Shown here piece after piece: positions 1 to 59,086 of a stretch of 59,086 nucleotides of DNA. Below the pieces are notes generated by a model. That model worked only from the letters and a program-made list of their open reading frames with translations, was not told the DNA's origin and searched no databases. The position numbers and the translations under genes were made by a program. Location of the stretch: positions 1 to 59,086 of IMG/VR virus record IMGVR_UViG_3300008108_000133; one strand, written 5' to 3'. Position 1 is the first letter of the stretch, and every line of letters begins with the position of its first letter. This DNA is from a virus (taxonomy: Duplodnaviria; Caudoviricetes).

Positions 1-2
1 CT

Positions 3-224
3 TCACATTCTGGTGAGGTAGGTCTAAATATTTCACACCGTTTTGGTGGAAAGAAAAAGGATTTATTTGGAGTAACTGTTGGTGGTTCTTATGAGACTAG
101 TGGATTGATTGAAGCATCTGCTTCTGTTGATTATAAAGAGATGGTCATTATTGAAGGAATTCATCAAATCAATGATGGTGTTTCCAATACAGCAGTTTCT
201 GCAAAACTTAAATTTAAGTTCTAA
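3..224 (+). CDS. 3' end of a truncated gene; probable outer-membrane beta-barrel (autotransporter-like) C-terminus
   Basis: Open frame 3 from the window edge to TAA 222-224: SHSGEVGLNISHRF...TAVSAKLKFKF; amphipathic beta pattern and terminal Phe (beta-signal). Confidence 0.55.
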   Translation, partial: SHSGEVGLNISHRFGGKKKDLFGVTVGGSYETSGLIEASASVDYKEMVIIEGIHQINDGVSNTAVSAKLKFKF

Positions 225-260
225 AATCCTAAATATAAAAGACACTTCATCAAGAGACTG

Positions 261-605
261 ATGGATAATCCAAATAAAAGAGAAAAGTGTATGAGTACTG
301 TTATTCGTATTGCGATTTTGGGTTGGTCCGCTGCTCTTCTTACTGCTAGTTATGCTGGGGCTCTATCTAAAATGGACCCCACTTTCATTGCAACTGTTTT
401 CACCGCATCCGCTGCAACTTTCGGTATTAATACAATGAAGAAGGGTGGTGATGAAGATGAGAAGAAAGAAGAACCACGCAGAGAAGTAGTTGCAGAACCT
501 ACTCCAGAACCTGAAGCACCAGAAGTTGCTGTTGCAGAACCAACTCTTGAAGAAAGAGTTGAAGTATTAGAAGGTCAAGTACAGCCCCGTACAGGAGGAG
601 TATAA
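261..605 (+). CDS. hypothetical membrane protein (two TM helices, acidic Pro-rich tail)
   Basis: ORF track; hydrophobic N-half; CTAAATA late-promoter-like motif upstream (~230). Confidence 0.7.
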   Translation: MDNPNKREKCMSTVIRIAILGWSAALLTASYAGALSKMDPTFIATVFTASAATFGINTMKKGGDEDEKKEEPRREVVAEPTPEPEAPEVAVAEPTLEERVEVLEGQVQPRTGGV

Positions 606-718
606 TGTCTAAGTCTGCAAATAAAGGTAAGAAAGGTTCTGCTGGGGATAAACAATCCAAGCAAAATCAAGGTAACGCCACTGCTAAAAAGGCAAAGAAT
701 GGTGGTAAGAAAAAATGA
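605..718 (+). CDS. small Lys/Gly-rich basic protein (37 aa)
   Basis: Hand-translated MSKSANKGKKGSAGDKQSKQNQGNATAKKAKNGGKKK; TAATG coupling; upstream AGGAGG. Confidence 0.6.
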   Translation: MSKSANKGKKGSAGDKQSKQNQGNATAKKAKNGGKKK

Positions 719-894
719 TTGAGTTTATGACTTTGACTATTGTTGGACATATGATAGTGGGACCTGATTTGTGTCAGACAGATTATTTGAATAATAATAA
801 AATATATACATTCACATACCCATGCCAAGAGAATGGAACACTCCTAAACGAGAGTGTTGGAATGCTCCCATCCATCAAATACTCAAAGCTATAG
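715..894 (+). CDS. hypothetical protein (59 aa)
   Basis: Hand-translated MIEFMTLTIVGHMIVGPDLCQTDY...; ATGA coupling; overlaps next ORF. Confidence 0.45.
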   Translation: MIEFMTLTIVGHMIVGPDLCQTDYLNNNKIYTFTYPCQENGTLLNESVGMLPSIKYSKL

Positions 895-1022
895 ATAATC
901 ACACCCGTCTTCATATGGAGACGGGTGATTTTTGGCATGAAGAACAGGCCCAGATCTTGAGAAAGTATGTAAAAGATTTGAAAGTCTGGATACATAAACA
1001 AGAAGGTTGGTGGAACGAATGA
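822..1022 (+). CDS. conserved cyanophage-type hypothetical protein
   Basis: ORF track MPREWNTPKRECWNAPIHQILKAIDNH. Confidence 0.65.
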   Translation: MPREWNTPKRECWNAPIHQILKAIDNHTRLHMETGDFWHEEQAQILRKYVKDLKVWIHKQEGWWNE

Positions 1023-1765
1023 AAAAGTTATTCACCTCAATTGGTTTAGTTTTATCTTTAGCATTTCCTGCTATAGGGGCATCATTAGAACCAAAACAAC
1101 CAACAGTACAACCTTATAGTGCAGAAGCAATGGGATGTATGATCCTCCTAGAATGCACTGAGGGTGTGGAAAGACTTACGGTAGATTCTGAACTACTAAA
1201 GAATCCGGACTTTGATCCGTTTAGAGAAGAACTAAAAAGAATTATTACTGCTCTTGATGGTGTAAATGTTCCGGTATATGTCGCTCAGGAAAGATATTTC
1301 ACTAGGAGAACAGTGGGATTATATAAACCAAACTATAACCGTTTCTTTGTAAATGAAACTCTTCTGAAAGATCCCAGAGAGTTTCTAGGAACAATGAGAC
1401 ACGAAGGATGGCACGTTGTTCAGGATTGTATGGGTGGTGGGTTACAAACATCCTTTATGGCACAAGTACATCAGGATTCTGAAATACCTGCTTGGGTAAT
1501 GAAGCAGACTAGATTGACTTATGAATCAATGATGCAAAGTCGTGCTGTTCCCTGGGAAGCAGATGCTAACTGGGCAGAAGAGCAGTCAAATGTAACTGCT
1601 GAGAAGTTAGAAATGTGTGCTAAAGGTCCACTATGGGAACAGATTAGACCAACTCCAATGACTATGGATTGGTTGATTGGGTGTGGGTGGATGAAACCAC
1701 AAGAGGGTAAGTATCCTTATTATCCAAATAAAAAAGCAGAGTATTGTACAGAAGGTAAATATTGA
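1019..1765 (+). CDS. secreted zincin-like metallopeptidase-motif protein
   Basis: Signal peptide MKKLFTSIGLVLSLAFPAIGA; HEGWH (HExxH) plus downstream WEADA; start moved to ATG 1019 (ATGA overlap). Confidence 0.6.
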   Translation: MKKLFTSIGLVLSLAFPAIGASLEPKQPTVQPYSAEAMGCMILLECTEGVERLTVDSELLKNPDFDPFREELKRIITALDGVNVPVYVAQERYFTRRTVGLYKPNYNRFFVNETLLKDPREFLGTMRHEGWHVVQDCMGGGLQTSFMAQVHQDSEIPAWVMKQTRLTYESMMQSRAVPWEADANWAEEQSNVTAEKLEMCAKGPLWEQIRPTPMTMDWLIGCGWMKPQEGKYPYYPNKKAEYCTEGKY

Positions 1766-1914
1766 TGGATTTTCCCTGGGGAGTTGTTACAATATTAGGA
1801 TGCGGTCTTATCTTTACTGCATATGTGATTTACTACATATTACGATTAGCACACGAGGAAATGAAAGATGAAAAATTTAGCAATCATTCTATCAACGACA
1901 AGCCTTCTCATTAG
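1765..1914 (+). CDS. small single-TM protein (49 aa)
   Basis: Hand-translated MDFPWGVVTILGCGLIFTAYVIYYILRLAHEE; TGATG coupling. Confidence 0.5.
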   Translation: MDFPWGVVTILGCGLIFTAYVIYYILRLAHEEMKDEKFSNHSINDKPSH

Positions 1915-2080
1915 TGGAGCACTTTGTTATGGTGCTTATGTGACTTATAAAAAAGCAGAAGCAATACTCAACAATCCAGAAGAGTTTGTTGGTAAGGTTG
2001 TGGAGAATCAAGTCAACAAAGCATTTGAAAAATTACCCATTCCAAAACTAAATACTGAGAAGTTTAAATTACCATTCTAA
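1868..2080 (+). CDS. hypothetical protein with N-terminal TM
   Basis: ORF track. Confidence 0.6.
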   Translation: MKNLAIILSTTSLLISGALCYGAYVTYKKAEAILNNPEEFVGKVVENQVNKAFEKLPIPKLNTEKFKLPF

Positions 2081-2511
2081 TGGATAAGGATCCTTATATT
2101 TACAGAATTAAGTCTGTTCTTAAAGTTGTAGATGGAGATACAATAGATGCTGCTATTGATCTAGGTTTTGATATTTCTCTCACTAAGCGAATTCGCCTTG
2201 CTGGGGTTGATACTCCTGAGTCACGCACTACAGATGCGAATGAAAAGAAACTCGGACTTGAAGTTAAAGAATGGCTCAAGAAAAAGTTAGAAGGACAAAC
2301 TGACGTTATCGTTAAAACAGAACTCCCAGATTCCACCGAAAAGTACGGTAGAATTCTGGGACATTTGTTTATTGGTGATAAGGAAGTATCCGCAGTCAAT
2401 AAAAAGAAATCAGTTAATCAAATGATGATTGATGAAGGATATGCTTGGGAATATGATGGCGGCACAAAGAAAAAAGATTTTGCTTTATTGGAGTCTAGGA
2501 GACAAAAATGA
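2080..2511 (+). CDS. thermonuclease (staphylococcal nuclease-like)
   Basis: VVDGDTID, RIRLAGVDTPE, KYGRILG motifs. Confidence 0.9.
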   Translation: MDKDPYIYRIKSVLKVVDGDTIDAAIDLGFDISLTKRIRLAGVDTPESRTTDANEKKLGLEVKEWLKKKLEGQTDVIVKTELPDSTEKYGRILGHLFIGDKEVSAVNKKKSVNQMMIDEGYAWEYDGGTKKKDFALLESRRQK

Positions 2512-2741
2512 TATACTTTAATATTGTTAGATTGTTCGTTATTATCTGGGCAGCACTTATGATTTCTGCTGTAGAATCTGTTGCTATTAAAACAGAAGGT
2601 CAAGTAGAACTTGAAAGTACAAGTAGAGATGCATATGCAAAAGTTCTTGTACTTGCTGTAGGTTCATTTTTAGGAGATGCTGCTTTTAAATTAAAGAAAA
2701 AAGAGGTGTTAAAAAATGACACAGACAATAGTAAAAAGTGA
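2508..2741 (+). CDS. hypothetical membrane protein
   Basis: ORF track; two hydrophobic segments. Confidence 0.55.
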   Translation: MIYFNIVRLFVIIWAALMISAVESVAIKTEGQVELESTSRDAYAKVLVLAVGSFLGDAAFKLKKKEVLKNDTDNSKK

Positions 2742-2871
2742 AGAAGAAAACGAAATTAAACAAAAAAAGGTCGAGAGAGATAATATCTTCCTCGACATAC
2801 TTTATAATCTTGTAGTTCAACTTCCTGCGATTGCAGTTACTTGGGTAATATCTAAAATTAATTGGGATTAG
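2716..2871 (+). CDS. small hypothetical protein (51 aa)
   Basis: Hand-translated MTQTIVKSEEENEIKQKK...WVISKFNWD; GAGGTG RBS. Confidence 0.45.
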   Translation: MTQTIVKSEEENEIKQKKVERDNIFLDILYNLVVQLPAIAVTWVISKINWD

Positions 2872-3752
2872 ATTGATAAACGAGCAGATAGTTTCTTAGC
2901 AATTTTTTTAGCAGGGGCAAAGAGAGGTTTAAATCTTTCTTTGCCTTCTTTTGTGAATTTATCTTTTATTATATCATCAATAATAATCTTGTTATCAATT
3001 TCATAGAGAGAATTGATTTCAACTTGATCACGAATGTATTGCTCTACACTATCAGTTTGACCAACTAACTTTGTACCATCTGCAGAGTATTCAAAAATAT
3101 CAACGTGACCACCTTCAGACATTACATAATGAAGGACTGGTTTGACCTGTTTAATTTTAATTTTAAACTTATTTTTTGTTGCCTCTTTAATTAAGGGTTC
3201 GGCAGCATTCTTTAATGCATTTAGAACTGTAGTTGATGCAATAGTTGCAGCAGTTGTGACTACTGCGACAGCACCAGCCGTAGCAACAAGAGAAGGGTCA
3301 GGTAAATTAATATCGATTCCACCGACTGTAAAGGTTGGTTGAGGTTTATCTGCTGGAATTTCTGCAACTGGAGTAGGTACAGGAGTTTGAATAGGGAAGG
3401 TTTGAACAACCTGAGGCAGTTGAGGAGGGGGGGTAGTATCTGGTAACCCCCTTGTCTTCTCTTGTTTTTCTGCTTCTTGTTTTTGACGTTCTGCATTTAC
3501 TGCAGCATCAAACTCTGCTTGAGTTGGTACATTAATAACTGGATACTTAATTGTAGTATTTGGAACATCAACAACAGGAATTTCTAATCCACGAACAACA
3601 GGTTGTTCAACACTACGAACATTTGGCCTATCTATAGTCGATATTATAGATGGACCGGATATTCGATTGATGTTTGCGTTTGGTACGCTAATCGGATTAT
3701 TTCCGATTATAGGTCTTAGATTTGGATTATCAATTAGTTGTATTGGTTCCAT
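2868..3752 (-). CDS. hypothetical Pro-rich membrane protein
   Basis: ORF track (likely start MEPIQ at 3752); central hydrophobic AGAVAVVTTAATIA segment. Confidence 0.65.
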   Translation of the reverse strand: MEPIQLIDNPNLRPIIGNNPISVPNANINRISGPSIISTIDRPNVRSVEQPVVRGLEIPVVDVPNTTIKYPVINVPTQAEFDAAVNAERQKQEAEKQEKTRGLPDTTPPPQLPQVVQTFPIQTPVPTPVAEIPADKPQPTFTVGGIDINLPDPSLVATAGAVAVVTTAATIASTTVLNALKNAAEPLIKEATKNKFKIKIKQVKPVLHYVMSEGGHVDIFEYSADGTKLVGQTDSVEQYIRDQVEINSLYEIDNKIIIDDIIKDKFTKEGKERFKPLFAPAKKIAKKLSARLSI

Positions 3753-4314
3753 TAACCACATCCTCAACTCTTGGGTATTTCACAACAACATCTGCACAAA
3801 CTTTGAAGTAAGGACTATCGGGATGGAACATAACTCCATTTTTATATGCTTCCCCACATTTCAATAATCTTACCAGTTCAAAATCTAAACGTGCTTTATC
3901 AGTCTCTGCTTGCTGCCTAGCAATTTCAGTTGCTGCTCTTTTCTTACATAAGTCCATTAGATGACCATCTAATGGAATATTGAATCCAGCAGAAAGTCCC
4001 CAATTTCCATTACGCGATGCAAAAGATTCTGGATCGTCACTGGCATTGTTGCTACTCATAGCAAATGGAGAAAACGAGAATGTTGCTCCTTGGCAACTTA
4101 CTCCACTACCATAAGTATTAAGTGCATATGGTCCTTGAAGAACTTGAACGGCTTGGTTAGTTACATTTCCTGTAGCACTTGCACTTGGTCCAGCAATGTT
4201 TGTATTACTAGGTGCAGGAGTGCTTTGAGCAAACGCAGTTCCTGTTGAAATTATTGCGTAAAGACAGATATTGATGTAGTAGTTGATTGGGTTTCTGTGG
4301 TGCGATCTATCCAT
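3730..4314 (-). CDS. secreted Cys-containing hypothetical protein (start uncertain)
   Basis: ORF track; signal-like ...TGTAFA-Q; Cys-rich C-terminus. Confidence 0.65.
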   Translation of the reverse strand: MDRSHHRNPINYYINICLYAIISTGTAFAQSTPAPSNTNIAGPSASATGNVTNQAVQVLQGPYALNTYGSGVSCQGATFSFSPFAMSSNNASDDPESFASRNGNWGLSAGFNIPLDGHLMDLCKKRAATEIARQQAETDKARLDFELVRLLKCGEAYKNGVMFHPDSPYFKVCADVVVKYPRVEDVVNGTNTTN

Positions 4315-4616
4315 GTTTCTTTTGCCACTCCAGGTCCGAGATAGGTTTCACTGAACTGGAATGGAGCACCTTGCGTCATGATCGAATAAGCAGCACCTCT
4401 TTGAGGAACGCCAGGAATGTTGATGTTCGTACCAGTTACAGTATAAGATTCACCAGTTGTATATTCAACTTGGCGGATTGTTTCTATAATCTTTGTAGTA
4501 GATTCTGTGGTTGCATTAATTGTGCCCCTTGTAAAATTAGGCACAACACTTTCAGCATAAACGGGAGTACAAATGACTCCCGTTGCTAAAAGCAAAACGG
4601 GAGTTAAAAGTCTCAT
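4251..4616 (-). CDS. secreted Thr-rich beta protein
   Basis: Signal peptide ending VYA-E; VVPNFTRG, GAPFQFSETY. Confidence 0.7.
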   Translation of the reverse strand: MRLLTPVLLLATGVICTPVYAESVVPNFTRGTINATTESTTKIIETIRQVEYTTGESYTVTGTNINIPGVPQRGAAYSIMTQGAPFQFSETYLGPGVAKETWIDRTTETQSTTTSISVFTQ

Positions 4617-5074
4617 TTGAATACGCTTAACTCAATAGATCTTTGAGCAGTTGCACTTGTCCCTGCACCACCAGCAGTAACAGTTGGGACACCAGTTGGG
4701 GAAAGAGTACCTGCAAGAGTTCCTTTCTCACCACCAACTTGAGTCACACTATCTCCGTAGAGATTTGGTGTTCCAATAACACCATTAGTAACTGTTTGAG
4801 TAGTAACGGGAGTATCAGCAGCATTAAAACTTTCGGAGAAAGTAAATGCTTGTCCTGGAGTATTGATATCATAGGTTCCAGCACCACCAACACCCCCAAA
4901 GGATGTTGCTTGGATATTGGTTCCTGAGGCTGAATAGGAAGCACCAATTCGGGTTGATTGAACCGCAGCACCATCAACTTTCAATTGAACGGAATCAGTG
5001 ATTTTTGATGTGATTTCAGCAGCATTAACTGGGATTGCGAAGAATAACGAAAAGGCTAATAGAAGTCTTTTCAT
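4613..5074 (-). CDS. secreted Gly/Thr-rich beta protein
   Basis: Signal peptide MKRLLLAFSLFFAIPVNA; highly expressed codon style; CTAAATA motif upstream on minus strand (~5102-5108). Confidence 0.75.
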   Translation of the reverse strand: MKRLLLAFSLFFAIPVNAAEITSKITDSVQLKVDGAAVQSTRIGASYSASGTNIQATSFGGVGGAGTYDINTPGQAFTFSESFNAADTPVTTQTVTNGVIGTPNLYGDSVTQVGGEKGTLAGTLSPTGVPTVTAGGAGTSATAQRSIELSVFK

Positions 5075-5153
5075 TTTCTTTTTTGTGATAAACACTATTG
5101 TTATTTAGGAGATTGTGGTAAAATAAATAATCTAAAGAACAATTAGTAATATA

Positions 5154-8100
5154 GTGGCACTTAAGAAACCATCAGATTTATTTAATTCGCAAGATATCTC
5201 TGGAGTATTTGAAACGCCAGAAGTTTCTTCAGACATTGTAGAAAGTTACGATAAATTTCGTATTAACTTTGATAGAGTTAACGAACTTTCTGAAAAAGTA
5301 GAAACATTATCTCAACAACTTTCTGAAAAACTGAGCAGAACTGAACTTGAGAATGCAATGCTTTCTCAGTTAATGATTCTTGATGAAAATTTTAAGTCCT
5401 TTCAAAATCAGATTAATGGAATTAATAAAGAAGATTTAAGAGAATTTAAAAGCACTGTTTTTAATCTTGCGGAACTTGTTGGGAATATTGTAGAAAATGA
5501 GATCCCAAAATATAAAAAGCAAGTTACTAAGAGTGAACTCTATGTTAGCGAGAAAGTTAATCAAATTCAAGAAGTAATAGAAGAAAATATAATCAATATT
5601 CGTGAAGAGATTGATACTAAATTTGGTAATATTGCCGAAGTTGTTGACCATAACATTGAATGTCTTAATCAACAAATTCAAGAAAACTCGTCTAAAATTA
5701 AAGAGACTACAAAAGTTTATAATAATCTTTCTCAAGTTTTAGAAAATAAAATTTTAAAGGAAAATCAAAAATTTGAAGAATATTCGAATTTAATTAAAAA
5801 TCTTTCTTATGCATTTGATGAACTTTCTGAAATTTTTAAAGAAGAACTTTCTGTATCATCGCATCTGAATGAAGAGAAGTTCAAAGAGTATCAAAAAGAA
5901 ATTGAAAGTAGACATATTGAAATCCAAACTTCTATTGATACTCGTTTAGAAGACTATCGGAAAGATCTTGTTGATATAAAAACAGATGTTGCTATCAATG
6001 AACAGCATATCAAGAATGTAGATAACTATCTGCAAGAAAATCATAAAGAAATTGTTCAACTTAAAGAAGAAGTTTTTTCTCAGATTGAAAAATTACCTGT
6101 TGGAAATTTACAAGAGAATCTTGAAAGATTAGAAAAGAAAATTGATTACATCAAAGAAACATATTCTAAGATTGAATCTGAAGACTTAGTAAAAGAAGTT
6201 ATTTCTGAAGGTCTTTTAAACGAACCCCCAGAAACAAAGAATTCAGATTCTCTTACACCACTCAATCAAAACTTTGTAACTCTAGAACAACTTCAAGAGC
6301 ATTATCGTCTATTCATCAATCGTATTCAGCAACAGCTTGCTACCATTGGTGGTGGTGGTGAAACACAACTTAAGTATCTTGATGATGTTGTTGGTATTGC
6401 TACCGATCCAAGTTCTTATGATGGGAAGTTTCTTAAGTATGACCATTCTCTAGGTAAGTTTGTATTTGAAACTGTTTCTGGTGGTGGGGGTGGTATTCAA
6501 GGAATTCAAGGAATTCAAGGTACTGATGGTTCTAATGGCACTCAAGGTACTCAAGGTACTCAAGGTACTGATGGTGCTACTGGTACTCAAGGTATTGCTG
6601 GATCTCAAGGTACTCAAGGTATTCAAGGTTCTCAAGGAATTACGGGTTCTGGTACTCAAGGAACCACAGGATCTCAAGGCATTCAAGGTACTCAAGGTAC
6701 TGAAGGTACTCAAGGAACCACAGGATCTCAAGGCATTCAAGGTACTCAAGGTACTGAAGGTACTCAAGGAACTGTAGGTACTCAAGGCACTGAAGGTACT
6801 CAAGGAACCACAGGATCTCAAGGTATTCAAGGCACTGAAGGTACTCAAGGAACCACAGGATCTCAAGGTATTCAAGGTACTGATGGAACTTCAGGTACTC
6901 AAGGAACCACAGGATCTCAAGGTATTCAAGGTATTCAAGGTACTGAAGGTGCTCAAGGAACCCAAGGAACTCAAGGAACCACAGGTACTCAAGGTACTCA
7001 AGGTACTGAAGGTGCTCAAGGAACCCAAGGAACCACAGGTACTCAAGGTACTCAAGGTACTCAAGGTACTGAAGGTGCTCAAGGAACCCAAGGAACCACG
7101 GGTACTCAAGGTACTGAAGGTACTCAAGGAACCACAGGTACTCAAGGCACTCAAGGCACTCAAGGTACTGAAGGTGCTCAAGGAACCCAAGGAACCACAG
7201 GTATTCAAGGTACTACTGGAACACAAGGTATTCAGGGTATTCAGGGTGCTACATCGAGTGCCTTGGGATATTATGGAAGTTTTTATGACACTACCAATCA
7301 AGTTAGTGCCGGAACAACTGCAAGAAATCTAGTTGCGATTGGTCAAACTGCAGAATCATATGCGGTCAATATTGTAGACGGGACAAAAATTAAAGTAGAT
7401 AACTCTGGTGTTTATAATGTCCAATTTAGTTTTCAATTAGAGAAAACAAATGCATCTACTGATACAGTTGATATTTGGATTGCTAAAAATGGAAGTGATG
7501 TTCCATATACTGATAGTCAAATTACAATTCAAGGTGCTGGAGAAACAGAGATTCCTGCTTGGAACTTTGTATTGTCATTAAATGCGGGAGATTATATTGA
7601 ATTTTATTGGTCTTCCAGTGATGCGGATATGCAGTTGTCTACACTTCCAGCAGGAAGTAATCCAACTCGACCTGTTAGCCCTTCAGTTATTGTAACTATT
7701 GCGGAAGTAGCAAGTGCATTATCTGGAGCTTCTGGAGGAGGAACACAAGGAATTCAAGGAATCCAAGGTACTGGAGGAACTCAAGGAATTCAAGGAGCAT
7801 CGGGTATTCAAGGTACTCAAGGAATATCGGGTACTGAAGGTGCAGCAGGTACTCAAGGTACTCAAGGTACTCAAGGTACTCAAGGTACTGAAGGTGCTCA
7901 AGGAACCCAAGGAACGACAGGTATTCAAGGTACTCAAGGTACTGAAGGTGCTCAAGGAATCCAAGGAACTCAAGGAACCACAGGTACTCAAGGCACTCAA
8001 GGTACTGAAGGTGCTCAAGGAACCCAAGGAACCACAGGTACTCAAGGAATATCAGGTACTGAAGGTGCAGCAGGTACTCAAGGAACCACAGGTGCTCAAG

Positions 8101-8765
8101 GTACTGAAGGTACTCAAGGAATATCAGGTACACAAGGAATTCAAGGTACTCAAGGAACCACAGGTACTCAAGGAATATCAGGTACTCAAGGAACCACAGG
8201 TGCTCAAGGTATAACAGGTGCTCAAGGAACCACAGGTGCTCAAGGTACTCAAGGTACTCAAGGAATTCAGGGAAGTGATGGTGTAGGCACTCAAGGAATT
8301 CAAGGAATTAGTGGAGTAACTGTTTTAGGTTCAAATAATAACTATAGCGGAATCACAACTTTTAGTGGAAATGTATTTACAACTGCAGGATTGCAGGTAC
8401 AACAAGTAGAAGAAACATATAATACCTATAGTACTTCAATAGCATCTGCAGCAGTTGTTTCTCTTGATTGTTCAACTGGAAATACTTTCTACGTTACTTC
8501 AACAGTTAGTGGAAACTGGACTGCAAATCTTACCAACTTGAATTTAAGTGCAAATTGTTTGACTAATGTGACTTTGATGATTACACAAGGTACAACTGCT
8601 TATGTTCCAAATGCACTTCAAATTGGTGGTGTTTCACAAACAATCAATTGGCAAGGGGGATCAATCCCAACTGGAAATAATTCCAAGAAAGATGCAATTG
8701 CATTCACAATCTTCTATACAGGAAGTGTATATAATATCTTCGGACAACTTGTAACATTCGGATAA
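5154..8765 (+). CDS. large virion fibre protein: coiled coil + two collagen-like (G-X-Y) blocks + C1q/BclA-like domain
   Basis: ~400-aa coiled coil, GTQ/GIQ/GTE triplets, YGSFYDTT...AWNFVLSLNAGDYIE domain between the blocks. Confidence 0.8.
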   Translation: MALKKPSDLFNSQDISGVFETPEVSSDIVESYDKFRINFDRVNELSEKVETLSQQLSEKLSRTELENAMLSQLMILDENFKSFQNQINGINKEDLREFKSTVFNLAELVGNIVENEIPKYKKQVTKSELYVSEKVNQIQEVIEENIINIREEIDTKFGNIAEVVDHNIECLNQQIQENSSKIKETTKVYNNLSQVLENKILKENQKFEEYSNLIKNLSYAFDELSEIFKEELSVSSHLNEEKFKEYQKEIESRHIEIQTSIDTRLEDYRKDLVDIKTDVAINEQHIKNVDNYLQENHKEIVQLKEEVFSQIEKLPVGNLQENLERLEKKIDYIKETYSKIESEDLVKEVISEGLLNEPPETKNSDSLTPLNQNFVTLEQLQEHYRLFINRIQQQLATIGGGGETQLKYLDDVVGIATDPSSYDGKFLKYDHSLGKFVFETVSGGGGGIQGIQGIQGTDGSNGTQGTQGTQGTDGATGTQGIAGSQGTQGIQGSQGITGSGTQGTTGSQGIQGTQGTEGTQGTTGSQGIQGTQGTEGTQGTVGTQGTEGTQGTTGSQGIQGTEGTQGTTGSQGIQGTDGTSGTQGTTGSQGIQGIQGTEGAQGTQGTQGTTGTQGTQGTEGAQGTQGTTGTQGTQGTQGTEGAQGTQGTTGTQGTEGTQGTTGTQGTQGTQGTEGAQGTQGTTGIQGTTGTQGIQGIQGATSSALGYYGSFYDTTNQVSAGTTARNLVAIGQTAESYAVNIVDGTKIKVDNSGVYNVQFSFQLEKTNASTDTVDIWIAKNGSDVPYTDSQITIQGAGETEIPAWNFVLSLNAGDYIEFYWSSSDADMQLSTLPAGSNPTRPVSPSVIVTIAEVASALSGASGGGTQGIQGIQGTGGTQGIQGASGIQGTQGISGTEGAAGTQGTQGTQGTQGTEGAQGTQGTTGIQGTQGTEGAQGIQGTQGTTGTQGTQGTEGAQGTQGTTGTQGISGTEGAAGTQGTTGAQGTEGTQGISGTQGIQGTQGTTGTQGISGTQGTTGAQGITGAQGTTGAQGTQGTQGIQGSDGVGTQGIQGISGVTVLGSNNNYSGITTFSGNVFTTAGLQVQQVEETYNTYSTSIASAAVVSLDCSTGNTFYVTSTVSGNWTANLTNLNLSANCLTNVTLMITQGTTAYVPNALQIGGVSQTINWQGGSIPTGNNSKKDAIAFTIFYTGSVYNIFGQLVTFG
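6492..7250 (+). repeat. collagen-like 9-nt tandem repeat block 1 (ggtactcaa variants)
   Basis: Direct reading. Confidence 0.9.
7740..8312 (+). repeat. collagen-like 9-nt tandem repeat block 2
   Basis: Direct reading. Confidence 0.9.
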
Positions 8766-8769
8766 TCTT

Positions 8770-9564
8770 ATGTTTGGTCTAGCATCGCAAAGTTATAGAG
8801 TAGGTCAAAGACCTGGTGTTATAGTTGTAGATCCCAATACTCTACCAAACCTTCAAGTTTGGTATAATGCAGATTTGGGAACTTCTGCTTCTGGAAACTT
8901 TAATGTAAACTTGACAAGTGGTGACGATGTTTCTCAGTGGAAAGACCGTTCTGCATTTGGAAACAACCTTAATAAATCAGGTAATAACTCAGTCAAACCA
9001 AATTGGATAGCAAACCAAGCAGGTGTTGGAAATACTTTTGGTGTTATCCGTTTCAATGGAACTTCTGAAAGTTTAGATATTAATCCTATTCCTTGGTTAC
9101 AAAGTTTGGGTGGATTTTCATTATTTGTTGTAGCAAGAGCATCAACCGTTGGAGTATCGGCTAGAACTATTTGTACAACAAATACAGGAGGTTTTCAGAT
9201 TACACACAATGGAACTAATTGGAGAGTTGAGGCAGGAAATTGTAGTGGAGTTTCCACAGTTACTGGTGTTGGAGATACTTCTAGGTTTAACATTTATAGT
9301 TTGATTTTTGATGGGATTGGTGTGGGAAATACTGCAAGACTTAAATTTAGATATAACAAAATTCCTCAAACATTAACATATACTGGTATTGCAAATAGTA
9401 TTACTAGTGCATCTGCATCTACTTTTTATGTTGGGGTAGGTACTCTGGGTAATTCTGGATTTTTTAGTGGTGATATTGCGGAAATTATTATGTTTACAAG
9501 AGCTATCAACTCTTCTGAAATTGGGGGTGTGGAATCTTATATGACTGCACACTGGAACCTCTGA
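8770..9564 (+). CDS. LamG/concanavalin A-like virion protein
   Basis: LQVWYNAD...VSQWKDRS, FSGDIAEIIMF...VESYMTAHW pattern. Confidence 0.7.
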   Translation: MFGLASQSYRVGQRPGVIVVDPNTLPNLQVWYNADLGTSASGNFNVNLTSGDDVSQWKDRSAFGNNLNKSGNNSVKPNWIANQAGVGNTFGVIRFNGTSESLDINPIPWLQSLGGFSLFVVARASTVGVSARTICTTNTGGFQITHNGTNWRVEAGNCSGVSTVTGVGDTSRFNIYSLIFDGIGVGNTARLKFRYNKIPQTLTYTGIANSITSASASTFYVGVGTLGNSGFFSGDIAEIIMFTRAINSSEIGGVESYMTAHWNL

Positions 9565-9569
9565 ACCAC

Positions 9570-9598
9570 TTGACAGGTAAGTGATTTTAGGTTAAAAT
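9570..9598 (+). promoter_or_regulatory. sigma70-type early promoter
   Basis: TTGACA-N17-TAAAAT. Confidence 0.75.
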
Positions 9599-9636
9599 CT
9601 TGGGGGTTACTCCCGAAATTAACTTCGTTTTATATT

Positions 9637-11445
9637 ATGCTATTTTCCAAATCTTATAGGAAATTTGATAGTAAAAAGTTTTTTGGAAAATTTAATTTTA
9701 AATCAACCAAACAACGATCAAAAACTAGTACGTCTTCTTTTAGTTATGCTGATGCCCCTAGTGTATCGGGTGAAGTAATACCTTGGGGTGTCCGCGCAGT
9801 CTGGCAAGGAGAAGACATTGCTAAACGAGGAAACTTTGCAAGCGATACTTATGCGTTTGTGATTGACTCTGGCGTATCAGATCAAACGGGAGATCTTAAC
9901 TTTGCTCCAGCAGAGTGGAGTAAGAGTTGGATTTCTGGGCAATCACCATTTACGGATGCTAATGGTCACGGAACTCATATTGCTGGAACCATTGGTGCTC
10001 TTGTTAATGGAAGGGGAATTGTCGGCGTTGCACCTGGAGCGCAGATTATTTCTCTAAAAGTCAACAATGATGCTGGTTTTGGTGATGGTTCAACAACTGC
10101 AAAGGCAGTTGACTATGCGATTGATGTTATTAATAAAAACAATCTGGATAAAAGCAAGGTCGTTATTAATCTTAGTATCAATGCGACCTTTGACCCATTG
10201 CTAAATTCGTCTGTTATTAATGGCGCTAATCAAGGTATTAAATTCGCAATTTCTGCTGGAAATAATGGAAAAGATGTAGATGGATTTTCTCCTGTGTCAA
10301 CTGGATATCATCCAAATGTCTTTACTGTTTCTGCAGTAGATAGCAGCAACAGAATGCCTTTTTGGTCTAATTGGGATCGTATTGATTCTAATGATAGTGT
10401 TGATGATGTTGATTTTTCTGCTCCTGGAGTTGGAATCCTTTCATATTATAAGAATAATCAACTCTCTGAGTTGAGCGGAACATCAATGGCAACTGCACAT
10501 ATTTCAGGTTTATTGATTACTGGTGGAGTTCAAGCGGGTAATTATGTAACTCCAAATTATTCGGATACATCAGATCCCTTTGCAATCACGAGTACACAGG
10601 TATTTAACCCTTCGGCAATAATTACATCTGGACCTTATCCGACACCTGCCCCTCCAGTATCCACATTTAAATTATCAGCACCCTCTAGCGTCAAAGAAGG
10701 TGAGACCCTGAAGGTCGATATTGCAACTACTAATCTTCGGGTTGGTTCTGACATGTATTGGCAAATTTCTGGAAATGGGATTGAGATGAATGATTTTTAT
10801 TCTATCAATAATCTCTGGGGTAATGCAATTGTTGCTGATAATGGAACATCTTCAATCAACTTTAATATTAAAAAAGATGGCATTACAGAAGGAAATGAAG
10901 TGATTAAATTTGAATTATTTGATAGTTCTCATCCAAGTACTAGAAAAAAAGTCACAGAATCACTTATTACTATTGAAGACACATCTAAGACTCCACCACC
11001 GATTCAATATCAATGGGGAACCACTGGTAATGATGTGATTAATGGTGGCGAATTTCGGGACACGATCACGGGTTCTTTGTCTTCTGGAACATCGCTGTCC
11101 GCAATGGGTTCTGGTCAAATTGATGTATTGATAGGAGGTTCTGATACTGATGTATTTGTTCTTGGTGACAGTCGTGGTATATTTTATAATGATGGAGTAA
11201 GTAATTCCTTAGGAAGATTTGATTATGCTCTCATCAAAGACTTTAAAGTTGGAGAGGACAAAATCCAAGTAAAATCTGGATTAGGCGGATATCTTTCTGA
11301 GGTTGTTAATGGAAATCTTTCGTTGTATTGGGATGTCAACAGGACGGGAAGGATAGAGACTAGTGGTTTCAGATCTGATGAATTGATTGCTGTATTTGAA
11401 GGAGTTACTGCTTTAAGTAATAGTGAGTACATTGCAGTGAGGTGA
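9637..11445 (+). CDS. subtilisin-family (S8) serine protease with Calx-beta-like and RTX-like C-terminal regions
   Basis: Catalytic triad motifs VIDSG, HGTHIAG, SGTSMA; GTTGNDVINGG and GGSDTDVFVLGD repeats. Confidence 0.9.
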   Translation: MLFSKSYRKFDSKKFFGKFNFKSTKQRSKTSTSSFSYADAPSVSGEVIPWGVRAVWQGEDIAKRGNFASDTYAFVIDSGVSDQTGDLNFAPAEWSKSWISGQSPFTDANGHGTHIAGTIGALVNGRGIVGVAPGAQIISLKVNNDAGFGDGSTTAKAVDYAIDVINKNNLDKSKVVINLSINATFDPLLNSSVINGANQGIKFAISAGNNGKDVDGFSPVSTGYHPNVFTVSAVDSSNRMPFWSNWDRIDSNDSVDDVDFSAPGVGILSYYKNNQLSELSGTSMATAHISGLLITGGVQAGNYVTPNYSDTSDPFAITSTQVFNPSAIITSGPYPTPAPPVSTFKLSAPSSVKEGETLKVDIATTNLRVGSDMYWQISGNGIEMNDFYSINNLWGNAIVADNGTSSINFNIKKDGITEGNEVIKFELFDSSHPSTRKKVTESLITIEDTSKTPPPIQYQWGTTGNDVINGGEFRDTITGSLSSGTSLSAMGSGQIDVLIGGSDTDVFVLGDSRGIFYNDGVSNSLGRFDYALIKDFKVGEDKIQVKSGLGGYLSEVVNGNLSLYWDVNRTGRIETSGFRSDELIAVFEGVTALSNSEYIAVR

Positions 11446-11465
11446 ATCTGGAAGGGTGTAAGGGC

Positions 11466-11499
11466 TTGACAGGATATCCCGACACTGATATGATAAATA
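11466..11499 (+). promoter_or_regulatory. psbA promoter: sigma70 plus overlapping late motif
   Basis: TTGACA-N17-TATGAT followed by ATAAATA. Confidence 0.75.
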
Positions 11500-11539
11500 C
11501 AACAACAGGTTAAGGATTACAACAATCTCTTAACACTTG

Positions 11540-11641
11540 TGCTCCCGTTAACCGAGACCTATGGGAGGGTAAATACGTCTCTCATATCCGCACTGGAGGG
11601 TGGTGCGGAGCATAACGATACCAGTTCGTCCCCCCGAACTC
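11540..11641 (+). ncRNA. structured psbA leader, PhotoRC-II-like RNA motif
   Basis: Stems gagac/gtctc, tccgcact/ggtgcgga, agttcg/cgaact; position upstream of a phage psbA matches the known motif. Confidence 0.7.
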
Positions 11642-11662
11642 TTATCTAACACTCTTAACAAA

Positions 11663-12742
11663 ATGACTGCTACAATTTCACGTCAACAAAAATCGAATAC
11701 TTGGGAACAATTCTGCAGCTGGATCACCAGCACCGACAACCGCCTCTATGTGGGTTGGTTCGGCGTTCTGATGATCCCCTGCTTGCTTGCTGCAACTACT
11801 TGCTTCATTATCGCATTCATCGGTGCTCCCCCAGTGGACATTGATGGCATCCGTGAACCTGTTGCTGGTTCTCTGATGTACGGAAACAACATCATCTCTG
11901 GTGCTGTTATTCCTTCGTCCAATGCTATTGGACTGCACTTTTACCCCATCTGGGAAGCTGCTTCCCTGGATGAGTGGCTCTACAACGGTGGTCCTTTCCA
12001 ACTTGTTGTATTCCACTTCCTCATCGGCATCTATGCCTATATGGGACGTGAGTGGGAACTCTCCTACCGCCTGGGTATGCGTCCTTGGATCTGCGTTGCT
12101 TACAGCGCACCTGTTGCTGCTGCAAGCGCAGTGTTCCTCGTCTATCCTTTCGGTCAAGGTTCTTTCTCTGATGCGATGCCTCTGGGTATCTCTGGTACAT
12201 TCAACTACATGCTTGTGTTCCAGGCAGAGCACAACATCCTGATGCACCCCTTCCATATGCTTGGAGTTGCTGGTGTCTTCGGTGGTTCTCTGTTCAGTGC
12301 TATGCACGGTTCTCTGGTTACTTCCTCGCTGGTTCGTGAAACCACCGAGAACGAGTCGCAGAACTATGGTTACAAGTTCGGTCAAGAAGAAGAGACTTAT
12401 AACATCGTTGCTGCTCACGGTTATTTCGGTCGCCTTATTTTCCAATACGCTTCCTTTAATAACTCCCGTTCGCTGCACTTCTTCCTCGCTGCTTGGCCCG
12501 TTGTAGGCATCTGGTTCACTGCTCTTGGTGTTTCTACGATGGCCTTCAATTTGAATGGCTTCAACTTTAATCAGTCTATCGTTGATGGACAAGGTAAAGT
12601 TATTAACACCTGGGCTGACGTTCTAAACCGCGCTGGACTGGGAATGGAGGTAATGCACGAGAGAAATGCTCATAATTTCCCTCTTGACCTCGCTGCTTCT
12701 GAAGCAACTCCTGTTGCTCTTACTGCTCCCGCAATCGGTTGA
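11663..12742 (+). CDS. psbA: photosystem II D1 protein
   Basis: Full 359-aa D1 (MTATISRQQ...[13 protein letters not shown]); no intron; true start ATG 11663. Confidence 0.99.
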
Positions 12743-12762
12743 TAAAAACTCAATAGTTTTTG

Positions 12763-12789
12763 AGACCTCCTTCGGGAGGTCTTTTTTTT
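12763..12789 (+). terminator. rho-independent terminator
   Basis: agacctcc-TTCG-ggaggtct + T tract. Confidence 0.9.
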
Positions 12790-12834
12790 GTGCTCACTTG
12801 ACTAAATAGTTAAACTTATGGTATAATAAGTTTA

Positions 12835-13305
12835 ATGTTAAATAATCAAACTATGAAAACCTGCAACGTATGCGGTGAAACCAAACCGCTTTCAGAGTAT
12901 TATCCAACTCAATTCAAGAGTAAAGAGTTTCCTGATAAAATCTATTATCACGGGAAATGTAAGTCTTGTTTCATTAAAGCAAAACAAAAAGATTATACTC
13001 CAGAAAAAGGTAGAGATAAAAATCTACGATATAATTATGGTATTACACTTGAAGAATATAATATTCTTTTAAGTAATCAGGAAGGTAAATGTGCTACTTG
13101 CGGAACTACTGAGCCAGGAGGTAGAAAATCTGGAAGGGGTGGTGGAACTAATGTATTTGTTGTAGATCATTGCCACGATACTGGTAAAGTTAGAGGTCTT
13201 CTTTGCCATAGTTGTAACAGGGCTATGGGACTATTAGGAGATAATGTAAACATTATTGAAAGTATGATTAAATACCTTGAGCAGTACGAAACCAATGTCT
13301 CATAA
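12835..13305 (+). CDS. free-standing homing endonuclease, endonuclease VII family (F-CphI-like)
   Basis: CxxC zinc motifs, VDHCHDTGKVRGLLCHSCNRAMG; directly downstream of psbA with own promoter (TTGACT 12798, TATAAT 12822). Confidence 0.85.
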   Translation: MLNNQTMKTCNVCGETKPLSEYYPTQFKSKEFPDKIYYHGKCKSCFIKAKQKDYTPEKGRDKNLRYNYGITLEEYNILLSNQEGKCATCGTTEPGGRKSGRGGGTNVFVVDHCHDTGKVRGLLCHSCNRAMGLLGDNVNIIESMIKYLEQYETNVS

Positions 13306-13417
13306 TAATCAACATCATCCTATGGAATCCTGGATTATCTGGGCGGGTGTAGGTATGATGGTTTTTACAGTTCTTGTGTTTGTCTTATTCACTTTCGGTC
13401 AGATGTATTGGGGATAA
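13295..13417 (+). CDS. small single-TM protein (40 aa)
   Basis: Hand-translated MSHNNQHHPMESWIIWAGVGMMVFTVLVFVLFTFGQMYWG. Confidence 0.55.
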   Translation: MSHNNQHHPMESWIIWAGVGMMVFTVLVFVLFTFGQMYWG

Positions 13418-13449
13418 AATAATTACTTGAGTTTTGTGTGAGGTTCAAG

Positions 13450-13503
13450 ACATCTAATAATATCTGCATTACATCTACATTACATCTACATAACATCTGC
13501 ATC
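13450..13503. repeat. imperfect 11-nt tandem repeat (acatctacatt), 4-5 copies
   Basis: acatctaata atatctgcatt acatctacatt acatctacata acatctgcatc. Confidence 0.7.
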
Positions 13504-13619
13504 ATATTTGATATACCCTATAATGGGTACTTGATCTTATAAAGTATAATGCTATAATTACCCAGAAGAACAGGGGAAGATCCCCCAGTCTTCTCTTGTA
13601 CTTTAAATCTTAAAAATTT

Positions 13620-14021
13620 ATGAAACCTCTTTCATATTATCAAAAGACTTCAGTTTCAGTTCCGACGAAAGACAAGTATATGACCACCTACTATTACCGA
13701 AGGGGAGTAATGGTAGGAATGAAAGTCGGTCCTCATGATGAAAACTTTGAACCACCAAAGAATTGTGTGGAAGAAAAAGTATTAGACGAAGTTTCATATC
13801 AAGCACACTTGAAGCATTATCATGAAGAGATAAAAAAACTACAGGATGAATTTAAATATGATTTAATGAAAAAATATAATGTTCTGGGACATCCCAAAGC
13901 AGATGAGTGTTTCTATAAGGCATGGGATTTTGGAGAAAGTTCTGGACTATATGATGTTGAAGATTATTTTAGGAACCTCATAGAATTAGTAAAAGACCAA
14001 TCAGTAAATTGTGTACATTGA
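13620..14021 (+). CDS. hypothetical protein
   Basis: ORF track; upstream TTGATC...TATAAT and hairpin. Confidence 0.7.
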   Translation: MKPLSYYQKTSVSVPTKDKYMTTYYYRRGVMVGMKVGPHDENFEPPKNCVEEKVLDEVSYQAHLKHYHEEIKKLQDEFKYDLMKKYNVLGHPKADECFYKAWDFGESSGLYDVEDYFRNLIELVKDQSVNCVH

Positions 14022-14025
14022 TATT

Positions 14026-14313
14026 ATGTCATTAACTATTGAACAAATTGAAGAACAAATTTCCAATCTTCAAAAGACTTTAGATGAATTGAAAAATCCC
14101 AAATTGCAAGTCATTCGACAATTCACTGGACAATACTTTGCTCCTTATCAGGGAAGGCAGTATCGTCGTATGGAGTCCGAAGGTATTCCAATCTGGGAAT
14201 GTTATTTGGATATTAAAAAGGAATGGGTTCTTGTTGAGACAAGAGAAAACAAACAACTCGAAAAAATTTATCTCAATGATTGCGTTCCTGAAATAGAGGA
14301 AACTGAAGATTAA
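14026..14313 (+). CDS. hypothetical protein
   Basis: ORF track (likely start MSLTIEQ). Confidence 0.65.
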   Translation: MSLTIEQIEEQISNLQKTLDELKNPKLQVIRQFTGQYFAPYQGRQYRRMESEGIPIWECYLDIKKEWVLVETRENKQLEKIYLNDCVPEIEETED

Positions 14314-14342
14314 AAAAGAAAGAGTGGTAAAACCACTCTTTT
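14312..14342. terminator. bidirectional terminator between convergent units
   Basis: aaagagtgg-taaaa-ccactcttt with A and T flanks. Confidence 0.75.
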
Positions 14343-14346
14343 GACA

Positions 14347-14583
14347 TTAAGTTGCTGGTGGTTCAGGAACTGGTTCGGGAACTGGAACTGGTTCAGGTAC
14401 TGGAACTGGTTCAGGTACTGGAACTGGTTCAGGTACTGGAACTGGTTCAGGTACTGGGGGCTCTACAAATTCTTGATAGCACAAACATATGTCCCCATTT
14501 TTATCAATAAAATATGGTCGATATACTCTGTACATAACATTTGGCATGTACATGATTCTTGGTCTTGGTCTTAAATACTTCAT
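14347..14583 (-). CDS. Pro-rich protein with (PVPEPV)n tail
   Basis: ORF track; four exact 18-nt units actggaactggttcaggt at 14381-14452; GGGGGG RBS. Confidence 0.65.
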   Translation of the reverse strand: MKYLRPRPRIMYMPNVMYRVYRPYFIDKNGDICLCYQEFVEPPVPEPVPVPEPVPVPEPVPVPEPVPVPEPVPEPPAT

Positions 14584-14687
14584 TGAAACCCCCCTGATGA
14601 TTTACATCCGATTGTAATTGAATTTTTAACTCAAAAACCTATAGAATAAATCTACGGTGTTAATATATGAATTTGTGTCCTCCTTTC

Positions 14688-15110
14688 TTATTTGGGTTCC
14701 TCCACAGGAACATATTTGTGTTGAATTTTATAACCTAATTCACTTGGAGTCCACCATCCAGATGCAAGAGTAGATATTGAAGTTGCTAAAATTGCCGATG
14801 CTATACCAACACCAACAATCATCCATTTAATTCTAGAAACATCTTCAATTTTTTTTTCTACTAAACTCACTTTTTTATTGACAGAATTACGTACTTCATC
14901 AATCATTTTAATGATTAATTCATTAGCTTGTGAATTTTGATCTAATCTGTTTTCATGTCTTTCAAGGATAATGGCAACAGTATGATTACTTTCAGAAATC
15001 TTATCTACGGCTTTTTCCAATTTATTCAACATCTGTTTAGATAGATCTTCATAAATTTGAAATCTAGATTCAAGGACCGCAAGTTCTTTGTTGCTTATGC
15101 CAAATCCCAT
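14688..15110 (-). CDS. coiled-coil protein with C-terminal TM helix (XhlA-like architecture)
   Basis: Heptad-rich N-terminus, KWMIVGVGIASAILAT. Confidence 0.7.
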   Translation of the reverse strand: MGFGISNKELAVLESRFQIYEDLSKQMLNKLEKAVDKISESNHTVAIILERHENRLDQNSQANELIIKMIDEVRNSVNKKVSLVEKKIEDVSRIKWMIVGVGIASAILATSISTLASGWWTPSELGYKIQHKYVPVEEPK

Positions 15111-15127
15111 AGTGGATAAACTCCGTA

Positions 15128-15397
15128 TTAAATTGGAATATCGGTAGGGGGTTCAGCAGGTGCTGTGCAGATTCCTACTGATTCTGGTTCTGGTGTCATT
15201 GACTGATAAATGTCAGAATTCTGAATCACATCAGTCATAGTTCCATAGTTATCAATTCTTTGATCGACATTTGCAATCTGACTATCAATGATATTTTGTT
15301 GATAGTTATAAAATGGATTATAATATCTTCCATAATAATATGGATCAATGTTGTAATATCTTTTATAATATGGATATGGTTGATATCTGTAGTACAT
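15128..15397 (-). CDS. Tyr-rich N-terminal, acidic C-terminal protein (89 aa)
   Basis: MYYRYQPYPYYKRYYNIDPYYYGRYYNPFYNY; AGGAG RBS before ATG 15397. Confidence 0.7.
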   Translation of the reverse strand: MYYRYQPYPYYKRYYNIDPYYYGRYYNPFYNYQQNIIDSQIANVDQRIDNYGTMTDVIQNSDIYQSMTPEPESVGICTAPAEPPTDIPI

Positions 15398-15411
15398 TTT
15401 AAATCTCCTAC

Positions 15412-15552
15412 TTAGTAAGGATAGTATGGATAATGTGAATAATAAGGGCAATATCTATCATAGTAAGGATAGCACCCATAACGATAGTAGTCATAATAGT
15501 CATAGTATCTTCTATGGTAGTAGGAATAATTGTAAGGTCTCGGATAATACAT
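15412..15552 (-). CDS. 46-aa peptide, 23 of 46 residues Tyr (below the ORF-track cutoff)
   Basis: Hand-translated MYYPRPYNYSYYHRRYYDYYDYYRYGCYPYYDRYCPYYSHYPYYPY; AGGAG RBS 7 nt upstream; stop abuts next RBS. Confidence 0.75.
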   Translation of the reverse strand: MYYPRPYNYSYYHRRYYDYYDYYRYGCYPYYDRYCPYYSHYPYYPY

Positions 15553-16297
15553 TTGAGTCTCCTGTTTGGTTGGTTATCTCAAAAGTCCAAATGTCGTATC
15601 CCTCCTGTCTGATGTAATCAAAAGGAATCCAACAGTATCCGTTGTCTCCCCAACTCGTTCCAAAACTATTCTTTGCTAAGAATAATCTTTTTCCTAAATC
15701 ATAACCAACCATACACATTGCGTGCCCACCAAGACTTTTTTCCTTTCTGGAAGGAAGATATACAGTAGAAATACTTTCATTTAGATCCATAAAACTATCA
15801 TAAATTTCCATTCCAAATACAACAGGTTTGTTGTTATTCAGCACTTCAGTAATGTAATAAGTGCTAATAAGTTTTTGATACTTAAGAACCTTTCTTTTCT
15901 TGGCATCTTCATAGCATTCATCTGTTGGTTTATCATCAAACTTTTCTACGTCATAAGGCCATAGATCTTCAGAACAAACTCCAAACTTGGATAATGATTT
16001 CAGACCATCTCTTAAATAAATTCCATTATCTTCTGAAATACTTTCATACTCAGCGCGAGTGTTATAATAAATGAATAATCTACTGAGATGTATGAAGTAT
16101 TCTGGATAATTTTGCCTTACCTTCATTTCATATGCATTTGTTAACGCATTAGAACTGCAACTACCCAATGTTCCTTGTGATTCCACAATCGTATCCCACT
16201 CACGAAGATCTACAAATTCTCGTAGAACTGCGCTATTATCTGATTGATAGATGTAATCTCTTACATCGGGTAGAGATGGTTTGATATTAAAGTTCAT
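15512..16297 (-). CDS. papain-like cysteine peptidase (C1A)
   Basis: VDLREW, QGTLGSC (catalytic Cys), GGHAMCMVGYD (His), KNSFGTSWGDNGY (Asn). Confidence 0.92.
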   Translation of the reverse strand: MNFNIKPSLPDVRDYIYQSDNSAVLREFVDLREWDTIVESQGTLGSCSSNALTNAYEMKVRQNYPEYFIHLSRLFIYYNTRAEYESISEDNGIYLRDGLKSLSKFGVCSEDLWPYDVEKFDDKPTDECYEDAKKRKVLKYQKLISTYYITEVLNNNKPVVFGMEIYDSFMDLNESISTVYLPSRKEKSLGGHAMCMVGYDLGKRLFLAKNSFGTSWGDNGYCWIPFDYIRQEGYDIWTFEITNQTGDSNVLSETLQLFLLP

Positions 16298-16306
16298 TGT
16301 TCTAAA

Positions 16307-16918
16307 TTAGATAATTCTCCATTGTCCGCCACGAAATACTATAGATACTGACTGATTAGGTACTGATATAATATAATTGTTTGCATTATCAATTTTTTCA
16401 AGTCCTGATGGTTGAATAGTGATCTTTCCAGAACCTTGTCCATATTCATCTTTGATTGTATAAACTCTTCCAGTCACACCAGTAGGTAATGTAATCGTGA
16501 CTGCAGAAGCACTAAAAACTCCAATATATTCATCGTTAGCAGTTGCTGTATAAGAACCAGTAACTCCTATAGTTGCAATTAAATCTGCACCAGAAGCAGA
16601 AATAGTAATATAACCAGTAGAGTTACTAACACTAATACCAGCTCCAGCAACAATTGAAAGAACTCCTGTGTTTGAAACTGCAAATCCAACTGTATTACCA
16701 GTTGAAACTAAGTTTGTAATCGAAACACCAAGTCCAGCAACTGGATTAACAGAAGTGACAACCGCACTTTCTCCGACGCTAACTTGATTAAATGATACCG
16801 AAGCATTTGGTGAAACATCTTGTGCTATAGAAATAAATCCATCGAGCACATTAATGAAACTACCAATTCCAACCACTCCATAATCTGTTTTTGATGTAGG
16901 TTGGGCTAAGTATGCCAT
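16307..16918 (-). CDS. fibre-like protein with shared C-terminal beta domain
   Basis: AGAGISVSNSTG repeats; C-terminal YTATANDEYIGV...RGGQWRII. Confidence 0.7.
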   Translation of the reverse strand: MAYLAQPTSKTDYGVVGIGSFINVLDGFISIAQDVSPNASVSFNQVSVGESAVVTSVNPVAGLGVSITNLVSTGNTVGFAVSNTGVLSIVAGAGISVSNSTGYITISASGADLIATIGVTGSYTATANDEYIGVFSASAVTITLPTGVTGRVYTIKDEYGQGSGKITIQPSGLEKIDNANNYIISVPNQSVSIVFRGGQWRII

Positions 16919-16929
16919 TGTTTACTCCG

Positions 16930-17499
16930 TTAGATGATGTGCCAATCTCCACCGCGACAGAATATGTTTACCGATTGGTAAGGTACTTCCATAACGTATT
17001 TGTCGGCACCATCAATATAACTACCGTCAGTGGTAGTAACGGTGACCTTACGATTTCCTAATGGTGGACCCATCTCTGCTTTCACGATGATTTCACAGCA
17101 GTCGATGCAGTTCTCAGGTAATGAAATAGTAACAGGTTCGTCACTGTTGACACCGATATAGTAATCATCGCAAGTAGCAGTATAATCAGATGAAACCAGG
17201 ACGCTTTTGCACTTACAGGTACACACTCCCGGTTCCCCTTGAGGTCCTGGTGGTCCTTGCGGTCCTGGTGGTCCTTGCGGTCCTGGTGGTCCCGGAGGAC
17301 CCGGAGGGCATTCATCGGGACAATCATCGCCGTCTATAACTACATTGATATTGTTAGTGCCACCGTCACGAGTATTCAGTATCTCTGTTATTTCGGCACG
17401 AATCGACTGAATGTTTCCAAGAACATTTGGATCGTTATTTCTTTGATATTGTGCAAGAAGATTATAAAGATCAATAAGTCTTCTTTCTGCTGAGTCCAT
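16930..17499 (-). CDS. Cys-rich collagen-like protein with the same C-terminal domain
   Basis: GPPGPQ run flanked by CPDEC and CTCKC; [12 protein letters not shown]...RGGDWHII. Confidence 0.75.
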
Positions 17500-17512
17500 A
17501 GTTAGTCTCCTT

Positions 17513-17540
17513 AAAAAAAGAGGGGGAGTTATATCCCCCT
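17513..17540 (-). terminator. terminator/attenuator after the first island gene
   Basis: Minus strand AGGGGGA-UAUAAC-UCCCCCU-CUUUUUUU. Confidence 0.75.
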
Positions 17541-17561
17541 TTAGATAACTACTGAACTAAA

Positions 17562-18389
17562 TCAGCGAACAGCGTTGCTGGTGGAGGACTGACCTACACC
17601 TGCCATGGTTCCAAAGTTAACCATACCCTGACGGGTCTCAGCAATCTGACTATTCAGAGCGTTGAGTTGTGAATTAACTTGTGAGGACAGGGCAGCAAAC
17701 TGGTTGTTGAACAGACCATCTCTGACGCCCCAGTAATCTGAACGGCAACCTTGAAGGTCTGTGTTACGCTCAATCAGAAGACGATTGAGTTCATCATTCT
17801 TGAGAGAATTGATGAGGTCTCTAGTCTTCTCATTTTCGTAAGCAATTTGCTTGCTGGTGTCATACTTGCTCTCAGCAATTTCTCTGCTGAGTTGATGCTG
17901 ACCAAGTGCTACAGCAGTAGCAACTTTTTCTGTTGCAAGGGCATTAGCAGCAGCGGTCTTCTCAGTGGCAAGAAGAATTTCAGAAGATAACTTCTGAGAT
18001 GACATATCTGTGAAAGCTTTCAGAGCAGCAAGGTCACGGGAATTATCAAAGTCTCTTGCTTGAGAAGCAATATAGAAGTCAGCAGCACGTTGCTGAATCT
18101 TGTCAGCAGCTTCATCAATTTTAACTTGGTTGTTATGACCAGTGACTAAAACATCACGGTTGGTGTCTTCTGAAGAAGCAGCAATAGCATACTTGACATC
18201 ACCGAAACCTAATGCTTGCTCTCTACGAATGTCAGAATCGCCAGTGAGAACTGCTTGACGAACATCTGATGCACGAGTAGCAACATCGTAACGGATTTCT
18301 CCACGCTCTACAGAACCTTCTCTACGAATGTCTGAGTGCTGTGCTGCAAGTGCTGCCCAAGGATCGGGCATATATACTTGATCTGCCAT
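17562..18389 (-). CDS. Ala-rich helical protein, probably highly expressed (275 aa)
   Basis: AAGGAG RBS, GCT/CGT/AAC-rich codons, internal SDIRRE repeats, ENEKTRDLI motif. Confidence 0.8.
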   Translation of the reverse strand: MADQVYMPDPWAALAAQHSDIRREGSVERGEIRYDVATRASDVRQAVLTGDSDIRREQALGFGDVKYAIAASSEDTNRDVLVTGHNNQVKIDEAADKIQQRAADFYIASQARDFDNSRDLAALKAFTDMSSQKLSSEILLATEKTAAANALATEKVATAVALGQHQLSREIAESKYDTSKQIAYENEKTRDLINSLKNDELNRLLIERNTDLQGCRSDYWGVRDGLFNNQFAALSSQVNSQLNALNSQIAETRQGMVNFGTMAGVGQSSTSNAVR

Positions 18390-18429
18390 TTTTTTGTTTC
18401 TCCTTAAAGGAAAGAAAGGTTAGTTTGTA

Positions 18430-18630
18430 GAGCAATACAATCCAGATCTTCCCTGACATAATGCCAGAAGAGTCGAGTCCACAGAAGACTGTAGAAGAGT
18501 CCTCTGGGATTATTACACTTCAGAATTGGATTGTATTACCCAATTAGAGGTGAGGCATTAATAAAGGAACCATTGCTGGAATCTTTTAGTAATACATCGG
18601 GTCTCTAATGAAGAGGATTGCTCCTCTTAT
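18430..18630 (-). ncRNA. putative structured leader RNA/ncRNA (three hairpin domains, two GCAA tetraloops)
   Basis: Stems 18611-17/18622-28, 18543-49/18603-09, 18434-44/18527-37, 18458-68/18503-13; extensions pair only as G-U on the minus strand. Confidence 0.65.
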
Positions 18631-18633
18631 CAA

Positions 18634-18640
18634 TATTTAG
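18634..18640 (-). promoter_or_regulatory. T4-type late promoter motif for the island
   Basis: CTAAATA on the minus strand 5 nt before the first hairpin. Confidence 0.55.
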
Positions 18641-18645
18641 TAAAT

Positions 18646-18999
18646 TTATTTTGTCTTAAGATGAACACTTTTTCGTTCTTCTTGCCACTTCAAGAAACCT
18701 GCCATAGTATTTGGATACTTTGGTTTTCTTCTACCTCTTGGTTTCTTTTGATGTTTCATAGCGATTTCATAATTACTCCAAGTTAATTCAAGTTCTTCTG
18801 GTCCGTTATCGAAGTGATAGAATCCATCTGTCCAAAAGTCAAACGAAGATTTATTTTGTATATGATCGCACCACAATTTAAATGATGCAAATACAAATAA
18901 CCATCCAAGTCTGAGTTTTGAAAAGAAGTCTTTGAGTGTGATCATTTTTACTCCTTTAAACTCATCATTATATAGTCTGGGGTAAGTAAAAATTTTCAT
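18646..18999 (-). CDS. hypothetical protein with basic C-terminus
   Basis: ORF track; likely start MITLKD with AAGGAG RBS. Confidence 0.55.
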   Translation of the reverse strand: MKIFTYPRLYNDEFKGVKMITLKDFFSKLRLGWLFVFASFKLWCDHIQNKSSFDFWTDGFYHFDNGPEELELTWSNYEIAMKHQKKPRGRRKPKYPNTMAGFLKWQEERKSVHLKTK

Positions 19000-19027
19000 T
19001 GACTTCTTTTATAAAGTATTGTAAACT
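18999..19027 (+). promoter_or_regulatory. psbD sigma70 promoter with overlapping HLR1-like direct repeat
   Basis: TTGACT-N17-TAAACT; minus strand TTTACAAT-AC-TTTATAAA at 19008-19025. Confidence 0.55.
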
Positions 19028-19053
19028 AAATATGAGAAATAACTAAGGAGGTT

Positions 19054-19914
19054 ATGACTTCTTCAACACTTTCACAACCTATTCAACAACGAGGATGGTT
19101 TGATGTCCTGGATGACTGGCTTAAACGAGATCGCTTTGTATTTGTGGGTTGGTCTGGATTACTACTTTTTCCCACTGCTTATCTTGCCCTTGGTGGCTGG
19201 CTTACTGGCACAACGTTTGTTATAGGGTTTATGCTTCGTCAGTTTGAGATTGCAAGACTTGTAGGCATCCGTCCTTATAACGCTATTGCTTTCTCTGGTC
19301 CTATTGCTGTATTCGTTTCTGTGTTCCTGATGTATCCACTGGGTCAGTCCAGTTGGTTCTTCGCACCTTCCTTTGGTGTTGCAGCGATTTTTAGGTTCCT
19401 CTTATTCCTTCAAGGTTTTCATAACTGGACGCTCAACCCCTTTCATATGATGGGAGTTGCTGGTATACTAGGTGGAGCATTACTCTGTGCAATTCACGGA
19501 GCAACAGTTGAAAATACATTATTTGAAGACAGTGACCAAGCAAACACTTTCAAAGCATTTGAACCGACTCAAGAGGAAGAGACGTATTCTATGGTCACGG
19601 CGAATCGTTTCTGGTCTCAGATTTTTGGTATCGCTTTTAGCAACAAGAGGTGGCTTCATTTCTTTATGCTCTTTGTTCCCGTCATGGGACTCTGGACAAG
19701 TTCCATTGGAATCATTGGTTTGGGTTTGAACTTGAGAGCTTATGATTTTGTAAGTCAGGAGATTCGTGCTGCTGAAGACCCGGAATTTGAAACCTTTGTA
19801 ACAAAGAACATATTATTGAATGAGGGAATTCGTGCTTGGATGGCTCCAGTAGACCAACCACATATGAATCTGGTGCTACCCGAAGAGGTATTACCACGCG
19901 GGAACGCCTTGTGA
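19054..19914 (+). CDS. psbD: photosystem II D2 protein with in-frame internal deletion (~67 aa); may be non-functional or an assembly artefact
   Basis: D2 N- and C-termini intact ([16 protein letters not shown]...LPRGNAL) but GTTFV joined directly to IGFMLRQ; 286 aa. Confidence 0.95.
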
Positions 19915-19941
19915 TAAAAATATAATACCATGTGGAAACGC

Positions 19942-19963
19942 AAAGACCCTTCGGGGTCTTTTT
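19942..19963 (+). terminator. rho-independent terminator
   Basis: aagaccc-TTCG-gggtctt + T tract. Confidence 0.9.
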
Positions 19964-19964
19964 A

Positions 19965-20000
19965 TTGACTAATGACCACAAATATGATATTATATAAATA
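19965..20000 (+). promoter_or_regulatory. sigma70 plus late promoter for the endonuclease
   Basis: TTGACT-N17-TATTAT, then TATAAATA at 19993-20000. Confidence 0.65.
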
Positions 20001-20021
20001 ATAATAGAGTTCTTAAAGAAG

Positions 20022-20576
20022 ATGGGATTAAATAATAAATCTATACCTTGCGGTGAATTAGTTGGAAGAACATTTGGTAGGTTGACTGTGATAAAAGAAT
20101 ATAGTAATAAAAAATATATTCTATGTGAATGCTCTTGTTCTTGTGGAAAGAAAACAACTTCAACAAGAAGAGAAGGACTTTTGAATGGTAGAACACAATC
20201 TTGTGGTTGTCTTCGTATAGAACGAGCAGTTGAAACTAATAAAAAAAGATTTGACCCAAACGCAGTATCAAAGTCTGTTGAATATAGAATGTTAACAAGG
20301 GCAAAAAGTAGAGCAAAACAAAGTGATATTCCATTTAATCTTGAACTTACTGATATAGTCATTCCAGAAACTTGCCCTTTGCTTGGTATTCCTATTGAGA
20401 TACAACCAAAGAAAGGATATCATCCAAATAGTCCTTCATTGGATAAAATCATTCCAGAAAAAGGATACATAAAAGGTAATGTATGGGTTATAAGTAATAG
20501 AGCAAACACTCTTAAAAATGACGCATCCCTACAAGAACTTGAACTACTCGTAGAAAACCTCAAAGCACTTAAATGA
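20022..20576 (+). CDS. free-standing HNH-type homing endonuclease
   Basis: GRTFGRLTV...CSCSCG...SCGC N-terminus; CPLLG, SLDKIIPEKGYIKGNVWVISNRAN nuclease core. Confidence 0.8.
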   Translation: MGLNNKSIPCGELVGRTFGRLTVIKEYSNKKYILCECSCSCGKKTTSTRREGLLNGRTQSCGCLRIERAVETNKKRFDPNAVSKSVEYRMLTRAKSRAKQSDIPFNLELTDIVIPETCPLLGIPIEIQPKKGYHPNSPSLDKIIPEKGYIKGNVWVISNRANTLKNDASLQELELLVENLKALK

Positions 20577-21127
20577 AACGCAGCATACTTGCTATTCTTT
20601 TTCTTCTATCCTTTGTCCCCATCAGTAGTCAGAATAAGACTCTGAGCAACTATGGGGTCAAGGATAGAACCGTCACGCCCACAGTCATCAGTAATGTTGT
20701 ATCCAATGTTCCGATGACCCGTGCGATGAGTTATGAGAAGCTACAAACTCTGGTTCCTTATATCAAGAGAGCAAGTAAGCAGTTTCACATTCCAGAGAAT
20801 GTGATCGCAGCAGTTCTGTATGAGGAAATACTTCACCGCAAACCAGTGGACGTAAAGACCTTTGGTGTCGCACAACTGGGTCTAAAAGAACTTATTACAC
20901 AAGGACTTCCTCCCAAGAGAGAACTGCTGGATGATGATGAAGTAGCAGTCTGGTTACTCGCAAGCAAACTTCGCAGACTTCAAAACGAAACTGGATCTTT
21001 GAGAGACGCGATTATTCTTCATAATGGTTACTATGATTATTATGACTCTGTAAGAAAGACCGCAAAAGACCCAAAGATATTAACACTATTATCTCAACAA
21101 CAACACCGTATAACAATAATAACGTGA
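20573..21127 (+). CDS. lysozyme-fold/lytic transglycosylase-like protein with signal peptide
   Basis: IPENVIAAVLYEE, FGVAQLG, AIILHNG pattern. Confidence 0.55.
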   Translation: MKRSILAILFLLSFVPISSQNKTLSNYGVKDRTVTPTVISNVVSNVPMTRAMSYEKLQTLVPYIKRASKQFHIPENVIAAVLYEEILHRKPVDVKTFGVAQLGLKELITQGLPPKRELLDDDEVAVWLLASKLRRLQNETGSLRDAIILHNGYYDYYDSVRKTAKDPKILTLLSQQQHRITIIT

Positions 21128-21264
21128 TCAGTTCAGAAACTCCAAATAAATTAGCAGAAATAATTCGTGATACTTGGCCAAATCTTTACCGACCTTCTAA
21201 AGTATCTTATAAGACTTCAAAAAATGAAAAACATTTTTTAGTAAGAGAAAATGAACTAAAATAA
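21124..21264 (+). CDS. small conserved-type cyanophage protein (46 aa)
   Basis: Hand-translated (GTG) MISSETPNKLAEIIRDTWPNLYRP...; GTGA coupling. Confidence 0.5.
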   Translation: MISSETPNKLAEIIRDTWPNLYRPSKVSYKTSKNEKHFLVRENELK

Positions 21265-21331
21265 ATATTTTTTATTGTAGTAATTTTGAATATATAAGAA
21301 TTTTATTGAATATAGATTCATAAACTTGTAA

Positions 21332-21538
21332 GACTTATATTATGATTGGATAAATAATAAAAAGTCATCTATTGGTGTGATTGTACAAGACGTTGAAAAA
21401 GTTCTTCCAGAACTGGTATCTGATACTGATCCAAAGACTGTTAATTATGATGGATTGATTGCAGTATTAATTGAAGCAATTAAAGAACAACAAGTTCGTA
21501 TCGAAGAGTTGGAGAATAATAAAATATTAAATGAATAA
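21332..21538 (+). pseudogene. orphan C-terminal fragment of a peptidase S74 tail-fibre chaperone domain
   Basis: YYDWINNKKSSIGVIVQDVEKVLPELV...[20 protein letters not shown] after an in-frame TAA; matches the C-termini of 44422 and 47491. Confidence 0.75.
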
Positions 21539-22076
21539 ATTGGAGGATTTAATATTTGTTGGAAATAATATCGATGTAATTGATTCTCTGAAAAGTTACA
21601 TCAAAAATTCCAATCTAAAATTTAAATCTGATGATGTGACTACAAAACAAAAATTTACAAAAAATCAGAGAGCATGTGATATTGCTTGGATACCTTGTAA
21701 AAAAAGCAATATTGTAAATGAAGTTCTGACTGATCTTTTAAATTCTGCTAATAATCTTAAATGGAAGTTAAATCTTTCTGAATGGCAATGTAATATACAG
21801 TATACATATTATTATCATTACAATCACCATTATGATTGGCACACTGATGTTTTAGATAATTCTAATCCAGATTTAAAAAGACTGATTACCATAGTTTATT
21901 GTTTAACTCCCAAAATTAATTACAAAGGTTGTAAGTTAGAAATCAAATATAATGATGAAATTTTTTCAAAAAAATTAGATATTGGTGATTATGTTGTTTT
22001 TCCTTCAGATTTAACTCATAGAGCAACTAAACTCATAACTGGAGAAAGAGAAGTATTAGTAGGTTGGTATAAATAA
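21531..22076 (+). CDS. 2OG-Fe(II) oxygenase (prolyl-hydroxylase-like)
   Basis: YDWHTD (HxD), FPSDLTHR, REVLVGW. Confidence 0.85.
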   Translation: MNKLEDLIFVGNNIDVIDSLKSYIKNSNLKFKSDDVTTKQKFTKNQRACDIAWIPCKKSNIVNEVLTDLLNSANNLKWKLNLSEWQCNIQYTYYYHYNHHYDWHTDVLDNSNPDLKRLITIVYCLTPKINYKGCKLEIKYNDEIFSKKLDIGDYVVFPSDLTHRATKLITGEREVLVGWYK

Positions 22077-22096
22077 TTTTTAATTGGTTTCCTTCA

Positions 22097-22795
22097 ATGG
22101 ATAAAAAAATCACAATATTGGGTGATCCATTTCCACATCTAATTGCTGAAAACTTTTATGATGAGGAAGAGTTAAAACTAATTTGGGAAGTACTTGATTC
22201 AATAACAGAAGAGCAAAAGTTTTTACCTCCCGGAAATGTTCATGGAGCATCTGCATATAAAGATGATAGATTAGTTTTTCTCACAAATCATAAAGCAATA
22301 CGATTAAACGACTTTTATGATGAGAAACCTTATTCAAATATTTTCAAATTATTTAAAAAAAAGTTTGATCCTCAGTTTTTCAATTCTTTTGTGAACAGAT
22401 TTCCTCAATTTTTAAGTTTATCAGATTTAGAAAATGCTCACTGCCTAGTAAAAGCAAGATACTATGCAGATGGAGAATATTACAAACCACATACTGATTA
22501 TAGAAGTAGTTACGCAATATTTACTTATTTCAATAAACAACCGAAAAAATATACAGGAGGAGAATTATATTTCCCTCAATATGGAAACTATCATTTTAAA
22601 TGCGAACACAATACTCTGATTCTTACTCCAGCATATGTGAAGCATTCAGTTAAAAAAGTGAATATTGGGAAAGAAGATTATAGTAATAATTTTGGTAGGT
22701 ATGCCATTACATATTTTATTGGTATGACTCCTTCACCAATGTATCCAGAACTTTCGAATAAATGGAAAATAAAAGAATGGGATTCTGAAGAATGA
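22097..22795 (+). CDS. 2OG-Fe(II) oxygenase
   Basis: YKPHTD, GGELYF, KHSV, GRYAIT. Confidence 0.85.
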   Translation: MDKKITILGDPFPHLIAENFYDEEELKLIWEVLDSITEEQKFLPPGNVHGASAYKDDRLVFLTNHKAIRLNDFYDEKPYSNIFKLFKKKFDPQFFNSFVNRFPQFLSLSDLENAHCLVKARYYADGEYYKPHTDYRSSYAIFTYFNKQPKKYTGGELYFPQYGNYHFKCEHNTLILTPAYVKHSVKKVNIGKEDYSNNFGRYAITYFIGMTPSPMYPELSNKWKIKEWDSEE

Positions 22796-23520
22796 GTAAT
22801 ATCTGTCAAATTTATCACACTTCGCATTGTGGTTCAACATTGATGTCTACTCTGTTGAGATTTTCTTCAGAAGTTTATTCTGAACCTCCTTGGTTGCCTA
22901 CATTATCTAAAAAAGAATTGTCTAAAATCTTGGACGAAAGATCTGATTGTATAATTAAATTTCCAAGCATATATTGCTTCTTTTCTAATTATTATCCTGG
23001 AAAAAAAGTATTTTTGTACCGCAATTTAAAACAACATCTAGTTAAAATTTTGTCATTAGAGAAGAAAAGAATTGACAAAATAGTTTCTCAAGTTGATTGG
23101 TATGGTAATGAATGTTTGCACCCTTTGGTTAAAAAACATTCATTAGAGACTGGTATCAAAAAAATTACAGCAATGTGGGTGAGCAGAATATTATATCTGA
23201 TGGAAGTTGAAGATGTTATGTGGATTAAGTCGAATGATTTTTTTGCAAACAAAAAAGAGATAATGAATAATGTTTGTGAGCACTTCAATGCTCCTAAAGT
23301 TGAAGATTTTTCTATTGCAGAATTTTATGTAAAAGAAGTCGGGTTTAAACCTGGAATAGAAGTTCCTTTGAGTGATATTATTCCAGACACAAAGGATAAA
23401 AAACCTATAGATTCTTCCTTTGGTATTATTGGTAATGATTGTGATGTTAATATTGAAATTGAAACTATAATCTCTTGGGTTCGTGTGAATTTTCCATCAA
23501 TTCCTTATAGTTTACTTTAA
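22792..23520 (+). CDS. sulfotransferase-like protein
   Basis: HTSHCGSTL (PAPS 5'-loop-like), SEP, FLYRN. Confidence 0.55.
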   Translation: MSNICQIYHTSHCGSTLMSTLLRFSSEVYSEPPWLPTLSKKELSKILDERSDCIIKFPSIYCFFSNYYPGKKVFLYRNLKQHLVKILSLEKKRIDKIVSQVDWYGNECLHPLVKKHSLETGIKKITAMWVSRILYLMEVEDVMWIKSNDFFANKKEIMNNVCEHFNAPKVEDFSIAEFYVKEVGFKPGIEVPLSDIIPDTKDKKPIDSSFGIIGNDCDVNIEIETIISWVRVNFPSIPYSLL

Positions 23521-23581
23521 GGATTTGTATAAATAATCAAAGAAATAAAACAGTTTATTATAATCAATCGTATACGGTAGT

Positions 23582-24892
23582 ATGCCTAATCAGTTTATGT
23601 CTCCAGAAGGAGACTTAGAAACCACTAATTATTTTGTTACTGAACATTGGTTGATTGACCAGTATGTTGGTGATAAGTTATTTGGTTGGGGTTATAATTC
23701 TAGTGGACCACTAGGAGATAATACTACAACTACTAGATATGTTCCGGTCACAACATTTGCAGGAGGAACCAACTGGAAGTCTATTGCGGTGGGACAAGGA
23801 TATGGCGGTTCTATAGCAATTAAAACTGATGGAACTTTATGGGGTTGGGGTTCTCAGAGTTTTGGAAATTTGGGTACATTCAATTTTCCATCTGCTAGTA
23901 GAATCACTCCAGTAACAACCTTTTTAGGAGGAACCGACTGGAAACAAGCTTCTGCGGAAAATGAGTGTACGGCAGCAGTTAAAACTGATGGAACTTTGTG
24001 GGTTTGGGGTACATCTACCCAACTAGGAATAAACAGAACTGGTACTAATGTATGTACTCCAGTTACAACATTTTCAGGTGGAACCAACTGGAAACAAGTT
24101 GATATTGCAAGAAGACCATATTCTTTAGGTACTAATGCTAGTTCTATGGCAGCAATCAAAACTGATGGAACCCTATGGGTTTGGGGAGATAATTTTAATG
24201 CAATGTTGGGAGTTAATGATGCAGCTACTAGATGCACTCCAGTCACAATATTTGGAGGAGGGACTAACTGGAGACAAGTTTCGTGCGGAAGCGGTTTTAC
24301 GGCTGCAATAAAAACCGATGGAACTTTATGGACTTGGGGAGTTAATACTTTTGGACAATTAGGTATCAATACAACAACCGATAGATCCACTCCAGTCACA
24401 ACATTCGCAGGAGGAACCAACTGGAAGCAAGTTTCTTGCGGATATTTACATACTACAGCAATCAAAACTGATGGAACCCTATGGATTTGGGGCGCTGGGG
24501 GTAATGGACGATTAGGGGATAATGTATCAATATCAACTAGATCCACTCCAATCACAACATTTGCTGGAGGAAACAATTGGAAACAAGTAAGTGCTGGATG
24601 GTCACATACGGCAGCAATCAAAACTGATGGAACCTTATGGACTTGGGGTTATGATGTTTATGGTTATGGATTATTAGCTCAAGGTTCTACGACTCCATCT
24701 GATAGATCCACTCCAGTTACAACATTTGCTGGAGGAACCAACTGGAAACAAGTTTCTTGTGGAAGATTTCATACTATTGCAGTAACTTCTGGTGAACAAA
24801 TAGATATCTTCGATCCTGCTGCACCTATTGTTACACCACCTGCTCCTCCACCACCTCCACCACCGCCACCAGGTGGTCGCGATGATAACTAA
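23582..24892 (+). CDS. RCC1/BLIP-II-type 7-blade beta-propeller protein with poly-Pro tail
   Basis: 7 repeats of TPVTTFAGGTNWKQVS...AAIKTDGTLWxWG; TATAAATA at 23528. Confidence 0.85.
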   Translation: MPNQFMSPEGDLETTNYFVTEHWLIDQYVGDKLFGWGYNSSGPLGDNTTTTRYVPVTTFAGGTNWKSIAVGQGYGGSIAIKTDGTLWGWGSQSFGNLGTFNFPSASRITPVTTFLGGTDWKQASAENECTAAVKTDGTLWVWGTSTQLGINRTGTNVCTPVTTFSGGTNWKQVDIARRPYSLGTNASSMAAIKTDGTLWVWGDNFNAMLGVNDAATRCTPVTIFGGGTNWRQVSCGSGFTAAIKTDGTLWTWGVNTFGQLGINTTTDRSTPVTTFAGGTNWKQVSCGYLHTTAIKTDGTLWIWGAGGNGRLGDNVSISTRSTPITTFAGGNNWKQVSAGWSHTAAIKTDGTLWTWGYDVYGYGLLAQGSTTPSDRSTPVTTFAGGTNWKQVSCGRFHTIAVTSGEQIDIFDPAAPIVTPPAPPPPPPPPPGGRDDN

Positions 24893-24928
24893 ATTAATAC
24901 TATAAATATTTAAAAAAAAAAAAGAATT

Positions 24929-25612
24929 ATGGAATTTGCACTTATACACGACAATCAATTATTGCTTGGTCCCATCGGATTCAATGTCCGTATGATTAAT
25001 TCTGATTTGGAAGAACTAGAATTAGATGATAGGGTAACATCTCAAAGTTATAGTCAAGTTCCCATTCATTTTTCTGATGGACTTACTCATCTAGTTCTAG
25101 CTAGAAAAGTTGTACCTGAACATGATCCAAAGTATCATAATGTTGGAAATTTTAATTGGGAAATCGTTGAAGATATTGAGGATGATCTTGCAGTAGAAGT
25201 GGTATTTACTTATCCAATTTCAGATAAAACATTAGAGGAAGTAAAAAATATTCGTAAGCAGGAAATCGTACCAACTAGAAAACAAAAAGAAAATACTATT
25301 ATTAAAGTTACAATTAATGATACTGAAGTTGAAGTGCCTACAACAAGAGAAGAGAGATTAATATTAGCAAGTAAAGTAGCTTCAGAACCACAATCTCATA
25401 ATTATAAATTTGGAAATACTTGGTTAGAAGTCACTAAAGAAAATCTTCAGTATATTATTGGAGAAATTGATAAGGTTGTTCAGGAAGCATATGATTGGGA
25501 ACTAGCAAAACTTCAAGAAATTGATTCATGTGAAACAATTGATGATGTTTATAATGTAGAGATTGCTCCATCTTTAAAAAATGCTCTAGATTTAGAGATT
25601 CCTACAATTTAG
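24929..25612 (+). CDS. DUF4376-like tail-fibre-associated protein
   Basis: KTLEEVKNIRKQEI...VQEAYDWE pattern; TATAAATA at 24901. Confidence 0.55.
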   Translation: MEFALIHDNQLLLGPIGFNVRMINSDLEELELDDRVTSQSYSQVPIHFSDGLTHLVLARKVVPEHDPKYHNVGNFNWEIVEDIEDDLAVEVVFTYPISDKTLEEVKNIRKQEIVPTRKQKENTIIKVTINDTEVEVPTTREERLILASKVASEPQSHNYKFGNTWLEVTKENLQYIIGEIDKVVQEAYDWELAKLQEIDSCETIDDVYNVEIAPSLKNALDLEIPTI

Positions 25613-25616
25613 TAAC

Positions 25617-26849
25617 ATGCCAACTTTCAATTTTAAACTTTCTGACGGTAGAGATTTAGGAGATGTTGTTTCCTGGATTCCTAAAGATTACTTGCTATCT
25701 GTTTATCCGCAGATTGGAAACCAGTTAATTACTCCAGAGTTGTGGACTTGGGGTTATACTAATAATGGAGATCTGGGAACAAATGATAATATCTCAAGAT
25801 CAACACCAGTTACAACATTTGCAGGTGGTGCTAACTGGAAACAATGTTCCGGTAGGTATGCGATAAAAAATGATGGGACCTTATGGACTTGGGGTTGGGG
25901 ATTATTAGGAAATCTTGGGAATAATGCAACAACCGATAGGTCTACTCCAGTCACAACATTTGCTGGAGGAACCAACTGGAAACAAGTTGCTAATGGATAT
26001 CTGTATGCTGTTGCTGTTAAAACTGATGGAACTTTATGGGGTTGGGGATTTAATGGAAGAAATTCATTAGGATCTAATGATACCACAAATAGAAATAGTC
26101 CAATCCCAACATTTGCGGGAGGAACCAATTGGAAACAAGTTGATTCTGGATATGCTCATGTTGCAGCAGTTAAAACCGATGGAACTTTATGGACTTGGGG
26201 ATATAGTCTTGGAACTTTTTCAGAAGAGGCTGGACAATTAGGTACTAATGCGACAGGAAATAGACCTACTCCAGTCACAACATTTGCTGGTGGAACCAAT
26301 TGGAAACAAGTTTCTTGCGGGCAGTATCATACTGCAGCAATTAAAACTGATGGAACTTTATGGACTTGGGGGTATAATAATTGGGCCCAAATAGGTGACA
26401 ATACAACTAGATCTAGATCAACTCCAGTCACAACATTTGCAGGAGGGACAAATTGGAAACAAGTTTCTTGTGGGCAGTATCATACTGCAGCAATCAAAAC
26501 TGATGGAACATTATGGACCTGGGGACGAGGATCTAGTGGTAGACTTGGGACTAATAATGGTTCAGATAGGTCCACTCCAGTCACAACATTTGCTGGTGGA
26601 ACCAATTGGAAACAAATTGCTAGTGGAAATAATAATACTGCAGCAACCAAAACTGATGGAACTTTGTGGGTTTGGGGAGATGGTTCATTTGGAGTGTTAG
26701 GTAATAATGTAAACGGGACGAGTGCATTAACTCCAGTCACAACATTTGCAGGAGGAACTAATTGGAAAACTTTAGGATTTTTGAGATTTTATAGTGGACC
26801 TGGAATTTTTACAGCAATCAAAACTTCGGATGATTTACAAGGTATTTAA
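25617..26849 (+). CDS. RCC1-type 7-blade beta-propeller protein
   Basis: 7 repeats of the same unit. Confidence 0.85.
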   Translation: MPTFNFKLSDGRDLGDVVSWIPKDYLLSVYPQIGNQLITPELWTWGYTNNGDLGTNDNISRSTPVTTFAGGANWKQCSGRYAIKNDGTLWTWGWGLLGNLGNNATTDRSTPVTTFAGGTNWKQVANGYLYAVAVKTDGTLWGWGFNGRNSLGSNDTTNRNSPIPTFAGGTNWKQVDSGYAHVAAVKTDGTLWTWGYSLGTFSEEAGQLGTNATGNRPTPVTTFAGGTNWKQVSCGQYHTAAIKTDGTLWTWGYNNWAQIGDNTTRSRSTPVTTFAGGTNWKQVSCGQYHTAAIKTDGTLWTWGRGSSGRLGTNNGSDRSTPVTTFAGGTNWKQIASGNNNTAATKTDGTLWVWGDGSFGVLGNNVNGTSALTPVTTFAGGTNWKTLGFLRFYSGPGIFTAIKTSDDLQGI

Positions 26850-26885
26850 TATATGATATAATACTCCTATATCATACCCAAAAAT

Positions 26886-28235
26886 ATGAACCCACTTGAA
26901 CTAGTTGCAAAGACACTGTATTCCTTTAAAGAACAACAACTTACTTTTGAACTTTTGGATGCTTTTGGAAAAAGAGCAGAAATATTTCAACAATATGATG
27001 AAGTTGCAAAAATTTTCTTTGAACTCAAGAACTTTTCTAAAGCAATTGAGTATGGTGAAAAGGCACTTAGATTATCTCAAACAAAGGAAGAAAAATATAC
27101 AACTTCCAAGAACTTGATTAATGCTTATAATCAGTCAAATCATCCAGAGAAATCTATTACTCAAATTGAAAAACTGAAAAAACAAAATCCTCAAGATGCT
27201 GAACTTCTTTTGGAAGAAACCTTTGCATATTCTGCACTGAACCAGAAAGAGAAATCCGAAAAACTTCTCTTCAATCTTCTTCAAAAGAAACTACCAGAAG
27301 AGATTGAAAGAAAGGCATATCATAATTTATCGGGACATTATTTCCGTAAAGATGATATTCATACTGGACTTCAACACTTTCTCAAAGCAGGAGAAGTAGA
27401 AGCATATAAGAATCAAAAACTCCCAGAGTTTGAAAAGTGGGATGGTACTATTACACCAGGAAGAACGATTATTATTGATAATCAATGTGGTGCTGGTGAT
27501 GAGGTAGTTCATATTCGGTTTATGAAACATCTTAAAGACTTGGGAATGAAACCGATTTGGAGTTCCACTCGCAGAGAACTTGTAGAACTTTTCAACTATA
27601 ATGGTTATGATGCTGTTTGCATTTATGATAAACCAGAGTTTCCAAAAGATGCCTGCTGGGTTTATGGTCTGGCACTTCCTTATTATCTCAATTTGGAAAT
27701 CAAAGATATGGGAAGAGATCCTTATCTCCAAACACTCCCAAAGTATGATAAAAAATGGGAATGGATGAAAGAAGATAATGGATATAAGATTGGAATGTTC
27801 TGGGCATCCAGTTCTGGATTTGAACAGAATTCTTTTCGTTCAGTAGAACTCAAAGATTATATGAGTGTTCTGGGAAATAAAGGATATTCATTATATTCAC
27901 TTCAAACTTATACTGATAATAAAGATGCTGATGAATATCCAGAAATCAAACAGTCTCTATCAGTTCCTAATAGAGAGTATGCTGATACATTTTCTATTAT
28001 TCAGAACCTTGATTTGGTTGTAACTTCCTGCAGTTTTGTGGCTCATGTTGCAGCATCATTAGGTAAAGAAGTCTGTGTCTTTATTCCTATTATGGAATAT
28101 TATGTTTGGACTTCATCTACAGGAAAGTGTATGTGGTATGGAGATAATGTTCATCTGTTCCGTCAAAAGAAACCAAGAACTTGGGATGCACCCATCAAAG
28201 AGTTTTGGGAGTTTATGAATGATAGAAGAGTATAA
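26886..28235 (+). CDS. TPR + GT-B (family 9-like) glycosyltransferase
   Basis: TPR helices; QCGAGDEVVHIRF; LDLVVTSCSFVAHVAASLGK; WYGDNVHLFRQ. Confidence 0.8.
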   Translation: MNPLELVAKTLYSFKEQQLTFELLDAFGKRAEIFQQYDEVAKIFFELKNFSKAIEYGEKALRLSQTKEEKYTTSKNLINAYNQSNHPEKSITQIEKLKKQNPQDAELLLEETFAYSALNQKEKSEKLLFNLLQKKLPEEIERKAYHNLSGHYFRKDDIHTGLQHFLKAGEVEAYKNQKLPEFEKWDGTITPGRTIIIDNQCGAGDEVVHIRFMKHLKDLGMKPIWSSTRRELVELFNYNGYDAVCIYDKPEFPKDACWVYGLALPYYLNLEIKDMGRDPYLQTLPKYDKKWEWMKEDNGYKIGMFWASSSGFEQNSFRSVELKDYMSVLGNKGYSLYSLQTYTDNKDADEYPEIKQSLSVPNREYADTFSIIQNLDLVVTSCSFVAHVAASLGKEVCVFIPIMEYYVWTSSTGKCMWYGDNVHLFRQKKPRTWDAPIKEFWEFMNDRRV

Positions 28236-28677
28236 TCTTTCATTTCTTAATTTAAATACTATCAAGAGTAAACTTCTTGAAATAGAAACTTCTTCTCACG
28301 GACTTGTAACAAAAGGTGTTTCCACTTATAATCATGGAATGCCTGTTTTGATGTATCCAGAACTGTCTGGATTAAGAAATGTTCTTAAACAATATGTTAG
28401 ACTATATTGCAATAAGTATGAGATTCCACCATTAAAGTTTATCAATAGTTGGTTCAATATTTCACAACCAGGAAATAAACTCAAAGCACATAAACACGAA
28501 GAGAGTGTTGTAAGTGGAGCATTTTATATTTCTGGTGCAACTCCACTCATTTTTCCAGATACATCAATCAAACCTTATCCTGGGTTGTTAGTAATCTTCT
28601 CAAGTGATTTAGTTCATTATACCGAAGAAGAAACGGAAGAAAGAATTATTATTAGTTTTAACACAGATTACTTATGA
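28219..28677 (+). CDS. putative 2OG-Fe(II) oxygenase (TIGR02466-like)
   Basis: SWFN...HKH...SGAFY...F.S.LVH...RIIISFN. Confidence 0.8.
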   Translation: MIEEYNLSFLNLNTIKSKLLEIETSSHGLVTKGVSTYNHGMPVLMYPELSGLRNVLKQYVRLYCNKYEIPPLKFINSWFNISQPGNKLKAHKHEESVVSGAFYISGATPLIFPDTSIKPYPGLLVIFSSDLVHYTEEETEERIIISFNTDYL

Positions 28678-29357
28678 GATTTCATACTTTTTACACAAAA
28701 AATCTTTCAGAGCAGTTGATTGCAGATCATAAAAAAGTATGCGATCATATTGGTATTGATGTGACTTATCACATTCATGACTCAATTACTGATTATGATT
28801 CTCTTTATACTGCCCATGGAAATTTTATGACTTCTATAATGGAGCAGGAAGAAGTTGCTTGCTTTTTAGACATTGATTGTCTTCCACATAATAAAGAGTT
28901 AATTCAAAAGGCATACGATTGGGCAGTAAAAAATAAATCTTTTGTTGGAAATGCTCAAAACATTTCTCACACCTCTATGAGAAATCATATCTATGCTGCT
29001 GCTTCTTGTTTAATTGTAACCAAAGATGCTTGGAATAATTTGGGAAATCCAGACTTTTCTTGGTTTATACAGAATCAAATTCAAATAGATACTGCACAAC
29101 TTCTCACATTAAGAGCAGATCAAATTGGAATGCCCTATCAGTTAATGTATCCAGTTGGGTATGATGGACCTGAAGAATATAAACTTTCTGGATATGGGAT
29201 GTATGGAACTGGAACTTTATATCCTGCAACTTGGCATTATTTCAGAATTAGTAAGTTTAAAGACTCCATTCCAGACCTTTGGGTAACTCGTGTAAATAAT
29301 ATACTAGATAATCAAAAGATTATTCCGCATCATTCATCGTGTTTTTATGGATTATAA
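28674..29357 (+). CDS. glycosyltransferase-like protein (GT-A)
   Basis: FLDIDCLP DxD motif. Confidence 0.55.
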   Translation: MRFHTFYTKNLSEQLIADHKKVCDHIGIDVTYHIHDSITDYDSLYTAHGNFMTSIMEQEEVACFLDIDCLPHNKELIQKAYDWAVKNKSFVGNAQNISHTSMRNHIYAAASCLIVTKDAWNNLGNPDFSWFIQNQIQIDTAQLLTLRADQIGMPYQLMYPVGYDGPEEYKLSGYGMYGTGTLYPATWHYFRISKFKDSIPDLWVTRVNNILDNQKIIPHHSSCFYGL

Positions 29358-30114
29358 GTTTTTGTTTTTAGTTGGATCTGCAATCAATCATTTTAAAGAA
29401 GATGATTTAAGTGCTTTTAATGCAGAAGAAAGATTTCAACAGACATTAGATACACTTCAATCTATCAAAGATAAAGTCCCTGATGCTTATATTTTAATCT
29501 ACGAGGCATCAGAAACTCCAATCAAACAGGAATATAAAGATAAGTTCACAGAACAATCTGATTTGTTTATTGAATGTGGTGATGACCCATATATGAAATC
29601 TCTCTATGAAAATCTTCATAGAGATCCAAACAAATTTACATTTGTAAAGTCTATGCTGGAGTGTAGATGTTTAGAGATTGTTTTGAATCATATGAGAGAA
29701 CATAATGTCTTTAATGATGTAACAAGAGTATTTAAGTTGAGTGGTAGATATCAACTAAATGAATATTTTGATATTAATGATTACAAGACAAGATTCTTGA
29801 CAAATAAGTATGTAATGAAATATTTTGATTATAACGAACGGTTTGAGGATATTGAAAACATTTACTCTCTTCTTTATGGATGTAAGGGAAGTATTGTGAC
29901 TGGTCTGTGGTCTTTTGATAGATTTTTGTTTAATGATATTTTCAATGTTCTCCAAAAAAGTTTTATGTATATGGAGAGAGCAATTCAATTAACTGCTGGA
30001 ATTGACATTGAACATTCTTTCTATCATTTTATTGATAGAGATAAAATTGTAAATATTCCTGTACTTGGTCTAGATCTAATTAAAGGTATGGATGGAGATA
30101 GGTTCTCATTATGA
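29347..30114 (+). CDS. glycosyltransferase-like hypothetical protein
   Basis: ERFQQT..T..SI, FKLSGRY, DIEH motifs. Confidence 0.5.
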   Translation: MDYKFLFLVGSAINHFKEDDLSAFNAEERFQQTLDTLQSIKDKVPDAYILIYEASETPIKQEYKDKFTEQSDLFIECGDDPYMKSLYENLHRDPNKFTFVKSMLECRCLEIVLNHMREHNVFNDVTRVFKLSGRYQLNEYFDINDYKTRFLTNKYVMKYFDYNERFEDIENIYSLLYGCKGSIVTGLWSFDRFLFNDIFNVLQKSFMYMERAIQLTAGIDIEHSFYHFIDRDKIVNIPVLGLDLIKGMDGDRFSL

Positions 30115-30815
30115 AAATCGCAATCTTTTATCATACTTTTCAGTCTGGAATGAGTGCCTTTGTTTATCAACAACAAATGCATAGACTGTATTGCTCAGGG
30201 TTGATTGATGCTGCTGATTATATTCATATTGGTGTGAATGGAGATCAGGAGTTGTTTAATGTCCCAGAAAAATCAAAGGTGTTTTATAATACTAACTGGA
30301 AAGAAGAAACAGAAACTCTGATTGCTCTCAAGAACTTTGCTTATGAAAATCCAGACTATAAGATTTTATATTTTCATATGAAGGGAGCAAGCAAAGAAAC
30401 TCTTGTTGCAAATTCTTGGAGATTGATGATGGAATATTTTGTGATTGATAAATGGAAAGAATGTGTGGAGTATTTGAATGATTATGACTGCGTAGGACAG
30501 ACCTACAAACCTCTTGGACCAACTTTATGGGGTGATGGGACTATGACTACTAATGATGGTCTTGGATGCTATTGTGGGAACTTCTGGTGGGCAAATGCAG
30601 CATATATACAAACATTAGATCATAGTTATTTAAATACTAATTATCGTTTTGATAGAGAGTTCTGGATTGGAACGAATAAAAATGTAAAGGCAAAGTCATT
30701 CATGGAATATACTGATGGTGATTATATTGCAGACAATCATCCTATCCCATTAAAGAAAGGAATGAGTGATTATGAACCTTATACACATTACTTTAGAGAG
30801 GTAGAATACTTATGA
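30111..30815 (+). CDS. glycosyltransferase-like hypothetical protein
   Basis: ILYFHMKG, WRLMMEYF, GNFWWA, REFWIG. Confidence 0.5.
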   Translation: MKIAIFYHTFQSGMSAFVYQQQMHRLYCSGLIDAADYIHIGVNGDQELFNVPEKSKVFYNTNWKEETETLIALKNFAYENPDYKILYFHMKGASKETLVANSWRLMMEYFVIDKWKECVEYLNDYDCVGQTYKPLGPTLWGDGTMTTNDGLGCYCGNFWWANAAYIQTLDHSYLNTNYRFDREFWIGTNKNVKAKSFMEYTDGDYIADNHPIPLKKGMSDYEPYTHYFREVEYL

Positions 30816-31180
30816 GAGAGTGTGGAGAATGCACTGCTTGTTGCACTTGGTTACAAGGTTATGCTTATGGTTATGAGTTTGGTAGTGGAAAGTCTTGTAA
30901 GTTCTTATGTGAATCCGGATGTAGTGTACATAAGGTAAGACCAAAAGTATGTGAAGGATATTTCTGTGCTTGGGCTCAAGAACTTATATCTGAAGAAATG
31001 AGACCTGATAAGTGTGGAGTTCTTGTTTCTGTGGAAAATAATGAAAACGGTCAGTATCTTAGAATTGTTCCAATCAAAAAAGAAATAAATAAAGATATAC
31101 TAGAATATTTTAAAAATTGGAGTGTTATAATGAACACTCCTGTGATTTATCCAAAAAATAATTCCTGGGAAGTCCTCTAA
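30812..31180 (+). CDS. YkgJ-like CxxCxxCC metal-cluster protein
   Basis: CGECTACC...CKFL...GCSVH..RP.VC..Y.C. Confidence 0.75.
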   Translation: MRECGECTACCTWLQGYAYGYEFGSGKSCKFLCESGCSVHKVRPKVCEGYFCAWAQELISEEMRPDKCGVLVSVENNENGQYLRIVPIKKEINKDILEYFKNWSVIMNTPVIYPKNNSWEVL

Positions 31181-33459
31181 TGCCTACTTTTTACAACTAC
31201 ACTGAGAATGGAGTAGTATACTCTCTTGATGATGTTTTTGTACCTGCTGATGCTTTTAGGCAGGGAAACCTATGGGTATGGGGATCTAGATCTATAGGAA
31301 ATTTTAGAGGAACTAATTCTGGTGTTTGTACTCCTGTCACCACATTTGCGGGATCTTCAAACTGGCTCACTGTTGCTAATGGAAATTATAATAGTGCAGC
31401 AATCAAAACTGATGGAACCTTATGGACTTGGGGTGAAGGATTTGGTGCAGGAATCGGAGATGGATTTAAAATCGATAGATGCACCCCAGTTACAACATTC
31501 GCAGGAGGAAACAATTGGAAGCAAGTTTCTTGTGCATACAATACTGGAGCAGCAATAAAGACTGATGGAACCTTATGGGTTTGGGGTGGTAATTATTATG
31601 CACTACTTGCTGATAATACGCAAACTGATAGATGTACTCCTGTCACCACATTTGCTGGAGGAACCAACTGGAAACAGGTAAGCCTTGGATATCACGCAGC
31701 AGCAATCAAAACTGATGGAACTCTATGGACTTGGGGGCAAATTGAATATGGTGCATTGGGTAATAATACATCTGGTACAGTTACTTGGGGTAGAAAAGTA
31801 TCAACACCAATCACAACATTTGCAGGAGGAACCAACTGGAAACAAGTTTCGACTTCCATAAATGGGAACACCGCAGCAATCAAAACTGATGGAACCTTAT
31901 GGGTTTGGGGTACAAATTCTTACGGAACTCTAGGGACTAATTCGGAGAGAGCTTCTCTTACTCCAGTCACAACATTTGCAGGAGGGACCAACTGGAAACA
32001 AGTTTCTGCTGGTGGATATAATGTATCAGCAATCAAAACTGATGGAACCTTATGGACTTGGGGACAAAGATCACACTCGGCAATTAACTATACAAGACCT
32101 CGTGGTATATCTACTCCATCTATGATAATCGGTGGTGGAAATAATTGGAAATCTGTTAGTACTGGGGGTTTCATAATAGCAACTAAAACCGATGGAACTC
32201 TTTGGTCTTGGGGAGAAAGACAGTCATCTATAGAAGGATTTTTAGTAAATAGAACTCCTATTTCTCCAAGAAATATTTTCCCAGGCACAAATTGGTCTAT
32301 TGCTTATGGAAATGATGATATGTATGTAATAGGCACCGATGGGAATTTATGGGGATGGGGAACTAATAGTAATGGAGAACTTGGAATTAATGCTACTGGA
32401 ACAAGAAGCACTCCTGTTACAACAATTACTGGTGGAACAAACTGGAAATCAGTTAGTGCGGGATTTAACACTGTAGCAGCAGTTAAAACTGATGGAACCT
32501 TATGGACTTGGGGTAGTAACTATAGAGGTTCAATAGGAGACGATACATCAACTAATAGAAGAACTCCAGTCACAACATTTGCGGGAGGAACTAATTGGTC
32601 AAATGTGAGTATTACTGATAATCAATGTGCAGCAGTTAAAACTGATGGAACTCTGTGGGTTTGGGGGAGGAATTTTAATTTTGCACTTGGAACTAATGAA
32701 GGAACATCTGTTACAAAACGAACACCAGTTACAACATTTTCGGGAGGAACTAATTGGAGTTCTGTAACTGTTGGATCTAATCTTATGCAGGCAATCAAAA
32801 CTGATGGAACATTATGGGTTTGGGGTGCGAATAATGCTGGTCAACTTGGAGTCAATGATACAATTGATAAAGCTACTCCCGTTACAACATTTGCGGGAGG
32901 AACAAATTGGTCGCAATTAGGAAGGGGGGGATCCTCAGCTATTAAAACTGATGGAACCTTATGGGTTTGGGGATATAATTCATACGCTCGTCTGGGTATC
33001 GGTGATGATCCAAATAACAAATCAACTCCAGTCACAACATTTGCAGGAGGAACTAATTGGAGTTCTATTTCAGATTTTTCTAATAAAATAGCAGCAATAA
33101 AAACTGACGGAACCCTCTGGATGTGGGGAGATAATGGTGGTTCTGGTAAATTTGGAGTTTTGGGTATTGGTGGGGAAACAAATGGAGCTGTCTTAACTCC
33201 TATCACAACATTTGCGGGAGGAACTAACTGGAAACTAGTCAATTGCTCTTCTTATTCTACTATTAATGCGGCAATCAAGACTGATGGAACCTTATGGATG
33301 TGGGGTGAACAGGGAAATGCTCAGTTTGGAATTGGTTCTAATGCTACCGTTTATGCTGCAACACCTATTACAACATTCGCAGGAGGAACCAATTGGAAAC
33401 AAGTTGAGGTAAAATATAGAAGAGTTTCTGCAATTCAATATCAAGACGATTACGTATAA
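31180..33459 (+). CDS. RCC1-type double beta-propeller protein (14 blades)
   Basis: 14 LWxWG repeats counted in the translation. Confidence 0.85.
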   Translation: MPTFYNYTENGVVYSLDDVFVPADAFRQGNLWVWGSRSIGNFRGTNSGVCTPVTTFAGSSNWLTVANGNYNSAAIKTDGTLWTWGEGFGAGIGDGFKIDRCTPVTTFAGGNNWKQVSCAYNTGAAIKTDGTLWVWGGNYYALLADNTQTDRCTPVTTFAGGTNWKQVSLGYHAAAIKTDGTLWTWGQIEYGALGNNTSGTVTWGRKVSTPITTFAGGTNWKQVSTSINGNTAAIKTDGTLWVWGTNSYGTLGTNSERASLTPVTTFAGGTNWKQVSAGGYNVSAIKTDGTLWTWGQRSHSAINYTRPRGISTPSMIIGGGNNWKSVSTGGFIIATKTDGTLWSWGERQSSIEGFLVNRTPISPRNIFPGTNWSIAYGNDDMYVIGTDGNLWGWGTNSNGELGINATGTRSTPVTTITGGTNWKSVSAGFNTVAAVKTDGTLWTWGSNYRGSIGDDTSTNRRTPVTTFAGGTNWSNVSITDNQCAAVKTDGTLWVWGRNFNFALGTNEGTSVTKRTPVTTFSGGTNWSSVTVGSNLMQAIKTDGTLWVWGANNAGQLGVNDTIDKATPVTTFAGGTNWSQLGRGGSSAIKTDGTLWVWGYNSYARLGIGDDPNNKSTPVTTFAGGTNWSSISDFSNKIAAIKTDGTLWMWGDNGGSGKFGVLGIGGETNGAVLTPITTFAGGTNWKLVNCSSYSTINAAIKTDGTLWMWGEQGNAQFGIGSNATVYAATPITTFAGGTNWKQVEVKYRRVSAIQYQDDYV

Positions 33460-33476
33460 AACTTTAATTTTTAATT

Positions 33477-34259
33477 ATGAAAACATTATTTTTTCTTTCT
33501 GGTCTTCCTAGATCAGGTTCTACTTTACTTGGATCAATTCTTTCACAACATCCAAAGTTACAAGCAACACCTACATCACCACTTGCCGATTTGCTTTGTT
33601 GGATTGATGAAGGTTTTTCAAAGATAGACTTACAATATACTTACGATAAACCACAAGTAGTATATAATACTTACAATTCAATCCTTGAGAACTTCTATAA
33701 TCATATAGATAAACCTTGTATTCTTGACAAACATCGTGGTTGGTGTAAGAATGTTCCTTCTATTGAAAAGTTTCTCAAACAGAAACCAAAAATCATAGCA
33801 ACTAACAGAAGAATCAGTGAAGTTCTTGCCTCTTATATTCTACTCATTCAAAGAAATAATGAGGCAGATAATTTTGTAGACGCACATTTGAGAAGAGAAG
33901 GGAAACAAATTACCACAGACAATCGTATTGAGTGCCTTTGGAAGAATTATGTTTCTGACCCTTATGAAAGTTTAGTCTATGGATTAACTCATAATAGAGA
34001 CAATATTCATTTAGTGGACTATAATGATCTTACACAAGACCCAGAACAAGAACTTAAAAAGATTTACGAGTTTCTGGAAATAGAAAATCATATTCACGAT
34101 CTTTTTAATATTTTTAATACTTGTGCTGAAGAAAAAGACCACGAATGGGGAATTAATAATCTTCATCAAATTCGTACAAAACTTCAAAGAACTTCACCAC
34201 CACCAGAAGAAGTGATTGGTGAAGAGAATGTAGAACTTTATGATAAGTTTAATATATGA
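33477..34259 (+). CDS. sulfotransferase family protein
   Basis: GLPRSGSTLL, DKHRGW, R...E.LAS, Y.DLTQDP. Confidence 0.85.
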   Translation: MKTLFFLSGLPRSGSTLLGSILSQHPKLQATPTSPLADLLCWIDEGFSKIDLQYTYDKPQVVYNTYNSILENFYNHIDKPCILDKHRGWCKNVPSIEKFLKQKPKIIATNRRISEVLASYILLIQRNNEADNFVDAHLRREGKQITTDNRIECLWKNYVSDPYESLVYGLTHNRDNIHLVDYNDLTQDPEQELKKIYEFLEIENHIHDLFNIFNTCAEEKDHEWGINNLHQIRTKLQRTSPPPEEVIGEENVELYDKFNI

Positions 34260-34861
34260 ATAATTTTACACATATATCATTACCAAATCCAGGAGTGACT
34301 ACTGGTAATCTTCCAGAAGAACTTTATAAACAAGTAATAGAAGAGGTAAATGAAATCTCTTTTGATTTTCATTCTCATTCCAATTACAATAATGGTCTTG
34401 CAGGAAATATAGAAAATCAATATGAGTTGCAAAAGTCTATGCCAGTTTTGCAACCATATCTCAATCAAATGTGTAAGTCATATACAGACTATTGGAACTT
34501 TTATAAAAAACCAGATAACTTTAAACTCACTCATCTGTGGGTCAATTTCCAAAAGAAGAATGAGTTCAATCCAATTCATCATCACAGCAGCACTTTTAGT
34601 TTTGTTTGCTGGTTAAAGATTCCATACAAAGTAGAAGAAGAATTGAATGCGGCTCATGTAAAAGATACAAAAGCAAAAGCGGCATCAACATTTCAATTCA
34701 TTTATCCAAATATTTTAGGGCAACTTACTTTGGAAACTTTGTATGTAAATCAGGATTGGTGTGGTAGAATAGTATTATTCCCAGCACATCTATCACATTG
34801 CGTCTATCCATTTTCTACAAGTGATGATTATAGAATTTCAATATCTGGCAATTTAGAATGA
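34256..34861 (+). CDS. putative 2OG-Fe(II) oxygenase (TIGR02466-like)
   Basis: WVNFQKKNEFNPIHHH, FPAHLSHCVYPF, RISISGN. Confidence 0.85.
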   Translation: MNNFTHISLPNPGVTTGNLPEELYKQVIEEVNEISFDFHSHSNYNNGLAGNIENQYELQKSMPVLQPYLNQMCKSYTDYWNFYKKPDNFKLTHLWVNFQKKNEFNPIHHHSSTFSFVCWLKIPYKVEEELNAAHVKDTKAKAASTFQFIYPNILGQLTLETLYVNQDWCGRIVLFPAHLSHCVYPFSTSDDYRISISGNLE

Positions 34862-35547
34862 AACGAACATTACAATCTTTTTATCCAACAGAAAATTCTT
34901 TTATAGAAAACTCTTATATTATTACTCTACCAAACAATGAAACTTCAAAGACCTTAACTGAAAGATGTATAGAGAGTTGTGAATCTGTAGGTCAACCTTA
35001 TACTCTCTGGGAAGGTTTTGATGGTTCTTCTGGTGAGATTGTAATCCCAGAGCATCTTCAAGATAAAGAATACCTAAAGTGGTTAAAAGTCAATCATAAG
35101 TTTATGACACCATCTCAAATTGGGTGTTGTTTATCTCACTTCAGTTTATGGTTTCATTGTATTACAATAGATAGACCTATTGTAATATTAGAGCACGATG
35201 CTATAATGGTAGAGAAATTCTTTGGTCCCTATCCTTTTTATAATGCAGTCACATATCTTGGTTGTAGGGAACAGAAGTATGATGGTATGCCCGTTCAACC
35301 AACTCCAATTCATATGCAATCACCTGATAATTTCGTTCGTAAAATAGGTAGAGCACACGCATATGCAATTGACCCTGCTGTTGCGAAGTTAATGGTCTCT
35401 CGTCTGTTGGTAGATGGGATTACAACAATGAACGATGAATTTATGCAAGCGAATTGGTTTACAATTATCCAATATGGTTTTTATGCATATGATGAACCTG
35501 GAGAAACAACAATACAAACACCCCTATATCCTTTTAATAACCAATGA
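34858..35547 (+). CDS. glycosyltransferase family 25-like
   Basis: IGCCLSHFSLW, ILEHDA, AHAYAI. Confidence 0.75.
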   Translation: MKRTLQSFYPTENSFIENSYIITLPNNETSKTLTERCIESCESVGQPYTLWEGFDGSSGEIVIPEHLQDKEYLKWLKVNHKFMTPSQIGCCLSHFSLWFHCITIDRPIVILEHDAIMVEKFFGPYPFYNAVTYLGCREQKYDGMPVQPTPIHMQSPDNFVRKIGRAHAYAIDPAVAKLMVSRLLVDGITTMNDEFMQANWFTIIQYGFYAYDEPGETTIQTPLYPFNNQ

Positions 35548-36233
35548 AAATTGAAGTATTTTTAAGACACTGCTACACATCCAAAGTTAATCTTTCGGGG
35601 GCAAATCGTCCAGAGTGGTGGGACAAAGAAAAGGTATTTCAAAACTTCAAGAATACCCTGAATCCAGAAACTACCAATTACACAATCATCTTTGATGAGT
35701 GTTATGGAAAACAAGAAGACACTTTTCTCAAAGATGAAAATGTAGTAACCATTAATTGTGGCAAAGAAAGTGAAAGTTTTTGTAAGACACTAGACCATAT
35801 TCTTTCACAAGACTTTGATGATGATACAATCATTTATTTTCTTGAAGATGATTATTTACATCGTCCAGAATGGGATAGGACTCTCATAGATGGATTTACC
35901 CTACCAGTTCATTATGTGACCTTGTACGACCACGGAGACAAGTATCAGGAGATGTATAAGGACTTTATGACTAAAGTTCTTGCAACAAAATATTCTCATT
36001 GGATGCCAACACCATCAACCACAAATACTTTTGCAGTGAAATTCAGAACACTCAAAGAAGACCAAGAAATTCACAAACACTTCTCAACTGGTTTTGAACC
36101 TTCCGCAGACCACGGTAAATTTTTGGAACTACATAAGAGAGGAAGAAATTTAATATCAAGTATTCCTGGTTATTCTACACACTGTCATAAAGAATTTTTA
36201 TCACCCTGTATTGATTGGAGCACATATCTATGA
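35544..36233 (+). CDS. glycosyltransferase family 2-like
   Basis: IYFLEDDYLH, STTNTF, PGYSTH. Confidence 0.65.
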   Translation: MKIEVFLRHCYTSKVNLSGANRPEWWDKEKVFQNFKNTLNPETTNYTIIFDECYGKQEDTFLKDENVVTINCGKESESFCKTLDHILSQDFDDDTIIYFLEDDYLHRPEWDRTLIDGFTLPVHYVTLYDHGDKYQEMYKDFMTKVLATKYSHWMPTPSTTNTFAVKFRTLKEDQEIHKHFSTGFEPSADHGKFLELHKRGRNLISSIPGYSTHCHKEFLSPCIDWSTYL

Positions 36234-37765
36234 AAGTTACACTATATGCAATCGCAAAGAACGAAGAAAAGAACATTGAAAAGTTCCTTAAGAATGCAGA
36301 GAAATTTGATGATGTAGTTGTAGTTGATACTGGAAGCACAGATAATACAGTTCAACTACTTAAAGATGCTGGTATTAAAGTCTACGAGCATCCACAGACT
36401 CGTGCAGAGTTTGATTTTTCAGTAGCAAGAAATCAAGCACTATCTTATGTGGAAACTGATTGGGCATTTTCACTTGATTTTAATGAGGATGTAGATGAGT
36501 TTCATCCAGAAGGATTTGGTGTAATTGCAGATGAGTTCACTACTTTCAATCATTTGAGATTTGATGATAATGGAACTGATGAACCAGTACAATCAAATGA
36601 AGTTCATATAAGATTTCATAGAACAAAGAATTATACTTGGGTCAATGCAGTTCACGAAGTTCCAAACTTTGTTCCCACAGAAGAATATCCAAATGCATCT
36701 GCTGTAGATACAACGATTAAGATTACAAAGAAAATTCATAAGTCTGTAGACAAAGAACTCTTTTACTTCTCAATCTGCGAACGAGAGCATAAGAAAGACC
36801 CATCTAATTGGTATTGGATTTGGTTTATCTTTAATCATTACTTTAATGTCCAGAACACAGAAAAAGCACTTGAGTACGGACAAGAGTTTTTGAATGTTTC
36901 TAAACCATACTTCGATAGTTTTAGAATTATTGCTTTTATCCGTTGCAGTCAAATTCTACTTTCTATCGGAGATATGCAAAGAGGAATGAATTATGCCTTC
37001 CATGCAGTAAGTGAAGCAATGAATATGGGAGGAGTTCATCTATCACAAGCATTTGGATATTTGTTTGAACTTTCTAAAAGATTGAATAATCCAAATCTTA
37101 CAATCTTTGCGACAGCATTTAATCCAGATATGCTATCTGCACCAGAAAGAATTGGTGCCATTGATAAATTGTTCTTGACGAATCTTGAAGATATCCCATC
37201 TTGCTGGAGAGGACATCGTAGATTTGCGGAATGGTTAGTTACTCAAGTTAAACCAGAAGTAACCGTTGACCTTGGAGTTGATTGGGGATTTTCTACTTTC
37301 TGTTTTGCTATGCCTCGTATCGGTCAGGTTTATGGTATCGATACTTTTGAAGGAGATCAATTTACAGGAGAAAATCACGGTTTTTATGAGTATGTCTTGG
37401 ATAAACAAGAAAAACTCTTTATGAAAAATAATGTAACTTTTATCAAAGGTTTATTTGATGATGTTGCAAAAACTTGGGATAAAAAGATTGATATCCTTCA
37501 CATTGATGGAGACCATGCTTACGAATCTGTGAAGCACGATTATGAAACTTGGAGTCCTTTCTTAAAGGAAAATGGTGTGATTCTTTTCCACGATACTTGT
37601 ATTGAAGAACTGAATGGTAATCAATACGGAGTGAAGAAATTCTTTGAAGAACTTGATCTCCCTAAGATAACATTTACTCATACTTTTGGTCTTGGTGTTG
37701 CTTCTAAAAATAAAGAACTAATTGAATATATCAAGTCTAATTTTGATTTGAATAATCCCCTATGA
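36230..37765 (+). CDS. GT2 glycosyltransferase + helical linker + class I SAM methyltransferase fusion
   Basis: YAIAKNEE, VVVDTGSTD, FSVARN; VDLGVDWGFS, LHIDGDHAYE, LFHD. Confidence 0.85.
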   Translation: MKVTLYAIAKNEEKNIEKFLKNAEKFDDVVVVDTGSTDNTVQLLKDAGIKVYEHPQTRAEFDFSVARNQALSYVETDWAFSLDFNEDVDEFHPEGFGVIADEFTTFNHLRFDDNGTDEPVQSNEVHIRFHRTKNYTWVNAVHEVPNFVPTEEYPNASAVDTTIKITKKIHKSVDKELFYFSICEREHKKDPSNWYWIWFIFNHYFNVQNTEKALEYGQEFLNVSKPYFDSFRIIAFIRCSQILLSIGDMQRGMNYAFHAVSEAMNMGGVHLSQAFGYLFELSKRLNNPNLTIFATAFNPDMLSAPERIGAIDKLFLTNLEDIPSCWRGHRRFAEWLVTQVKPEVTVDLGVDWGFSTFCFAMPRIGQVYGIDTFEGDQFTGENHGFYEYVLDKQEKLFMKNNVTFIKGLFDDVAKTWDKKIDILHIDGDHAYESVKHDYETWSPFLKENGVILFHDTCIEELNGNQYGVKKFFEELDLPKITFTHTFGLGVASKNKELIEYIKSNFDLNNPL

Positions 37766-38118
37766 AAATAACGATTCCGATATCAGTTGGTGAATTATTG
37801 GATAAAATTTCTATCTTAGAAATTAAATCAATGTTCACCAATAATGAGTATGTCCTCAAAGAACTTGAGGACTTAAATAAAATTAAAGATACAATTACTC
37901 AATTTACTCTTGAGTATATGAATGAGTTGAGAGAAGTTAATCGAAAACTTTGGAAAATTGAAGACGAACTGAGAGAACTAGAAAAGAAGAAAGATTTTGG
38001 GGAAAAGTTCATTGAACTTGCACGAAGTGTTTATATTACTAATGATGAGAGAGCAGAAATAAAAAGAAAGATCAATGAACTTTGTAACTCCGAGTATAAA
38101 GAAATTAAATTGTATTGA
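37762..38118 (+). CDS. DUF6165-like protein
   Basis: ISVGELLDKISILEIK...LARSVYITNDERAEIKRKIN. Confidence 0.7.
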   Translation: MKITIPISVGELLDKISILEIKSMFTNNEYVLKELEDLNKIKDTITQFTLEYMNELREVNRKLWKIEDELRELEKKKDFGEKFIELARSVYITNDERAEIKRKINELCNSEYKEIKLY

Positions 38119-38148
38119 AGGATAAATATTTAAAAATCTATAAGAACG

Positions 38149-38709
38149 ATGGCAGTATACGCCGCTAATTTTACCTTGGATAAAGGAACAGATTTTGAAG
38201 AAGAGTTTGTTATCCAAGAGGATGACGGAACTCCGTTAAATTTAGTTGGATATGTTGGGGCTGCAAAAATAAGAAAGCACCCAACTTCACCAAAGTATGT
38301 TCCCTTTGTTATCACATTTGTTGATAGATCTGCAGGTAGAATAAAAATATCTTTAAATAATAATCAGACATTATTATTGTCAAGTGGAAGAAATTATTAT
38401 GATTTACTTCTTATCGATGGTGGAAATAAAATAAGAAAAGTAGTTGAAGGAAATATTATCGTTAATGATACTGCAGCTGTAGGAATTGTTGATAGCGAAA
38501 ACTTAGATGGTTTGGGAAATATTAATATTAGAAATATCGAAGATGGTTATGTATTAATGTACGATTTAAATACTAATACTTATATCTTCGTAGATCCAGA
38601 TGAAGTTCTATCAAAATCGGTACAGGATAATTTCTTACCACAAGACTTTATCGATAAACTTGATATAGATCTAGATGATAGAATTAATTTAGATTCAGGA
38701 GAATTCTAA
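38149..38709 (+). CDS. virion structural/adaptor protein (ends LDSGEF)
   Basis: DKGTDF...LVGY.G.AKIRK...G.NYYD.L; GATAAATA upstream. Confidence 0.7.
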   Translation: MAVYAANFTLDKGTDFEEEFVIQEDDGTPLNLVGYVGAAKIRKHPTSPKYVPFVITFVDRSAGRIKISLNNNQTLLLSSGRNYYDLLLIDGGNKIRKVVEGNIIVNDTAAVGIVDSENLDGLGNINIRNIEDGYVLMYDLNTNTYIFVDPDEVLSKSVQDNFLPQDFIDKLDIDLDDRINLDSGEF

Positions 38710-38987
38710 TGACATTTAATGTAAGACTTACCCCAAAAAGAAAATTAAAAGTTGAAACAAGAATTGCTGTACCTGAAAGTTTAAGTGGAGTTGACAACGT
38801 TGATATTAATAATATCAAAGATGGTTATATACTGATGTATAATGATTCTTTAAAAAGATATGGATTTGTGGATCCTGATGTTCTTTTAAGTAAATCTGTA
38901 GCAGATAATATATTACCTCAAAATTTTGTTAATAAATTAGATGCGGATTTGGACAATAAAGTTGATTTTGATGGTGGTTCATTCTAA
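38709..38987 (+). CDS. small paralogue of the preceding C-terminal domain (ends FDGGSF)
   Basis: DGYILMYN...FVDPDVLLSKSV.DN.LPQ.FV.KLD. Confidence 0.7.
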   Translation: MTFNVRLTPKRKLKVETRIAVPESLSGVDNVDINNIKDGYILMYNDSLKRYGFVDPDVLLSKSVADNILPQNFVNKLDADLDNKVDFDGGSF

Positions 38988-39011
38988 TAAATAGTTATAA
39001 AATTTCTACTT

Positions 39012-39221
39012 ATGGAACCCGAATCCATTAAGATCGATTTCACAGTACTTGAAGATGGTTACATACTGAGATATGATCAACAAAGAAATAAATTAATTTT
39101 TGTTGATGCAGATGAAGTTCTATTGAAATCTGTACAAGATGGGGTTTTACCTCAAGCCTTTATCGATAAACTTGATATAGATCTAGATGATAAAATTAAT
39201 CTAGATTCTGGTCTATTTTAA
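39012..39221 (+). CDS. third paralogue of the same domain (ends LDSGLF)
   Basis: DGYILRYD...FVDADEVLLKSVQD..LPQAFIDKLD. Confidence 0.65.
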   Translation: MEPESIKIDFTVLEDGYILRYDQQRNKLIFVDADEVLLKSVQDGVLPQAFIDKLDIDLDDKINLDSGLF

Positions 39222-39326
39222 AAATCAAATAAATAATAATGATTTGATTTTTACTTTTCCTTATAAATTTCTTTTGAGTTGAATTTGTACTACGTAGTCA
39301 AAATTTTCAATTAATTAGAAAAGAAT

Positions 39327-41018
39327 ATGGCAAATCCAACGCTTCAGTTTAAGAGAGGTCTGTTTGTAAATCTACCTGCACTTCGCGCAGGTGAACCAGG
39401 ATTTACAACAGACAAAAATGATCTTTATGTAGGTGGTGAAGGCGGAAACAAGTTTTTCGGTTCACACCGCTATTGGGAAAAAGAAGACGGAACCAACGCT
39501 CTCAAGTTCAAGCTTGTAGATAAAGGTGGTTCAAACTCTATCGGTTTAAGAGCTCCTGCAACTCTTGCAGATAGCAACACTGTTTACACCCTACCTGCTG
39601 CACCTTCTGATGGATATTTCCTGAAGACTAATGCTTCGGGTGTACTTGAGTGGGCAAGTGTAACTTCTGGTGCTGCATTTAATGGAGCAACTCTAAGCAA
39701 TGCTACCTTTAGTGGAATTTCTACATTCTCTGGTCTTATCGAGGCTGATGGTGGTCTTGATGTTACCGGTCACGCAGAACTTGATAACCTCAATGTTTCT
39801 GGTGTAGGTACTGTTGCAACTGCTGACATCAATGGTGGCAACATTGACGGTACTGTAATTGGTTCTTCTTCGGCCGCTGCTGGTACTTTCACACAACTAA
39901 ACTACAGCAATTCCTCAACCTCAGGAATTTCAACCGTAGGTTCACTTTATGCAGGTGCAGACAAAGTTCTATCTGTAGAAGGTGGTAATCTAACACTTTC
40001 CAACATTGAAGCAATTGATTCAGTAACCAAGGCAACTCTTGAAGCAACTCTTGCTTTAGATCCTAACGACTTTGATACTCTTAATGTACTAGGTATTGGA
40101 ACCATTGGTGGTCTTCTCGATGCTAATGGTGGTCTTGATGTAACAGGACACACTGTTCTAAACGACACTCTTGCTGTAACTGGCGTTTCAACCTTTACCG
40201 GTGCTATCAACGCTAATGGTGGTGTAACCGGCAACGTAACTGGTGATTTAACTGGTAACGCTGATACTGCTACTGCACTTCAAACTGCAAGAGATTTTGA
40301 TATCACTGGTTCATTCATAACTGCTTCTGCAGTTTCATTTGATGGTTCAGGCAATGTTTCACTTGCCGCCACCATCACTGCAAATTCAATTGAACTCGGC
40401 ACTTATACTTCAGGTGATTATGTTGCTACCGTTTCTGGTACTGCAAATGAAATCACTGCCACTGGCACTGGAGAAGGCGCTGCTGTTGTTCTCAGCCTTC
40501 CTAACGATGTTGTAGTCGGAACTTCACTTTCCGTTCCAACTGTTAAGACTGCTACTGTTCAGCACAGCAATGGTACTGAAGCAATCACCATTGATGGTAG
40601 TGGTAATGTTGGTGTTTCAACTAACTTAACCGTTAGTGGCAACCTCTATGTCAATGGAACCACAACTCAAGTCAACACAACTTCCTTAACTGTTGAGGAT
40701 ACTCTTGTTGAACTTGGATTAGTTGATGGTGCTGCACCTGGAGCTGATGTAAATAAGGACCTTGGACTAGTCTTCAACTACTATGATACTTCTGCCAAGA
40801 AGGCAGCAGTTTACTGGGATGACAGCACTGGCAGAATTGCTTTTGCTTCTGAGGCATCCGAGTCAGCAAGCGTTCTAACTGCTACCACTTATGCAACCAT
40901 TCTTGCTGGTGGATTAGAGATCAACAATGCTTGCACGGGCGGAACTGACGAAGTTATCTCCTGTGTTGGTGGCGAACTCGCTCTCAGCAACATCGTTGTT
41001 GATGGTGGTTCATTCTGA
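39327..41018 (+). CDS. tail fibre protein (Mtd_N-like N-terminus; ends VDGGSF)
   Basis: LQFKRG...GEPGFTTD; ATALQTAR...FDGSGNV; highly expressed codon style. Confidence 0.8.
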   Translation: MANPTLQFKRGLFVNLPALRAGEPGFTTDKNDLYVGGEGGNKFFGSHRYWEKEDGTNALKFKLVDKGGSNSIGLRAPATLADSNTVYTLPAAPSDGYFLKTNASGVLEWASVTSGAAFNGATLSNATFSGISTFSGLIEADGGLDVTGHAELDNLNVSGVGTVATADINGGNIDGTVIGSSSAAAGTFTQLNYSNSSTSGISTVGSLYAGADKVLSVEGGNLTLSNIEAIDSVTKATLEATLALDPNDFDTLNVLGIGTIGGLLDANGGLDVTGHTVLNDTLAVTGVSTFTGAINANGGVTGNVTGDLTGNADTATALQTARDFDITGSFITASAVSFDGSGNVSLAATITANSIELGTYTSGDYVATVSGTANEITATGTGEGAAVVLSLPNDVVVGTSLSVPTVKTATVQHSNGTEAITIDGSGNVGVSTNLTVSGNLYVNGTTTQVNTTSLTVEDTLVELGLVDGAAPGADVNKDLGLVFNYYDTSAKKAAVYWDDSTGRIAFASEASESASVLTATTYATILAGGLEINNACTGGTDEVISCVGGELALSNIVVDGGSF

Positions 41019-41040
41019 GTCTAACTAAAACTTGATAAAT

Positions 41041-41068
41041 AGGGGAAGAGAAATCTTCCCCTTTTTTT
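41041..41068 (+). terminator. rho-independent terminator
   Basis: aggggaaga-GAAA-tcttcccct + T tract. Confidence 0.85.
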
Positions 41069-41287
41069 ATGTCTGAACAAGAACTTAAGAATTTTATTTT
41101 AGTTTATCAACAAAAATTGAATGAAATGATGGCACAAAATATTGCATTAGAAGCAAAGATGATGAGTGTAAATCAAATCATAGAAGCACTTACAAAAAAA
41201 GTGAATGAAATAACTGCAGAAAATGAAAAATTAAAAACATCAAAGTCAAGAAAACCTCTAACAAAAGAAGATGGTGGGGAATTCTGA
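41069..41287 (+). CDS. small coiled-coil protein (ends EDGGEF)
   Basis: ORF track. Confidence 0.7.
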   Translation: MSEQELKNFILVYQQKLNEMMAQNIALEAKMMSVNQIIEALTKKVNEITAENEKLKTSKSRKPLTKEDGGEF

Positions 41288-41362
41288 AATTTCCTAAATA
41301 ATAAAAATAACTGATATATATCAGTTTGATTTTTACGGTAAATACCAAAATGCGAGGGATGA

Positions 41363-43228
41363 ATGTCAAATCCTAATATAAGAATTAAACGATCGTCCGT
41401 TCCCGGAAAGAAACCAACGGTAAATGATTTGCCTTTGGGGGAACTAGGACTTAATACATATGATGCAGAATTGTATGCTCGTAGAGAACGAGCAGGAATT
41501 GGAACTGATATTGTCCGTATCGGTTCAGGAACTACAGTTACTAATATTTTATATGTCACAAAAGACGGAAACGACACAAACACAGGAAAAAAACTTGGTG
41601 ATGCAAAGGGAACTATTGCAGGAGCCCTTGCAGAGGCAACAACAGGAACAGTTATTAAAGTTAGTGCTGGATCTTATGTAGAAAACAATCCACTAGTCAT
41701 CCCAGAACAAGTTTCAATCGTTGGAGATAGTTTGAGAGAAGTATCAATATCTCCACAAAATTCAGATCAAGATTTATTTTATGTTTCTAATGGAAATTAT
41801 GTAACAGAAGTTTCTTATACGGGAAATTTAAATCCCGGTAAGGCAATTTTTGCATTTAATCCCAACACAATTGGGTATTTTGATCAATCACCATATATTC
41901 GTAACTGTACTAATTTCATTCCAAATTCTATTGGTTTAAAGATTGATGGTTCCAAAGCAATTGGTCCAACCAAAAGCATGGTCACCGATTCATTTACTCA
42001 ATATAATCAAGGTGGAATTGGCGTTTCAATTACCAATGAAGGATATGCTCAGTTAGTATCTTTATTTACAATATGTGATGATATTGCAGTTTTTACAGGT
42101 TCTGGTGGTGCTTGCGATTTAACAAACTCAAACTCTTCTTTTGGAAATTACGCACTTGTATCTGATGGCGTAGGTCCAAAAAAATATGTAGGTATTGTTA
42201 CATCTGAAGCTGCAGCGAATTCTGACACTTTTGTTTTGGATTTGAATGTTCCGACTTTAAATGTAACTGATGCAATTTATAATAATATAACTGGATTGAC
42301 GACAATTACAGTAAATTCTAACCATAATTTTAATGTTGGAGCGGGAGTTTCAATTGTTGGGTTAGCATTTACATGTCCATCGGGTCCAGGAATTGTAACA
42401 TACCCATCGGGAAATAAAGGAAATATTTTTGAAGTTGTTGGAACTCCATCTGCAACTTCTTTTGAAGTGTATGTTGGTGTTTCCACTCTCCAACATACTT
42501 ATCAATCGGGTGGAAATGTAAAATTAAATGTTTCTAGACCTTTTGACGGTCAAGTAGTTTATTTCCAAGATCTTTATTACAATATTGGTGAAATAACAAT
42601 AACCTCTGGAGGAAGTGGATACACGGGAAACGCTGATGTTACTATTGGTTCACCTTCAACACCTTGGGGTATTCCTGCTACAGCAGTTGCAGAAGTTCGC
42701 AATGGTTCTGTGATTAATGTTGAAATGGTTTCAAGTGGAAGAGGATATGGTTCTACTCCACCTTCAGTATCATTCAGTATGCCAAATGTTGGTGTGAATT
42801 CTGCAACTGGAACTGCAAATCTTGTTCCTACATATTATGTAATTCAAAGTTCAACTCCAGTTTCTGCTGGAATTTGTACGATTACACTTACCGATAATGT
42901 TCCTTATCTCGTTGGTGTTGGTGTTAGTGTTCCATTCTTCAAACAAAGTCGGATATTGGCATCGGGACATTCACTTGAATATATTGGATCTGGAACTAAT
43001 ATTGCTACCGCACTTCCACAAAAAGGAGGAGTTCCAATTCAAGCAAATGAAGTGGTTGCAAAAAATGGTGGTCTTGTTGTTTATACTTCTACTGATCATT
43101 CGGGTAACTTCCGCATTGGTGATGGTGTAGTAATTAATCAGCAAACAGGAACGATCAGTGGAACTTTTTATTCTAAGAGTTTGTTTTCATCAATGACTCC
43201 ATTCATACTCGCATTAGGAGGAGATTAA
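41363..43228 (+). CDS. virion fibre/tailspike protein with beta-helix-like domain
   Basis: IRIKRS...GELGLN N-terminus; LYVTKDGNDTNTG...GSYVENNPL...VGDSLR. Confidence 0.75.
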   Translation: MSNPNIRIKRSSVPGKKPTVNDLPLGELGLNTYDAELYARRERAGIGTDIVRIGSGTTVTNILYVTKDGNDTNTGKKLGDAKGTIAGALAEATTGTVIKVSAGSYVENNPLVIPEQVSIVGDSLREVSISPQNSDQDLFYVSNGNYVTEVSYTGNLNPGKAIFAFNPNTIGYFDQSPYIRNCTNFIPNSIGLKIDGSKAIGPTKSMVTDSFTQYNQGGIGVSITNEGYAQLVSLFTICDDIAVFTGSGGACDLTNSNSSFGNYALVSDGVGPKKYVGIVTSEAAANSDTFVLDLNVPTLNVTDAIYNNITGLTTITVNSNHNFNVGAGVSIVGLAFTCPSGPGIVTYPSGNKGNIFEVVGTPSATSFEVYVGVSTLQHTYQSGGNVKLNVSRPFDGQVVYFQDLYYNIGEITITSGGSGYTGNADVTIGSPSTPWGIPATAVAEVRNGSVINVEMVSSGRGYGSTPPSVSFSMPNVGVNSATGTANLVPTYYVIQSSTPVSAGICTITLTDNVPYLVGVGVSVPFFKQSRILASGHSLEYIGSGTNIATALPQKGGVPIQANEVVAKNGGLVVYTSTDHSGNFRIGDGVVINQQTGTISGTFYSKSLFSSMTPFILALGGD

Positions 43229-43231
43229 TAA

Positions 43232-43561
43232 ATGGCTTTACAACTTAATGTATTTCAAACTGTAACTGCAGTTGTATCTACAACCCCAACAGAAGTATAT
43301 ACAGCTCCTATTGGTTATACCGGCGTTGTTCTCCTTGCACAAGTTGCAAATATTGGAGCATCTTCACATGATGTGACTTTAGTTCATAGAAGAAGTTCTA
43401 CTGACACCGAAATGTTGAAAAATTATCCAATTGCAGCGAATGATACTGCAAATCTTCTTTCGGGAAAATTAGTTCTTGAAAGTGGAGATAAATTAGTATT
43501 ATCAGGTAGTAATGCAACTAATTTGAAATTCATTGCTAGCATTCTAGAAACTCTCAATTAA
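43232..43561 (+). CDS. small virion structural protein
   Basis: VYTAP...KLVLESGDKL...SILE pattern typical of fibre-associated proteins. Confidence 0.65.
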   Translation: MALQLNVFQTVTAVVSTTPTEVYTAPIGYTGVVLLAQVANIGASSHDVTLVHRRSSTDTEMLKNYPIAANDTANLLSGKLVLESGDKLVLSGSNATNLKFIASILETLN

Positions 43562-43570
43562 TATAAAACA

Positions 43571-44371
43571 ATGGCAAAAGGATATGTCAGTAATCGTCAA
43601 AAAAGTCTAAAAGTCGGTATTTCTTCATATACCGAAAACAGTACAGTAGTTGAGGTTACTGGAAAAGTTGGCATTAACACGAATAATGCAACACAAAATT
43701 TAGATGTAAATGGTAATGTAAGGATTCGTGGTGGTATTTATGATGGATTAAATAATTCTTCTGGATTGAATAACCAAGTTCCAGTTGCTGATGGTAATGG
43801 TGGGTGGTCATGGCAACCAGTAACTTCTGCTGGAGCTGGAACTCTTGAAGGTCTTACAGTTAGAGATGAAGGATCTGTTGTTGGTACTGCTGGTAGTATT
43901 ACCACTTTTGATTTTAAGGGTAGCAGCATAGTTGTTTCCGCTAGTGTTGGTGGGAATATTGCTACTATTACATCTAGTGCGCTTAGTACTCCAGATTTTA
44001 ATTATCTTAGTGTAGCAGGAATTTCTACATTAGGATTTTTTGAAGATGATCAAAAAGTTATTGATAGAAATATAACTCTATCGCCTAACAAGACTTATTA
44101 TTCTTTACATAAAAATTTGATTTTAGAAGGAAGCACTGTTTTAACAGTTGGTTCCGGTTCAACTATTATACTTGATAGACTCAATAATCTTGATGATCTC
44201 AAAACAGAATCTTTAGAAGTTAAAACAGATTCCTTTTTTGGTCTTTCTACAACAACAACTCCTTTAAAAAATTCTCAAATGACCTTTGAGCTTACTAGTA
44301 ATACTAATTTGAGAATTAATGTAAGGGGTACTGATGGCATTTTAAGATCTGTCAATCTTACTTTATCATAA
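43571..44371 (+). CDS. tail-fibre-like protein
   Basis: KVGINT...LDVNGNVRIRG; C-terminal VRGTDGILRSVNLTL. Confidence 0.7.
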   Translation: MAKGYVSNRQKSLKVGISSYTENSTVVEVTGKVGINTNNATQNLDVNGNVRIRGGIYDGLNNSSGLNNQVPVADGNGGWSWQPVTSAGAGTLEGLTVRDEGSVVGTAGSITTFDFKGSSIVVSASVGGNIATITSSALSTPDFNYLSVAGISTLGFFEDDQKVIDRNITLSPNKTYYSLHKNLILEGSTVLTVGSGSTIILDRLNNLDDLKTESLEVKTDSFFGLSTTTTPLKNSQMTFELTSNTNLRINVRGTDGILRSVNLTLS

Positions 44372-44421
44372 ATTTCCATTTAATCCAAATTTATAAATAA
44401 CTAAAAAGTTATTAGATACCA

Positions 44422-47400
44422 ATGTCAGAGATAAGAGTAGATACAATTGTATCAGCAACAGAAGGTGGAACCGTTGCAGTTGCAGGTATTGCAAGTGAAG
44501 CGATTAAACTTCAAACCGCAAGAACAATATCTTTAATTGGGGATGTGGTAGGTGAAGTTCTTTTTGATGGAACTTCGAATGTATCAATAGCAGCAACCAT
44601 TCAAAATAATAGTCTCGAATTGGGAACTGATACAACCGGTAATTATGTTGCCTCTATTTCTAATGGAAATTATATTACTGGTGGTGATGGTGGATCCGAA
44701 TCTGCTGCATTGACAATTGGTGTTGCTGCTACATCAGCAAATGTTGTAGACCAAGTAGTTGCAAGAGATTCCTCTGGAAATTTTAGTGCTAATGTTATAA
44801 CAGCATCAGAATTTTCTACTGGTTCAGGAACTCTTGGAATTAATACTAATACAATTTCTGGTCCTGCAACAATTACTATTGATCCTGCTACAGTAGGAAA
44901 CAATAGTGGGACCGTTTTAATTAAGGGCGATCTTCAAGTTGATGGTACTACTACAACAGTAAATTCGACAGAATTGGTTATTGATGACAAAAATATCACT
45001 CTTGCTTCTGGTGCGTTAAATGATGCTGCCGCAAATGGTGGCGGTATTACGATTGAATCTGGTGATGGAAATAAGACTTTCCAATTTAATGATGCATCCG
45101 ATGCTTTCAAGTCCAACATCTCTATGGATGTTGATTCGGGACAATCATATAAAGTAAATGGTACTGAAGTTCTTTCATCAACGACTCTTGGATCTGGAGT
45201 TGTTAATTCTTCATTAACTTCAGTCGGTACTCTCAATAAGTTGGATGTTGGTAATGTAAATTCTACCGGAATTGTTACAGCATCTAATGGTTTTTCTGGC
45301 AATCTTACTGGTAATGTAACAGGCAATCTTACCGGTGTTGCATCAACTGCAACTAAACTTCAAACCGCAAGAACATTTGAAATTACGGGTGATGTAATTG
45401 GTTCTGCTGTATCTTTTGATGGAACTGGTAATGTTTCAATTGCTGCAACTATTCAACCTAATTCAGTAGCACTTGGTAGTGATACAACTGGTAATTATGT
45501 TTCTACAATTGCAGATTCTGGATCTTCTGATATTGCAGTAAGTGGATCTGGATCAGAGACTGCCGAAGTTACAGTAGGACTTACTACTACAGGGGTTTCT
45601 GCTGGTTCTTATGGTTCTACAACTCAAATTCCAACATTCACAGTTGATTCTAGAGGTCGTTTAACTTCTGCTGGAAGCACTGCACTTGCAACCACTTTAA
45701 ATGTTGCTGGTACTTCTGGAACTGATTCAGTTTCACTTTTATCCGATACACTCACTGTTAGTGGCGGAACTCACGTTACAACTCAAGTAACTGATAATAC
45801 AATTACAGTAAATACTGATGCTACTTCAGCAAATACTGGAGGAACTATTGTTTCTCGTGATGCTTCAGGCAATTTTAGTGCCGGAATCATTACAGCAACT
45901 ACATTCAGTGGTGCTCTTCAAGGCAATACCGATACTGCAACTAAACTTCAAACCGCAAGAACTATTTCTCTTACAGGAGATGTAGTTGGTGAGGTATCTT
46001 TTGATGGTACTTCTAATGTCTCCATTGCGGCAACAATTCAATCCAATAGTGTTGCTCTTGGCGACGACACCACTGGTAACTATGTTGCTACTATCGCTGA
46101 CTCTGGTTCAAGTGATATTGTAGTTAATAACTCTGGTACAGAAACTGCTGGAGTAACATTAGGTCTTACTACAACTGGTGTTGCTGCAGGTTCTTATGGT
46201 TCTTCAAGCGCAATTCCAACATTCACTGTCGATTCTAGAGGTCGTTTAACTTCTGTAGGCACTTCTAGCATTGTAACCTCATTAACAGTGTCTGGAGATA
46301 CTGGAACAGAAGTAATTGATTTATCATCAGAGTCTTTATCTGTTTCTGGTGGAACTAATTTAAATTCTTCTGCTGCTGGTAATGCAGTTACTTTAAATCT
46401 TGATCCTAACATTTCTTTATCAAATATTAGTGCTTCTGGTATTATTACCGCTACGAATGGATTTGTTGGTGATATAACTGGTACTGCTACAAGTACTACC
46501 AATATCCCTAACTTGACTGGAGATATTACATCGGTTAACACGACAACTACTCTTGCAACAGTTAACAGCAATGTAGGTACTTTTGGTTCCTCTACAGCAA
46601 TTCCAAGCATTACTGTTAATGCCAAGGGTCTTGTCACTGGAGTTTCTACTAATGCCATTACTGTTGGTGATGGAACCCTAACTCTTGCAACATCTGGAAC
46701 TGGATTAAGCGGTTCACAAACCTTTAGTGCCAACCAGAGTGGTAATGCTACCTTCACGGTAACATCAAATGCTACATCAAATAATACTAATAGTACTATA
46801 GTTTCCCGTGATGGCGCTGGTGGATTTAGTGCTGGTATTGTAACTGCTACACAATTCTCCACTGGTTCTGGGACTATCGGAATCTCAACAAATACAATCT
46901 CTGGACCAGCAACAATCACCATTGATCCTGCTGCCGTTGGAGATAACACCGGTACTGTTGTTATTAAGGGTGACTTACAAATTGATGGAACAACGACAAC
47001 AATTAATTCAACCGTTGTAACTGTTGATGATTTAAATATTACACTTGCTGATGGTGCCGCCAATGCTGCTGCTGCGAATGGTGCTGGAATTACAATTGCG
47101 GGTGCAAATGCAACATTAACTTATGCTTCTACGGGTGATAAGTGGGTCTCCAACAAAGACGTGGATGCACCAAACTTTAATTCAACTTCTGACGCTAATC
47201 TAAAAGAAAACGTTGAAGTCTATACCAATGCTCTTGAAACTATTGAAAATCTTGAAGGCGTTAGCTTCACTTGGAAGGAAACTCAAAAATCTTCTATTGG
47301 TGTGATTGCTCAACAGATAGAAAACTTTGTCCCAGAGTTAGTTCAAACTGGCGAAACCCATAAGACTGTTAATTACAATGGTTTGATTGGTATTCTTATT

Positions 47401-47454
47401 GAAGCAGTCAAAGAACTTTCTGCTGAAGTTAAGCAGCTTAAAGAAAAGATCTGA
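44422..47454 (+). CDS. long tail fibre with internal repeats and C-terminal S74 chaperone
   Basis: 3x KLQTART...[13 protein letters not shown]; SDANLKEN...IGVIAQ...[17 protein letters not shown]; TATAAATA at 44392. Confidence 0.85.
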
Positions 47455-47490
47455 AAACATAAATAGTAAAAAAGCCGAGTGTAAACGAAG

Positions 47491-48630
47491 ATGGCAATTA
47501 AAATTAATAATTCTACTATAATTGATGATAGTAGAAATATAGTTAATGCTGGAGTAGTTACAGCATCAATATTAAATGTTCAAGGTGATGTAAGAGTATC
47601 CGGCGTATCTACTTTTGTTGGATTGGTAGAACTTGATAATTCTTTAAGAGATTTTTATGGAAATGTGGGTGTCGCTGGTTCCATTCTTGTATCCACTGGT
47701 GCTGGAGTTAGTTGGACTCCTCCATTTGCGGCTGGTATCCAAGGCATCCAAGGAACTCAAGGTGTCCAGGGCACTCAAGGTATCCAAGGTATCCAAGGTA
47801 TCCAAGGTATCCAAGGTATCCAAGGTATCCAGGGAACTCAAGGTATCCAGGGAACTCAAGGTGTTCAAGGAACTCAAGGTGTTCAAGGAACTACTGGAAC
47901 CCAGGGAACCACAGGTACTCAAGGTACTCAAGGTACTCAAGGTACAACAGGTACTCAAGGTACAACAGGTACTCAAGGTACAACAGGTACTCAAGGTGCT
48001 ACAGGTGCTCAAGGTACTAATGGTTCTAATGGAACCCAAGGAACCACTGGCACTCAAGGTGCCACAGGTGCTCAAGGTACTAATGGATCTAATGGTGCCC
48101 AAGGAACCACAGGTGCTCAAGGTGCTACGGGTGCTCAGGGTACTACAGGCACTGGTACTCAAGGAGTTCAAGGTGCATCAGGAAGTGGAGGATCAATTAC
48201 AGATGATACAACCACAAATGCTGTAAGATATCCAGTATTTGAAGATGTGACTTCTGGAACAATTTCTGGAATTTTTGTATCATCATCCAAACTACAATTC
48301 AATCCATCAACAGGAACTTTATCCGCTACAGTCTTTACATCACTATCTGACCAAACACAAAAAACGAATATAAGACCAGTTGAAAATGCCGTAGAACTTG
48401 TATCAAAAATGAACGGTGTTTATTATGATTGGATTGATGGAAACAATAAACCTTCAGTTGGTGTTATTGCGCAAGAGATTGAAAAAGTATTACCTGAAGT
48501 TGTTAATGATAATGCTAATGGACTTAAATCAGTGTCTTATGGTAATATTGTAGGTGTACTGATTGAAGCAATCAAGGAACAACAAACCGAAATAAATAGT
48601 CTCAAAGCAGAAATTAAAAGTCTGAAATAA
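47491..48630 (+). CDS. collagen-like fibre with C-terminal S74 chaperone
   Basis: GIQ/GTQ/GTT run (~47734-48182); LSD..QKTNI...[15 protein letters not shown]...VSYGN. Confidence 0.85.
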
Positions 48631-48649
48631 ATTTATTTAAAATTTTGAT

Positions 48650-49621
48650 ATGAATTTTGCGCAACATTGTTTTAATTATGGGGGTTCAATTCATCCAATA
48701 ATTATTCCATCCATTTTAAATTCTGGATTGGGATTGATGAACCCCTCAATTTATATTCACAACAACAAAATATTAGTCAATCTACGAGCAGTTAATTATA
48801 CTTTTTATCATTCAGAAAAAAAGTTATTTCAACATCCATATGGTCCTCTAACCTATATTCATCCAGAGGATGACTTACATCTTCGTACTAGAAATTTTTA
48901 TCTAGAACTTGATGATAAGTATGAAATTACAAGAATCGATGAAATTGATACCTCAAAGTTTCCAGATAAACAACTCTGGGAATTTGTAGGTCTTGAGGAT
49001 GTAAGAATTTTTTGTTGGGAAGGAAAACTTTATACCACTGGTGTCAGAAGAGATTTGGATACTATTGGTACTGGTAGAATGGAACTATGTGAAATTGAAG
49101 TTCACAATAATAGAGTTGTTGAGGTTTCAAGAGTTAGAATTGAACCTCCAAATAATCAAAATAGTTATTGTGAAAAGAATTGGATGCCAATTCTAGATTT
49201 ACCTTATCACTATATTAAGTGGGGCAATCCCACAGAAGTGGTAAAAGTAAACCCAGAAACTGGAACATCAGAAATTGTATTTTTAAAAGAAAAGAAAGAT
49301 ATTCCAAGAGATTTGCGTGGAGGTTCCCAAGTCATACCTTGGAGAGATTATTATGTTGCAATCACTCACGAAGTAGATTTATTCAAAAGTGAAACTGATA
49401 GGAAAGATGCCATTTATAAGCATAGAGTATGTTTTTGGGATAAAAATTTCAATTTGGTAAAATGGACTGATGACTTTTCTATTATGGGAGGTCATGTGGA
49501 ATTTTGTGTTGGTTTGGCACAACAAGGTTCTAATCTTCTTATGACCTTTGGTTTTCAAGATAATGCTGCCTACCTTCTAAAATTTCCAGAAAAACTATTT
49601 GAGGACTTGATCAATGAATGA
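48650..49621 (+). CDS. five-blade propeller glycoside hydrolase/phosphorylase-like protein
   Basis: MNPSI, GLEDVRIF, CEKNWMP, LRGGSQ, VEFCVGL. Confidence 0.6.
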   Translation: MNFAQHCFNYGGSIHPIIIPSILNSGLGLMNPSIYIHNNKILVNLRAVNYTFYHSEKKLFQHPYGPLTYIHPEDDLHLRTRNFYLELDDKYEITRIDEIDTSKFPDKQLWEFVGLEDVRIFCWEGKLYTTGVRRDLDTIGTGRMELCEIEVHNNRVVEVSRVRIEPPNNQNSYCEKNWMPILDLPYHYIKWGNPTEVVKVNPETGTSEIVFLKEKKDIPRDLRGGSQVIPWRDYYVAITHEVDLFKSETDRKDAIYKHRVCFWDKNFNLVKWTDDFSIMGGHVEFCVGLAQQGSNLLMTFGFQDNAAYLLKFPEKLFEDLINE

Positions 49622-51716
49622 ACTAAAAAATCTTTTAGATAAATTTGTCATAGATCCTGAAGATCCTATCAATAATCTGAATCTAGCAAAGTTTTATCAT
49701 TCTATTGATCAAACATCTTCTGCTGTTTCTTATTACACAAGAACTGCAGAAAGGACAGAAGATAAAACTTTAATGTATGCTTGTCTTCTTGCAGCATCTG
49801 ATTGCTTCAATTCTCAGGGATGTAGAAACAATTCGGTCAAAGGTCTAATTCAAAGTGCAATTGCAGTACAACCAAAACGACCAGAAGGATACTTTCTTCT
49901 TTCAAGATTTTATGAAAAAGAAAAGAATTATCATGATTCATATTTAATTGCTTCGATTGGCGAAGGTGTTGCAGATTTCGATTTAGAACCTCTTCCATTA
50001 AAGGTTGATTATCCTGGATATTATGGTATTCTGTTTGAGAAAGCCGTATCATCTTGGTGGTGTGGATTATGTGATGATAGTAGGGATTACTTCCTAGAAT
50101 TAAAAACTAAACATTGGGATGAAATGGACGAAATTCATAAAAATGCTGTAATGAATAATTTAAAAATACTCAAAGTTGGTTTTGATTGGGGACACGCAGC
50201 AGAAAATAGATGGTTTAAAGACACGGTAGAGAAAGAAATCTTTGTGGATAATGTCTACCAAAAGTTCTTTGAAGTTGAAAATGATGATGTAGTGTTTGAT
50301 GTTGGCGCAAGTTCAGGTCCATTCACATTTTCAATCAAAGATAAAAATCCATCAAAAGTTTATTGTTTTGAGCCTCATTCTGAGTTATTCAAAAATCTCA
50401 CAAAGAATGTAGAGTCCGATAATGTAGTTTGCGTTAATAAAGCAATCGGTCCCGTCGATGGGAGTTTTGAAACATCAGGTCTTTTCAATAAAGATTTGAG
50501 AGAGACTTCCTCAGAGAAAAATACTCAAACAGTTCCTTCAGTAAAGTTCTCGACTTTTATTAAAGAAAACAATATTGAAAAGATTGATTTTCTAAAGTCT
50601 GATTGTGAAGGTGGAGAGTATGACATCTTCAATGATGAAAACTTACCCTGGATTAAAAAGAATGTAAAGAAGATTGCAGGTGAATGGCATCTAACTACAC
50701 CAGAACAAAAAGAAAAGTTTAGACACTTTAGAGACACTTACTTGAGAGATTTCCCTAATCATGAAGTCTATTCTATCGATTATGTGGATATCAAGTGGAG
50801 TGTTTGGGATGATTGGTTTATCGACCGTTATTATCTAATCAATATTTATATCGACAATAGGGTACAAGTAGAAGAAAAAAAGTGGAAGAACTCCATCCTA
50901 CCTACGATGGAGTTTACAACCTCTATTGATACCAAAAATGGTTGCGTAGTTGATTGCGTCTTCTGCCCTCAAAGAACTCTTCAAAAATCATATAAAGGAG
51001 AAAGGTTCTTAAGTCTTGATAATTTCAAGAAAGCAGTGGATAAAATGCCACAGGAAATTCGTGTAACCTTTGCAGGATTTACTGAACCTTGGTTGAATCC
51101 AAAGACTACAGATATGCTTCTTTATGCACATCAAGAAAGTCATCCAATTTCAGTGTTTACAACTGGTATTGGTATGGATATCAATGATGTAGAAAGAATC
51201 AAGAATATTCCTTATGCAGGAAATCCTAATGGTGGATTTGTTCTACATCTTCCCGACCAAGAAAGAAAAGCAAAGCATCCAATCACAGATAGGTATATTA
51301 AAGTCATTGAGAAGTTTGGTGAAGTTCATAGAGAAATTCAAAACTTTACTCTAATGTGTATGGGTACAGTTCATGAATCTGTACGTCACGTATTTCCAGA
51401 AGCTCCTACCTATCAAATGTGGTCTAGAGCAGGCAATCTTCTAGGTGAAAGTATCATGAAACCTGAACTTCTCAACAGAAAGGATGAATATAAGTCTGTA
51501 TATCACGGAGAGCAACCAATGACCTGCGGTTGTTTAGAAAAACTTTATCACAATATTATGCTTCCAAATGGTGATGTTTCTCTTTGCTGTATGGATTATG
51601 GACTCGAACATATCCTTGGCAACCTTCTAGAACAAGATTATGAGGATGTAATTCCTTATGATAATACTTGTTTCAATCTCTGTAGATTCTGTGAAAATGC
51701 AAAGAAACCATTATGA
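49614..51716 (+). CDS. TPR + FkbM methyltransferase + radical SAM/SPASM fusion
   Basis: FDVGASSG, FEPH, LKSDCEGGEY; CVVDCVFC (CxxxCxxC); NGDVSLCCMD...CRFCE. Confidence 0.85.
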   Translation: MNELKNLLDKFVIDPEDPINNLNLAKFYHSIDQTSSAVSYYTRTAERTEDKTLMYACLLAASDCFNSQGCRNNSVKGLIQSAIAVQPKRPEGYFLLSRFYEKEKNYHDSYLIASIGEGVADFDLEPLPLKVDYPGYYGILFEKAVSSWWCGLCDDSRDYFLELKTKHWDEMDEIHKNAVMNNLKILKVGFDWGHAAENRWFKDTVEKEIFVDNVYQKFFEVENDDVVFDVGASSGPFTFSIKDKNPSKVYCFEPHSELFKNLTKNVESDNVVCVNKAIGPVDGSFETSGLFNKDLRETSSEKNTQTVPSVKFSTFIKENNIEKIDFLKSDCEGGEYDIFNDENLPWIKKNVKKIAGEWHLTTPEQKEKFRHFRDTYLRDFPNHEVYSIDYVDIKWSVWDDWFIDRYYLINIYIDNRVQVEEKKWKNSILPTMEFTTSIDTKNGCVVDCVFCPQRTLQKSYKGERFLSLDNFKKAVDKMPQEIRVTFAGFTEPWLNPKTTDMLLYAHQESHPISVFTTGIGMDINDVERIKNIPYAGNPNGGFVLHLPDQERKAKHPITDRYIKVIEKFGEVHREIQNFTLMCMGTVHESVRHVFPEAPTYQMWSRAGNLLGESIMKPELLNRKDEYKSVYHGEQPMTCGCLEKLYHNIMLPNGDVSLCCMDYGLEHILGNLLEQDYEDVIPYDNTCFNLCRFCENAKKPL

Positions 51717-52300
51717 GATACTTGGTTAATGGACCTACTCCAAATCCACAAAAAAACCCAACTCTTTGGGTTGTGGATAATTTTTATAGTGACCCAGATG
51801 CAATTCGTGAGTTTGCACTAAAGCAAGAATTTGAATTTAGTGACTACCATAGAGGAAGAAGAACTCATCATCAGTTCGAAATTTCTGGTACTAAAGAAGC
51901 ATTTGAGTCCATTATGGGAATAAAAATAACAAATTGGATGGAAACACATGGAATGTGTGGTAGATTTCAATACTGTACCTGTGAGGATGCACTGGTTTAT
52001 CATGCAGATTCTCAAAAATGGGCTGCAGCAATTTATTTAACTCCAGATGCCCCTTATGAGTGTGGGACCTCTTTAATTGCTCATAAAAAAACAAAAATTC
52101 GTAATGTAAATACTGTTGGATCCGATGTTATTTGGGAAAAGAAGCATTTAGACCCAACACCTTGGGAGAAAGTAGATGTTGTTGGTAATGTTTATAATCG
52201 TTTAGTAATTTGGGACGCACATTGCGTTCATCAAGCATCTCAATATTTTGGATATGATAAAGATGATTCTAGATTGATACAGATTTTTTTCTTTGATTGA
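51713..52300 (+). CDS. 2OG-Fe(II) oxygenase-like (DUF6445-type)
   Basis: VVDNFYSDPD, YHADS..WAAAIYLTP, YNRLV...H, RLIQIFF. Confidence 0.75.
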   Translation: MRYLVNGPTPNPQKNPTLWVVDNFYSDPDAIREFALKQEFEFSDYHRGRRTHHQFEISGTKEAFESIMGIKITNWMETHGMCGRFQYCTCEDALVYHADSQKWAAAIYLTPDAPYECGTSLIAHKKTKIRNVNTVGSDVIWEKKHLDPTPWEKVDVVGNVYNRLVIWDAHCVHQASQYFGYDKDDSRLIQIFFFD

Positions 52301-52423
52301 TAATAAACATATAAAATTATAGATAAAAATTTATTGACTCAATCATATATTATCATATATAATTGATACACATTGGTCCCTCCTTTTGGGGGGATTTTAA
52401 TATCAACTAAAATTTTTTGAATT

Positions 52424-52663
52424 ATGAAATTTACAGTTTATTCTAAAGAAGGTTGTCCATATTGCAATAAGATCGAACAGGTGCTACAATTGTCGGGATT
52501 AGAGCACAAGGTTTATAAACTTGACGAAAATTTTAGTCGTGAAGATTTTTACTCTAAGTTTGGCCTTGGATCTACGTTCCCTCAAGTTGTTTTAAATGAT
52601 CAGACAAGACTTGGTGGATGCACAGAAACCGTAAAATATCTACAGGAAAACAAAATCATCTAA
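52424..52663 (+). CDS. nrdC: glutaredoxin
   Basis: CPYC, TFPQV, LGGC. Confidence 0.9.
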   Translation: MKFTVYSKEGCPYCNKIEQVLQLSGLEHKVYKLDENFSREDFYSKFGLGSTFPQVVLNDQTRLGGCTETVKYLQENKII

Positions 52664-53022
52664 TGGAAAATACAATTCACGAAGTTTATGGTGATGTGGA
52701 AAAAGCAATCGATTATGCCTTTAAAGGACAATTTGTTTTAAACTTTTATGATTATTTGAAAATTCGTGGAACCAAAAGAGTAGAGGTTGAAGAGTTCATT
52801 GGAAGTGCAACTGCAAATGAAATCAGCAATCTTGTAATGGATCTAGATGATTATCTAGAAGGTGGTTCAGATGAAATGCACAAACAACTTCGTGAAGCAT
52901 ACGGTCACATTCCAAAACCGCAAGCAAGAAAAATTAGAAATTACTTGTATAAAATTTTGGAAGATGCATGGAAATATAGTCATGATAGAAGACCAGGAAG
53001 GAGAAAAAAGGAAACTAAATAA
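52663..53022 (+). CDS. conserved cyanophage hypothetical protein
   Basis: ORF track, likely start MENTIH (TAATG coupling); QLREAYGHIPKPQARKI. Confidence 0.75.
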   Translation: MENTIHEVYGDVEKAIDYAFKGQFVLNFYDYLKIRGTKRVEVEEFIGSATANEISNLVMDLDDYLEGGSDEMHKQLREAYGHIPKPQARKIRNYLYKILEDAWKYSHDRRPGRRKKETK

Positions 53023-53194
53023 AAGAGAACCGCAGATTAATCGCGGATTCGAATTGATGTTACGTCAGCATAATAGGAGGGAGAAACCATCAAAACCAAA
53101 ATCATTTTTAATTCGATTTGGTAAGATGATATCTCTCCTCAGACGAGAGATACATTTTCAATTTGAATTATTTTTAGATATAAAGAAAAAGTAA
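52862..53194 (+). CDS. hypothetical basic protein (true start probably near 3' half)
   Basis: ORF track; INRGFELMLR motif. Confidence 0.4.
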   Translation: MVQMKCTNNFVKHTVTFQNRKQEKLEITCIKFWKMHGNIVMIEDQEGEKRKLNKREPQINRGFELMLRQHNRREKPSKPKSFLIRFGKMISLLRREIHFQFELFLDIKKK

Positions 53195-53211
53195 CTCTCG
53201 GGGAAAGAAAA

Positions 53212-53439
53212 ATGGAAACGCCTTATATTCTCACATTCACCGTATTATTTTCTTTGATGTTTTTAATGATTGGAAGTATAATGGGGTGGATTTTAAAACA
53301 AAGTCAGTTTGAAAAAATTTATGGCATTCCAAACCTCCATCCAGAAATGTATGATGAACATGGAAATGTTGTTCCAGATGAAATTTTAGCAGTGAGATTT
53401 GAAAACGATTATGACTACGACGACGAAGACGAAGACTGA
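53212..53439 (+). CDS. small membrane protein with acidic tail
   Basis: TM segment, HPEMYDEHGN. Confidence 0.7.
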   Translation: METPYILTFTVLFSLMFLMIGSIMGWILKQSQFEKIYGIPNLHPEMYDEHGNVVPDEILAVRFENDYDYDDEDED

Positions 53440-53992
53440 AAAACCAATTCCTAAACTTCAACCTAATCCATTTCAACACGAAATTCTAGAACTTGCTTCT
53501 AAGCAGAGAACTAACGCTAAGAAAGTTGAAGTTCTTAAAGAATATAGAAATGATGGATTAGTTACTATTCTCATTATGAATTTTGATGAGAGTATTATTA
53601 GTGTTCTTCCAGAAGGTGCTGTTCCTTACGCAACAGTAGATGGACAGACTTCCCTTGGAGGAAATCTTACTGACCTTATTGAAAGTAAGGCAAAAAATGA
53701 TGGGATGAAATCTAACGGTTATTATGGAACCGAAGAATTTACTAATGAATCTTTGAGGACATCGATTAGAAATGAATTTCAAAATTTTTACATTTATGTA
53801 AAGGGTGGCAACGATAGTATTTCTAGACTACGTAAGGAAACAATGTTTATCAATATGATTCAAGGACTTCATCCTCTTGAAGCTGAACTTATGTGTCTTG
53901 TAAAAGATAAAAGACTTACAGATAAATATAAGATCACTAAAGAAATTGTATCGGAAGCATATCCCGATATTACTTGGGGTGGTCGTTCATGA
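53411..53992 (+). CDS. conserved T4-like hypothetical protein
   Basis: LPEGAVPY, KETMFI...LHPLEAE. Confidence 0.75.
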   Translation: MTTTTKTKTEKPIPKLQPNPFQHEILELASKQRTNAKKVEVLKEYRNDGLVTILIMNFDESIISVLPEGAVPYATVDGQTSLGGNLTDLIESKAKNDGMKSNGYYGTEEFTNESLRTSIRNEFQNFYIYVKGGNDSISRLRKETMFINMIQGLHPLEAELMCLVKDKRLTDKYKITKEIVSEAYPDITWGGRS

Positions 53993-54327
53993 ATGCCGTA
54001 ATTGTGGAGGAAGATACTAAAGTGGAATGGTCACAAGAAGAAAGGAAATCTCTTCCTCCCAAATATGGTTGCGAATTATTGATTCAAAATGCAACAATGA
54101 TTCAAGCAAAGGATAGTTCGTTGCCCAGTGATGCTTACCTTATTTGGTATAAGATAAACGATAAAGTTTTTCTTGATGTATGTCGGTGCAGAAAAAGATC
54201 TGATCTTTTCGATCTGTATTACGATAAATTTGGTCCAGGATCTGTTCAAAAAATTGATTTTGGATACGGTAGAGTAAATCCCAAACTTTGGGGATATAAA
54301 GCACCAGAAGGAAAGAAAAAAAGATGA
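53989..54327 (+). CDS. conserved cyanophage hypothetical protein
   Basis: FDLYYDK...GRVNPKLWG. Confidence 0.7.
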   Translation: MNAVIVEEDTKVEWSQEERKSLPPKYGCELLIQNATMIQAKDSSLPSDAYLIWYKINDKVFLDVCRCRKRSDLFDLYYDKFGPGSVQKIDFGYGRVNPKLWGYKAPEGKKKR

Positions 54328-54521
54328 TTGGAGCAGGTGGATTTGATAAAGGGAAAGCGAAAGTAACTCTCTATACTGATGAAGTTAATAATTTAATTAA
54401 AAAATATAAAAAGATTAAAAAATATATGAGATCTCCATTGTATCAAGTAAAGACAATGGATGGAACAGAAGAAGTTGTGTCGGAACTTTTAAAAGAATAT
54501 GAGGAAAATCCTGAACTTTAA
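54324..54521 (+). CDS. hypothetical protein
   Basis: ORF track, coupled stops/starts. Confidence 0.6.
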   Translation: MIGAGGFDKGKAKVTLYTDEVNNLIKKYKKIKKYMRSPLYQVKTMDGTEEVVSELLKEYEENPEL

Positions 54522-54847
54522 TGGGTAAGCATTATTTACTAAACCTTTATGGTTGTTCGTTTGTTCTCTTGGACGACGAACGTTGCCTTATTGATCTACT
54601 AGAAAATGCAGCAGTAGCAAGTGGAGCAACTGTGGTTCAGACTATATCAAAAAAGTTTGAACCACAAGGTGTTACTGTTATTTGTTTACTTTCAGAAAGT
54701 CATATTAGTATTCATACTTGGCCAGAAGAAGGAAAAGCAGCGGTAGATGTTTATACCTGTGGAGATTGTAATCCAAAGATCGGTTGCGATATTATTATTC
54801 AACAACTTTACGCCCAAGACCATACTTTAAGTTATATTGAGCGTTGA
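54521..54847 (+). CDS. speD: S-adenosylmethionine decarboxylase proenzyme
   Basis: FEPQGVT...LSESHISIHTWPE...DVYTCG. Confidence 0.95.
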   Translation: MGKHYLLNLYGCSFVLLDDERCLIDLLENAAVASGATVVQTISKKFEPQGVTVICLLSESHISIHTWPEEGKAAVDVYTCGDCNPKIGCDIIIQQLYAQDHTLSYIER

Positions 54848-54872
54848 CAGATTAAAATATATACCTTATAAT
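54844..54872 (+). promoter_or_regulatory. consensus sigma70 promoter
   Basis: TTGACA-N17-TATAAT. Confidence 0.85.
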
Positions 54873-54895
54873 CATTTACATATATTTGTTTTGTA

Positions 54896-55096
54896 ATGAC
54901 ACACTATAAACCATACTCACCCGAATGGCATCGCAAACGTTACTTAAAGGAAGCGTTAGATAAGTATTTGGATGAGTATATTGATAATCAGATAATACTT
55001 GATGATATTTCTGATATTCTATCTGAAAGATCCGAAAAAGCATATGAGGAATTCAGTAGAATTAATGATTTGGAATCGATGATTAACACTAAATAA
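54896..55096 (+). CDS. hypothetical protein
   Basis: ORF track YKPYSPEWHR. Confidence 0.7.
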   Translation: MTHYKPYSPEWHRKRYLKEALDKYLDEYIDNQIILDDISDILSERSEKAYEEFSRINDLESMINTK

Positions 55097-55115
55097 TACA
55101 ATATGGAGATTGAAT

Positions 55116-55433
55116 ATGCTCTCTACTCAATATCGTTTGCGTCTGGAAGGAATCTGTAACAAAATTGCCAGACACGAAGAGGTTGGATTGGAGGATATGA
55201 TTTGGGCAGAAAAACTTGGTAAAGCAAATCGCTCTGCTGCAACAATGTTAAGGCAAGCAAGACGCCGCGCTGCTAATCCTGATATGAAAGAAGGAAGTCT
55301 TGATGATTTTATGAATGCACTTGATCTTGGGGATCCGGATCCATCAAATCATCGCACTGGATTTAATGGTGCCGATGACATCATTGACTTTTTCACTGGC
55401 GATAAACCAGATGATTGGAGACAAAGAGATTAA
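55116..55433 (+). CDS. conserved cyanophage hypothetical protein
   Basis: MLSTQYRLRLE...KPDDWRQRD. Confidence 0.75.
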   Translation: MLSTQYRLRLEGICNKIARHEEVGLEDMIWAEKLGKANRSAATMLRQARRRAANPDMKEGSLDDFMNALDLGDPDPSNHRTGFNGADDIIDFFTGDKPDDWRQRD

Positions 55434-55435
55434 AT

Positions 55436-55487
55436 TGTAACAAAAGTTACAAAACTTTTTGCATAACTATAGTAACAGGTCTATAAT
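55436..55487 (+). promoter_or_regulatory. NtcA-like box followed by sigma70 promoter
   Basis: TGTA-acaaaagt-TACA (55436-55451); TTGCAT-N17-TATAAT (55459-55487). Confidence 0.6.
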
Positions 55488-55494
55488 GACCTTA

Positions 55495-55583
55495 CGTTCA
55501 TCTGGAATACCAGACGGAAGTAAGCCGACGCGGAACGGATTCGTTCATCCCATATGGGACGCAAACGCCGACTGAAGGAACGC
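55495..55583 (+). ncRNA. tandem glutamine riboswitch (glnA / Downstream-peptide class), two aptamers
   Basis: Two units CGTTCATC-hairpin-GACG...GCCGAC..GGAACG (55495-55537, 55542-55582) upstream of a YRG peptide. Confidence 0.8.
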
Positions 55584-55613
55584 TCTTTAGCCTCAAAATT
55601 AAGGAGAACCCTA

Positions 55614-55751
55614 ATGTCTAAAGTAGTTTATCGTGGTGTCGAATATGATACACAGAAGCGTCTGGAGTATCAACAACAAATGATGCAACAACCTCAACAG
55701 TACAATGAAACCTATCGTGGTGTTAAGTTTGTAAAGGAGGGGCACAAATGA
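55614..55751 (+). CDS. DUF4278-like small protein (45 aa)
   Basis: MSKVVYRGVEYD...TYRGVKF; AAGGAG RBS. Confidence 0.8.
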   Translation: MSKVVYRGVEYDTQKRLEYQQQMMQQPQQYNETYRGVKFVKEGHK

Positions 55752-55846
55752 AAAAATTGAACGTACTTCAACTCATTAAAGAGCAGAAGCAAAAGGAACA
55801 ACGTCGTTATCAAGCACTCCTTGCAAATGCTGGAGCGGGAAAATGA
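55748..55846 (+). CDS. small basic peptide (32 aa)
   Basis: Hand-translated MKKLNVLQLIKEQKQKEQRRYQALLANAGAGK; AGGAGG RBS, ATGA coupling. Confidence 0.6.
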   Translation: MKKLNVLQLIKEQKQKEQRRYQALLANAGAGK

Positions 55847-55929
55847 TTGCTACGATTGCTGCCATTACTGGAGCATCAACAGCATTTATTTTTCTAATAT
55901 ATTTGGAAATTTTGTTGTTGAGTAAATAA
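55843..55929 (+). CDS. small hydrophobic peptide (28 aa)
   Basis: Hand-translated MIATIAAITGASTAFIFLIYLEILLLSK; ATGA coupling. Confidence 0.45.
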   Translation: MIATIAAITGASTAFIFLIYLEILLLSK

Positions 55930-55937
55930 ATTTTTTA

Positions 55938-55976
55938 AGAGAGGGACTTGACTCCCTCTCTTTTTTTATGTAGAAT
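55938..55976 (+). terminator. terminator overlapping next sigma70 promoter
   Basis: agagaggga-cttgac-tccctctct + T tract; TTGACT-N17-TAGAAT. Confidence 0.8.
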
Positions 55977-55996
55977 CATAGATAATACATATTTTT

Positions 55997-56155
55997 ATGG
56001 ATAGACAAAAAGTAAATTTAATTATTCAAAATATTGAACTTCTTGTTCGTTCGTTAAAAGAAGAATTGAGCAATGAAAAAAAATATAAGTATGAAGAAAT
56101 TGCTCCCTATATTATTGATGAATATGAACCAGAATACTATGAAGAGGAAGATTGA
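55997..56155 (+). CDS. small acidic hypothetical protein (52 aa)
   Basis: Hand-translated MDRQKVNLIIQNIELLVRSLKEEL...YYEEED. Confidence 0.6.
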   Translation: MDRQKVNLIIQNIELLVRSLKEELSNEKKYKYEEIAPYIIDEYEPEYYEEED

Positions 56156-56157
56156 AA

Positions 56158-56343
56158 ATGTATGAAACCCTAACAGAATTTGAAAGAGCACTTGCTAGAT
56201 TTGGAGATAAGGTGCAATATATTGTTGGTTTGGAGATCAGCAATAAAATGAGTCCCGAAACCGCATATAAAGAAATCAAAGATATGATGAAGGAACTTAA
56301 AAAACTCCGCAAAATTGAAAAGGATACTTGGGAGAAAGAATGA
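56158..56343 (+). CDS. hypothetical protein
   Basis: ORF track MYETLTEFERALARFGDKV. Confidence 0.7.
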   Translation: MYETLTEFERALARFGDKVQYIVGLEISNKMSPETAYKEIKDMMKELKKLRKIEKDTWEKE

Positions 56344-57095
56344 AACCTATTAAAGCAAAAGATCTTTTGGAACTTGATAAGCACATGAAGATTGTGCTTT
56401 TGAACAGTACTCCGAATCCACAAACTCTTGTTTGGCAAGGTGGAAAGAATGATTATAGTGAAGATGCTATTCATACCAAAACTCCACCTTCAGAAACTGA
56501 TTCTGGTAAGTGGGTTATAGAGCAACTCTTAGCGAACGAGAGAGGGCACTGGGGACCTCTGGAACACCCCTCAATCTCATTTGACTGCGTAGGATTCGTT
56601 CATAACGTTATTGTTCAAGCAAGGACTCATCGTGTAGGAGTTTCCTTCGATGTTCAATCTCAACGTTATACTGGAAGGCGTGTATTGAAAGTTGCAAATG
56701 GAGAACTTTCTGCTGATGAAGTTTTTTATGTTCGTCCCCCTGGTCTGTATCTTGACCGTAAAGGTCACAAATATGAATGGACACAAGATGATTACGAACG
56801 GCAACTGAAGTTCTGTCTGGCAGCATCTGAAAGGTATGCGGAAGGTTATATGAAGAGAGGTATGGCGGAAGAGCATCTCAGAGATTATCTTCCACAAAAC
56901 ATTCGCCAAAACTTTGTTGTATCTTTCTCTCTTCGTGCTGCTTTACACTTTCTGGATCTTCGTGCAAAACTTGATGCTCAAGTTGAAATTCAAGCAATGT
57001 GTGAAGGTATGATTCCAATCATGAAAAGTTGGGTTCCAGAAATATTTTCATACTATGAGGAAAAGCGACTACATAAAGCAAGACTATCCCCCTAA
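56340..57095 (+). CDS. thyX: FAD-dependent thymidylate synthase
   Basis: GHWGPLEH, QARTHR..SFDVQSQRY, FLDLR...AQVEI. Confidence 0.95.
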   Translation: MKPIKAKDLLELDKHMKIVLLNSTPNPQTLVWQGGKNDYSEDAIHTKTPPSETDSGKWVIEQLLANERGHWGPLEHPSISFDCVGFVHNVIVQARTHRVGVSFDVQSQRYTGRRVLKVANGELSADEVFYVRPPGLYLDRKGHKYEWTQDDYERQLKFCLAASERYAEGYMKRGMAEEHLRDYLPQNIRQNFVVSFSLRAALHFLDLRAKLDAQVEIQAMCEGMIPIMKSWVPEIFSYYEEKRLHKARLSP

Positions 57096-57103
57096 TTATA
57101 GGT

Positions 57104-57262
57104 ATGAAAAGTTACTGTATAAAAGATCATATAACTGGACACGTTTTTAAAATACTTCTTACTGAAGAAGAATTTCAGGAGTTCTTAAGATCAAATCCAA
57201 ACATAGATGAGTGCATCGATTGCGTAGAATGTGACGATGCTCCATCTCTCTGTATAGAATAA
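57104..57262 (+). CDS. small Cys-containing hypothetical protein (52 aa)
   Basis: Hand-translated MKSYCIKDHITGHVFKILLTEEEF...CIDCVECDD. Confidence 0.5.
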   Translation: MKSYCIKDHITGHVFKILLTEEEFQEFLRSNPNIDECIDCVECDDAPSLCIE

Positions 57263-57287
57263 ATACCTCTGAATTTTATAATATCTT

Positions 57288-57530
57288 ATGGCGATATATC
57301 CTATTATTCATAAAGAAACAGGAGAGAAACGAGTAATTGAAATGAGTGTTCATGAAATTACTCAGTGGTATAATGACAATCCCGAATGGAAAAGAGATTG
57401 GTCTGAAGGATGCGCCACCCCAGGAGAAGTTGGGGAGTGGAAAGATAAACTAATCCAAAAGCATCCAGGATGGAATGACGTTCTAGAAAAAGCATCTAAA
57501 GCACCTAAATCCCAAGTGAAGAAAATCTAA
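57288..57530 (+). CDS. conserved cyanophage hypothetical protein
   Basis: MAIYPIIHKETGE...PGWNDVL. Confidence 0.75.
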   Translation: MAIYPIIHKETGEKRVIEMSVHEITQWYNDNPEWKRDWSEGCATPGEVGEWKDKLIQKHPGWNDVLEKASKAPKSQVKKI

Positions 57531-58279
57531 TGGCAAGAAAAAACATGAAGAACCCCGTTCCATTTGGAACTAGCAATAGACAAATGAAGAAAAAGAAGCC
57601 AATCAGTTCCGATTATATGAAGAGGATTGAACCTCTTACAGATAATCAAGAAGCACTTTTTAAATCTTATAACCTACAACAAAACTTAGTTGCTTATGGT
57701 TGTGCTGGTACGGGTAAAACTTTTATCACTTTGTATAATGCTTTGAGAGATGTTCTAGATGAAAGAACGCCATATGAAAAAATTTATATCGTTCGTTCTC
57801 TTGTAGCAACGAGAGAAATTGGTTTTCTTCCTGGAGATCATGAAGACAAATCCTCTCTTTATCAAATTCCGTACAAGAATATGGTAAAGTATATGTTTGA
57901 AATGCCAGATGATGCATCCTTCGAGATGCTCTATGGTAATTTGAAGACTCAGGGAACAATTAGTTTCTGGAGTACTTCTTTTATTCGTGGAACAACTTTG
58001 GACAATGCAATTATTATTGTTGATGAATTCCAGAACCTCAACTTTCATGAATTGGATTCAATGATCACTCGTGTTGGTGAAAACTCTAAAATTATGTTCT
58101 GTGGAGACGCAACTCAAAGTGATCTTGTCAAAACAAACGAAAAGAATGGTATTATTGATTTTATGAGAATTCTTAGAGTTATGCCATCGTTTGATATTAT
58201 TGAGTTTGAAGCAGAAGATATTGTTCGTTCTGGTCTTGTTAAAGAATATATTCTCGCAAAAATGGAATTGAATCTCTGA
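57530..58279 (+). CDS. phoH: PhoH-family ATPase
   Basis: GCAGTGKT Walker A, REIGFLPG, RGTTLD, VDEFQN, GDATQSD. Confidence 0.95.
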   Translation: MARKNMKNPVPFGTSNRQMKKKKPISSDYMKRIEPLTDNQEALFKSYNLQQNLVAYGCAGTGKTFITLYNALRDVLDERTPYEKIYIVRSLVATREIGFLPGDHEDKSSLYQIPYKNMVKYMFEMPDDASFEMLYGNLKTQGTISFWSTSFIRGTTLDNAIIIVDEFQNLNFHELDSMITRVGENSKIMFCGDATQSDLVKTNEKNGIIDFMRILRVMPSFDIIEFEAEDIVRSGLVKEYILAKMELNL

Positions 58280-58944
58280 TGTTTAATCATGTTGAATTAG
58301 ATCTCCCTAGACTTGAAAGGGAAACAATTGATGGAGTTCGCTATTATAAGGTTCCAACTAAAGATGAATTAAAAAAACTCATCTCTATCACATCAGTAAC
58401 AAGTAATTACAAAAAGGAATTCTTTAACGAATGGCGTAAGAGAGTTGGAGTAGAAAAGGCAGACGCTATTACAAGAAAAGCAACCAGTCGTGGAACTGAT
58501 ATGCATACTCTTGTAGAGCATCATCTTAAGAATGAAGAACTTCCTACAGTTCAACCTTTGTCACAACAATTATTCTATATTGCTAAACCTGCTCTGAATC
58601 GTATAAATAATATTCATGCTCTAGAAGGTTCTCTTTATAGTGAATTTTTGGGTATTGCGGGCACAGTAGATTGCATCGCAGAATTTGATGGAGAACTTTC
58701 TATCATTGATTTTAAGACTTCAGCAAAACCAAAACCAAGAGAATGGATTGAAGGTTATTTCGTACAATGTTGTGCATATGCTTGTATGCTTCACGAAATG
58801 ACTGGATTATCTGTCAAGAAATTCGTAATTATTATGGCATGTGAAAATGGTGATGTGGAAGTATATGAAGAAAGAGATAAAGAAAAATACATTAGACTTC
58901 TTGTTAAGTATATTAAAAAATTCTTAAATGATAAGTTGTCTTGA
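58279..58944 (+). CDS. PD-(D/E)XK (RecB/Cas4-like) exonuclease
   Basis: SITSV, RGTDMH, AGTVDC...IIDFKTS, Q..AYA. Confidence 0.9.
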   Translation: MFNHVELDLPRLERETIDGVRYYKVPTKDELKKLISITSVTSNYKKEFFNEWRKRVGVEKADAITRKATSRGTDMHTLVEHHLKNEELPTVQPLSQQLFYIAKPALNRINNIHALEGSLYSEFLGIAGTVDCIAEFDGELSIIDFKTSAKPKPREWIEGYFVQCCAYACMLHEMTGLSVKKFVIIMACENGDVEVYEERDKEKYIRLLVKYIKKFLNDKLS

Positions 58945-59018
58945 CAATAAGGATTGTTTATGTTATTCTTTATTAAAGTTGTTATGAGGAAAAATTGTCA
59001 CCATCACTAATAGAATTA

Positions 59019-59086
59019 ATGGAGTCACAAGTAGAAAAGGAATTCGAGAAAGTACTCGAAAAAAAATTTTTCTGTCCATCTAGATT
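59019..59086 (+). CDS. 5' end of probable gp33 late-transcription coactivator (truncated by window)
   Basis: MESQVEKEFEKVLEKKFFCPSR; usual position after phoH-exonuclease; TTGACA-N17-TATTCT at 58941. Confidence 0.55.
   Translation, partial: MESQVEKEFEKVLEKKFFCPSR

Follow-up and report, generated by a model that had tools for sequence, protein, structure and literature searches.

What is built by a run of eight minus-strand open reading frames set between psbA and psbD in a 59,086-nt viral sequence (the whole stretch analyzed, referred to here as the window), and do these genes belong together? The initial annotation had read the locus as a late operon forming a cross-linked coat or matrix, an interpretation that, taken as a whole, is partly supported by the results below. 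All eight open reading frames, the leader RNA, both terminators, and the CTAAATA motif were located where it had placed them; every feature given below lies on the minus strand.

The same annotation had asked whether these genes co-occur in other phages, and a gene-neighborhood comparison of related viral loci showed clearly that they do. A collagen-like gene follows the gene for a predicted helical rod protein on the same strand in 44/47 related viral contigs, and a C1 peptidase gene follows it in 28/47 viral loci. Among 31 clustered loci, the rod is encoded in 30, the fiber/collagen family in all 31 (55 copies), the peptidase in 19, and a Tyr-rich protein in 17. Carriers in the 44/47 set include T4-superfamily jumbo phages with just 33 to 40% identity to the window and nothing else shared (no other protein in common at E<1e-6). 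Membership of the distant carriers in the T4 superfamily is indicated by gp23, present in 3/5 records of 84 to 400 kb, whereas psbA occurs in none of the five. These genes form a genuine unit that travels within large, uncultured lake phages of the T4 type. The placement between psbA and psbD holds here and in locus L006, but in L001, L007, and L019 the cassette lies elsewhere relative to these genes. Its distribution is phage only: neither the rod nor the fiber paralogue was found in any cultured phage among 50,697 records, relatives were found in 0 of 185,579 prokaryote species genomes, and no cultured phage, cellular genome, or published paper was found to carry or describe the cassette.

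The unit begins with a T4-late-type promoter motif, CTAAATA (18634-18640), 5 nt past the stop codon of the upstream gene. At this position, the 12 aligned relatives carry TATAAATA, the T4 late promoter consensus, in nine cases, the heptamer CTAAATA in two, and CATAAATA in one; the six bases TAAATA are invariant (12/12) and adjoin the 5' end of the conserved leader. CTAAATA is not overrepresented (10 matches observed versus 13.9 expected), and all 10 matches are in sense orientation immediately upstream of open reading frames. No further ATAAATA or CTAAATA occurs on the minus strand within the unit. With the octamer in 9/12 relatives and the heptamer in the window, the promoter assignment of the initial annotation is borne out. 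Judging from this motif, we propose that the unit is switched on late in infection.

Between promoter motif and rod gene lies a structured 5' leader RNA of about 245 nt (18390-18633) that is kept in related phages. Its consensus structure (RNAalifold) contains 70 predicted pairs, of which 13 show compensatory changes; in the last predicted hairpin, UUUCC pairs with the Shine-Dalgarno sequence GGAGA. The leader has no match in Rfam at E<=1. After the rod gene, a hairpin call identified an intrinsic-terminator-like hairpin with a T-run (17512-17540), and an equivalent element lies no more than 110 nt from the rod-gene stop in 22/30 loci; this is compatible with the suggestion of one abundant product accompanied by minor read-through products. 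The unit is closed, between convergent genes, by a second terminator-like hairpin with a 10-pair stem and T-run (14319-14341). This element had been described as bidirectional; the hairpin is present, but a terminator was called on the minus strand only. A LuxR/GerE-type regulator gene lies immediately upstream of the cassette in 14/31 loci. Together with the structured leader found here, it points to control elements of the cassette's own, which are unusual for constitutive virion parts and count against reading the products as virion fibers.

The rod protein (275 aa; 17562-18389) is preceded by an AAGGAG ribosome-binding site. None of its 939 homologues bears a name, and profile and sequence searches of Pfam and PDB found no relatives. 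In the AlphaFold2 prediction, residues 9 to 261 form a single uninterrupted helix (mean pLDDT, 81), and the C terminus is disordered. This helix of ~250 residues carries 11-residue repeats in its N-terminal part, and among the matches listed, 66/120 homologues have rod lengths that are multiples of 11. The last 25 residues are almost invariant, even at 33% overall identity. There is no clear heptad signal (heptad power, 0.07), a point against a fiber. One analogy is T4 fibritin (wac), the collar whisker protein of 487 aa with repeats of 7 and a C-terminal foldon. Fibritin is an accessory, nonessential appendage, alpha-helical, long, and made late in infection, and the rod of these T4-type phages would resemble it in these respects. 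The cassette protein differs in its length of 275 aa, its 11-residue repeats, its conserved disordered tag, and its lack of similarity to any PDB chain. Identity with fibritin itself was ruled against by the missing PDB and Pfam matches, the heptad power, and a C terminus predicted to be disordered where fibritin has its foldon.

The next gene encodes a collagen-like short fiber protein (189 aa; 16930-17499) composed of an N-terminal helix, a Cys cluster, nine consecutive G-X-Y triplets (chiefly GPP and GPQ), another Cys cluster, and a C-terminal knob. It scores slightly below the cutoff of the Pfam Collagen model (PF01391; 26 bits versus 27.2), and its relatives have longer G-X-Y runs. Conservation extends to the Cys clusters on either side of the triple helix; Cys64 and Cys97 are nearly invariant. 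A fiber/spike paralogue (203 aa; 16307-16918) combines a beta-rich N-terminal part with the same knob, the last ~90 residues being common to both proteins. The predicted knob is a nine-stranded beta-sandwich superposable on the middle domain of T4 gp9 and on XD1 of TSP4. At the sequence level, no Pfam or PDB match links it to the gp9/gp10/TSP4 XD1 family, the sole hint being Phage_depo_C at E 0.09. Matches in BFVD include Gp9/Gp10, tail-fiber, and collagen-repeat proteins. Two observations weigh against a fiber: the PHROG "tail fiber" matches of the collagen-like protein are restricted to the G-X-Y stretch and are thus of low complexity, and the knob is highly conserved (55 to 90% identity among fiber paralogues), unlike a fast-evolving receptor-binding tip.

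Several described systems share individual parts of these proteins. One structural study (PMC8825819) shows XD1 in gp9, gp10, and TSP4 and, acting as a glycan-binding domain, in CpaA and StcE. T4 gp9 and gp10 and the XD1 domain of CBA120 TSP4-N (PDB 1qex, 5iv5, and 7rej/7rfo; PMC8825819) have a beta-sandwich fold like that of the cassette knob; there, XD1 is an internal spacer of a baseplate hub, whereas in the 189- and 203-aa cassette proteins it forms a C-terminal end knob. The cassette proteins also lack AD, XD2, and XD3 domains and detectable sequence homology to these systems, and their genes are not part of a baseplate cluster. The capsid spike of Pseudomonas phage Pa223 is anchored by its N terminus and continues through a beta-helix to a C-terminal knob, which matches the cassette knob and whose fold its authors call TNF (bioRxiv 10.1101/2025.06.11.659172). 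Sequence identity to this spike, gp52 (PDB 9ny6), is just 16%; Pa223 is a podovirus, and its spike is encoded by a single gene unaccompanied by a rod, a collagen, a protease, or a Tyr-rich protein. Tail-fiber proteins of Escherichia coli O157:H7 prophages are reported to join collagen triple-helix segments to coiled-coil and fiber domains (PMC3368898); the flanking domains differ, the genes are temperate-phage tail-fiber genes, and the cassette is not shared.

Downstream of the fiber genes lies a papain-family (C1) cysteine peptidase (261 aa; 15512-16297; PF00112, 4.4e-15), which scores 56.8 bits against a cutoff of 20.7 over residues 29 to 224. Catalytic Gln41, Cys47, His192, and Asn210 are all there, and the protease is intact, as had been claimed. 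Once two fragments (51 and 156 aa) had been removed, 17 relatives retained these residues in 15, 15, 17, and 17 cases, respectively. There is no N-terminal inhibitory propeptide or signal peptide, just 28 residues preceding the mature-domain match; these elements are typical of C1A zymogens, not defining for C1. Among solved structures, the best match is 3ois_A ("Cysteine protease"; 6.5e-41 over residues 5 to 239), which we take to be xylellain of Xylella fastidiosa. It has the same catalytic set, whereas the phage enzyme begins at the mature domain and has partner genes unique to the cassette. The description of the protease as dedicated does not hold. The gene is absent from 12/31 clustered loci, and rod and fiber genes occur without such a peptidase in a 400-kb relative whose completeness is rated at 100%, although the same search recovered the peptidase in 4/4 positive controls; the enzyme is dispensable.

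Overlapping the 3' end of the peptidase gene by 41 nt is the gene for a 46-aa peptide (15412-15552) with 50% Tyr and two Cys, whose conserved counterparts occupy the same position in L006, L007, L011, and L019 (45 to 53 aa; 45 to 51% Tyr). The Tyr-rich protein that follows (15128-15397) ends in an acidic/Pro-rich tail. The open reading frame measures 107 aa, but the most likely start, the ATG at 15397, gives 89 aa, matching relatives. A C-terminal tag of ~30 residues is common to the rod and the Tyr-rich proteins. A hidden Markov model of the rod C terminus detects 16/17 Tyr-rich proteins (E 4e-8 to 1.5e-4), while none of 340 shuffled copies fell below E 2.4; on these sequence statistics, the shared tag is real. 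A tag search of 1.84 billion representatives gave 161 matches; the 14 retrieved all belong to the rod or Tyr-rich family, and the lengths and match positions of the remainder fit the same two families. To our knowledge, fibers are not usually accompanied by Tyr/Arg/Pro-rich miniproteins or by a cytoplasmic papain-type peptidase, a further point against this reading.

The last two open reading frames stand apart. A 140-aa coiled coil with a C-terminal transmembrane segment (14688-15110) belongs to DUF7201 (PF23831; 3.2e-26; 92.2 bits, cutoff 27). Homologues were found by tblastn in 287 cultured cyanophage records, all without the cassette; that of S-PM2 is p148, adjoining the primase gene. Present in only 5/31 clustered loci, it is a common cyanomyovirus gene cotranscribed here and not the cassette-specific member it had been taken for. 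The 78-aa (PVPEPV)n open reading frame (14347-14583) is an orphan of uncertain coding status: it has no relatives in any locus compared and only one weak match (6.9e-4), with none convincing, in 5.8 billion proteins, and the strand opposite the repeat is likewise open.

What, then, might the unit make? We tentatively favor an accessory fiber cassette of T4-superfamily phages, switched on late and building extra virion fibers. A single late promoter would drive the structured leader and the rod gene, and a leaky terminator after that gene would leave downstream products at lower levels. The rod, a helix of ~37 nm with 11-residue repeats, may be the abundant component, serving as shaft or "hair." Short fibers, each a trimer, would be made by the collagen-like protein and by its paralogue, attaching through the N-terminal part and ending in a distal knob of gp9/TSP4-XD1 fold; the cystine clusters that border the triple helix at either end could lock the trimer after the particle leaves the cell. 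The ~30-residue tag may be a common docking or assembly signal of the rod and the small Tyr-rich proteins, with the peptidase an optional helper (in trimming, maturation, or host-protein cleavage) outside the core. The product would be additional fibers on head, neck, or tail that aid host adsorption. Fiber character is suggested by the predicted single helix with its 11-residue steps, the BFVD matches, and the conserved Cys clusters, with the Pa223 spike and the XD1 proteins as published parallels. The gene set and its linkage, promoter motif, terminator, predicted folds, shared tag, and phage-only distribution are what the analysis shows; trimerization, the ratio of product abundances, presence in the virion, docking by the tag, and a role in adsorption are inferred. 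Besides the points already given, genomic location argues against virion fibers: in the three records showing gp23, 127 to 235 kb separate that gene from the cassette, which is not part of the structural block and has restriction-modification, homing-endonuclease, porin, and further accessory genes as neighbors.

Accessory virion fibers nonetheless fit better than a spore-coat-like matrix, the reading of the initial annotation, which we consider unlikely. There, the products would stay off the particle and surround progeny or the lysing cell with cross-linked protein, be it a coat, an inclusion, or an adhesive matrix. Di-tyrosine and disulfide bonds would hold the assembly together, and the protease would mature it. 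Composition fits, with a Cys-clustered collagen-like protein, a 50%-Tyr peptide, Tyr-rich proteins, and Pro-rich tails; so do the single abundant product with minor read-through ones, the unit's own regulator or leader, its position outside the structural block, and two nearby 2OG-Fe(II) oxygenase genes of a prolyl-hydroxylase-like Pfam family. The likeness is to the Bacillus exosporium and coat, where BclA is collagen-like with an end knob and CotC/CotU are small Tyr-rich proteins. BclA also has a C1q/TNF-like C-terminal domain and an exosporium-targeting N terminus; BclA/C1q chains are not among the fold matches listed for the knob, though some may lie beyond that list, and the matching Pa223 knob is called a TNF fold. 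However, nothing in the results points to such a coat: Pfam, PHROGs, and PDB searches revealed no homology of cassette proteins to any coat, exosporium (Bacillus included), or occlusion protein. Unlike the Bacillus genes, the cassette is confined to lytic T4-like phages and was found in no genome of a cellular organism; the unit has no oxidase, peroxidase, transglutaminase, or other cross-linking enzyme, a complete carrier genome lacks the protease, and the sole well-defined fold is that of virion fibers and spikes. Since no product carries a secretion signal, a matrix would have to assemble in the cytoplasm or once the cell has lysed.

We likewise doubt that the rod and the tagged Tyr/Arg-rich proteins are an intracellular assembly aid, a late cytoplasmic scaffold or condensate absent from the particle that, for example, organizes fiber or particle assembly while the peptidase clears it or digests host proteins. 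The tag common to low-complexity proteins and a long helix, the lack of a signal peptide in any product, and control elements suggesting conditional use are in its favor, as is the peptidase, which without a propeptide would be active in the cytoplasm. Against this, the conserved cystine clusters bordering the collagen helix are easiest to reconcile with an oxidizing environment outside the cell, the knob fold points to particle appendages, and Pfam and PDB searches gave no match to a known scaffold family. More improbable still is a host-envelope or lysis module, in which the C1 peptidase and the transmembrane coiled coil act on the cell wall or envelope and the fibrous proteins are bystanders. 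The coiled coil has a weak PHROG holin match (8.5e-4), and a 28% identical C1-like domain forms the N terminus of a 753-aa "endolysin" of Alicyclobacillus phage MMB025; this label is automatic, and PF00112 comprises proteases, not muramidases or cell-wall peptidases. The wide occurrence of the coiled coil in cassette-free cyanophages, beside replication genes in S-PM2, and the patchy presence of the peptidase also speak against it. That these are unrelated accessory genes without a common function, co-located in a variable region, is highly unlikely: the genes do lie in a hot spot that contains homing endonucleases and whose placement relative to psbA/psbD varies, yet gene order is kept in phages otherwise sharing nothing, two gene families share the tag, two others share the knob, and one promoter motif serves the whole unit.

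Alongside accessory fibers as the favored explanation, there is some small chance that the cassette is a self-regulated kit for an optional surface layer, in which the tag would recruit the rod and Tyr-rich proteins to a fiber-based structure under conditional expression. A LuxR-type activator in the jumbo phages and a riboswitch-like leader in the cyanophages might provide this control. If so, one genotype would release particles with or without the layer, an environmentally controlled virion dimorphism.

The window is an IMG/VR virus record of 59 kb, rated 24% complete, whose source is a T4-like cyanophage. It encodes psbA (preceded by a PhotoRC-II RNA) and psbD, along with many plus-strand genes that have ATAAATA-type motifs ahead of them. 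The open reading frames (ORFs) that the initial annotation had listed between psbA and psbD are all present on the minus strand, exactly as described. These encode a 275-aa helical protein, here termed the rod (17562-18389); a 189-aa collagen-like protein (16930-17499) and its 203-aa paralog (16307-16918); a 261-aa C1 peptidase (15512-16297); a 46-aa peptide, half of it tyrosine (15412-15552); an 89-aa Tyr-rich/acidic protein, its start read as ATG at 15397; a 140-aa coiled coil with a C-terminal membrane segment (14688-15110); and a 78-aa (PVPEPV)n protein (14347-14583). We refer to the rod, collagen-like, paralog, peptidase, and Tyr-rich genes as the cassette. The 46-aa peptide is kept in four relatives, its two Cys residues included. 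The membrane-anchored coiled coil is a member of DUF7201, homologs of which occur in 287 cultured cyanophage records, all without the cassette; in S-PM2, the homolog adjoins the primase gene. Rather than belonging to the cassette, this protein rides along at the operon's 3' end. No relatives of the (PVPEPV)n ORF were found, and it therefore may or may not be a real gene.

A back-translated pattern search with the rod protein retrieved 47 loci from IMG/VR. In tblastn searches with the window proteins, a collagen-like gene lay downstream of the rod gene on the same strand in 44/47 loci, the other three being cut or short. The C1 peptidase was present in 28/47 and the Tyr-rich protein in 19/47, with gene order invariably the same. 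When ORFs from 30 nonredundant loci and the window were clustered, the rod family was found in 30/31 loci, the fiber/collagen family in 31/31 (55 copies), the C1 peptidase in 19/31, the Tyr-rich protein in 17/31, a LuxR/GerE-type regulator immediately 5' of the rod in 14/31, an additional family of ∼160 aa in 7/31, and the membrane-anchored coiled coil in 5/31. The co-occurrence that the initial annotation had singled out for checking was thus borne out. The 24 closest loci are cyanomyoviruses, as is the window, and the remaining, distant loci have no protein in common with the window beyond the cassette (E < 1e-6). These distant carriers are records of 84 to 400 kb, with a gp23-type capsid gene in 3/5 and psbA in 0/5; the cassette lies 127 to 235 kb from gp23, next to methylases, homing endonucleases, a porin, and ATPases. 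Because the genes co-occur and the distant carriers share nothing else with the window, the cassette is a coherent module moving among T4-superfamily phages.

Window DNA was detected in lake metagenomes from 11 studies, which marks the cassette as common among freshwater T4-like phages. A nucleotide search of positions 14000-19100 against 50,697 phage records returned the psbD edge only (5 records, 2% coverage), and the cassette was not found in cultured phages. Nor was a description of it found in full-text searches of the literature, which covered main articles. By PADLOC, the cassette proteins match no defense family, and two neighbors gave only weak coiled-coil-type matches (E > 0.002).

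Several flanking genes recur as well. Two convergent small genes of no family (13620-14313, plus strand; 133 and 100 aa) accompany the cassette in 12/31 and 10/31 loci, respectively. In two related loci, the 133-aa homolog lies immediately 3' of the collagen-like gene on the same strand (L013:9554-9922 and L014:4490-4876), so the convergent 133-aa gene may be part of the module. Upstream of the cassette, an ORF called as 117 aa (18646-18999, minus strand) ends 5 nt from the late motif and is ahead of the cassette in 6/31 loci. As in relatives, its likelier start is an internal ATG after an AAGGAG site (MITLK..., 99 aa); the 99-aa product combines a single hydrophobic segment with a basic tail.

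With 10 copies found versus 13.9 expected, CTAAATA shows no enrichment in the window; all copies are in sense orientation upstream of an ORF. Among 12 aligned close relatives, the motif heading the unit is TATAAATA in nine, CTAAATA in two, and CATAAATA in one; TATAAATA is the T4 late-promoter consensus. No second late-type motif was found on the minus strand inside the unit. Across the whole window, the plus strand holds 19/21 ATAAATA and 8/10 CTAAATA sites, mostly 20 to 40 nt 5' of plus-strand ORF starts, in counts not above chance. The likely late promoters in the window are marked by motif position, not motif number.

Between this motif and the rod gene lies a leader of ∼240 to 245 nt (18390-18633, minus strand), whose conservation across the 12 relatives exceeds that of the coding sequence behind it. 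The consensus structure of nine leaders (RNAalifold) comprises 70 pairs, of which 13 show compensatory changes; its last hairpin covers the Shine-Dalgarno sequence, and as modeled, the leader may sequester the ribosome-binding site. It has no Rfam match at E ≤ 1 and could be a new cis-regulatory RNA. A consensus scan of 13500-19500 returned 19 terminator-like sites versus 3.6 expected, the best two being those at 17540-17521, just past the rod gene, and at 14341-14319, where the unit ends. By a direct search for a hairpin plus T-run, such an element follows the rod gene in 22/30 loci. The single late-type motif and this recurrent hairpin thus suggest that an expression design yielding much rod and less of the rest is conserved. 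Two lake metatranscriptome runs contain contigs identical to parts of the unit (e.g., 18095-18704, 15753-16667, and 14428-15145); as assemblies from libraries possibly containing DNA, these carry neither timing nor relative level, and gaps between them are meaningless.

The jumbo-phage versions of the cassette are without TATAAATA. They have instead a recurrent TAAGTA-N4-5-ATGAGAG element and hairpin 60 to 75 nt before the rod start codon, behind the LuxR-type gene. Together, this gene and the TAAGTA element would control the cassette in an alternative way. The LuxR/GerE-type helix-turn-helix proteins are 200 to 290 aa in length, are encoded ∼100 to 900 nt upstream of the rod gene in L028 to L044 (e.g., L031:6513-7256 and L036:7066-7830), and matched PF00196 in 7/7 members tested (1e-15 to 1e-17).

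AlphaFold2 (33-row alignment) models the rod as one unbroken helix over residues 9 to 261 (mean pLDDT, 81) with a disordered end, giving a predicted helix length of ∼37 nm. Residues 18 to 105 form eight 11-residue repeats, and length is a multiple of 11 in 66 of the best 120 homologs. Hydrophobic periodicity gives weak peaks near 3.67 to 3.75 (power below 1), so we make no claim about handedness or oligomeric state. The family has 939 members in public metagenomes at E ≤ 1e-3, all hypothetical or unlabeled and none named. Relatives were not found in Pfam, annotated PHROGs, PDB, cultured phages, or 185,579 prokaryote species (one genome each), and ESM Atlas returned solely unnamed viral clusters. 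Searches of PDB sequence profiles with the rod and the fiber paralog gave nothing below an E value of 0.12; the best BFVD fold match to the rod model (E = 1.3) is uninformative for a single helix.

The last 25 rod residues are almost invariant, even down to 33% overall identity. An HMM of the last 45 residues matches 16/17 Tyr-rich proteins (E = 4e-8 to 1.5e-4), missing that of L005; none of 340 shuffled copies fell below an E value of 2.4, and no other gene cluster fell below 0.05. A 40-position profile of this shared C-terminal tag (∼30 residues) retrieved 161 hits from 1.84 billion representatives; one further match, to a repetitive 7,883-aa protein, was spurious. All 14 hits fetched belong to either the rod or the Tyr-rich family, the former being helical proteins or fragments of 78 to 446 aa that terminate in the motif and the latter proteins of 60 to 104 aa with the motif near the end. 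Lengths and match positions of the remaining hits agree with these two groups. The rod family, the tagged Tyr-rich family, and the tag fall outside every described family in the libraries searched.

The peptidase has a full papain-family domain (Peptidase C1) with catalytic Gln, Cys, His, and Asn all present and is without a propeptide; among solved structures, the bacterial chain 3ois_A comes closest (6.5e-41). No peptidase match was found in a 399,796-bp carrier rated 100% complete (positive controls, 4/4, exactly one match each). The dedicated protease initially proposed is thus intact but not an obligatory part of the system. That the tag is mainly a peptidase cleavage site was downgraded, because this complete carrier keeps the tag but lacks the peptidase.

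In the collagen-like protein, nine G-X-Y triplets stand between two Cys clusters; an N-terminal helix comes before them and an end domain of ∼90 residues after. Its Cys positions are nearly invariant, and its match to the Pfam collagen model is borderline. The end domain, shared with the paralog, is predicted by AlphaFold2 at a pLDDT of 93 to 96. Its structure matches include CBA120 TSP4 residues 79 to 175 (score, 12.1; rmsd, 1.8 Å over 89 residues), a tailspike C terminus (11.7), Klebsiella phage baseplate chains (11.1 to 11.2), the Pa223 capsid-spike knob (10.9), T4 gp9 (10.0), and T4 gp10 (9.6), placing the modeled knob among XD1 domains at the fold level. In BFVD, the knob has at least 367 viral matches (E ≤ 0.001), including proteins named Gp9/Gp10, tail fiber, minor tail, and collagen repeat, as well as a protein of the T4-like jumbo phage Atu_ph07.

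Further matrix-like genes lie near the cassette (5154-11445 and 21531-22795, plus strand). One 1,203-aa neighbor has six collagen-repeat stretches (PF01391, 1.4e-61); others encode a subtilase with an RTX-type repeat match and two prolyl-hydroxylase-like 2OG-Fe(II) oxygenases (PF13640), weak relatives of which occur close to the cassette in L016, L040, L041, and L044. The psbD gene (19054-19914, plus strand) encodes only 286 aa. Its tblastn match in L006, L007, and L019 falls in two pieces with extra sequence between, and contigs of two RNA-library runs leave the window sequence exactly at 19222 (junction 19221/19222), consistent with an in-frame internal psbD deletion in this record. Just 3' of psbA is an endonuclease VII-type gene (12835-13305, plus strand; PF02945, 2.7e-23) with CTAAATA 27 nt ahead of its start; its homologs occupy the equivalent position in L011 and L019. 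The window also contains a glutamine riboswitch aptamer (RF01739; 55540-55586, plus strand; 36.5 bits, gathering score 35).

We tentatively read the cassette as an accessory fiber system, at slightly less than an even chance, because the one placeable fold is of the appendage type, a late-type promoter motif heads the unit, cystine clusters that suit an extracellular setting clamp the collagen helix, and only lytic T4-type phages have the family. The rod would be the abundant component, and the collagen-like protein and its paralog would form two short trimeric fibers, each with a distal XD1-type, possibly glycan-binding knob. Tagged Tyr-rich proteins would join through the C-terminal signal they have in common with the rod, and the peptidase would be an optional helper. 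A preprint (bioRxiv 10.1101/2025.06.11.659172) shows with Pa223 gp52 that a short spike ending in such a knob can be seated on a capsid, where it is proposed to aid adsorption. Comparison with T4 fibritin did not place the rod in the fibritin family. Against BclA-type exosporium collagens, the comparison gave no sequence match, and BclA and C1q chains do not appear among the fold matches listed, which neither supports nor opposes a BclA-type identity. A complex prediction of three collagen-like proteins with three rod C termini (last 75 residues), run without controls, scored 0.00 and speaks neither for nor against docking.

Several findings weigh against a fiber: structural genes are far from the cassette, the cassette has its own regulator or leader, it includes components unprecedented in fibers, and the knob is conserved and not variable. 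The cross-linked coat or matrix initially proposed keeps a low probability, and an intracellular scaffold or condensate has about the same. A role in lysis is unlikely, and mere adjacency of the genes, set beside their conserved order, is very unlikely.

Frequent as it is in freshwater T4-like phages, the cassette is missing from cultured phages and from the literature searched. Virion metaproteomics and cryo-EM of phages from the environment gain concrete targets in its rod, tag, and knob. To phage assembly and regulation, the shared tag and the two alternative means of control would add new parts. Should the cassette prove to build extra fibers, it would be relevant to host finding by abundant lake cyanophages.

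Follow-up and report, generated by a model that had tools for sequence, protein, structure and literature searches.

A gene for a protein of about 6.3 kDa, half of which consists of tyrosine, was found on a viral DNA, and the conservation of its reading frame in relatives indicates that it is very probably genuine and independently translated. The gene, named Y1, lies on the minus strand of a DNA of 59,086 nucleotides that was analyzed at its full length (the window). It overlaps the end of a gene for a papain-like protease and is followed by a second tyrosine-rich gene, Y2. The preliminary description had reported an ORF of 46 aa with 50% tyrosine and an extreme composition, an AGGAG motif embedded in the protease 3′ end, and a stop codon adjacent to the next ribosome binding site. 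The exact sequence was found on the minus strand (the strand had not been given), with the ATG start codon at 15550–15552 and the TAA stop codon at 15412–15414. Both Shine-Dalgarno (SD) motifs were confirmed. The preliminary description had overlooked that the following gene also has a tyrosine-rich N-terminus and that relatives keep the entire arrangement. The minus-strand gene row around Y1 contains the following features, listed from 5′ to 3′ on that strand:

17562–18389, minus strand: 275-aa protein with the invariant C-terminus ..TRQGxxNFGTMAGVGQSSTxNxVR
17521–17540, minus strand: terminator-like hairpin and T-run, just 3′ of the 275-aa gene
16930–17499, minus strand: collagen-like protein of 189 aa, C-terminal domain as in the 203-aa protein
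16307–16918, minus strand: 203-aa protein, predicted C-terminal beta domain like those of T4 gp9/gp10 and tailspike attachment domains
15512–16297, minus strand: C1 cysteine protease of the papain family, 261 aa, Pfam PF00112 (4.4e-15)
15559–15563, minus strand: SD motif AGGAG of Y1, 6 nt before the ATG and within the protease 3′ end
15412–15552, minus strand: Y1, 46-aa ORF with 23 Tyr, very probably a coding gene
15405–15409, minus strand: SD motif AGGAG of Y2, 2 nt past the Y1 stop codon and 7 nt before the Y2 ATG (15395–15397)
15128–15397, minus strand: Y2, 89 aa, with a Tyr-rich N-terminus (residues 1–33), a conserved Q-x3-N-x-G-x-M-x2-V-x-Q motif and a Pro-rich tail
14688–15110, minus strand: DUF7201 coiled-coil protein (Pfam 3.2e-26; gene cluster 201 of T4-like cyanophages), encoded 3′ of Y2
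14347–14583, minus strand: 78-aa (PEPV)n-repeat protein, encoded at the end of the row; L007 has a similar gene
14319–14341, minus strand: terminator-like hairpin that closes the gene row

The Y1 and protease genes overlap by 41 nt in the window, and the spacer between Y1 and Y2 is 14 nt long and holds the SD motif alone. The window version of Y1 includes 23 Tyr, 6 Pro, 5 Arg, 3 Asp, 2 His and 2 Cys residues and has a pI of 8.4 and a mass of about 6.4 kDa. The tyrosine background was taken from the 173 ORFs of at least 40 aa that start with ATG in the six frames of the window. Their tyrosine fraction had a median of 0.03 and a 99th percentile of 0.156, whereas the value for Y1 was 0.50, which is far beyond chance and bears out that the composition is extreme. 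The second-highest fraction among the 173 ORFs (0.19) was that of the downstream neighbor Y2.

The unusual composition is not confined to the window. In 20 distinct Y1 sequences taken together, Tyr accounted for 46.3% of the residues, Pro for 15.2%, Arg for 11.1%, Asp for 4.6%, Cys for 4.4% and His for 4.0%. Ala, Val, Leu, Ile and Gln did not occur at all, Lys made up 0.2%, and Gly (2.8%) and Ser contributed about 3% each. The pI values ranged from 8.3 to 9.3 and the masses from 5.9 to 7.3 kDa. Exactly two cysteines were found in 17 of the 20 sequences, three in two sequences and none in one, and their spacing was variable. Invariant positions in an alignment of 15 sequences were M1, Y2, Y3, Y7, Y30, Y31, P36, Y37, Y41 and P42. 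The composition of Y1 is maintained and not drifting. When Y1 was modeled as the partner chain in a complex with the protease, its pLDDT was below 50, and the AF2 model of Y2 had a mean pLDDT of 50; from these predictions, both proteins are read as having no stable fold on their own.

The loci used for these comparisons came from two scans: one of viral contigs, for which the protease was the query, yielded 29 loci, and one of metagenomes, for which Y2 was the query, yielded 9 loci. A DNA-pattern scan gave 16 matches, namely 10 contigs that were already known and 6 that were unrelated. The order protease, Y1, Y2 was present in 20 of the 29 protease-query loci (L003–L020, L023 and L026), in which the proteases were 55–85% identical, and in all nine Y2-query loci, and a Y2 homolog always followed directly after Y1. 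The remaining nine protease-query loci (identity at most 54%) contained neither Y1 nor Y2. The 20 distinct Y1 orthologs, which occupy the same position in the related contigs, viral and metagenomic alike, are 42–53 aa long and contain 40–53% Tyr. A tyrosine content of 36% is obtained for L018 when translation is counted from its first in-frame ATG (69 aa); the ATG after its SD motif gives 53 aa.

A frame that is not conserved in relatives was one of the outcomes that the preliminary description would have taken as a refutation. The Y1 frame was found to be kept, and the finding survives. None of the 20 distinct sequences contained an in-frame stop codon, all insertions and deletions among them were frame-preserving, and the start codon, the SD motif and the stop codon were conserved. 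The GGAG core was located 6 nt before the ATG in 13 of 15 aligned sequences, the two exceptions being L019 and L020 with TAGGAAC. In all 20 orthologs, Y1 started within the 3′ end of the protease gene, with overlaps of 14–56 nt. The protease sequence GDSNVL near the C-terminus is the SD motif plus ATG plus TAT of Y1 read in the protease frame, and the protease tail beyond it is variable. The dN/dS values of Y1, calculated by the method of Nei and Gojobori (NG86), were 0.02–0.15 for the 23 computable pairs, with dS values from 0.2 to more than 2. Because the composition leaves two other frames open, pooled pN/pS values were compared for all six frames, using 25 pairs with 80–99.5% nucleotide identity. 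The value for the Y1 frame was 0.13, while the other frames gave 1.36, 0.70, 1.41, 0.25 and 2.55. The frame with the value of 0.25 contains 14–20 stops in every ortholog. Of the two additional open frames (1.36 and 2.55), one is free of stops in all 20 orthologs and the other in 19, from composition alone. An antisense ORF of 63 aa runs across Y1 on the plus strand (15426–15617); it is open because TAY codons read RTA on the other strand, and its pN/pS of 2.55 rules it out as a gene.

A lake metatranscriptome contig of 411 nt matched positions 15130–15532 without a difference and spans most of Y1. Such libraries can hold DNA, and the contig is therefore weak support for transcription. In the RNA runs X20 and X24, the Y1 of the window was uncovered, save for a contig of a divergent variant in X24. 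Contigs from RNA libraries also revealed a 1+2-nt length variant at 14400–14402, at high depth. Matches to TATAAATA, which we take to be the T4-type late promoter motif, numbered 7 in comparison to 5.35 expected, and none of them lay on the minus strand near the gene row. A scan for sigma-70-like promoters remained at background level.

The window is a fragment of 59 kb with a CheckV completeness of 24%, and its source is a relative of the T4-like cyanomyoviruses. It contains psbA (phrog_182, E 1e-202), which gives it a cyanophage context, and giant collagen-like tail-fiber genes, and the DNA of the DUF7201 gene is about 70% identical to that of the Synechococcus phages S-PM2 and S-RIM2. On the plus strand, psbA is directly followed by an endonuclease VII/HNH-type gene at 12835–13305 (PF02945, 2.7e-23), both within 11600–13305, and a second Photo_RC gene is located at 19054–19914 (PF00124, 2.7e-54). 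Carriers of the Y1-containing module were met repeatedly in the lake and freshwater metagenomes of 11 studies, and their host is probably a freshwater picocyanobacterium. Two relatives with the module, the records G001 and G002 with the loci L012 and L016, are complete: their genomes measure 258,362 and 249,820 bases and have direct terminal repeats. These sizes are large compared to T4-like cyanophages. In cultured phages, the Y1–Y2 DNA had only chance matches of 20–44 nt (blastn), the protease had no match above 36% identity (tblastn), and the 275-aa and 203-aa proteins had no match. The genes of S-PM2 and S-RIM2 at the syntenic place are not tyrosine-rich. The module is thus missing from cultured phages, and therefore, no virion proteome is applicable.

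The order of the first six genes of the row was kept in most relatives; several lacked the 203-aa gene, and the genes after Y2 varied, with the DUF7201 gene present in some relatives only. The structure of the 203-aa protein was predicted with AF2, with pLDDT values of 86–92 for residues 115–203 (approximately) and low confidence for the N-terminal 114 residues. Foldseek searches with the C-terminal domain matched the N-terminal region of CBA120 TSP4, the T4 baseplate, gp9 and gp10 in the PDB (E 3e-5 to 3.5e-2) and an entry named 'Baseplate structural protein Gp9/Gp10' in BFVD (1.7e-10). The gp9/gp10-like assignment thus rests on a model with a low-confidence N-terminal part. The collagen-like protein is 44% identical to the 203-aa protein over 88 aa (BLASTP, E 3e-18), and its match to Collagen PF01391 (E 7.7e-6, 26 bits) is slightly below the Pfam cut-off of 27.2 bits. 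Because of the gp9/gp10-like domain matches, the block looks like a fiber or baseplate accessory module. With respect to this predicted fold, which the 203-aa and the collagen-like neighbors of Y1 appear to carry, the row resembles T4 gp9/gp10-type fiber attachment modules such as that of CBA120 TSP4. A literature search found no such module together with tyrosine-rich mini-proteins or a C1 protease. The last protein of the row, with its (PEPV)n repeats, has a YLRPRPR.. stretch at its N-terminus, and the (PEPV)n-like gene of L007 ends with ..SGICTTP, which resembles ..VGICTAP near the C-terminus of Y2.

The protease between the 203-aa gene and Y1 has its best solved relative in PDB entry 3ois_A (E 6.5e-41). 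Gln41, Cys47, His192 and Asn210 are invariant columns, which presumably correspond to Q19, C25, H159 and N175 of papain, and a large prodomain is absent. More than 500 viral stretches matched a profile of the protease family. A Y1-like ORF was missing from all 63 retrieved loci in which the protease identity was at most 54%, and three of these loci (L064, L065 and L067) encoded a Y2-like protein, which was located among fiber genes and away from the protease. At the place of the Y2-like genes of L064 and L065, L068 encodes a protein of 128 aa with a Trp/Tyr/Asp-rich block (..WYYDDWYYDDWYYHDWYWDYDDWYYDDYYYDWDWDY..; L068:1972–2358, plus strand), which may be another aromatic low-complexity variant. 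Two further genes of the window lie outside the row. A subtilase of 602 aa (9637–11445, plus strand; Peptidase_S8, 1.6e-28, with a weak, sub-threshold match to RTX calcium-binding repeats) is a second protease and is near a collagen-like tail-fiber gene for 1203 aa (5154–8765). The collagen-repeat protein at 47491–48630 (plus strand) has a C-terminal Peptidase_S74 intramolecular chaperone domain (PF13884, 6.6e-15) and is a self-cleaving fiber that is separate from the Y1 module.

A connection between Y2 and the first gene of the row was found in a short motif. When the central motif of Y2 was aligned to the last 33 residues of the 275-aa family, which are invariant, the hhalign probability was 94.4% (E 9e-8). 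The two stretches are homologous, so that one short module occurs in two otherwise different proteins, and this module is taken to be a docking or recognition element. In contrast, an origin of Y1 by duplication of the tyrosine-rich N-terminus of Y2 was unsupported (hhalign probability 21%), and their likeness is compositional. None of the 141 metagenome homologs of Y2 had an informative name or a Pfam domain, and a few carry a JGI automatic label that is apparently spurious. The 275-aa protein had no Pfam family, one weak PHROG match and no PDB match, and in the ESM Atlas, it fell into unnamed viral clusters only. The 'head protein' p148 of S-PM2 was considered as a relative of the 275-aa protein and turned out to be unrelated (E 41).

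Tentatively, and as a possibility rather than a probability, we propose that Y1 serves the tail-fiber or baseplate accessory module as a small 'glue' subunit with a structural or assembly role and that it acts beside an anchored Y2. Y1 is a low-complexity chain that probably lacks a stable fold; it consists almost entirely of Tyr, Pro and Arg, in most cases with two Cys, and is presumably made from the protease transcript just after the papain-like protease and just before Y2. Y2 would be the anchored partner, with a tyrosine-rich arm and the docking motif that it has in common with the 275-aa C-terminus. Y1 would be the free tyrosine-rich partner, and aromatic stacking, Tyr–Arg contacts and disulfides would let it pack against Y2-type arms or polymers of the host surface; oxidative Tyr–Tyr cross-linking would be an optional extra that is not required. 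The fiber-like gene context fits a structural or adhesive role. Further points in favor of the proposal are the motif common to Y2 and the 275-aa protein, the location of the Y2-like proteins of L064, L065 and L067 among fiber genes, and the predicted disorder of Y1 and Y2. Points against it are the unsupported homology between Y1 and the Y2 arm, the low-confidence part of the model behind the gp9/gp10-like assignment, the absence of the module from cultured phages, and the start of Y1, which always lies inside the protease gene and would equally fit a protease-linked role.

Several other explanations were weighed against a glue subunit. Y1 might be the cognate partner of the protease: it could inhibit or guard the enzyme, help it to fold or serve as its preferred substrate, and it would be kept at a fixed ratio by translational coupling and occupy the cleft until the protease is needed. 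The position of the start codon in all 20 orthologs, the GDSNVL tail, which is the SD motif, ATG and TAT of Y1 in another frame, the intact Gln/Cys/His/Asn set and the missing large prodomain are all in line with this explanation, and papain-family enzymes prefer bulky aromatic residues at P2. The complex prediction of Y1 with the protease had a score of 0.00 in both runs, which is evidence in neither direction. The absence of Y1 from the 63 loci with distant proteases shows that the protease does not generally depend on it, and the Y2-like proteins of the distant loci are not beside the protease. Co-transcription of inhibitors with papain-fold proteases is established for staphostatins, Spi and the Bacteroides Bfi/Bti proteins (PMC3462683), and Y1 resembles these pairs in that a small gene adjoins that of a papain-fold protease, with which it is presumably co-transcribed. 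However, these inhibitors are folded, mostly beta-sheet proteins of 105–138 aa that act on C10/C47 proteases (PMC3462683), while Y1 is a low-complexity protein of 42–53 aa (46 aa in the window) without a confident fold that is encoded beside a C1 protease. On balance, a role as protease partner, the strongest competitor of the glue proposal, appears rather doubtful. A role as a host-directed intracellular peptide is quite unlikely. Y1 would then be, for instance, an Arg/Tyr 'sticker' around which a condensate or aggregate forms, or a binder of ribosomes or chaperones like Pro/Arg-rich antimicrobial peptides. Its basic pI of 8.3–9.3, the combination of 46% Tyr with 11.1% Arg versus 0.2% Lys in a genome rich in AT, and the N-terminal MYYPRPY with its PRP motif, which we take to be the motif of oncocin- and drosocin-type peptides, would agree with such a function. 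But peptides of the latter type contain at least 25% Pro and repeated PRP motifs, whereas Y1 has 13% Pro in the window, 15.2% in the pooled sequences and a single PRP. Furthermore, the Gly and Ser spacers that are found in liquid-forming domains are few, the neighboring genes look structural, and no defense or counter-defense family was matched.

The remaining explanations question the function or the independent translation of the peptide. It is very improbable that Y1 is a regulatory leader ORF, the 23 Tyr codons of which sense the supply of Tyr-tRNA and set the translation of Y2, while the peptide itself is functionless. Y1 is indeed short, enriched in one amino acid and located 14 nt before the tyrosine-rich Y2, but the minus strand has no terminator or antiterminator in the stretch 15128–15552; the nearest terminator-like sites on this strand are 17521–17540 and 14319–14341. 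The non-Tyr positions (Pro, Arg, Cys and Asp) are also conserved, as is the frame with its low pN/pS, and 42–53 aa is long for a leader, as typical leader peptides are shorter. A tyrosine-rich C-terminal extension of the protease, generated by +1 ribosomal frameshifting within the overlap, could be imagined because of the overlap between the two frames and because no stop interrupts the Y1 frame in the 7 codons before the ATG (an open frame of 53 aa) and over a longer distance in some relatives. Such an extension is extremely improbable in view of the SD motif and ATG at a conserved, fixed spacing, the lack of a visible slippery heptamer in the overlap and the variation of the protease tail in length and sequence among relatives. 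Last, the two further frames that are open in nearly all orthologs would be expected if Y1 were a non-coding by-product of a TA-rich stretch. However, purifying selection was observed in the Y1 frame only, and its indels, start, SD motif and stop are those of a maintained gene. The dN/dS and pN/pS values effectively refute the by-product, which can be regarded as practically excluded.

The preliminary description had suggested that Y1 might be a di-tyrosine cross-linker, a phase-separating or DOPA-type adhesive peptide, or a coat component that absorbs UV. For DOPA or di-tyrosine chemistry to be driven by an enzyme, an oxidase is required, and host enzymes or photo-oxidation may take its place. 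When 48 window proteins were scanned with Pfam, neither a tyrosinase nor a haem peroxidase nor a multicopper oxidase was detected; ten large window proteins were scanned against PHROGs only. PF07732 (multicopper oxidase) was absent from five records of related viruses, including two complete genomes of about 250 kb, in a search with a working control. Matches to PF00264 (tyrosinase) and PF03098 (peroxidase) were likewise absent from the five records, with silent controls, and thus only the absence of the multicopper oxidase carries weight. No RiPP modifying enzyme (rSAM, P450, YcaO, LanM and the like) was present in the row at 14347–18999, which contains only the C1 peptidase, collagen-like, DUF7201 and unknown proteins, and none was seen in the relatives with the same gene order. 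A cluster of modification genes is located elsewhere in the window, at 21531–37765 on the plus strand:

21531–22076, 22097–22795, 28219–28677 and 34256–34861, plus strand: four 2OG-Fe(II) oxygenases, two of which match PF13640
33477–34259, plus strand: sulfotransferase
34858–35547 and 36215–37765, plus strand: glycosyltransferases
23582–24892, 25617–26849 and 31180–33459, plus strand: three RCC1-repeat proteins

Sulfation of the Y1 tyrosines was rejected, as a sulfotransferase homolog was found in two of the five related records and was absent from a complete genome with Y1. PF13640 is presumably prolyl-4-hydroxylase-like. Plant extensins cross-link through tyrosine and need prolyl hydroxylases, and the oxygenases of the window may be a parallel to this.

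Extensins and other Pro-rich wall proteins of plants, as well as high glycine-tyrosine keratin-associated proteins, are short matrix proteins, rich in tyrosine and with Cys or Pro, that hold fibrous proteins together. In contrast to these eukaryotic proteins, Y1 is non-homologous, contains 2.8% Gly and has no Ser-Pro4 blocks. A bacterial parallel is provided by CotC and CotU of Bacillus subtilis, which are rich in Lys and Asp. Y1 differs from them in having 0.2% Lys and 4.6% Asp, 40–53% Tyr and a richness in Pro and Arg; it has no sequence relation to them and is encoded by a phage, and its setting is that of a cyanophage with psbA without a spore-former context. The likeness is that CotC and CotU are small, tyrosine-rich outer spore-coat proteins that occur in high-mass forms, with dityrosine links having been proposed in the coat (PMC7944565). 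Y1, with 46 aa and 50% Tyr, is also small and very tyrosine-rich, and the Bacillus proteins are part of a structural or protective layer (PMC7944565).

An extension of the glue proposal, which we consider unlikely, would make Y1 and Y2 a tyrosine-based cement. Y2 would dock on the fiber or the 275-aa scaffold via the NFG motif, and Y1 would polymerize on the tyrosine-rich arm of Y2 by stacking, disulfides and light- or ROS-driven Tyr–Tyr links. The accessory fibers would thereby be hardened or made sticky, and the protease would trim or release the cement.

Sequence catalogs contain almost no trace of Y1. A word-index search of an index of 5.8 billion proteins returned zero candidates, and a profile of 15 Y1 sequences had a single match of 45 aa (E 2.8e-5) among 1.84 billion representative proteins, which shows that gene callers largely miss Y1. 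Searches with Y1 and Y2 against Pfam, PHROGs and PADLOC matched 0 families, the ESM Atlas held nothing usable for Y1, and relatives of Y2 were not found in cellular genomes. A search of the full text of papers found no description of tyrosine-rich phage or cyanophage proteins. Having no relative and no described phage analog, Y1 is rated as lying outside the known kinds.

Taken together, Y1 would be among the most tyrosine-rich natural proteins if it is made as its conservation says. The recurrence of its carriers in the metagenomes of 11 studies indicates that it is probably ecologically common. A chain of 6 kDa made of Tyr, Pro and Arg without aliphatic residues is a tractable synthetic model for aromatic self-assembly, adhesion and the control of a protease. 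If the cement proposal were true, Y1 and Y2 would be a viral analog of the chemistry of spore coats and extensins, and they would form the first virion adhesive built from a peptide with about 50% Tyr. The Y1 family is a concrete case of functional small genes that are hidden in phage genomes.

Follow-up and report, generated by a model that had tools for sequence, protein, structure and literature searches.

The Locus and Its Features

The window analyzed here is the entire 59,086-nt stretch of the IMG/VR virus record IMGVR_UViG_3300008108_000133 (Duplodnaviria; Caudoviricetes). On its minus strand, a promoter box, a 239-nt leader, an open reading frame (ORF) of 275 aa, and a terminator hairpin follow one another in this order, the leader length being the one predicted from the first base of P1 to the ORF, with a folded body of 199 nt. 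The parts of this unit are as follows:

18634-18641, minus strand: putative T4-type late-promoter box, ACTAAATA in the window (CTAAATA at 18634-18640)
18611-18628, minus strand: P1, 7-bp hairpin with a GCAA loop (AAGAGGA-GCAA-UCCUCUU), from MFE and covariation
18543-18609, minus strand: P2 domain, whose outer stem AUUAGAG/CUCUAAU pairs 18603-18609 with 18543-18549
18553-18598, minus strand: P2 inner irregular helix, capped by CCA-GCAA-UGG in the window
18430-18541, minus strand: P3 domain, 112-nt irregular hairpin, from MFE and covariation
18527-18541 with 18430-18444, minus strand: P3 base stem, 15 bp (GGGUAAUACAAUCCA/UGGAUUGUAUUGCUC)
within 18430-18541, minus strand: P3 stem AUAAUCCCAGA/UCUGGCAUUAU, reproduced by MFE
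within 18430-18541, minus strand: P3 middle stem AUAAUCCCAGAGGA/UCUUCUGGCAUUAU
18478-18495, minus strand: P3 tip hairpin, 88.6% paired
18464-18508, minus strand: P3 repeat region with a possible alternative pairing (CAGAGGACU vs AGUCUUCUG)
18390-18429, minus strand: linker, with a pyrimidine tract (18406-18419) and the Shine-Dalgarno (SD) sequence AAGGAG (18400-18405)
18387-18389, minus strand: ORF start codon, directly after the linker
17562-18389, minus strand: ORF of 275 aa, the gene served by the leader
17511-17540, minus strand: intrinsic-terminator-like hairpin, AGGGGGAUAUAACUCCCCCU followed by a U run

Over 18430-18628, the minus strand of the window folds into three domains, P1, P2, and P3, with an MFE of -81.7 kcal/mol. 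Compared against 200 dinucleotide shuffles, this fold reaches a z of -6.87 and is equaled by none of them (0/200), shuffled controls being one of the comparisons that the initial annotation had named as able to overturn its reading; the plus-strand fold of the window has a z of -2.16. That annotation had described, from the sequence alone, a minus-strand element lying 5 nt after CTAAATA, and the element is indeed found there (18634-18640 for the motif, then 18628), as are the hairpin AAGAGGA-GCAA-UCCUCUU, the AUUAGAG/CUCUAAU stem enclosing CCA-GCAA-UGG, the 15-bp base stem of P3, and the P3 stem AUAAUCCCAGA/UCUGGCAUUAU, all of which are reproduced by MFE. Apart from an optional insert found in some relatives, the fold amounts to three hairpins in a row, including long irregular helices of ~26 and ~40 bp with internal loops. 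A helix closes the body at either end, AU-rich single-stranded sequence makes up the linker, and no pseudoknot is predicted in the leader fold.

Conservation and Covariation of the Leader

Among IMG/VR and metagenome contigs, we recovered 28 distinct copies of the leader, of which 23 are full-length. Each of these 23 has a TAAATA box on one side and a homolog of ORF 17562-18389 on the other, and directly precedes ATGGC(A/C/T)G, the start of that homolog; the leader is present as a single copy in each of two complete genomes (258 kb and 250 kb). Across the 23 sequences, 91.2% of the cells at paired positions are paired, against 39-50% with slid partners, and both partners have changed in 23 pairs, compared with 13.7 ± 2.2 in shuffles (0/500 reach 23) and 4-12 in slid controls. 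Because this covariation exceeds both the slid and the shuffled controls, the fold is supported, and the absence of covariation among homologs, which had also been put forward as grounds for abandoning the element, is not what the alignment displays. RNAalifold alone recovers P1, inner P2, and P3, with 58 pairs of which 16 show a compensatory change. The leader is a real conserved structured RNA of the minus strand.

Helix by helix, P1 has four of its seven pairs changed on both sides (90.4% of cells paired), and the P2 outer helix is 98.8% paired with two both-side changes (G-C to A-U, in three sequences). Within P3, both-side changes number nine pairs in the base helix, three in the middle helix (93.9% paired), and two in the tip. 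The P2 inner helix is near-invariant in sequence, its mismatches being conserved too: 11 of its 17 pairs never vary, and two are changed on both sides. As for the two GNRA loops that had been reported, the one closing P1 is a strict GNRA tetraloop in 15/23 sequences on our reading of the alignment, when the P2 tip loop is not conserved and reads AGCAAU, AUUUUU, AAAAAU, CAAAA, or UUAUU among relatives. Likewise, the inner stem UUCUGA/UCAGGG exists in the window but does not carry over to the relatives, whose consensus is UUCUAAAG with an invariant pair G215-C279 (alignment A2). The repeat noticed in the third domain is real, with the consensus UCGUCUG, one copy being located mid-P3 and one in the P3 3' strand.

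Some members depart from the common architecture. An optional hairpin of ~60 nt is inserted at one site in P2 in 7/23 sequences and in L178, the latter keeping P1 and P2 and carrying, at the place of P3, a long hairpin of unrelated sequence (z = -6.76). A P3-only pattern search, which returned 15 known members and a chance match, L189, inside a G+C-rich coding region, gave no instance of the conserved P3 sequence lacking P2. Among the matches listed by a 15-mer scan of viral contigs, most were due to chance and one was a new member, L067.

The mean identity of the leader (0.767) is higher than that of the gene's 4-fold sites (0.636) and third positions (0.596), the leader having the higher identity in 96% of the 153 pairs. 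In L024, identity is 0.79 for the leader versus 0.49 for the protein. These observations establish that the leader is conserved, single-copy, and fixed in position within the unit.

With a covariance model that is shorter than the leader and covers inner P2 and P3, no leader copy was detected at the more distant ORF relatives L025-L047 (23 loci, 33-54% identity), nor at L013, L014, and L020; the L013 locus was left out, its tabulated place showing no resemblance to the ORF. TAAATA occurs within 450 nt of the deduced start in 9 of the 24 distant loci scanned, at varied distances, and L025 is alone among these 24 in having TAAATA before a MAD-like start, 176 nt upstream. In L025, a single case, the leader folds into successive small hairpins (z = -2.97) whose sequence is unrelated. 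A tRNA-like stretch can also be read upstream of this distant relative, which does not carry the motif.

Assignment of the RNA Strand

Folding energy favors the minus strand across the family, albeit modestly: with 40 shuffles each, the mean z over the 23 homologs is -5.94 for the sense strand and -4.72 for the antisense strand, the sense value being the lower one in 20/23. Since this asymmetry is small, we assigned the strand from the counts of G-U versus A-C cells together with the genomic context. Minus-strand pairing comprises 183 G-U cells against 54 A-C cells in the 23 sequences, 25 of these 54 falling at two positions where no genuine pair exists, and 32 pair positions make use of G-U. 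These counts fix the minus strand as the RNA strand, in line with the remark in the initial annotation that several G-U pairs work only there.

Predicted Promoter and Transcription Unit

The usual picture of late transcription in T4-like phages is one of very simple promoters and short leaders. In the family described here, the box reads TATAAATA in 18/23 sequences, ACTAAATA in 4/23 (window included), and CATAAATA in 1/23; TAAATA is invariant in 23/23 aligned copies, and P1 starts 5-7 nt after the box. The form of the box reported for cyanomyoviruses is NATAAATA, from which the window box departs by a C at position 2 (PMC2984593). Because the late box of T4 is described as spanning -13 to -6 (PMC2988020), the predicted +1 lies on or next to the first base of P1 (~18628), and the transcript would, by analogy with T4, start at that base and probably be produced late. 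Elsewhere in the window, five of seven TATAAATA boxes are located 20-46 nt before same-strand ORF starts, the total of seven amounting to no enrichment over the 5.35 expected. The leaders of these other TATAAATA-led genes are AU-rich, lack AAGGAG, and measure 20-46 nt, so that the 239-nt leader is an exception among window genes, the other late-type ones fitting the picture of simple promoters and short leaders.

On the downstream side, a scan of the linker between the structure and the ORF found no promoter-like or terminator-like site. A terminator hairpin was found by scans in the window and in L001, and a G+C-rich hairpin follows the ORF stop codon in 18/18 complete loci, with a subsequent run of 4-7 T in 15/18, TTCTTTT in L019, and TTATT in L022 and L016 as read by eye. 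Since a terminator follows the first ORF in all 18 complete loci, the leader belongs to a one-gene unit and not to the island as a whole, which makes the initial description of an RNA "leading the island" too wide. We found no evidence for its suggested role as an RNA component of the island's structure, and the upstream neighbor varies among phages: the upstream ORF has an AT-hook-like basic tail at 3/23 loci, and at L186 the unit comes just after a tRNA cluster. The possibility that P1 is the intrinsic terminator of the upstream gene was discarded, as P1 is followed by CAUUAGAG and scans of the minus strand gave no terminator at 18430-18645.

An RNA-library contig of 610 nt, identical to the window over 18095-18704, bridges the leader and the ORF. 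This contig carries no strand or ends, and it extends 63 nt beyond the box into the upstream ORF, because of which it should be attributed to read-through or DNA carry-over and not to initiation at the box; in such RNA-library contigs, moreover, uncovered stretches prove nothing and depth cannot rank genes.

Linker, Ribosome-Binding Site, and Alternative Pairing

A weak, little-varied hairpin, with 81.7% of its cells paired, joins the pyrimidine tract to the SD; in all 19 sequences computed, the SD has a predicted probability of 0.07-0.33 of being unpaired. The pyrimidine tract is deleted in L019. Two partners are available to the P3 5' strand CAGAGGACU: the P3 3' strand and, alternatively, the middle copy AGUCUUCUG. 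The alternative 9-bp helix has 86.3% of its cells paired, against 32-57% in slid controls; its pair 229/248 is CG in 15 sequences, GC in 2, GU in 1, and unpaired in 5, the normal partner at the same position being kept in 23/23.

Other candidate interactions were examined and rejected. The purine-rich P3 loop GGGAAGGA was considered as an anti-anti-SD partner of the pyrimidine tract, yet the two do not covary, with L017 and L174 having a C without any change in the partner. The P2 5' strand GUAUUAC and the GUAAUAC of the P3 base are perfectly complementary in the window; since only the P3 side varies among relatives, the P2 side staying constant, the match is due to chance. Small ORFs within the leader (MYY, a 9-codon one, and ORF 18322-18459) lose their starts or frames in relatives. 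No second or complementary copy of the conserved P2 18-mer was found in the window at up to 3 mismatches; for a P2 17-mer, there are four extra 3-mismatch matches, all inside coding regions (5 found versus 0.39 expected).

The ORF Product and Database Comparisons

The protein encoded at 17562-18389 has no Pfam match and a weak match to phrog_9415 (E = 6.5e-4). It has 939 relatives at E <= 0.001, and none of the 120 listed bears a functional name; a tblastn search of the ORF gave no match in 50,697 GenBank phage records. AlphaFold2 models the 275-aa protein with a helix over residues 19-261 (mean pLDDT 80.5, pTM 0.28), which predicts an all-helical, coiled-coil-like product made of one long alpha-helix.

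The leader itself has no blastn match in GenBank phage records, nor any match among the 4,227 models of Rfam 15 at the gathering threshold, in keeping with the first impression that it is no known motif. Across the whole window, the only Rfam 15 matches are PhotoRC-II and a glutamine riboswitch, both located elsewhere. When 18200-18900 was searched with E up to 10, seven Rfam matches appeared (best E 1.7), all far below thresholds, with freshwater-2 scoring 16.5 bits against the leader region for a threshold of 49.9. In six related loci, Rfam matches were limited to tRNAs.

Discussion

With moderate confidence, we interpret the leader as the cis-acting 5' untranslated region (UTR) of a late, essentially one-gene message of an uncultured freshwater T4-like cyanophage, combining a 5' shield, a recognition platform, and a control of the SD. 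According to this interpretation, transcription from the late box would start at the first base of P1 (~18628), yielding a message that would open with a loop-capped hairpin, continue with P2 and P3, a 40-nt open linker, a strong SD, and the ORF, and close with the terminator hairpin. P1 and the mostly double-stranded leader would shield the 5' end from end-dependent decay of the RNase E/J type by the host; in cyanobacteria, RNase E activity matters during infection. Together with the terminator hairpin at the 3' end, this shield could make for a long-lived, heavily used message. The sequence-invariant P2 inner helix, with its conserved mismatches, and mid-P3 may form a specific recognition surface whose partner would more likely be a protein than a small molecule, and this partner could adjust the degree to which ribosome entry is held back by the weak pyrimidine-tract/SD hairpin. 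The UCGUCUG duplication may also serve this control, since it gives the P3 5' strand two partners. Stabilization, a bound factor, and any switch are thus functions that we infer from the form of the leader. The initial annotation had proposed a cis-regulator or a stabilizer: the cis-acting placement stands, all 23 copies running from box to ORF, and in this position the leader may serve as either of the two. A plain stabilizer needs only a 5' hairpin and leaves ~45 nt of invariant P2 and mid-P3 unexplained; the anti-SD hairpin is weak, little varied, and deleted in L019, which also counts against the interpretation.

Several other functions could be envisioned for such an RNA. A riboswitch, in which P2/P3 would be a small-molecule aptamer and the alternative P3 pairing together with the pyrimidine-tract/SD hairpin an expression platform, seems unlikely to us. 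The size and covariation of the leader are typical of aptamers, many of its nucleotides are invariant, the SD is predicted to be mostly paired in 19/19 sequences, a mutually exclusive helix is conserved (86.3% paired), and the glutamine riboswitch and PhotoRC-II of the same window indicate that such cyanophages carry such RNAs. However, the leader is associated with a single gene, whose coiled-coil, structural-looking product has neither a metabolic nor a transport role; each genome has one copy of the leader, whose conservation lies mostly inside helices instead of at a multi-helix junction; L019 dispenses with the anti-SD tract; and no Rfam riboswitch matches the leader. We give similarly little credence to a stable noncoding RNA, by which cleavage in the linker would free the 200-nt P1-P3 body to act in trans, for instance as a decoy for a host nuclease or defense protein or as the partner of a phage protein. 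Such an RNA would account for the helix-closed ends of the body and the single-stranded, AU-rich linker, for sequence-invariant helices suited to recognition by a protein, for L178, which keeps P2 and replaces P3 as a modular RNA would, and for the tRNA cluster ahead of the L186 unit and the tRNA-like stretch upstream of L025. Yet the leader is never found apart from the ORF, which all 23 full-length copies precede, it has no terminator of its own, and the P2 18-mer has neither a second nor a complementary copy in the window within 3 mismatches.

In phage T7, at inter-gene sites, and in the lambda N leader, RNase III processes long irregular hairpins that head messages. By analogy, P2 and/or P3 might be cut by a double-strand-specific enzyme of this type to mature the message, and the likeness lies in the two long irregular helices (~26 and ~40 bp), their internal loops, and their position at the head of a phage message. 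Nevertheless, the host and the phage family differ, the T7 and lambda N sites conserve shape more than sequence, RNase III substrates need so little sequence conservation that the invariance of P2 would go unexplained, and a cut would remove the P1 cap, whose spacing to the box is conserved, which leaves this processing site improbable in our judgment. Least probable by far is an element working at the DNA level, whose palindromes would be a protein-binding site, an origin, or a packaging signal, the RNA fold being a by-product. The antisense strand also beats shuffles (mean z -4.72) and even beats the sense strand in 3/23, and the AT-hook-like tail of the upstream ORF at 3/23 loci would suit a DNA-binding neighbor. 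This tail is nonetheless absent in the other 20/23; there are 183 G-U cells for 54 A-C cells, and a G-U pair becomes a mismatch in duplex DNA or on the opposite strand; GNRA loops exist on the minus strand only, and the orientation of the element and its spacing to the box and the ORF are fixed.

A bolder and rather unlikely scenario would be that the leader is confined to freshwater T4-like cyanophages and represents either a new switch class or a stable RNA obtained by processing, with the invariant P2 and the UCGUCUG repeat forming a two-state device, read by a phage or host factor or by a metabolite reporting on the state of the infected cell, that times or doses a virion fiber protein or releases a 200-nt trans-acting RNA. 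Returning to the 5' UTR interpretation that we favor, the stronger selection on the leader than on the synonymous sites of its own gene would imply an added step of RNA-level control or protection for at least one late gene of widespread lake cyanophages. As a large, covariation-supported, single-copy, and one-gene leader, it would offer a clean case in which to study how phage messages survive and are tuned in cyanobacteria, and it would add a family to Rfam.

Known systems offer partial parallels. PhotoRC-II (RF01717), the cyanophage psbA leader motif of which the window holds a copy at 11531-11623 (76.2 bits), is likewise a cyanophage-specific structured 5' leader, but its model measures 96 nt and it serves a photosynthesis gene, whereas the present leader has no match to RF01717 and serves a late gene of structural type. 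In Escherichia coli, the 133-nt ompA 5' UTR has a 5'-terminal hairpin that stabilizes the message of an abundant structural protein. Without any relation in sequence or family, the ompA 5' UTR and our leader share a hairpin at or near the 5' end (predicted here), additional hairpins, and an open ribosome-binding region; the cyanophage leader differs, however, in its ~200 nt, its three domains, and its long sequence-invariant helices, which go beyond what end protection needs. Closer to phages, the translational operator of T4 gene 32 is reported to be bound by the gene's own product, and candidate leaders have been described upstream of GP32 and GP20, the latter corresponding to Rfam GP20-a (RF02991) and GP20-b (RF03003) (PMC10690425). 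As these elements are presented there, they resemble our leader in being structured, directly upstream of a single phage gene, and thought to set translation, but they concern other genes and other folds, and our leader is much larger and without a predicted pseudoknot (PMC10690425). The same study by Fremin et al. (2023), which like ours relied on IMG/VR intergenic regions and covariation, reports 8,495 candidate structured RNAs, many of them just upstream of genes (PMC10690425). Because these candidates are given as 29-151 bases long, the whole 199-nt leader corresponds to no single entry of that catalog, in which P2 or P3 alone might be listed (PMC10690425). With respect to the phage itself, Synechococcus phage S-SRM01 (53.8%) was the closest named relative encountered when a different gene of the window was compared.

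Fold, Copies, and Conservation of the Leader

The minus-strand fold in three domains that the initial annotation had proposed is reproduced at 18430-18628 by the computed MFE structure, in which the domains are as follows:

18611-18628, minus strand: P1, 7 bp with a GCAA loop
18543-18609, minus strand: P2, outer stem AUUAGAG/CUCUAAU enclosing an irregular inner helix
18430-18541, minus strand: P3, irregular hairpin of 112 nt

With an MFE of -81.7 kcal/mol (z -6.87), the stretch 18390-18645 on this strand folds better than every shuffled control (0 of 200 dinucleotide shuffles equal it), and the plus strand of the leader region reaches a z of -2.16. The same annotation had recognized no known motif here, in agreement with scans of the window and of related loci, in which the leader belongs to no Rfam family: Rfam 15 gave no match over it at gathering score when the whole window was scanned, and a permissive scan of 18200-18900 gave a best match of E 1.7.

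Relatives of the ORF just downstream of the leader (17562-18389, 275 aa) occur at 47 IMG/VR loci, 21 of which also match the leader at 70-85% identity (blastn and nhmmer). A pattern drawn from the inner part of P2 was matched by 27 stretches from viruses and 16 from metagenomes, and de-duplication left 28 distinct copies, namely 23 full-length ones (window included), 4 cut by contig ends, and one, at locus L178, with a divergent P3. All 23 full-length copies lie directly 5' of ATGGC(A/C/T)G, where the same ORF begins. Two genomes of 258 and 250 kb, both complete and with terminal repeats, have exactly one sense-strand copy apiece, as does one 76%-complete record, whereas two records holding distant ORF relatives only have none. 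A covariance model of inner P2 and P3 likewise found no copy at any of the 26 loci whose ORF relatives are more distant or atypical, and a search with the P3 pattern alone returned no member without P2. At one locus with a tabulated 70% ORF match (L013, 2560-3040), the sequence is G+C-rich and does not look like the beginning of the ORF; either the contig is chimeric, or the stored DNA disagrees with the locus table.

The covariation among homologues to which the initial annotation had looked for a verdict on its structured RNA is present. When the window's MFE structure is projected onto the alignment of the 23 full-length copies (79 pairs, 1743 cells), standard pairs fill 91.2% of the cells, against 39-50% with partners slid by 1-3 columns, a comparison in which a structure derived from one member has an advantage over the slid controls. 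Changes on both sides affect 23 of the 79 pairs, whereas shuffles give 13.7 +/- 2.2, with none of 500 attaining 23, and the slid controls give 4-12; by helix, they number 4 in P1, 2 in outer P2, 2 in inner P2, 9 in the P3 base, 3 in the middle of P3, and 2 at its tip. From the alignment alone, RNAalifold recovers P1, inner P2, and P3 (58 pairs, 16 compensatory). Conservation is also stronger in the leader than at neutral sites of the gene that it precedes: among the 18 loci whose ORFs are complete (153 pairs), identity averages 0.767 in P1-P3, whereas 4-fold sites average 0.636 and third positions 0.596, and the leader is the more similar in 96% of pairs. At one P2 site, 7 of the 23 sequences and L178 have an additional, optional hairpin (about 60 nt, variable in sequence); L178 retains P1 and the sequence of P2, and in place of P3 it has a long AT-rich hairpin unrelated in sequence (z -6.76).

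Across the family, fold energy taken by itself is weak evidence of strand (mean z -5.94 for the sense strand and -4.72 for the antisense strand, the sense value being the lower one in 20 of 23 sequences), and the assignment to the minus strand is decided by pair types, with 183 G-U cells against 54 A-C cells, 25 of the latter being confined to two positions that are not real pairs. The same strand is indicated by the ORF, by the promoter box, and by the P1 loop, read in the alignment as GNRA in 15 of 23 sequences.

A Conserved Predicted Transcription Unit

An invariant TAAATA lies 5-7 nt 5' of P1, within a box reading TATAAATA in 18 of the 23 copies, ACTAAATA in 4 (the window among them), and CATAAATA in 1. 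The T4 late promoter is described as an 8-bp TATA box with its first base at -13 (PMC2988020), and NATAAATA is reported 5' of late-gene homologues in cyanomyoviruses (PMC2984593). The box at 18634-18641 would therefore place +1 at 18628, where the pairing of P1 begins, and we infer this base as the predicted transcript start. In the window, TATAAATA occurs 7 times against 5.35 expected by chance, and five of the seven lie 20-46 nt 5' of plus-strand ORF starts (20022, 22097, 23582, 24929, and 44422), with AU-rich leaders devoid of AAGGAG. Within this phage, the 239-nt leader thus stands apart both in its length and in its canonical AAGGAG.

The linker between P3 and the start codon (18390-18429) was scanned and holds no promoter-like or terminator-like site. 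Directly 3' of the ORF stop, a G+C-rich hairpin is found at 18 of 18 complete loci, in most of them followed by a T run, and then come a Shine-Dalgarno (SD) sequence and the start of a conserved next gene, collagen-like in the window. In the window, the unit is flanked by:

18646-18999, minus strand: ORF of 117 aa directly upstream of the box, with a very basic AT-hook-like tail (KKPRGRRKPKYPN)
16930-17499, minus strand: collagen-repeat protein of 189 aa, the conserved gene directly after the terminator

The upstream ORF with the AT-hook-like tail is found at 3 of 23 loci only (the window, L001, and L024); a 47-aa ORF takes its place in 4 of 23, and the rest have nothing notable on that strand. 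The conserved module is promoter, leader, ORF, and terminator. Of the proposal that the RNA leads a minus-strand island, what stands is that it heads the first ORF; the whole island does not follow, given the variable upstream gene and the hairpin closing the ORF at 18 of 18 loci.

Other observations concern the upstream side. In record G003, five Rfam tRNA matches lie just upstream of the promoter-leader-ORF unit (L186, 1-1336), and a stretch that reads as tRNA-like precedes the TATAAATA box of L025 (2680-2755), a distant ORF relative without the motif; in other lineages the upstream neighbor is a protein gene.

A 610-nt lake metatranscriptome contig, identical to the window over 18095-18704, joins ORF and leader and extends 63 nt past the box; strand, ends, and initiation are not readable from it, and DNA carry-over is a possible origin.

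The Gene Served by the Leader

The 275-aa product matches no Pfam family, one PHROG entry without assigned function (weakly), and nothing in 50,697 GenBank phage records. Its closest Atlas clusters are all viral and without names, and no functional name appears among the 120 relatives listed of 939 at E <= 0.001. The AlphaFold2 prediction, made from 26 sequences, is one helix running from residue 19 to residue 261 (mean pLDDT 80.5, pTM 0.28). Since the neighbors are collagen-like and tail-fiber-like, our guess is a fibrous virion or assembly protein.

Possible Mechanism and Alternative Explanations

We consider that the element probably acts in cis, as a 5' leader. P1 and the mostly double-stranded body would protect the 5' end of the message, the terminator would protect its 3' end, and a factor reading an invariant P2/P3 surface could tune ribosome entry at a weak SD hairpin. 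The sequence is invariant across inner P2 (about 45 nt) and in the middle of P3, mismatches at fixed places included, whereas drift with covariation is seen in P1 and at the base of P3. This contrast points to a sequence-specific reader and not to structure alone; such a putative reader is more likely a protein than a metabolite. One fixed mismatch is a non-pair in 22 of 23 sequences (A.C in 20, C.C in 2), and the two C.C sequences also have double compensatory changes adjoining it. The SD (AAGGAG, 18400-18405) is predicted to pair mostly with the adjoining 5' pyrimidine tract (probability of being unpaired 0.07-0.33 across 19 computed sequences), in a short, weak hairpin that is 81.7% paired and whose pyrimidine tract is deleted at locus L019.

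In P3, the 5' strand of the middle stem has an alternative partner, the middle UCGUCUG copy instead of the 3' one, forming a 9-bp helix that is 86.3% paired against 32-57% in slid controls; at the one informative column, the alternative pairing holds in 18 of 23 sequences and the normal one in 23 of 23. The alternative helix could serve as a switch or could form as a co-transcriptional intermediate. This helix and the size of the element would suit a riboswitch, which we nonetheless hold to be unlikely because a single structural-type gene is served and conservation is centered on helices. The closed ends and the modularity would fit a processed, stable RNA acting in trans, a reading made improbable by the fact that in no case is the element seen apart from its ORF. 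Long helices would also be expected of an RNase III-type site, a doubtful reading given that neither helix invariance nor the conserved spacing of P1 fits it, and a role at the DNA level, contradicted by the G-U excess, is very improbable.

As a cis-acting leader, the element would be closest in function to phage translational operators and to ompA-type 5' stabilizer leaders, which are carried by messages of abundant structural proteins. It constitutes a solid, fairly large, phage-specific RNA motif on a gene without assigned function, in uncultured phages. Gene 32 and GP20 motifs are named among phage leader elements in PMC10690425, whose IMG/VR catalogue comprises 8,495 candidate structured RNAs of 29-151 nt, P2 or P3 perhaps among them as separate entries. 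Our literature search, mainly of titles and abstracts, found no report of a long structured late-gene leader in cyanophages.

For the 17-mer from the 3' strand of P2, four additional matches with 3 mismatches lie in coding regions (12158, 16848, 40308, and 42704), the window holding 5 matches against 0.39 expected (0 of 100 shuffles reach 5), an excess that may be compositional.

Source Virus and Gene Content

The window (59 kb, from an IMG/VR virus record with an estimated completeness of 24%) carries two Photo_RC ORFs, PhoH, collagen-like proteins, RCC1-repeat proteins, and genes of tail-fiber and baseplate-like type; its features include:

5154-8765, plus strand: collagen-repeat protein of 1203 aa with six repeat stretches
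9637-11445, plus strand: subtilase (E 1.6e-28), in the phage structural/auxiliary-gene region
11531-11623, plus strand: PhotoRC-II RNA (RF01717, 76.2 bits), overlapping the listed start of the next ORF
11600-12742, plus strand: full-length Photo_RC reaction-centre ORF, taken to be psbA
15512-16297, minus strand: papain-family cysteine peptidase (E 4.4e-15), in the phage structural/auxiliary-gene region
19054-19914, plus strand: second Photo_RC ORF, 286 aa, matching profile positions 74-255 only and short for a reaction-centre protein
23582-24892, 25617-26849, and 31180-33459, plus strand: three RCC1-repeat (beta-propeller) proteins
55540-55586, plus strand: glutamine riboswitch aptamer (RF01739), at 36.5 bits just over the gathering score of 35

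PhotoRC-II at the psbA-like ORF marks the record as a cyanophage. The DNA sequencing runs containing the stretch are labeled as lake or freshwater metagenomes, and the source is read as an uncultured freshwater T4-like cyanophage. Judged from one gene, the RCC1-repeat protein at 31180-33459 (53.8% identity), the closest named phage is the freshwater Synechococcus myovirus S-SRM01. The RCC1-repeat protein at 23582-24892 is preceded by a TATAAATA box. Contigs from RNA libraries stack up at 19062-19235 in the second Photo_RC ORF (summed depth up to 4174), probably as reads of many organisms on a conserved gene.

Follow-up and report, generated by a model that had tools for sequence, protein, structure and literature searches.

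The window analysed here, i.e. the whole stretch of 59,086 nt, corresponds to a complete IMG/VR virus record, which is linear and ~24% complete according to CheckV. This T4-like cyanomyovirus of fresh water carries psbA as well as psbD, encoding the D1 and D2 proteins of photosystem II (PSII), on the same strand (Table 1). Both genes were recovered with the PF00124 (Photo_RC) profile, and they were the sole matches when the window was searched throughout. The psbA product scored 299.5 bits over profile positions 1-254; the gene contains no stop codons and, judged by its sequence, looks complete. The psbD product reached 184.6 bits at a cut-off of 27, a score that places it in the PsbD/PF00124 family, but its alignment was confined to profile positions 74-255 of 260.

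Upstream of psbD, the promoter and ribosome binding site named in a preliminary description of this DNA were recovered as a promoter-like site and a Shine-Dalgarno motif, both of predicted function. The hairpin and T-run 3' of the gene likely form an intrinsic terminator. Searches of Pfam with the four ORFs neighbouring psbD yielded no matches. One of them, which is divergently oriented, served as a marker of the phage lineage in the comparisons described below. The gene directly downstream of psbD encodes an endonuclease that matched PHROG family phrog_3322 (E 6e-34) and, more weakly, HNH and endonuclease VII families, with no Pfam match at E <= 0.01; by these matches it may be an endonuclease of the homing type.

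Table 1. Features of the psbD region and of psbA. Positions refer to the window unless indicated otherwise.
Feature	Position	Strand	Remarks
psbA (D1)	11744-12616	+	~6.4 kb upstream of psbD
Divergent neighbour ORF	18646-18999	-	117 aa; no Pfam/PHROG match; lineage marker for contigs of the same phage
Promoter-like site TTGACT-17-TAAACT	18999-19027	+	consensus scan, 9/12 matches
Shine-Dalgarno motif AAGGAGG	19045-19051	+	read directly
psbD (D2) ORF as assembled	19054-19914	+	286 aa, open; 67 internal codons absent
Deletion junction GTT/ATA	19221-19222	+	201 nt of L013 missing; A at 19222 assignable to either breakpoint
Hairpin GACCC-TTCG-GGGTC followed by T-run	19945-19967	+	found by eye; absent from the terminator scan list
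Endonuclease gene	20022-20576	+	184 aa
Lineage-specific substitutions in D2	residues 224, 249 and 271 of the 286-aa form; L013:423-1481	+ (window), - (L013)	lumenal C-terminal tail

The psbD gene had been described as lacking about 67 codons precisely and in frame, without any stop codon in the remainder. Inspection of the ORF list and comparison with a contig that carries the full-length gene (L013, see below) confirmed this: the reading frame is open over all 286 codons and exactly 201 nt are absent at the point where GTT meets ATA. The absent stretch is indeed the expected TSWYTHG...HGAFAL, corresponding to residues T57 to L123 of the 353-aa form. Comparison with solved D2 structures gave the same picture. 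D2 chains in the PDB matched the window protein in two stretches (E 6e-168), and in the case of chain 6wj6_D (352 aa) the N-termini coincide and residues 50-286 of the window protein correspond to residues 116-352 of the chain, while the middle is missing; specifically, the equivalents of residues 56-122 of 6wj6_D are absent. The canonical protein has ~350 aa and five transmembrane helices (A-E). The 286-aa form falls short of this architecture, whereas the copy on L013, with its 353 aa, conforms to it. The gap is a structural difference against an otherwise identical reference, and no statistical signal is involved.

The missing segment does not reside elsewhere in the window, in agreement with the preliminary description. 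Here, blastn returned exact matches of 10-15 nt and one 14-nt match at 93% identity, and tblastn returned nothing below E 0.1. These searches, together with the profile search for PF00124 mentioned above, revealed no relocated copy of the segment in the window. Inspection of the breakpoint contexts in the window and in L013 showed that the two breakpoints have a single base in common. Hence no direct repeat accounts for the gap, and repeat-mediated deletion was rejected.

Which residues are lost and which are kept had also been proposed, and in this respect the proposal stood at the level of sequence positions. The histidine of the ALHGAF motif (chain position 117), which we take to be D2-His117, the ligand of ChlZ, lies within the missing part. 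The window protein retains Y94, H123, H131, H148 and H202, which occupy conserved columns and align with chain positions 160, 189, 197, 214 and 268; these are presumably the cofactor and redox residues Tyr160, His189, His197, His214 and His268. From known PSII structures, we assume that the missing part comprises the lumenal loop that follows helix A and the first part of helix B. On the same grounds, normal membrane insertion would not be expected of a truncated D2 protein devoid of these parts.

The divergent neighbour ORF was used as lineage marker and searched against IMG/VR and a metagenome collection. In IMG/VR, 10 loci with 75-83% identity were detected, in one of which (L003) psbD is adjacent and of full length. 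The metagenome collection yielded four loci, and one of them, L013, was 100% identical. This contig of 3118 nt aligned by blastn with window positions 17417-19222 (1806 nt) and 19222-20333 (1112 nt) with zero mismatches and gaps. Both blocks end at window position 19222, and 201 additional nucleotides are located between them in L013. As a result, L013 encodes an intact D2 protein of 353 aa, with which the window protein agrees at every one of its 286 residues. The two genes thus share perfectly matching flanks as well as three unusual residues (G, V and M, see below), and differ in that the gene of L013 possesses the 67 codons. Protein look-ups underlined the difference in occurrence: the exact 353-aa protein (P0121) was present on nine JGI/IMG contigs, the longest measuring 239,296 nt, whereas the exact 286-aa protein was present on a single contig, namely the window itself with its 59,086 nt. 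The nearest syntenic relatives, L003 from IMG/VR and L014 from the metagenome collection, encode 353-aa D2 proteins identical to each other; their psbD genes share 82% nucleotide identity with that of the present phage (dS ~1.1).

Comparison of L013 with L003 gave dN/dS ratios of 0.049 for the whole gene and 0.10 for the segment missing from the window. Full-length psbD is accordingly under strong purifying selection, the lost segment included, and the full-length allele of L013 behaves in this regard as a functional auxiliary psbD of a cyanophage does. Between window and L013 there is no substitution at all in 2.9 kb, and consequently the deletion has no measurable age.

It had been suggested to look for the same junction in psbD genes of other phages, and none was found. 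An exact 42-base junction sequence had 0 matches among the viral contigs, a search that may leave out the record of the window and others nearly identical to it. A degenerate codon pattern spanning the junction had likewise 0 matches in 2.9 million viral contigs and 0 in 241 million metagenome records, where window-like records may again be excluded; in the positive control, this pattern detected the 1 expected site in the window. Within the independent contigs and samples searched, there is thus no sign of a recurrent or heritable deletion allele.

The phage itself is widespread in fresh water. The stretch 18600-20000 was present in 20 of the 24 runs listed, which derive from 11 studies and are without exception lake or freshwater metagenomes of the years 2019-2025; a run was counted when it contained at least half of the sampled words of the stretch. 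Runs X1, X2 and X3, which are possible sources of the window, had shares of 0.98, 0.98 and 0.97, respectively. Logan contigs of X5, X6 and X7, three runs that come from three studies and are not marked as possible sources, were mapped to this stretch, and outside of the gap contigs of all three studies are identical to the window. In each of these runs, contigs with 0 differences cease to match at 19222 and then continue into canonical D2 codons. The loose ends read TSWYTHGLAS past the left breakpoint and FVALHGAFAL before the right one. For instance, a piece of 215 nt from X6 (record 11; depth 243.8) extends 113 nt past the left breakpoint, the flanks having depths of ~310 and 167, and a piece from X5 (record 6; 292 nt at a depth of 335) begins 52 nt ahead of the right breakpoint, with flank depths of ~360-386. 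The depths of pieces that cross a breakpoint resemble those of the phage flanks, indicating that the full-length form makes up most or all of the phage depth in these studies. No piece bridging 19221/19222 was among the 24 listed of 298 pieces from X5-X7, in a type of contig that drops rare variants, and a minor allele with the junction may accordingly be present in these runs. Raw reads of X22, a run of 2026, contributed 1 read at ~3% sampling. The preliminary description had named, as a result that would refute it, reads that reveal the full-length allele and no support for the junction. At the level of contigs, this is what was seen in the three other studies as well as in L013.

We also considered why this segment in particular should be affected. 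At the nucleotide level, no other part of phage psbD turned out to be as conserved as the lost segment. With the missing segment as query, 352 of 417 phage records had at least 80% identity (32 at 90-95% and 320 at 80-90%; maximum 92.6%), compared with 64 of 425 for the remaining 861 nt (one at 90-95% and 63 at 80-90%). Altogether, psbD of the window matched 425 phage records, and in 416 of these the query coverage was 80% or more. The segment also stands out by composition, having a G+C content of 53% vs 44% in the flanks and a GC3 value of 0.48 vs 0.27 and 0.40. For the first part of psbD in Synechococcus myoviruses, a clumped distribution of %G+C has been described and ascribed to intragenic recombination (PMC1484495). 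Unitigs and contigs of X5, X6 and X7 all break inside the segment, and at 19023-19210, just before it, the summed depth rises 2-4 fold in these runs, which shows the presence of psbD contigs of other organisms at 90% likeness or more. Conceivably, the conserved segment acts like a repeat in the assembly graph.

Apparently, psbD is especially prone to yield such assembly products. The best 120 homologues include 14 singleton ORFs that are internally duplicated over 70-120 residues (P0001-P0005, P0017), rearranged (P0006) or shortened by an internal deletion (P0014, P0022, P0031, P0079, P0102, P0104, P0118), and compensated frameshifts that leave the ORF open are found in P0013 and P0103. The list is ranked by score and favours duplicated forms; it shows that defective ORFs are common, but does not give their frequency. 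By comparison, clusters of canonical-length psbD comprise as many as 12,364 members. The singleton ORFs resemble psbD of the window in being in frame, open, confined to one-member clusters and defective in or near the N-terminal half, but they have other breakpoints and belong to other lineages, and none has the junction of the window. The closest case is P0014, which has nearly the same boundaries (TSWYT joined to GFCLRQ) in a different lineage, its N-terminus being presumably Prochlorococcus-like.

Taken together, we consider it very probable that the gap is private to one contig and does not represent the allele of this phage. The junction more likely arose in assembly or library preparation than in a replicating phage, and on balance we favour an artefact at the level of assembly, i.e. 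a short-cut via a read that was chimeric or very rare. In such a scenario, the segment would share words with co-occurring psbD variants because it is highly conserved and relatively G+C-rich. These shared words would fragment the assembly graph inside the segment, and the short-cut through the chimeric or very rare read could then have become the path of the contig. Two observations speak against an error of this kind. Normally, a de Bruijn assembler does not join sequences unless a read supports the junction, and with an overlap of 1 nt a corresponding molecule or chimeric read was probably present in the source library. Moreover, the contig is exact wherever it was checked, with 0 differences over 2.9 kb. 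The codon-precise, in-frame nature of the gap does not discriminate, as it has a chance of 1 in 3 under either main reading.

The main rival is a genuine deletion genotype, rare and very recent, which would have been generated in the source lake by illegitimate recombination at 1 nt of microhomology in the course of T4-like recombination-dependent replication. We regard this as possible, although the lesser of the two readings, and give the same weight to its corollaries, namely that the psbD allele is a loss-of-function allele, that the phage replicates on its own or through co-infection with the wild-type, and that the assembler took a minority path. A k-mer assembler should need reads containing the junction, the flanks do not differ from those of the full-length allele, as expected if no later changes had occurred, and the phage is so abundant and widespread (20 of 24 runs, 11 studies) that its large populations would allow rare variants to be sampled. 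In addition, psbD is an auxiliary gene that is absent from many cyanophages, and its loss need not be lethal. However, the gap is represented by a single contig as opposed to nine for the full-length form, neither collection contained the junction pattern, and in three other studies the depth of the full-length form is about that of the phage as a whole. Strong purifying selection, extending to the lost segment, also implies that such a variant should be short-lived. That the source lake actually harbours a psbD-defective phage as a minority genotype next to its wild-type parent appears rather unlikely to us. If it did, the loss of an auxiliary photosynthesis gene would have been captured as it happens, possibly in a cheater that depends on co-infecting wild-type phage, and PSII assembly might be disturbed by the truncated product. 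Such a genotype would exemplify, on a small scale, that auxiliary metabolic genes are still being lost, and would not constitute a new kind of system.

The preliminary description had offered a third reading next to misassembly and recent loss of function, namely a decoy or dominant-negative D2. In this case, a truncated subunit would be maintained by the phage and would interfere with PSII assembly in the host. The open frame, the promoter-like site, the Shine-Dalgarno motif and the intact downstream cofactor residues agree with this idea. However, no second occurrence of the junction was found in any collection searched, the absence of substitutions since the deletion argues against evolutionary persistence, the same genotype has the full-length gene in other samples, and loss of the loop after helix A and of the start of helix B should, as outlined above, prevent normal insertion. 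We therefore consider a maintained functional truncation extremely improbable and this part of the proposal unsupported, whereas misassembly and recent loss of function together account for the data.

Cultured cyanomyoviruses were included in the comparison. The psbD genes of S-PM2, syn9, Syn10, S-RIM32 and other Synechococcus cyanomyoviruses share ~78-82% nucleotide identity with psbD of the window, a range that also applies to the DNA flanking the gene, and for the segment as present in L013 the identity to their genes reaches 92.6%. In all 30 phage records listed, psbD aligned in two pieces, leaving ~200 nt of the subject unmatched. Unlike the window, these phages are marine isolates with full-length genes and different neighbour genes. 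An in-frame deletion in psbD of cyanophages was not found in a limited search of the literature, and the main text of PMC1484495 makes no mention of truncation or deletion.

These results call for caution, as contigs from metagenomes and IMG/VR can carry in-frame deletions or duplications in psbD and psbA that resemble engineered or decoy alleles. Contigs misleading in this manner can arise because both genes are very abundant, occur as many near-identical variants per sample and contain highly conserved nucleotide patches. Comparison with other contigs that have exactly the same flanks settles such cases quickly.

Finally, the D2 protein of this phage has three unusual residues, i.e. G in place of A in the motif GLALNL, V in place of Y in ETFYTKN and M in place of E in QPHE. 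When 134 PsbD proteins were sampled, these substitutions were confined to the two forms from this phage (2 of the 100, 131 and 123 proteins, respectively, that matched the motif in question). Relaxed selection following the deletion was considered as their cause and rejected: the full-length allele carries the same residues, which therefore do not reflect decay after the deletion, and the dominant contig of X5 (4341 nt) has no differences. As the full-length protein shares them on nine contigs, the G, V and M substitutions are real traits of the lineage.
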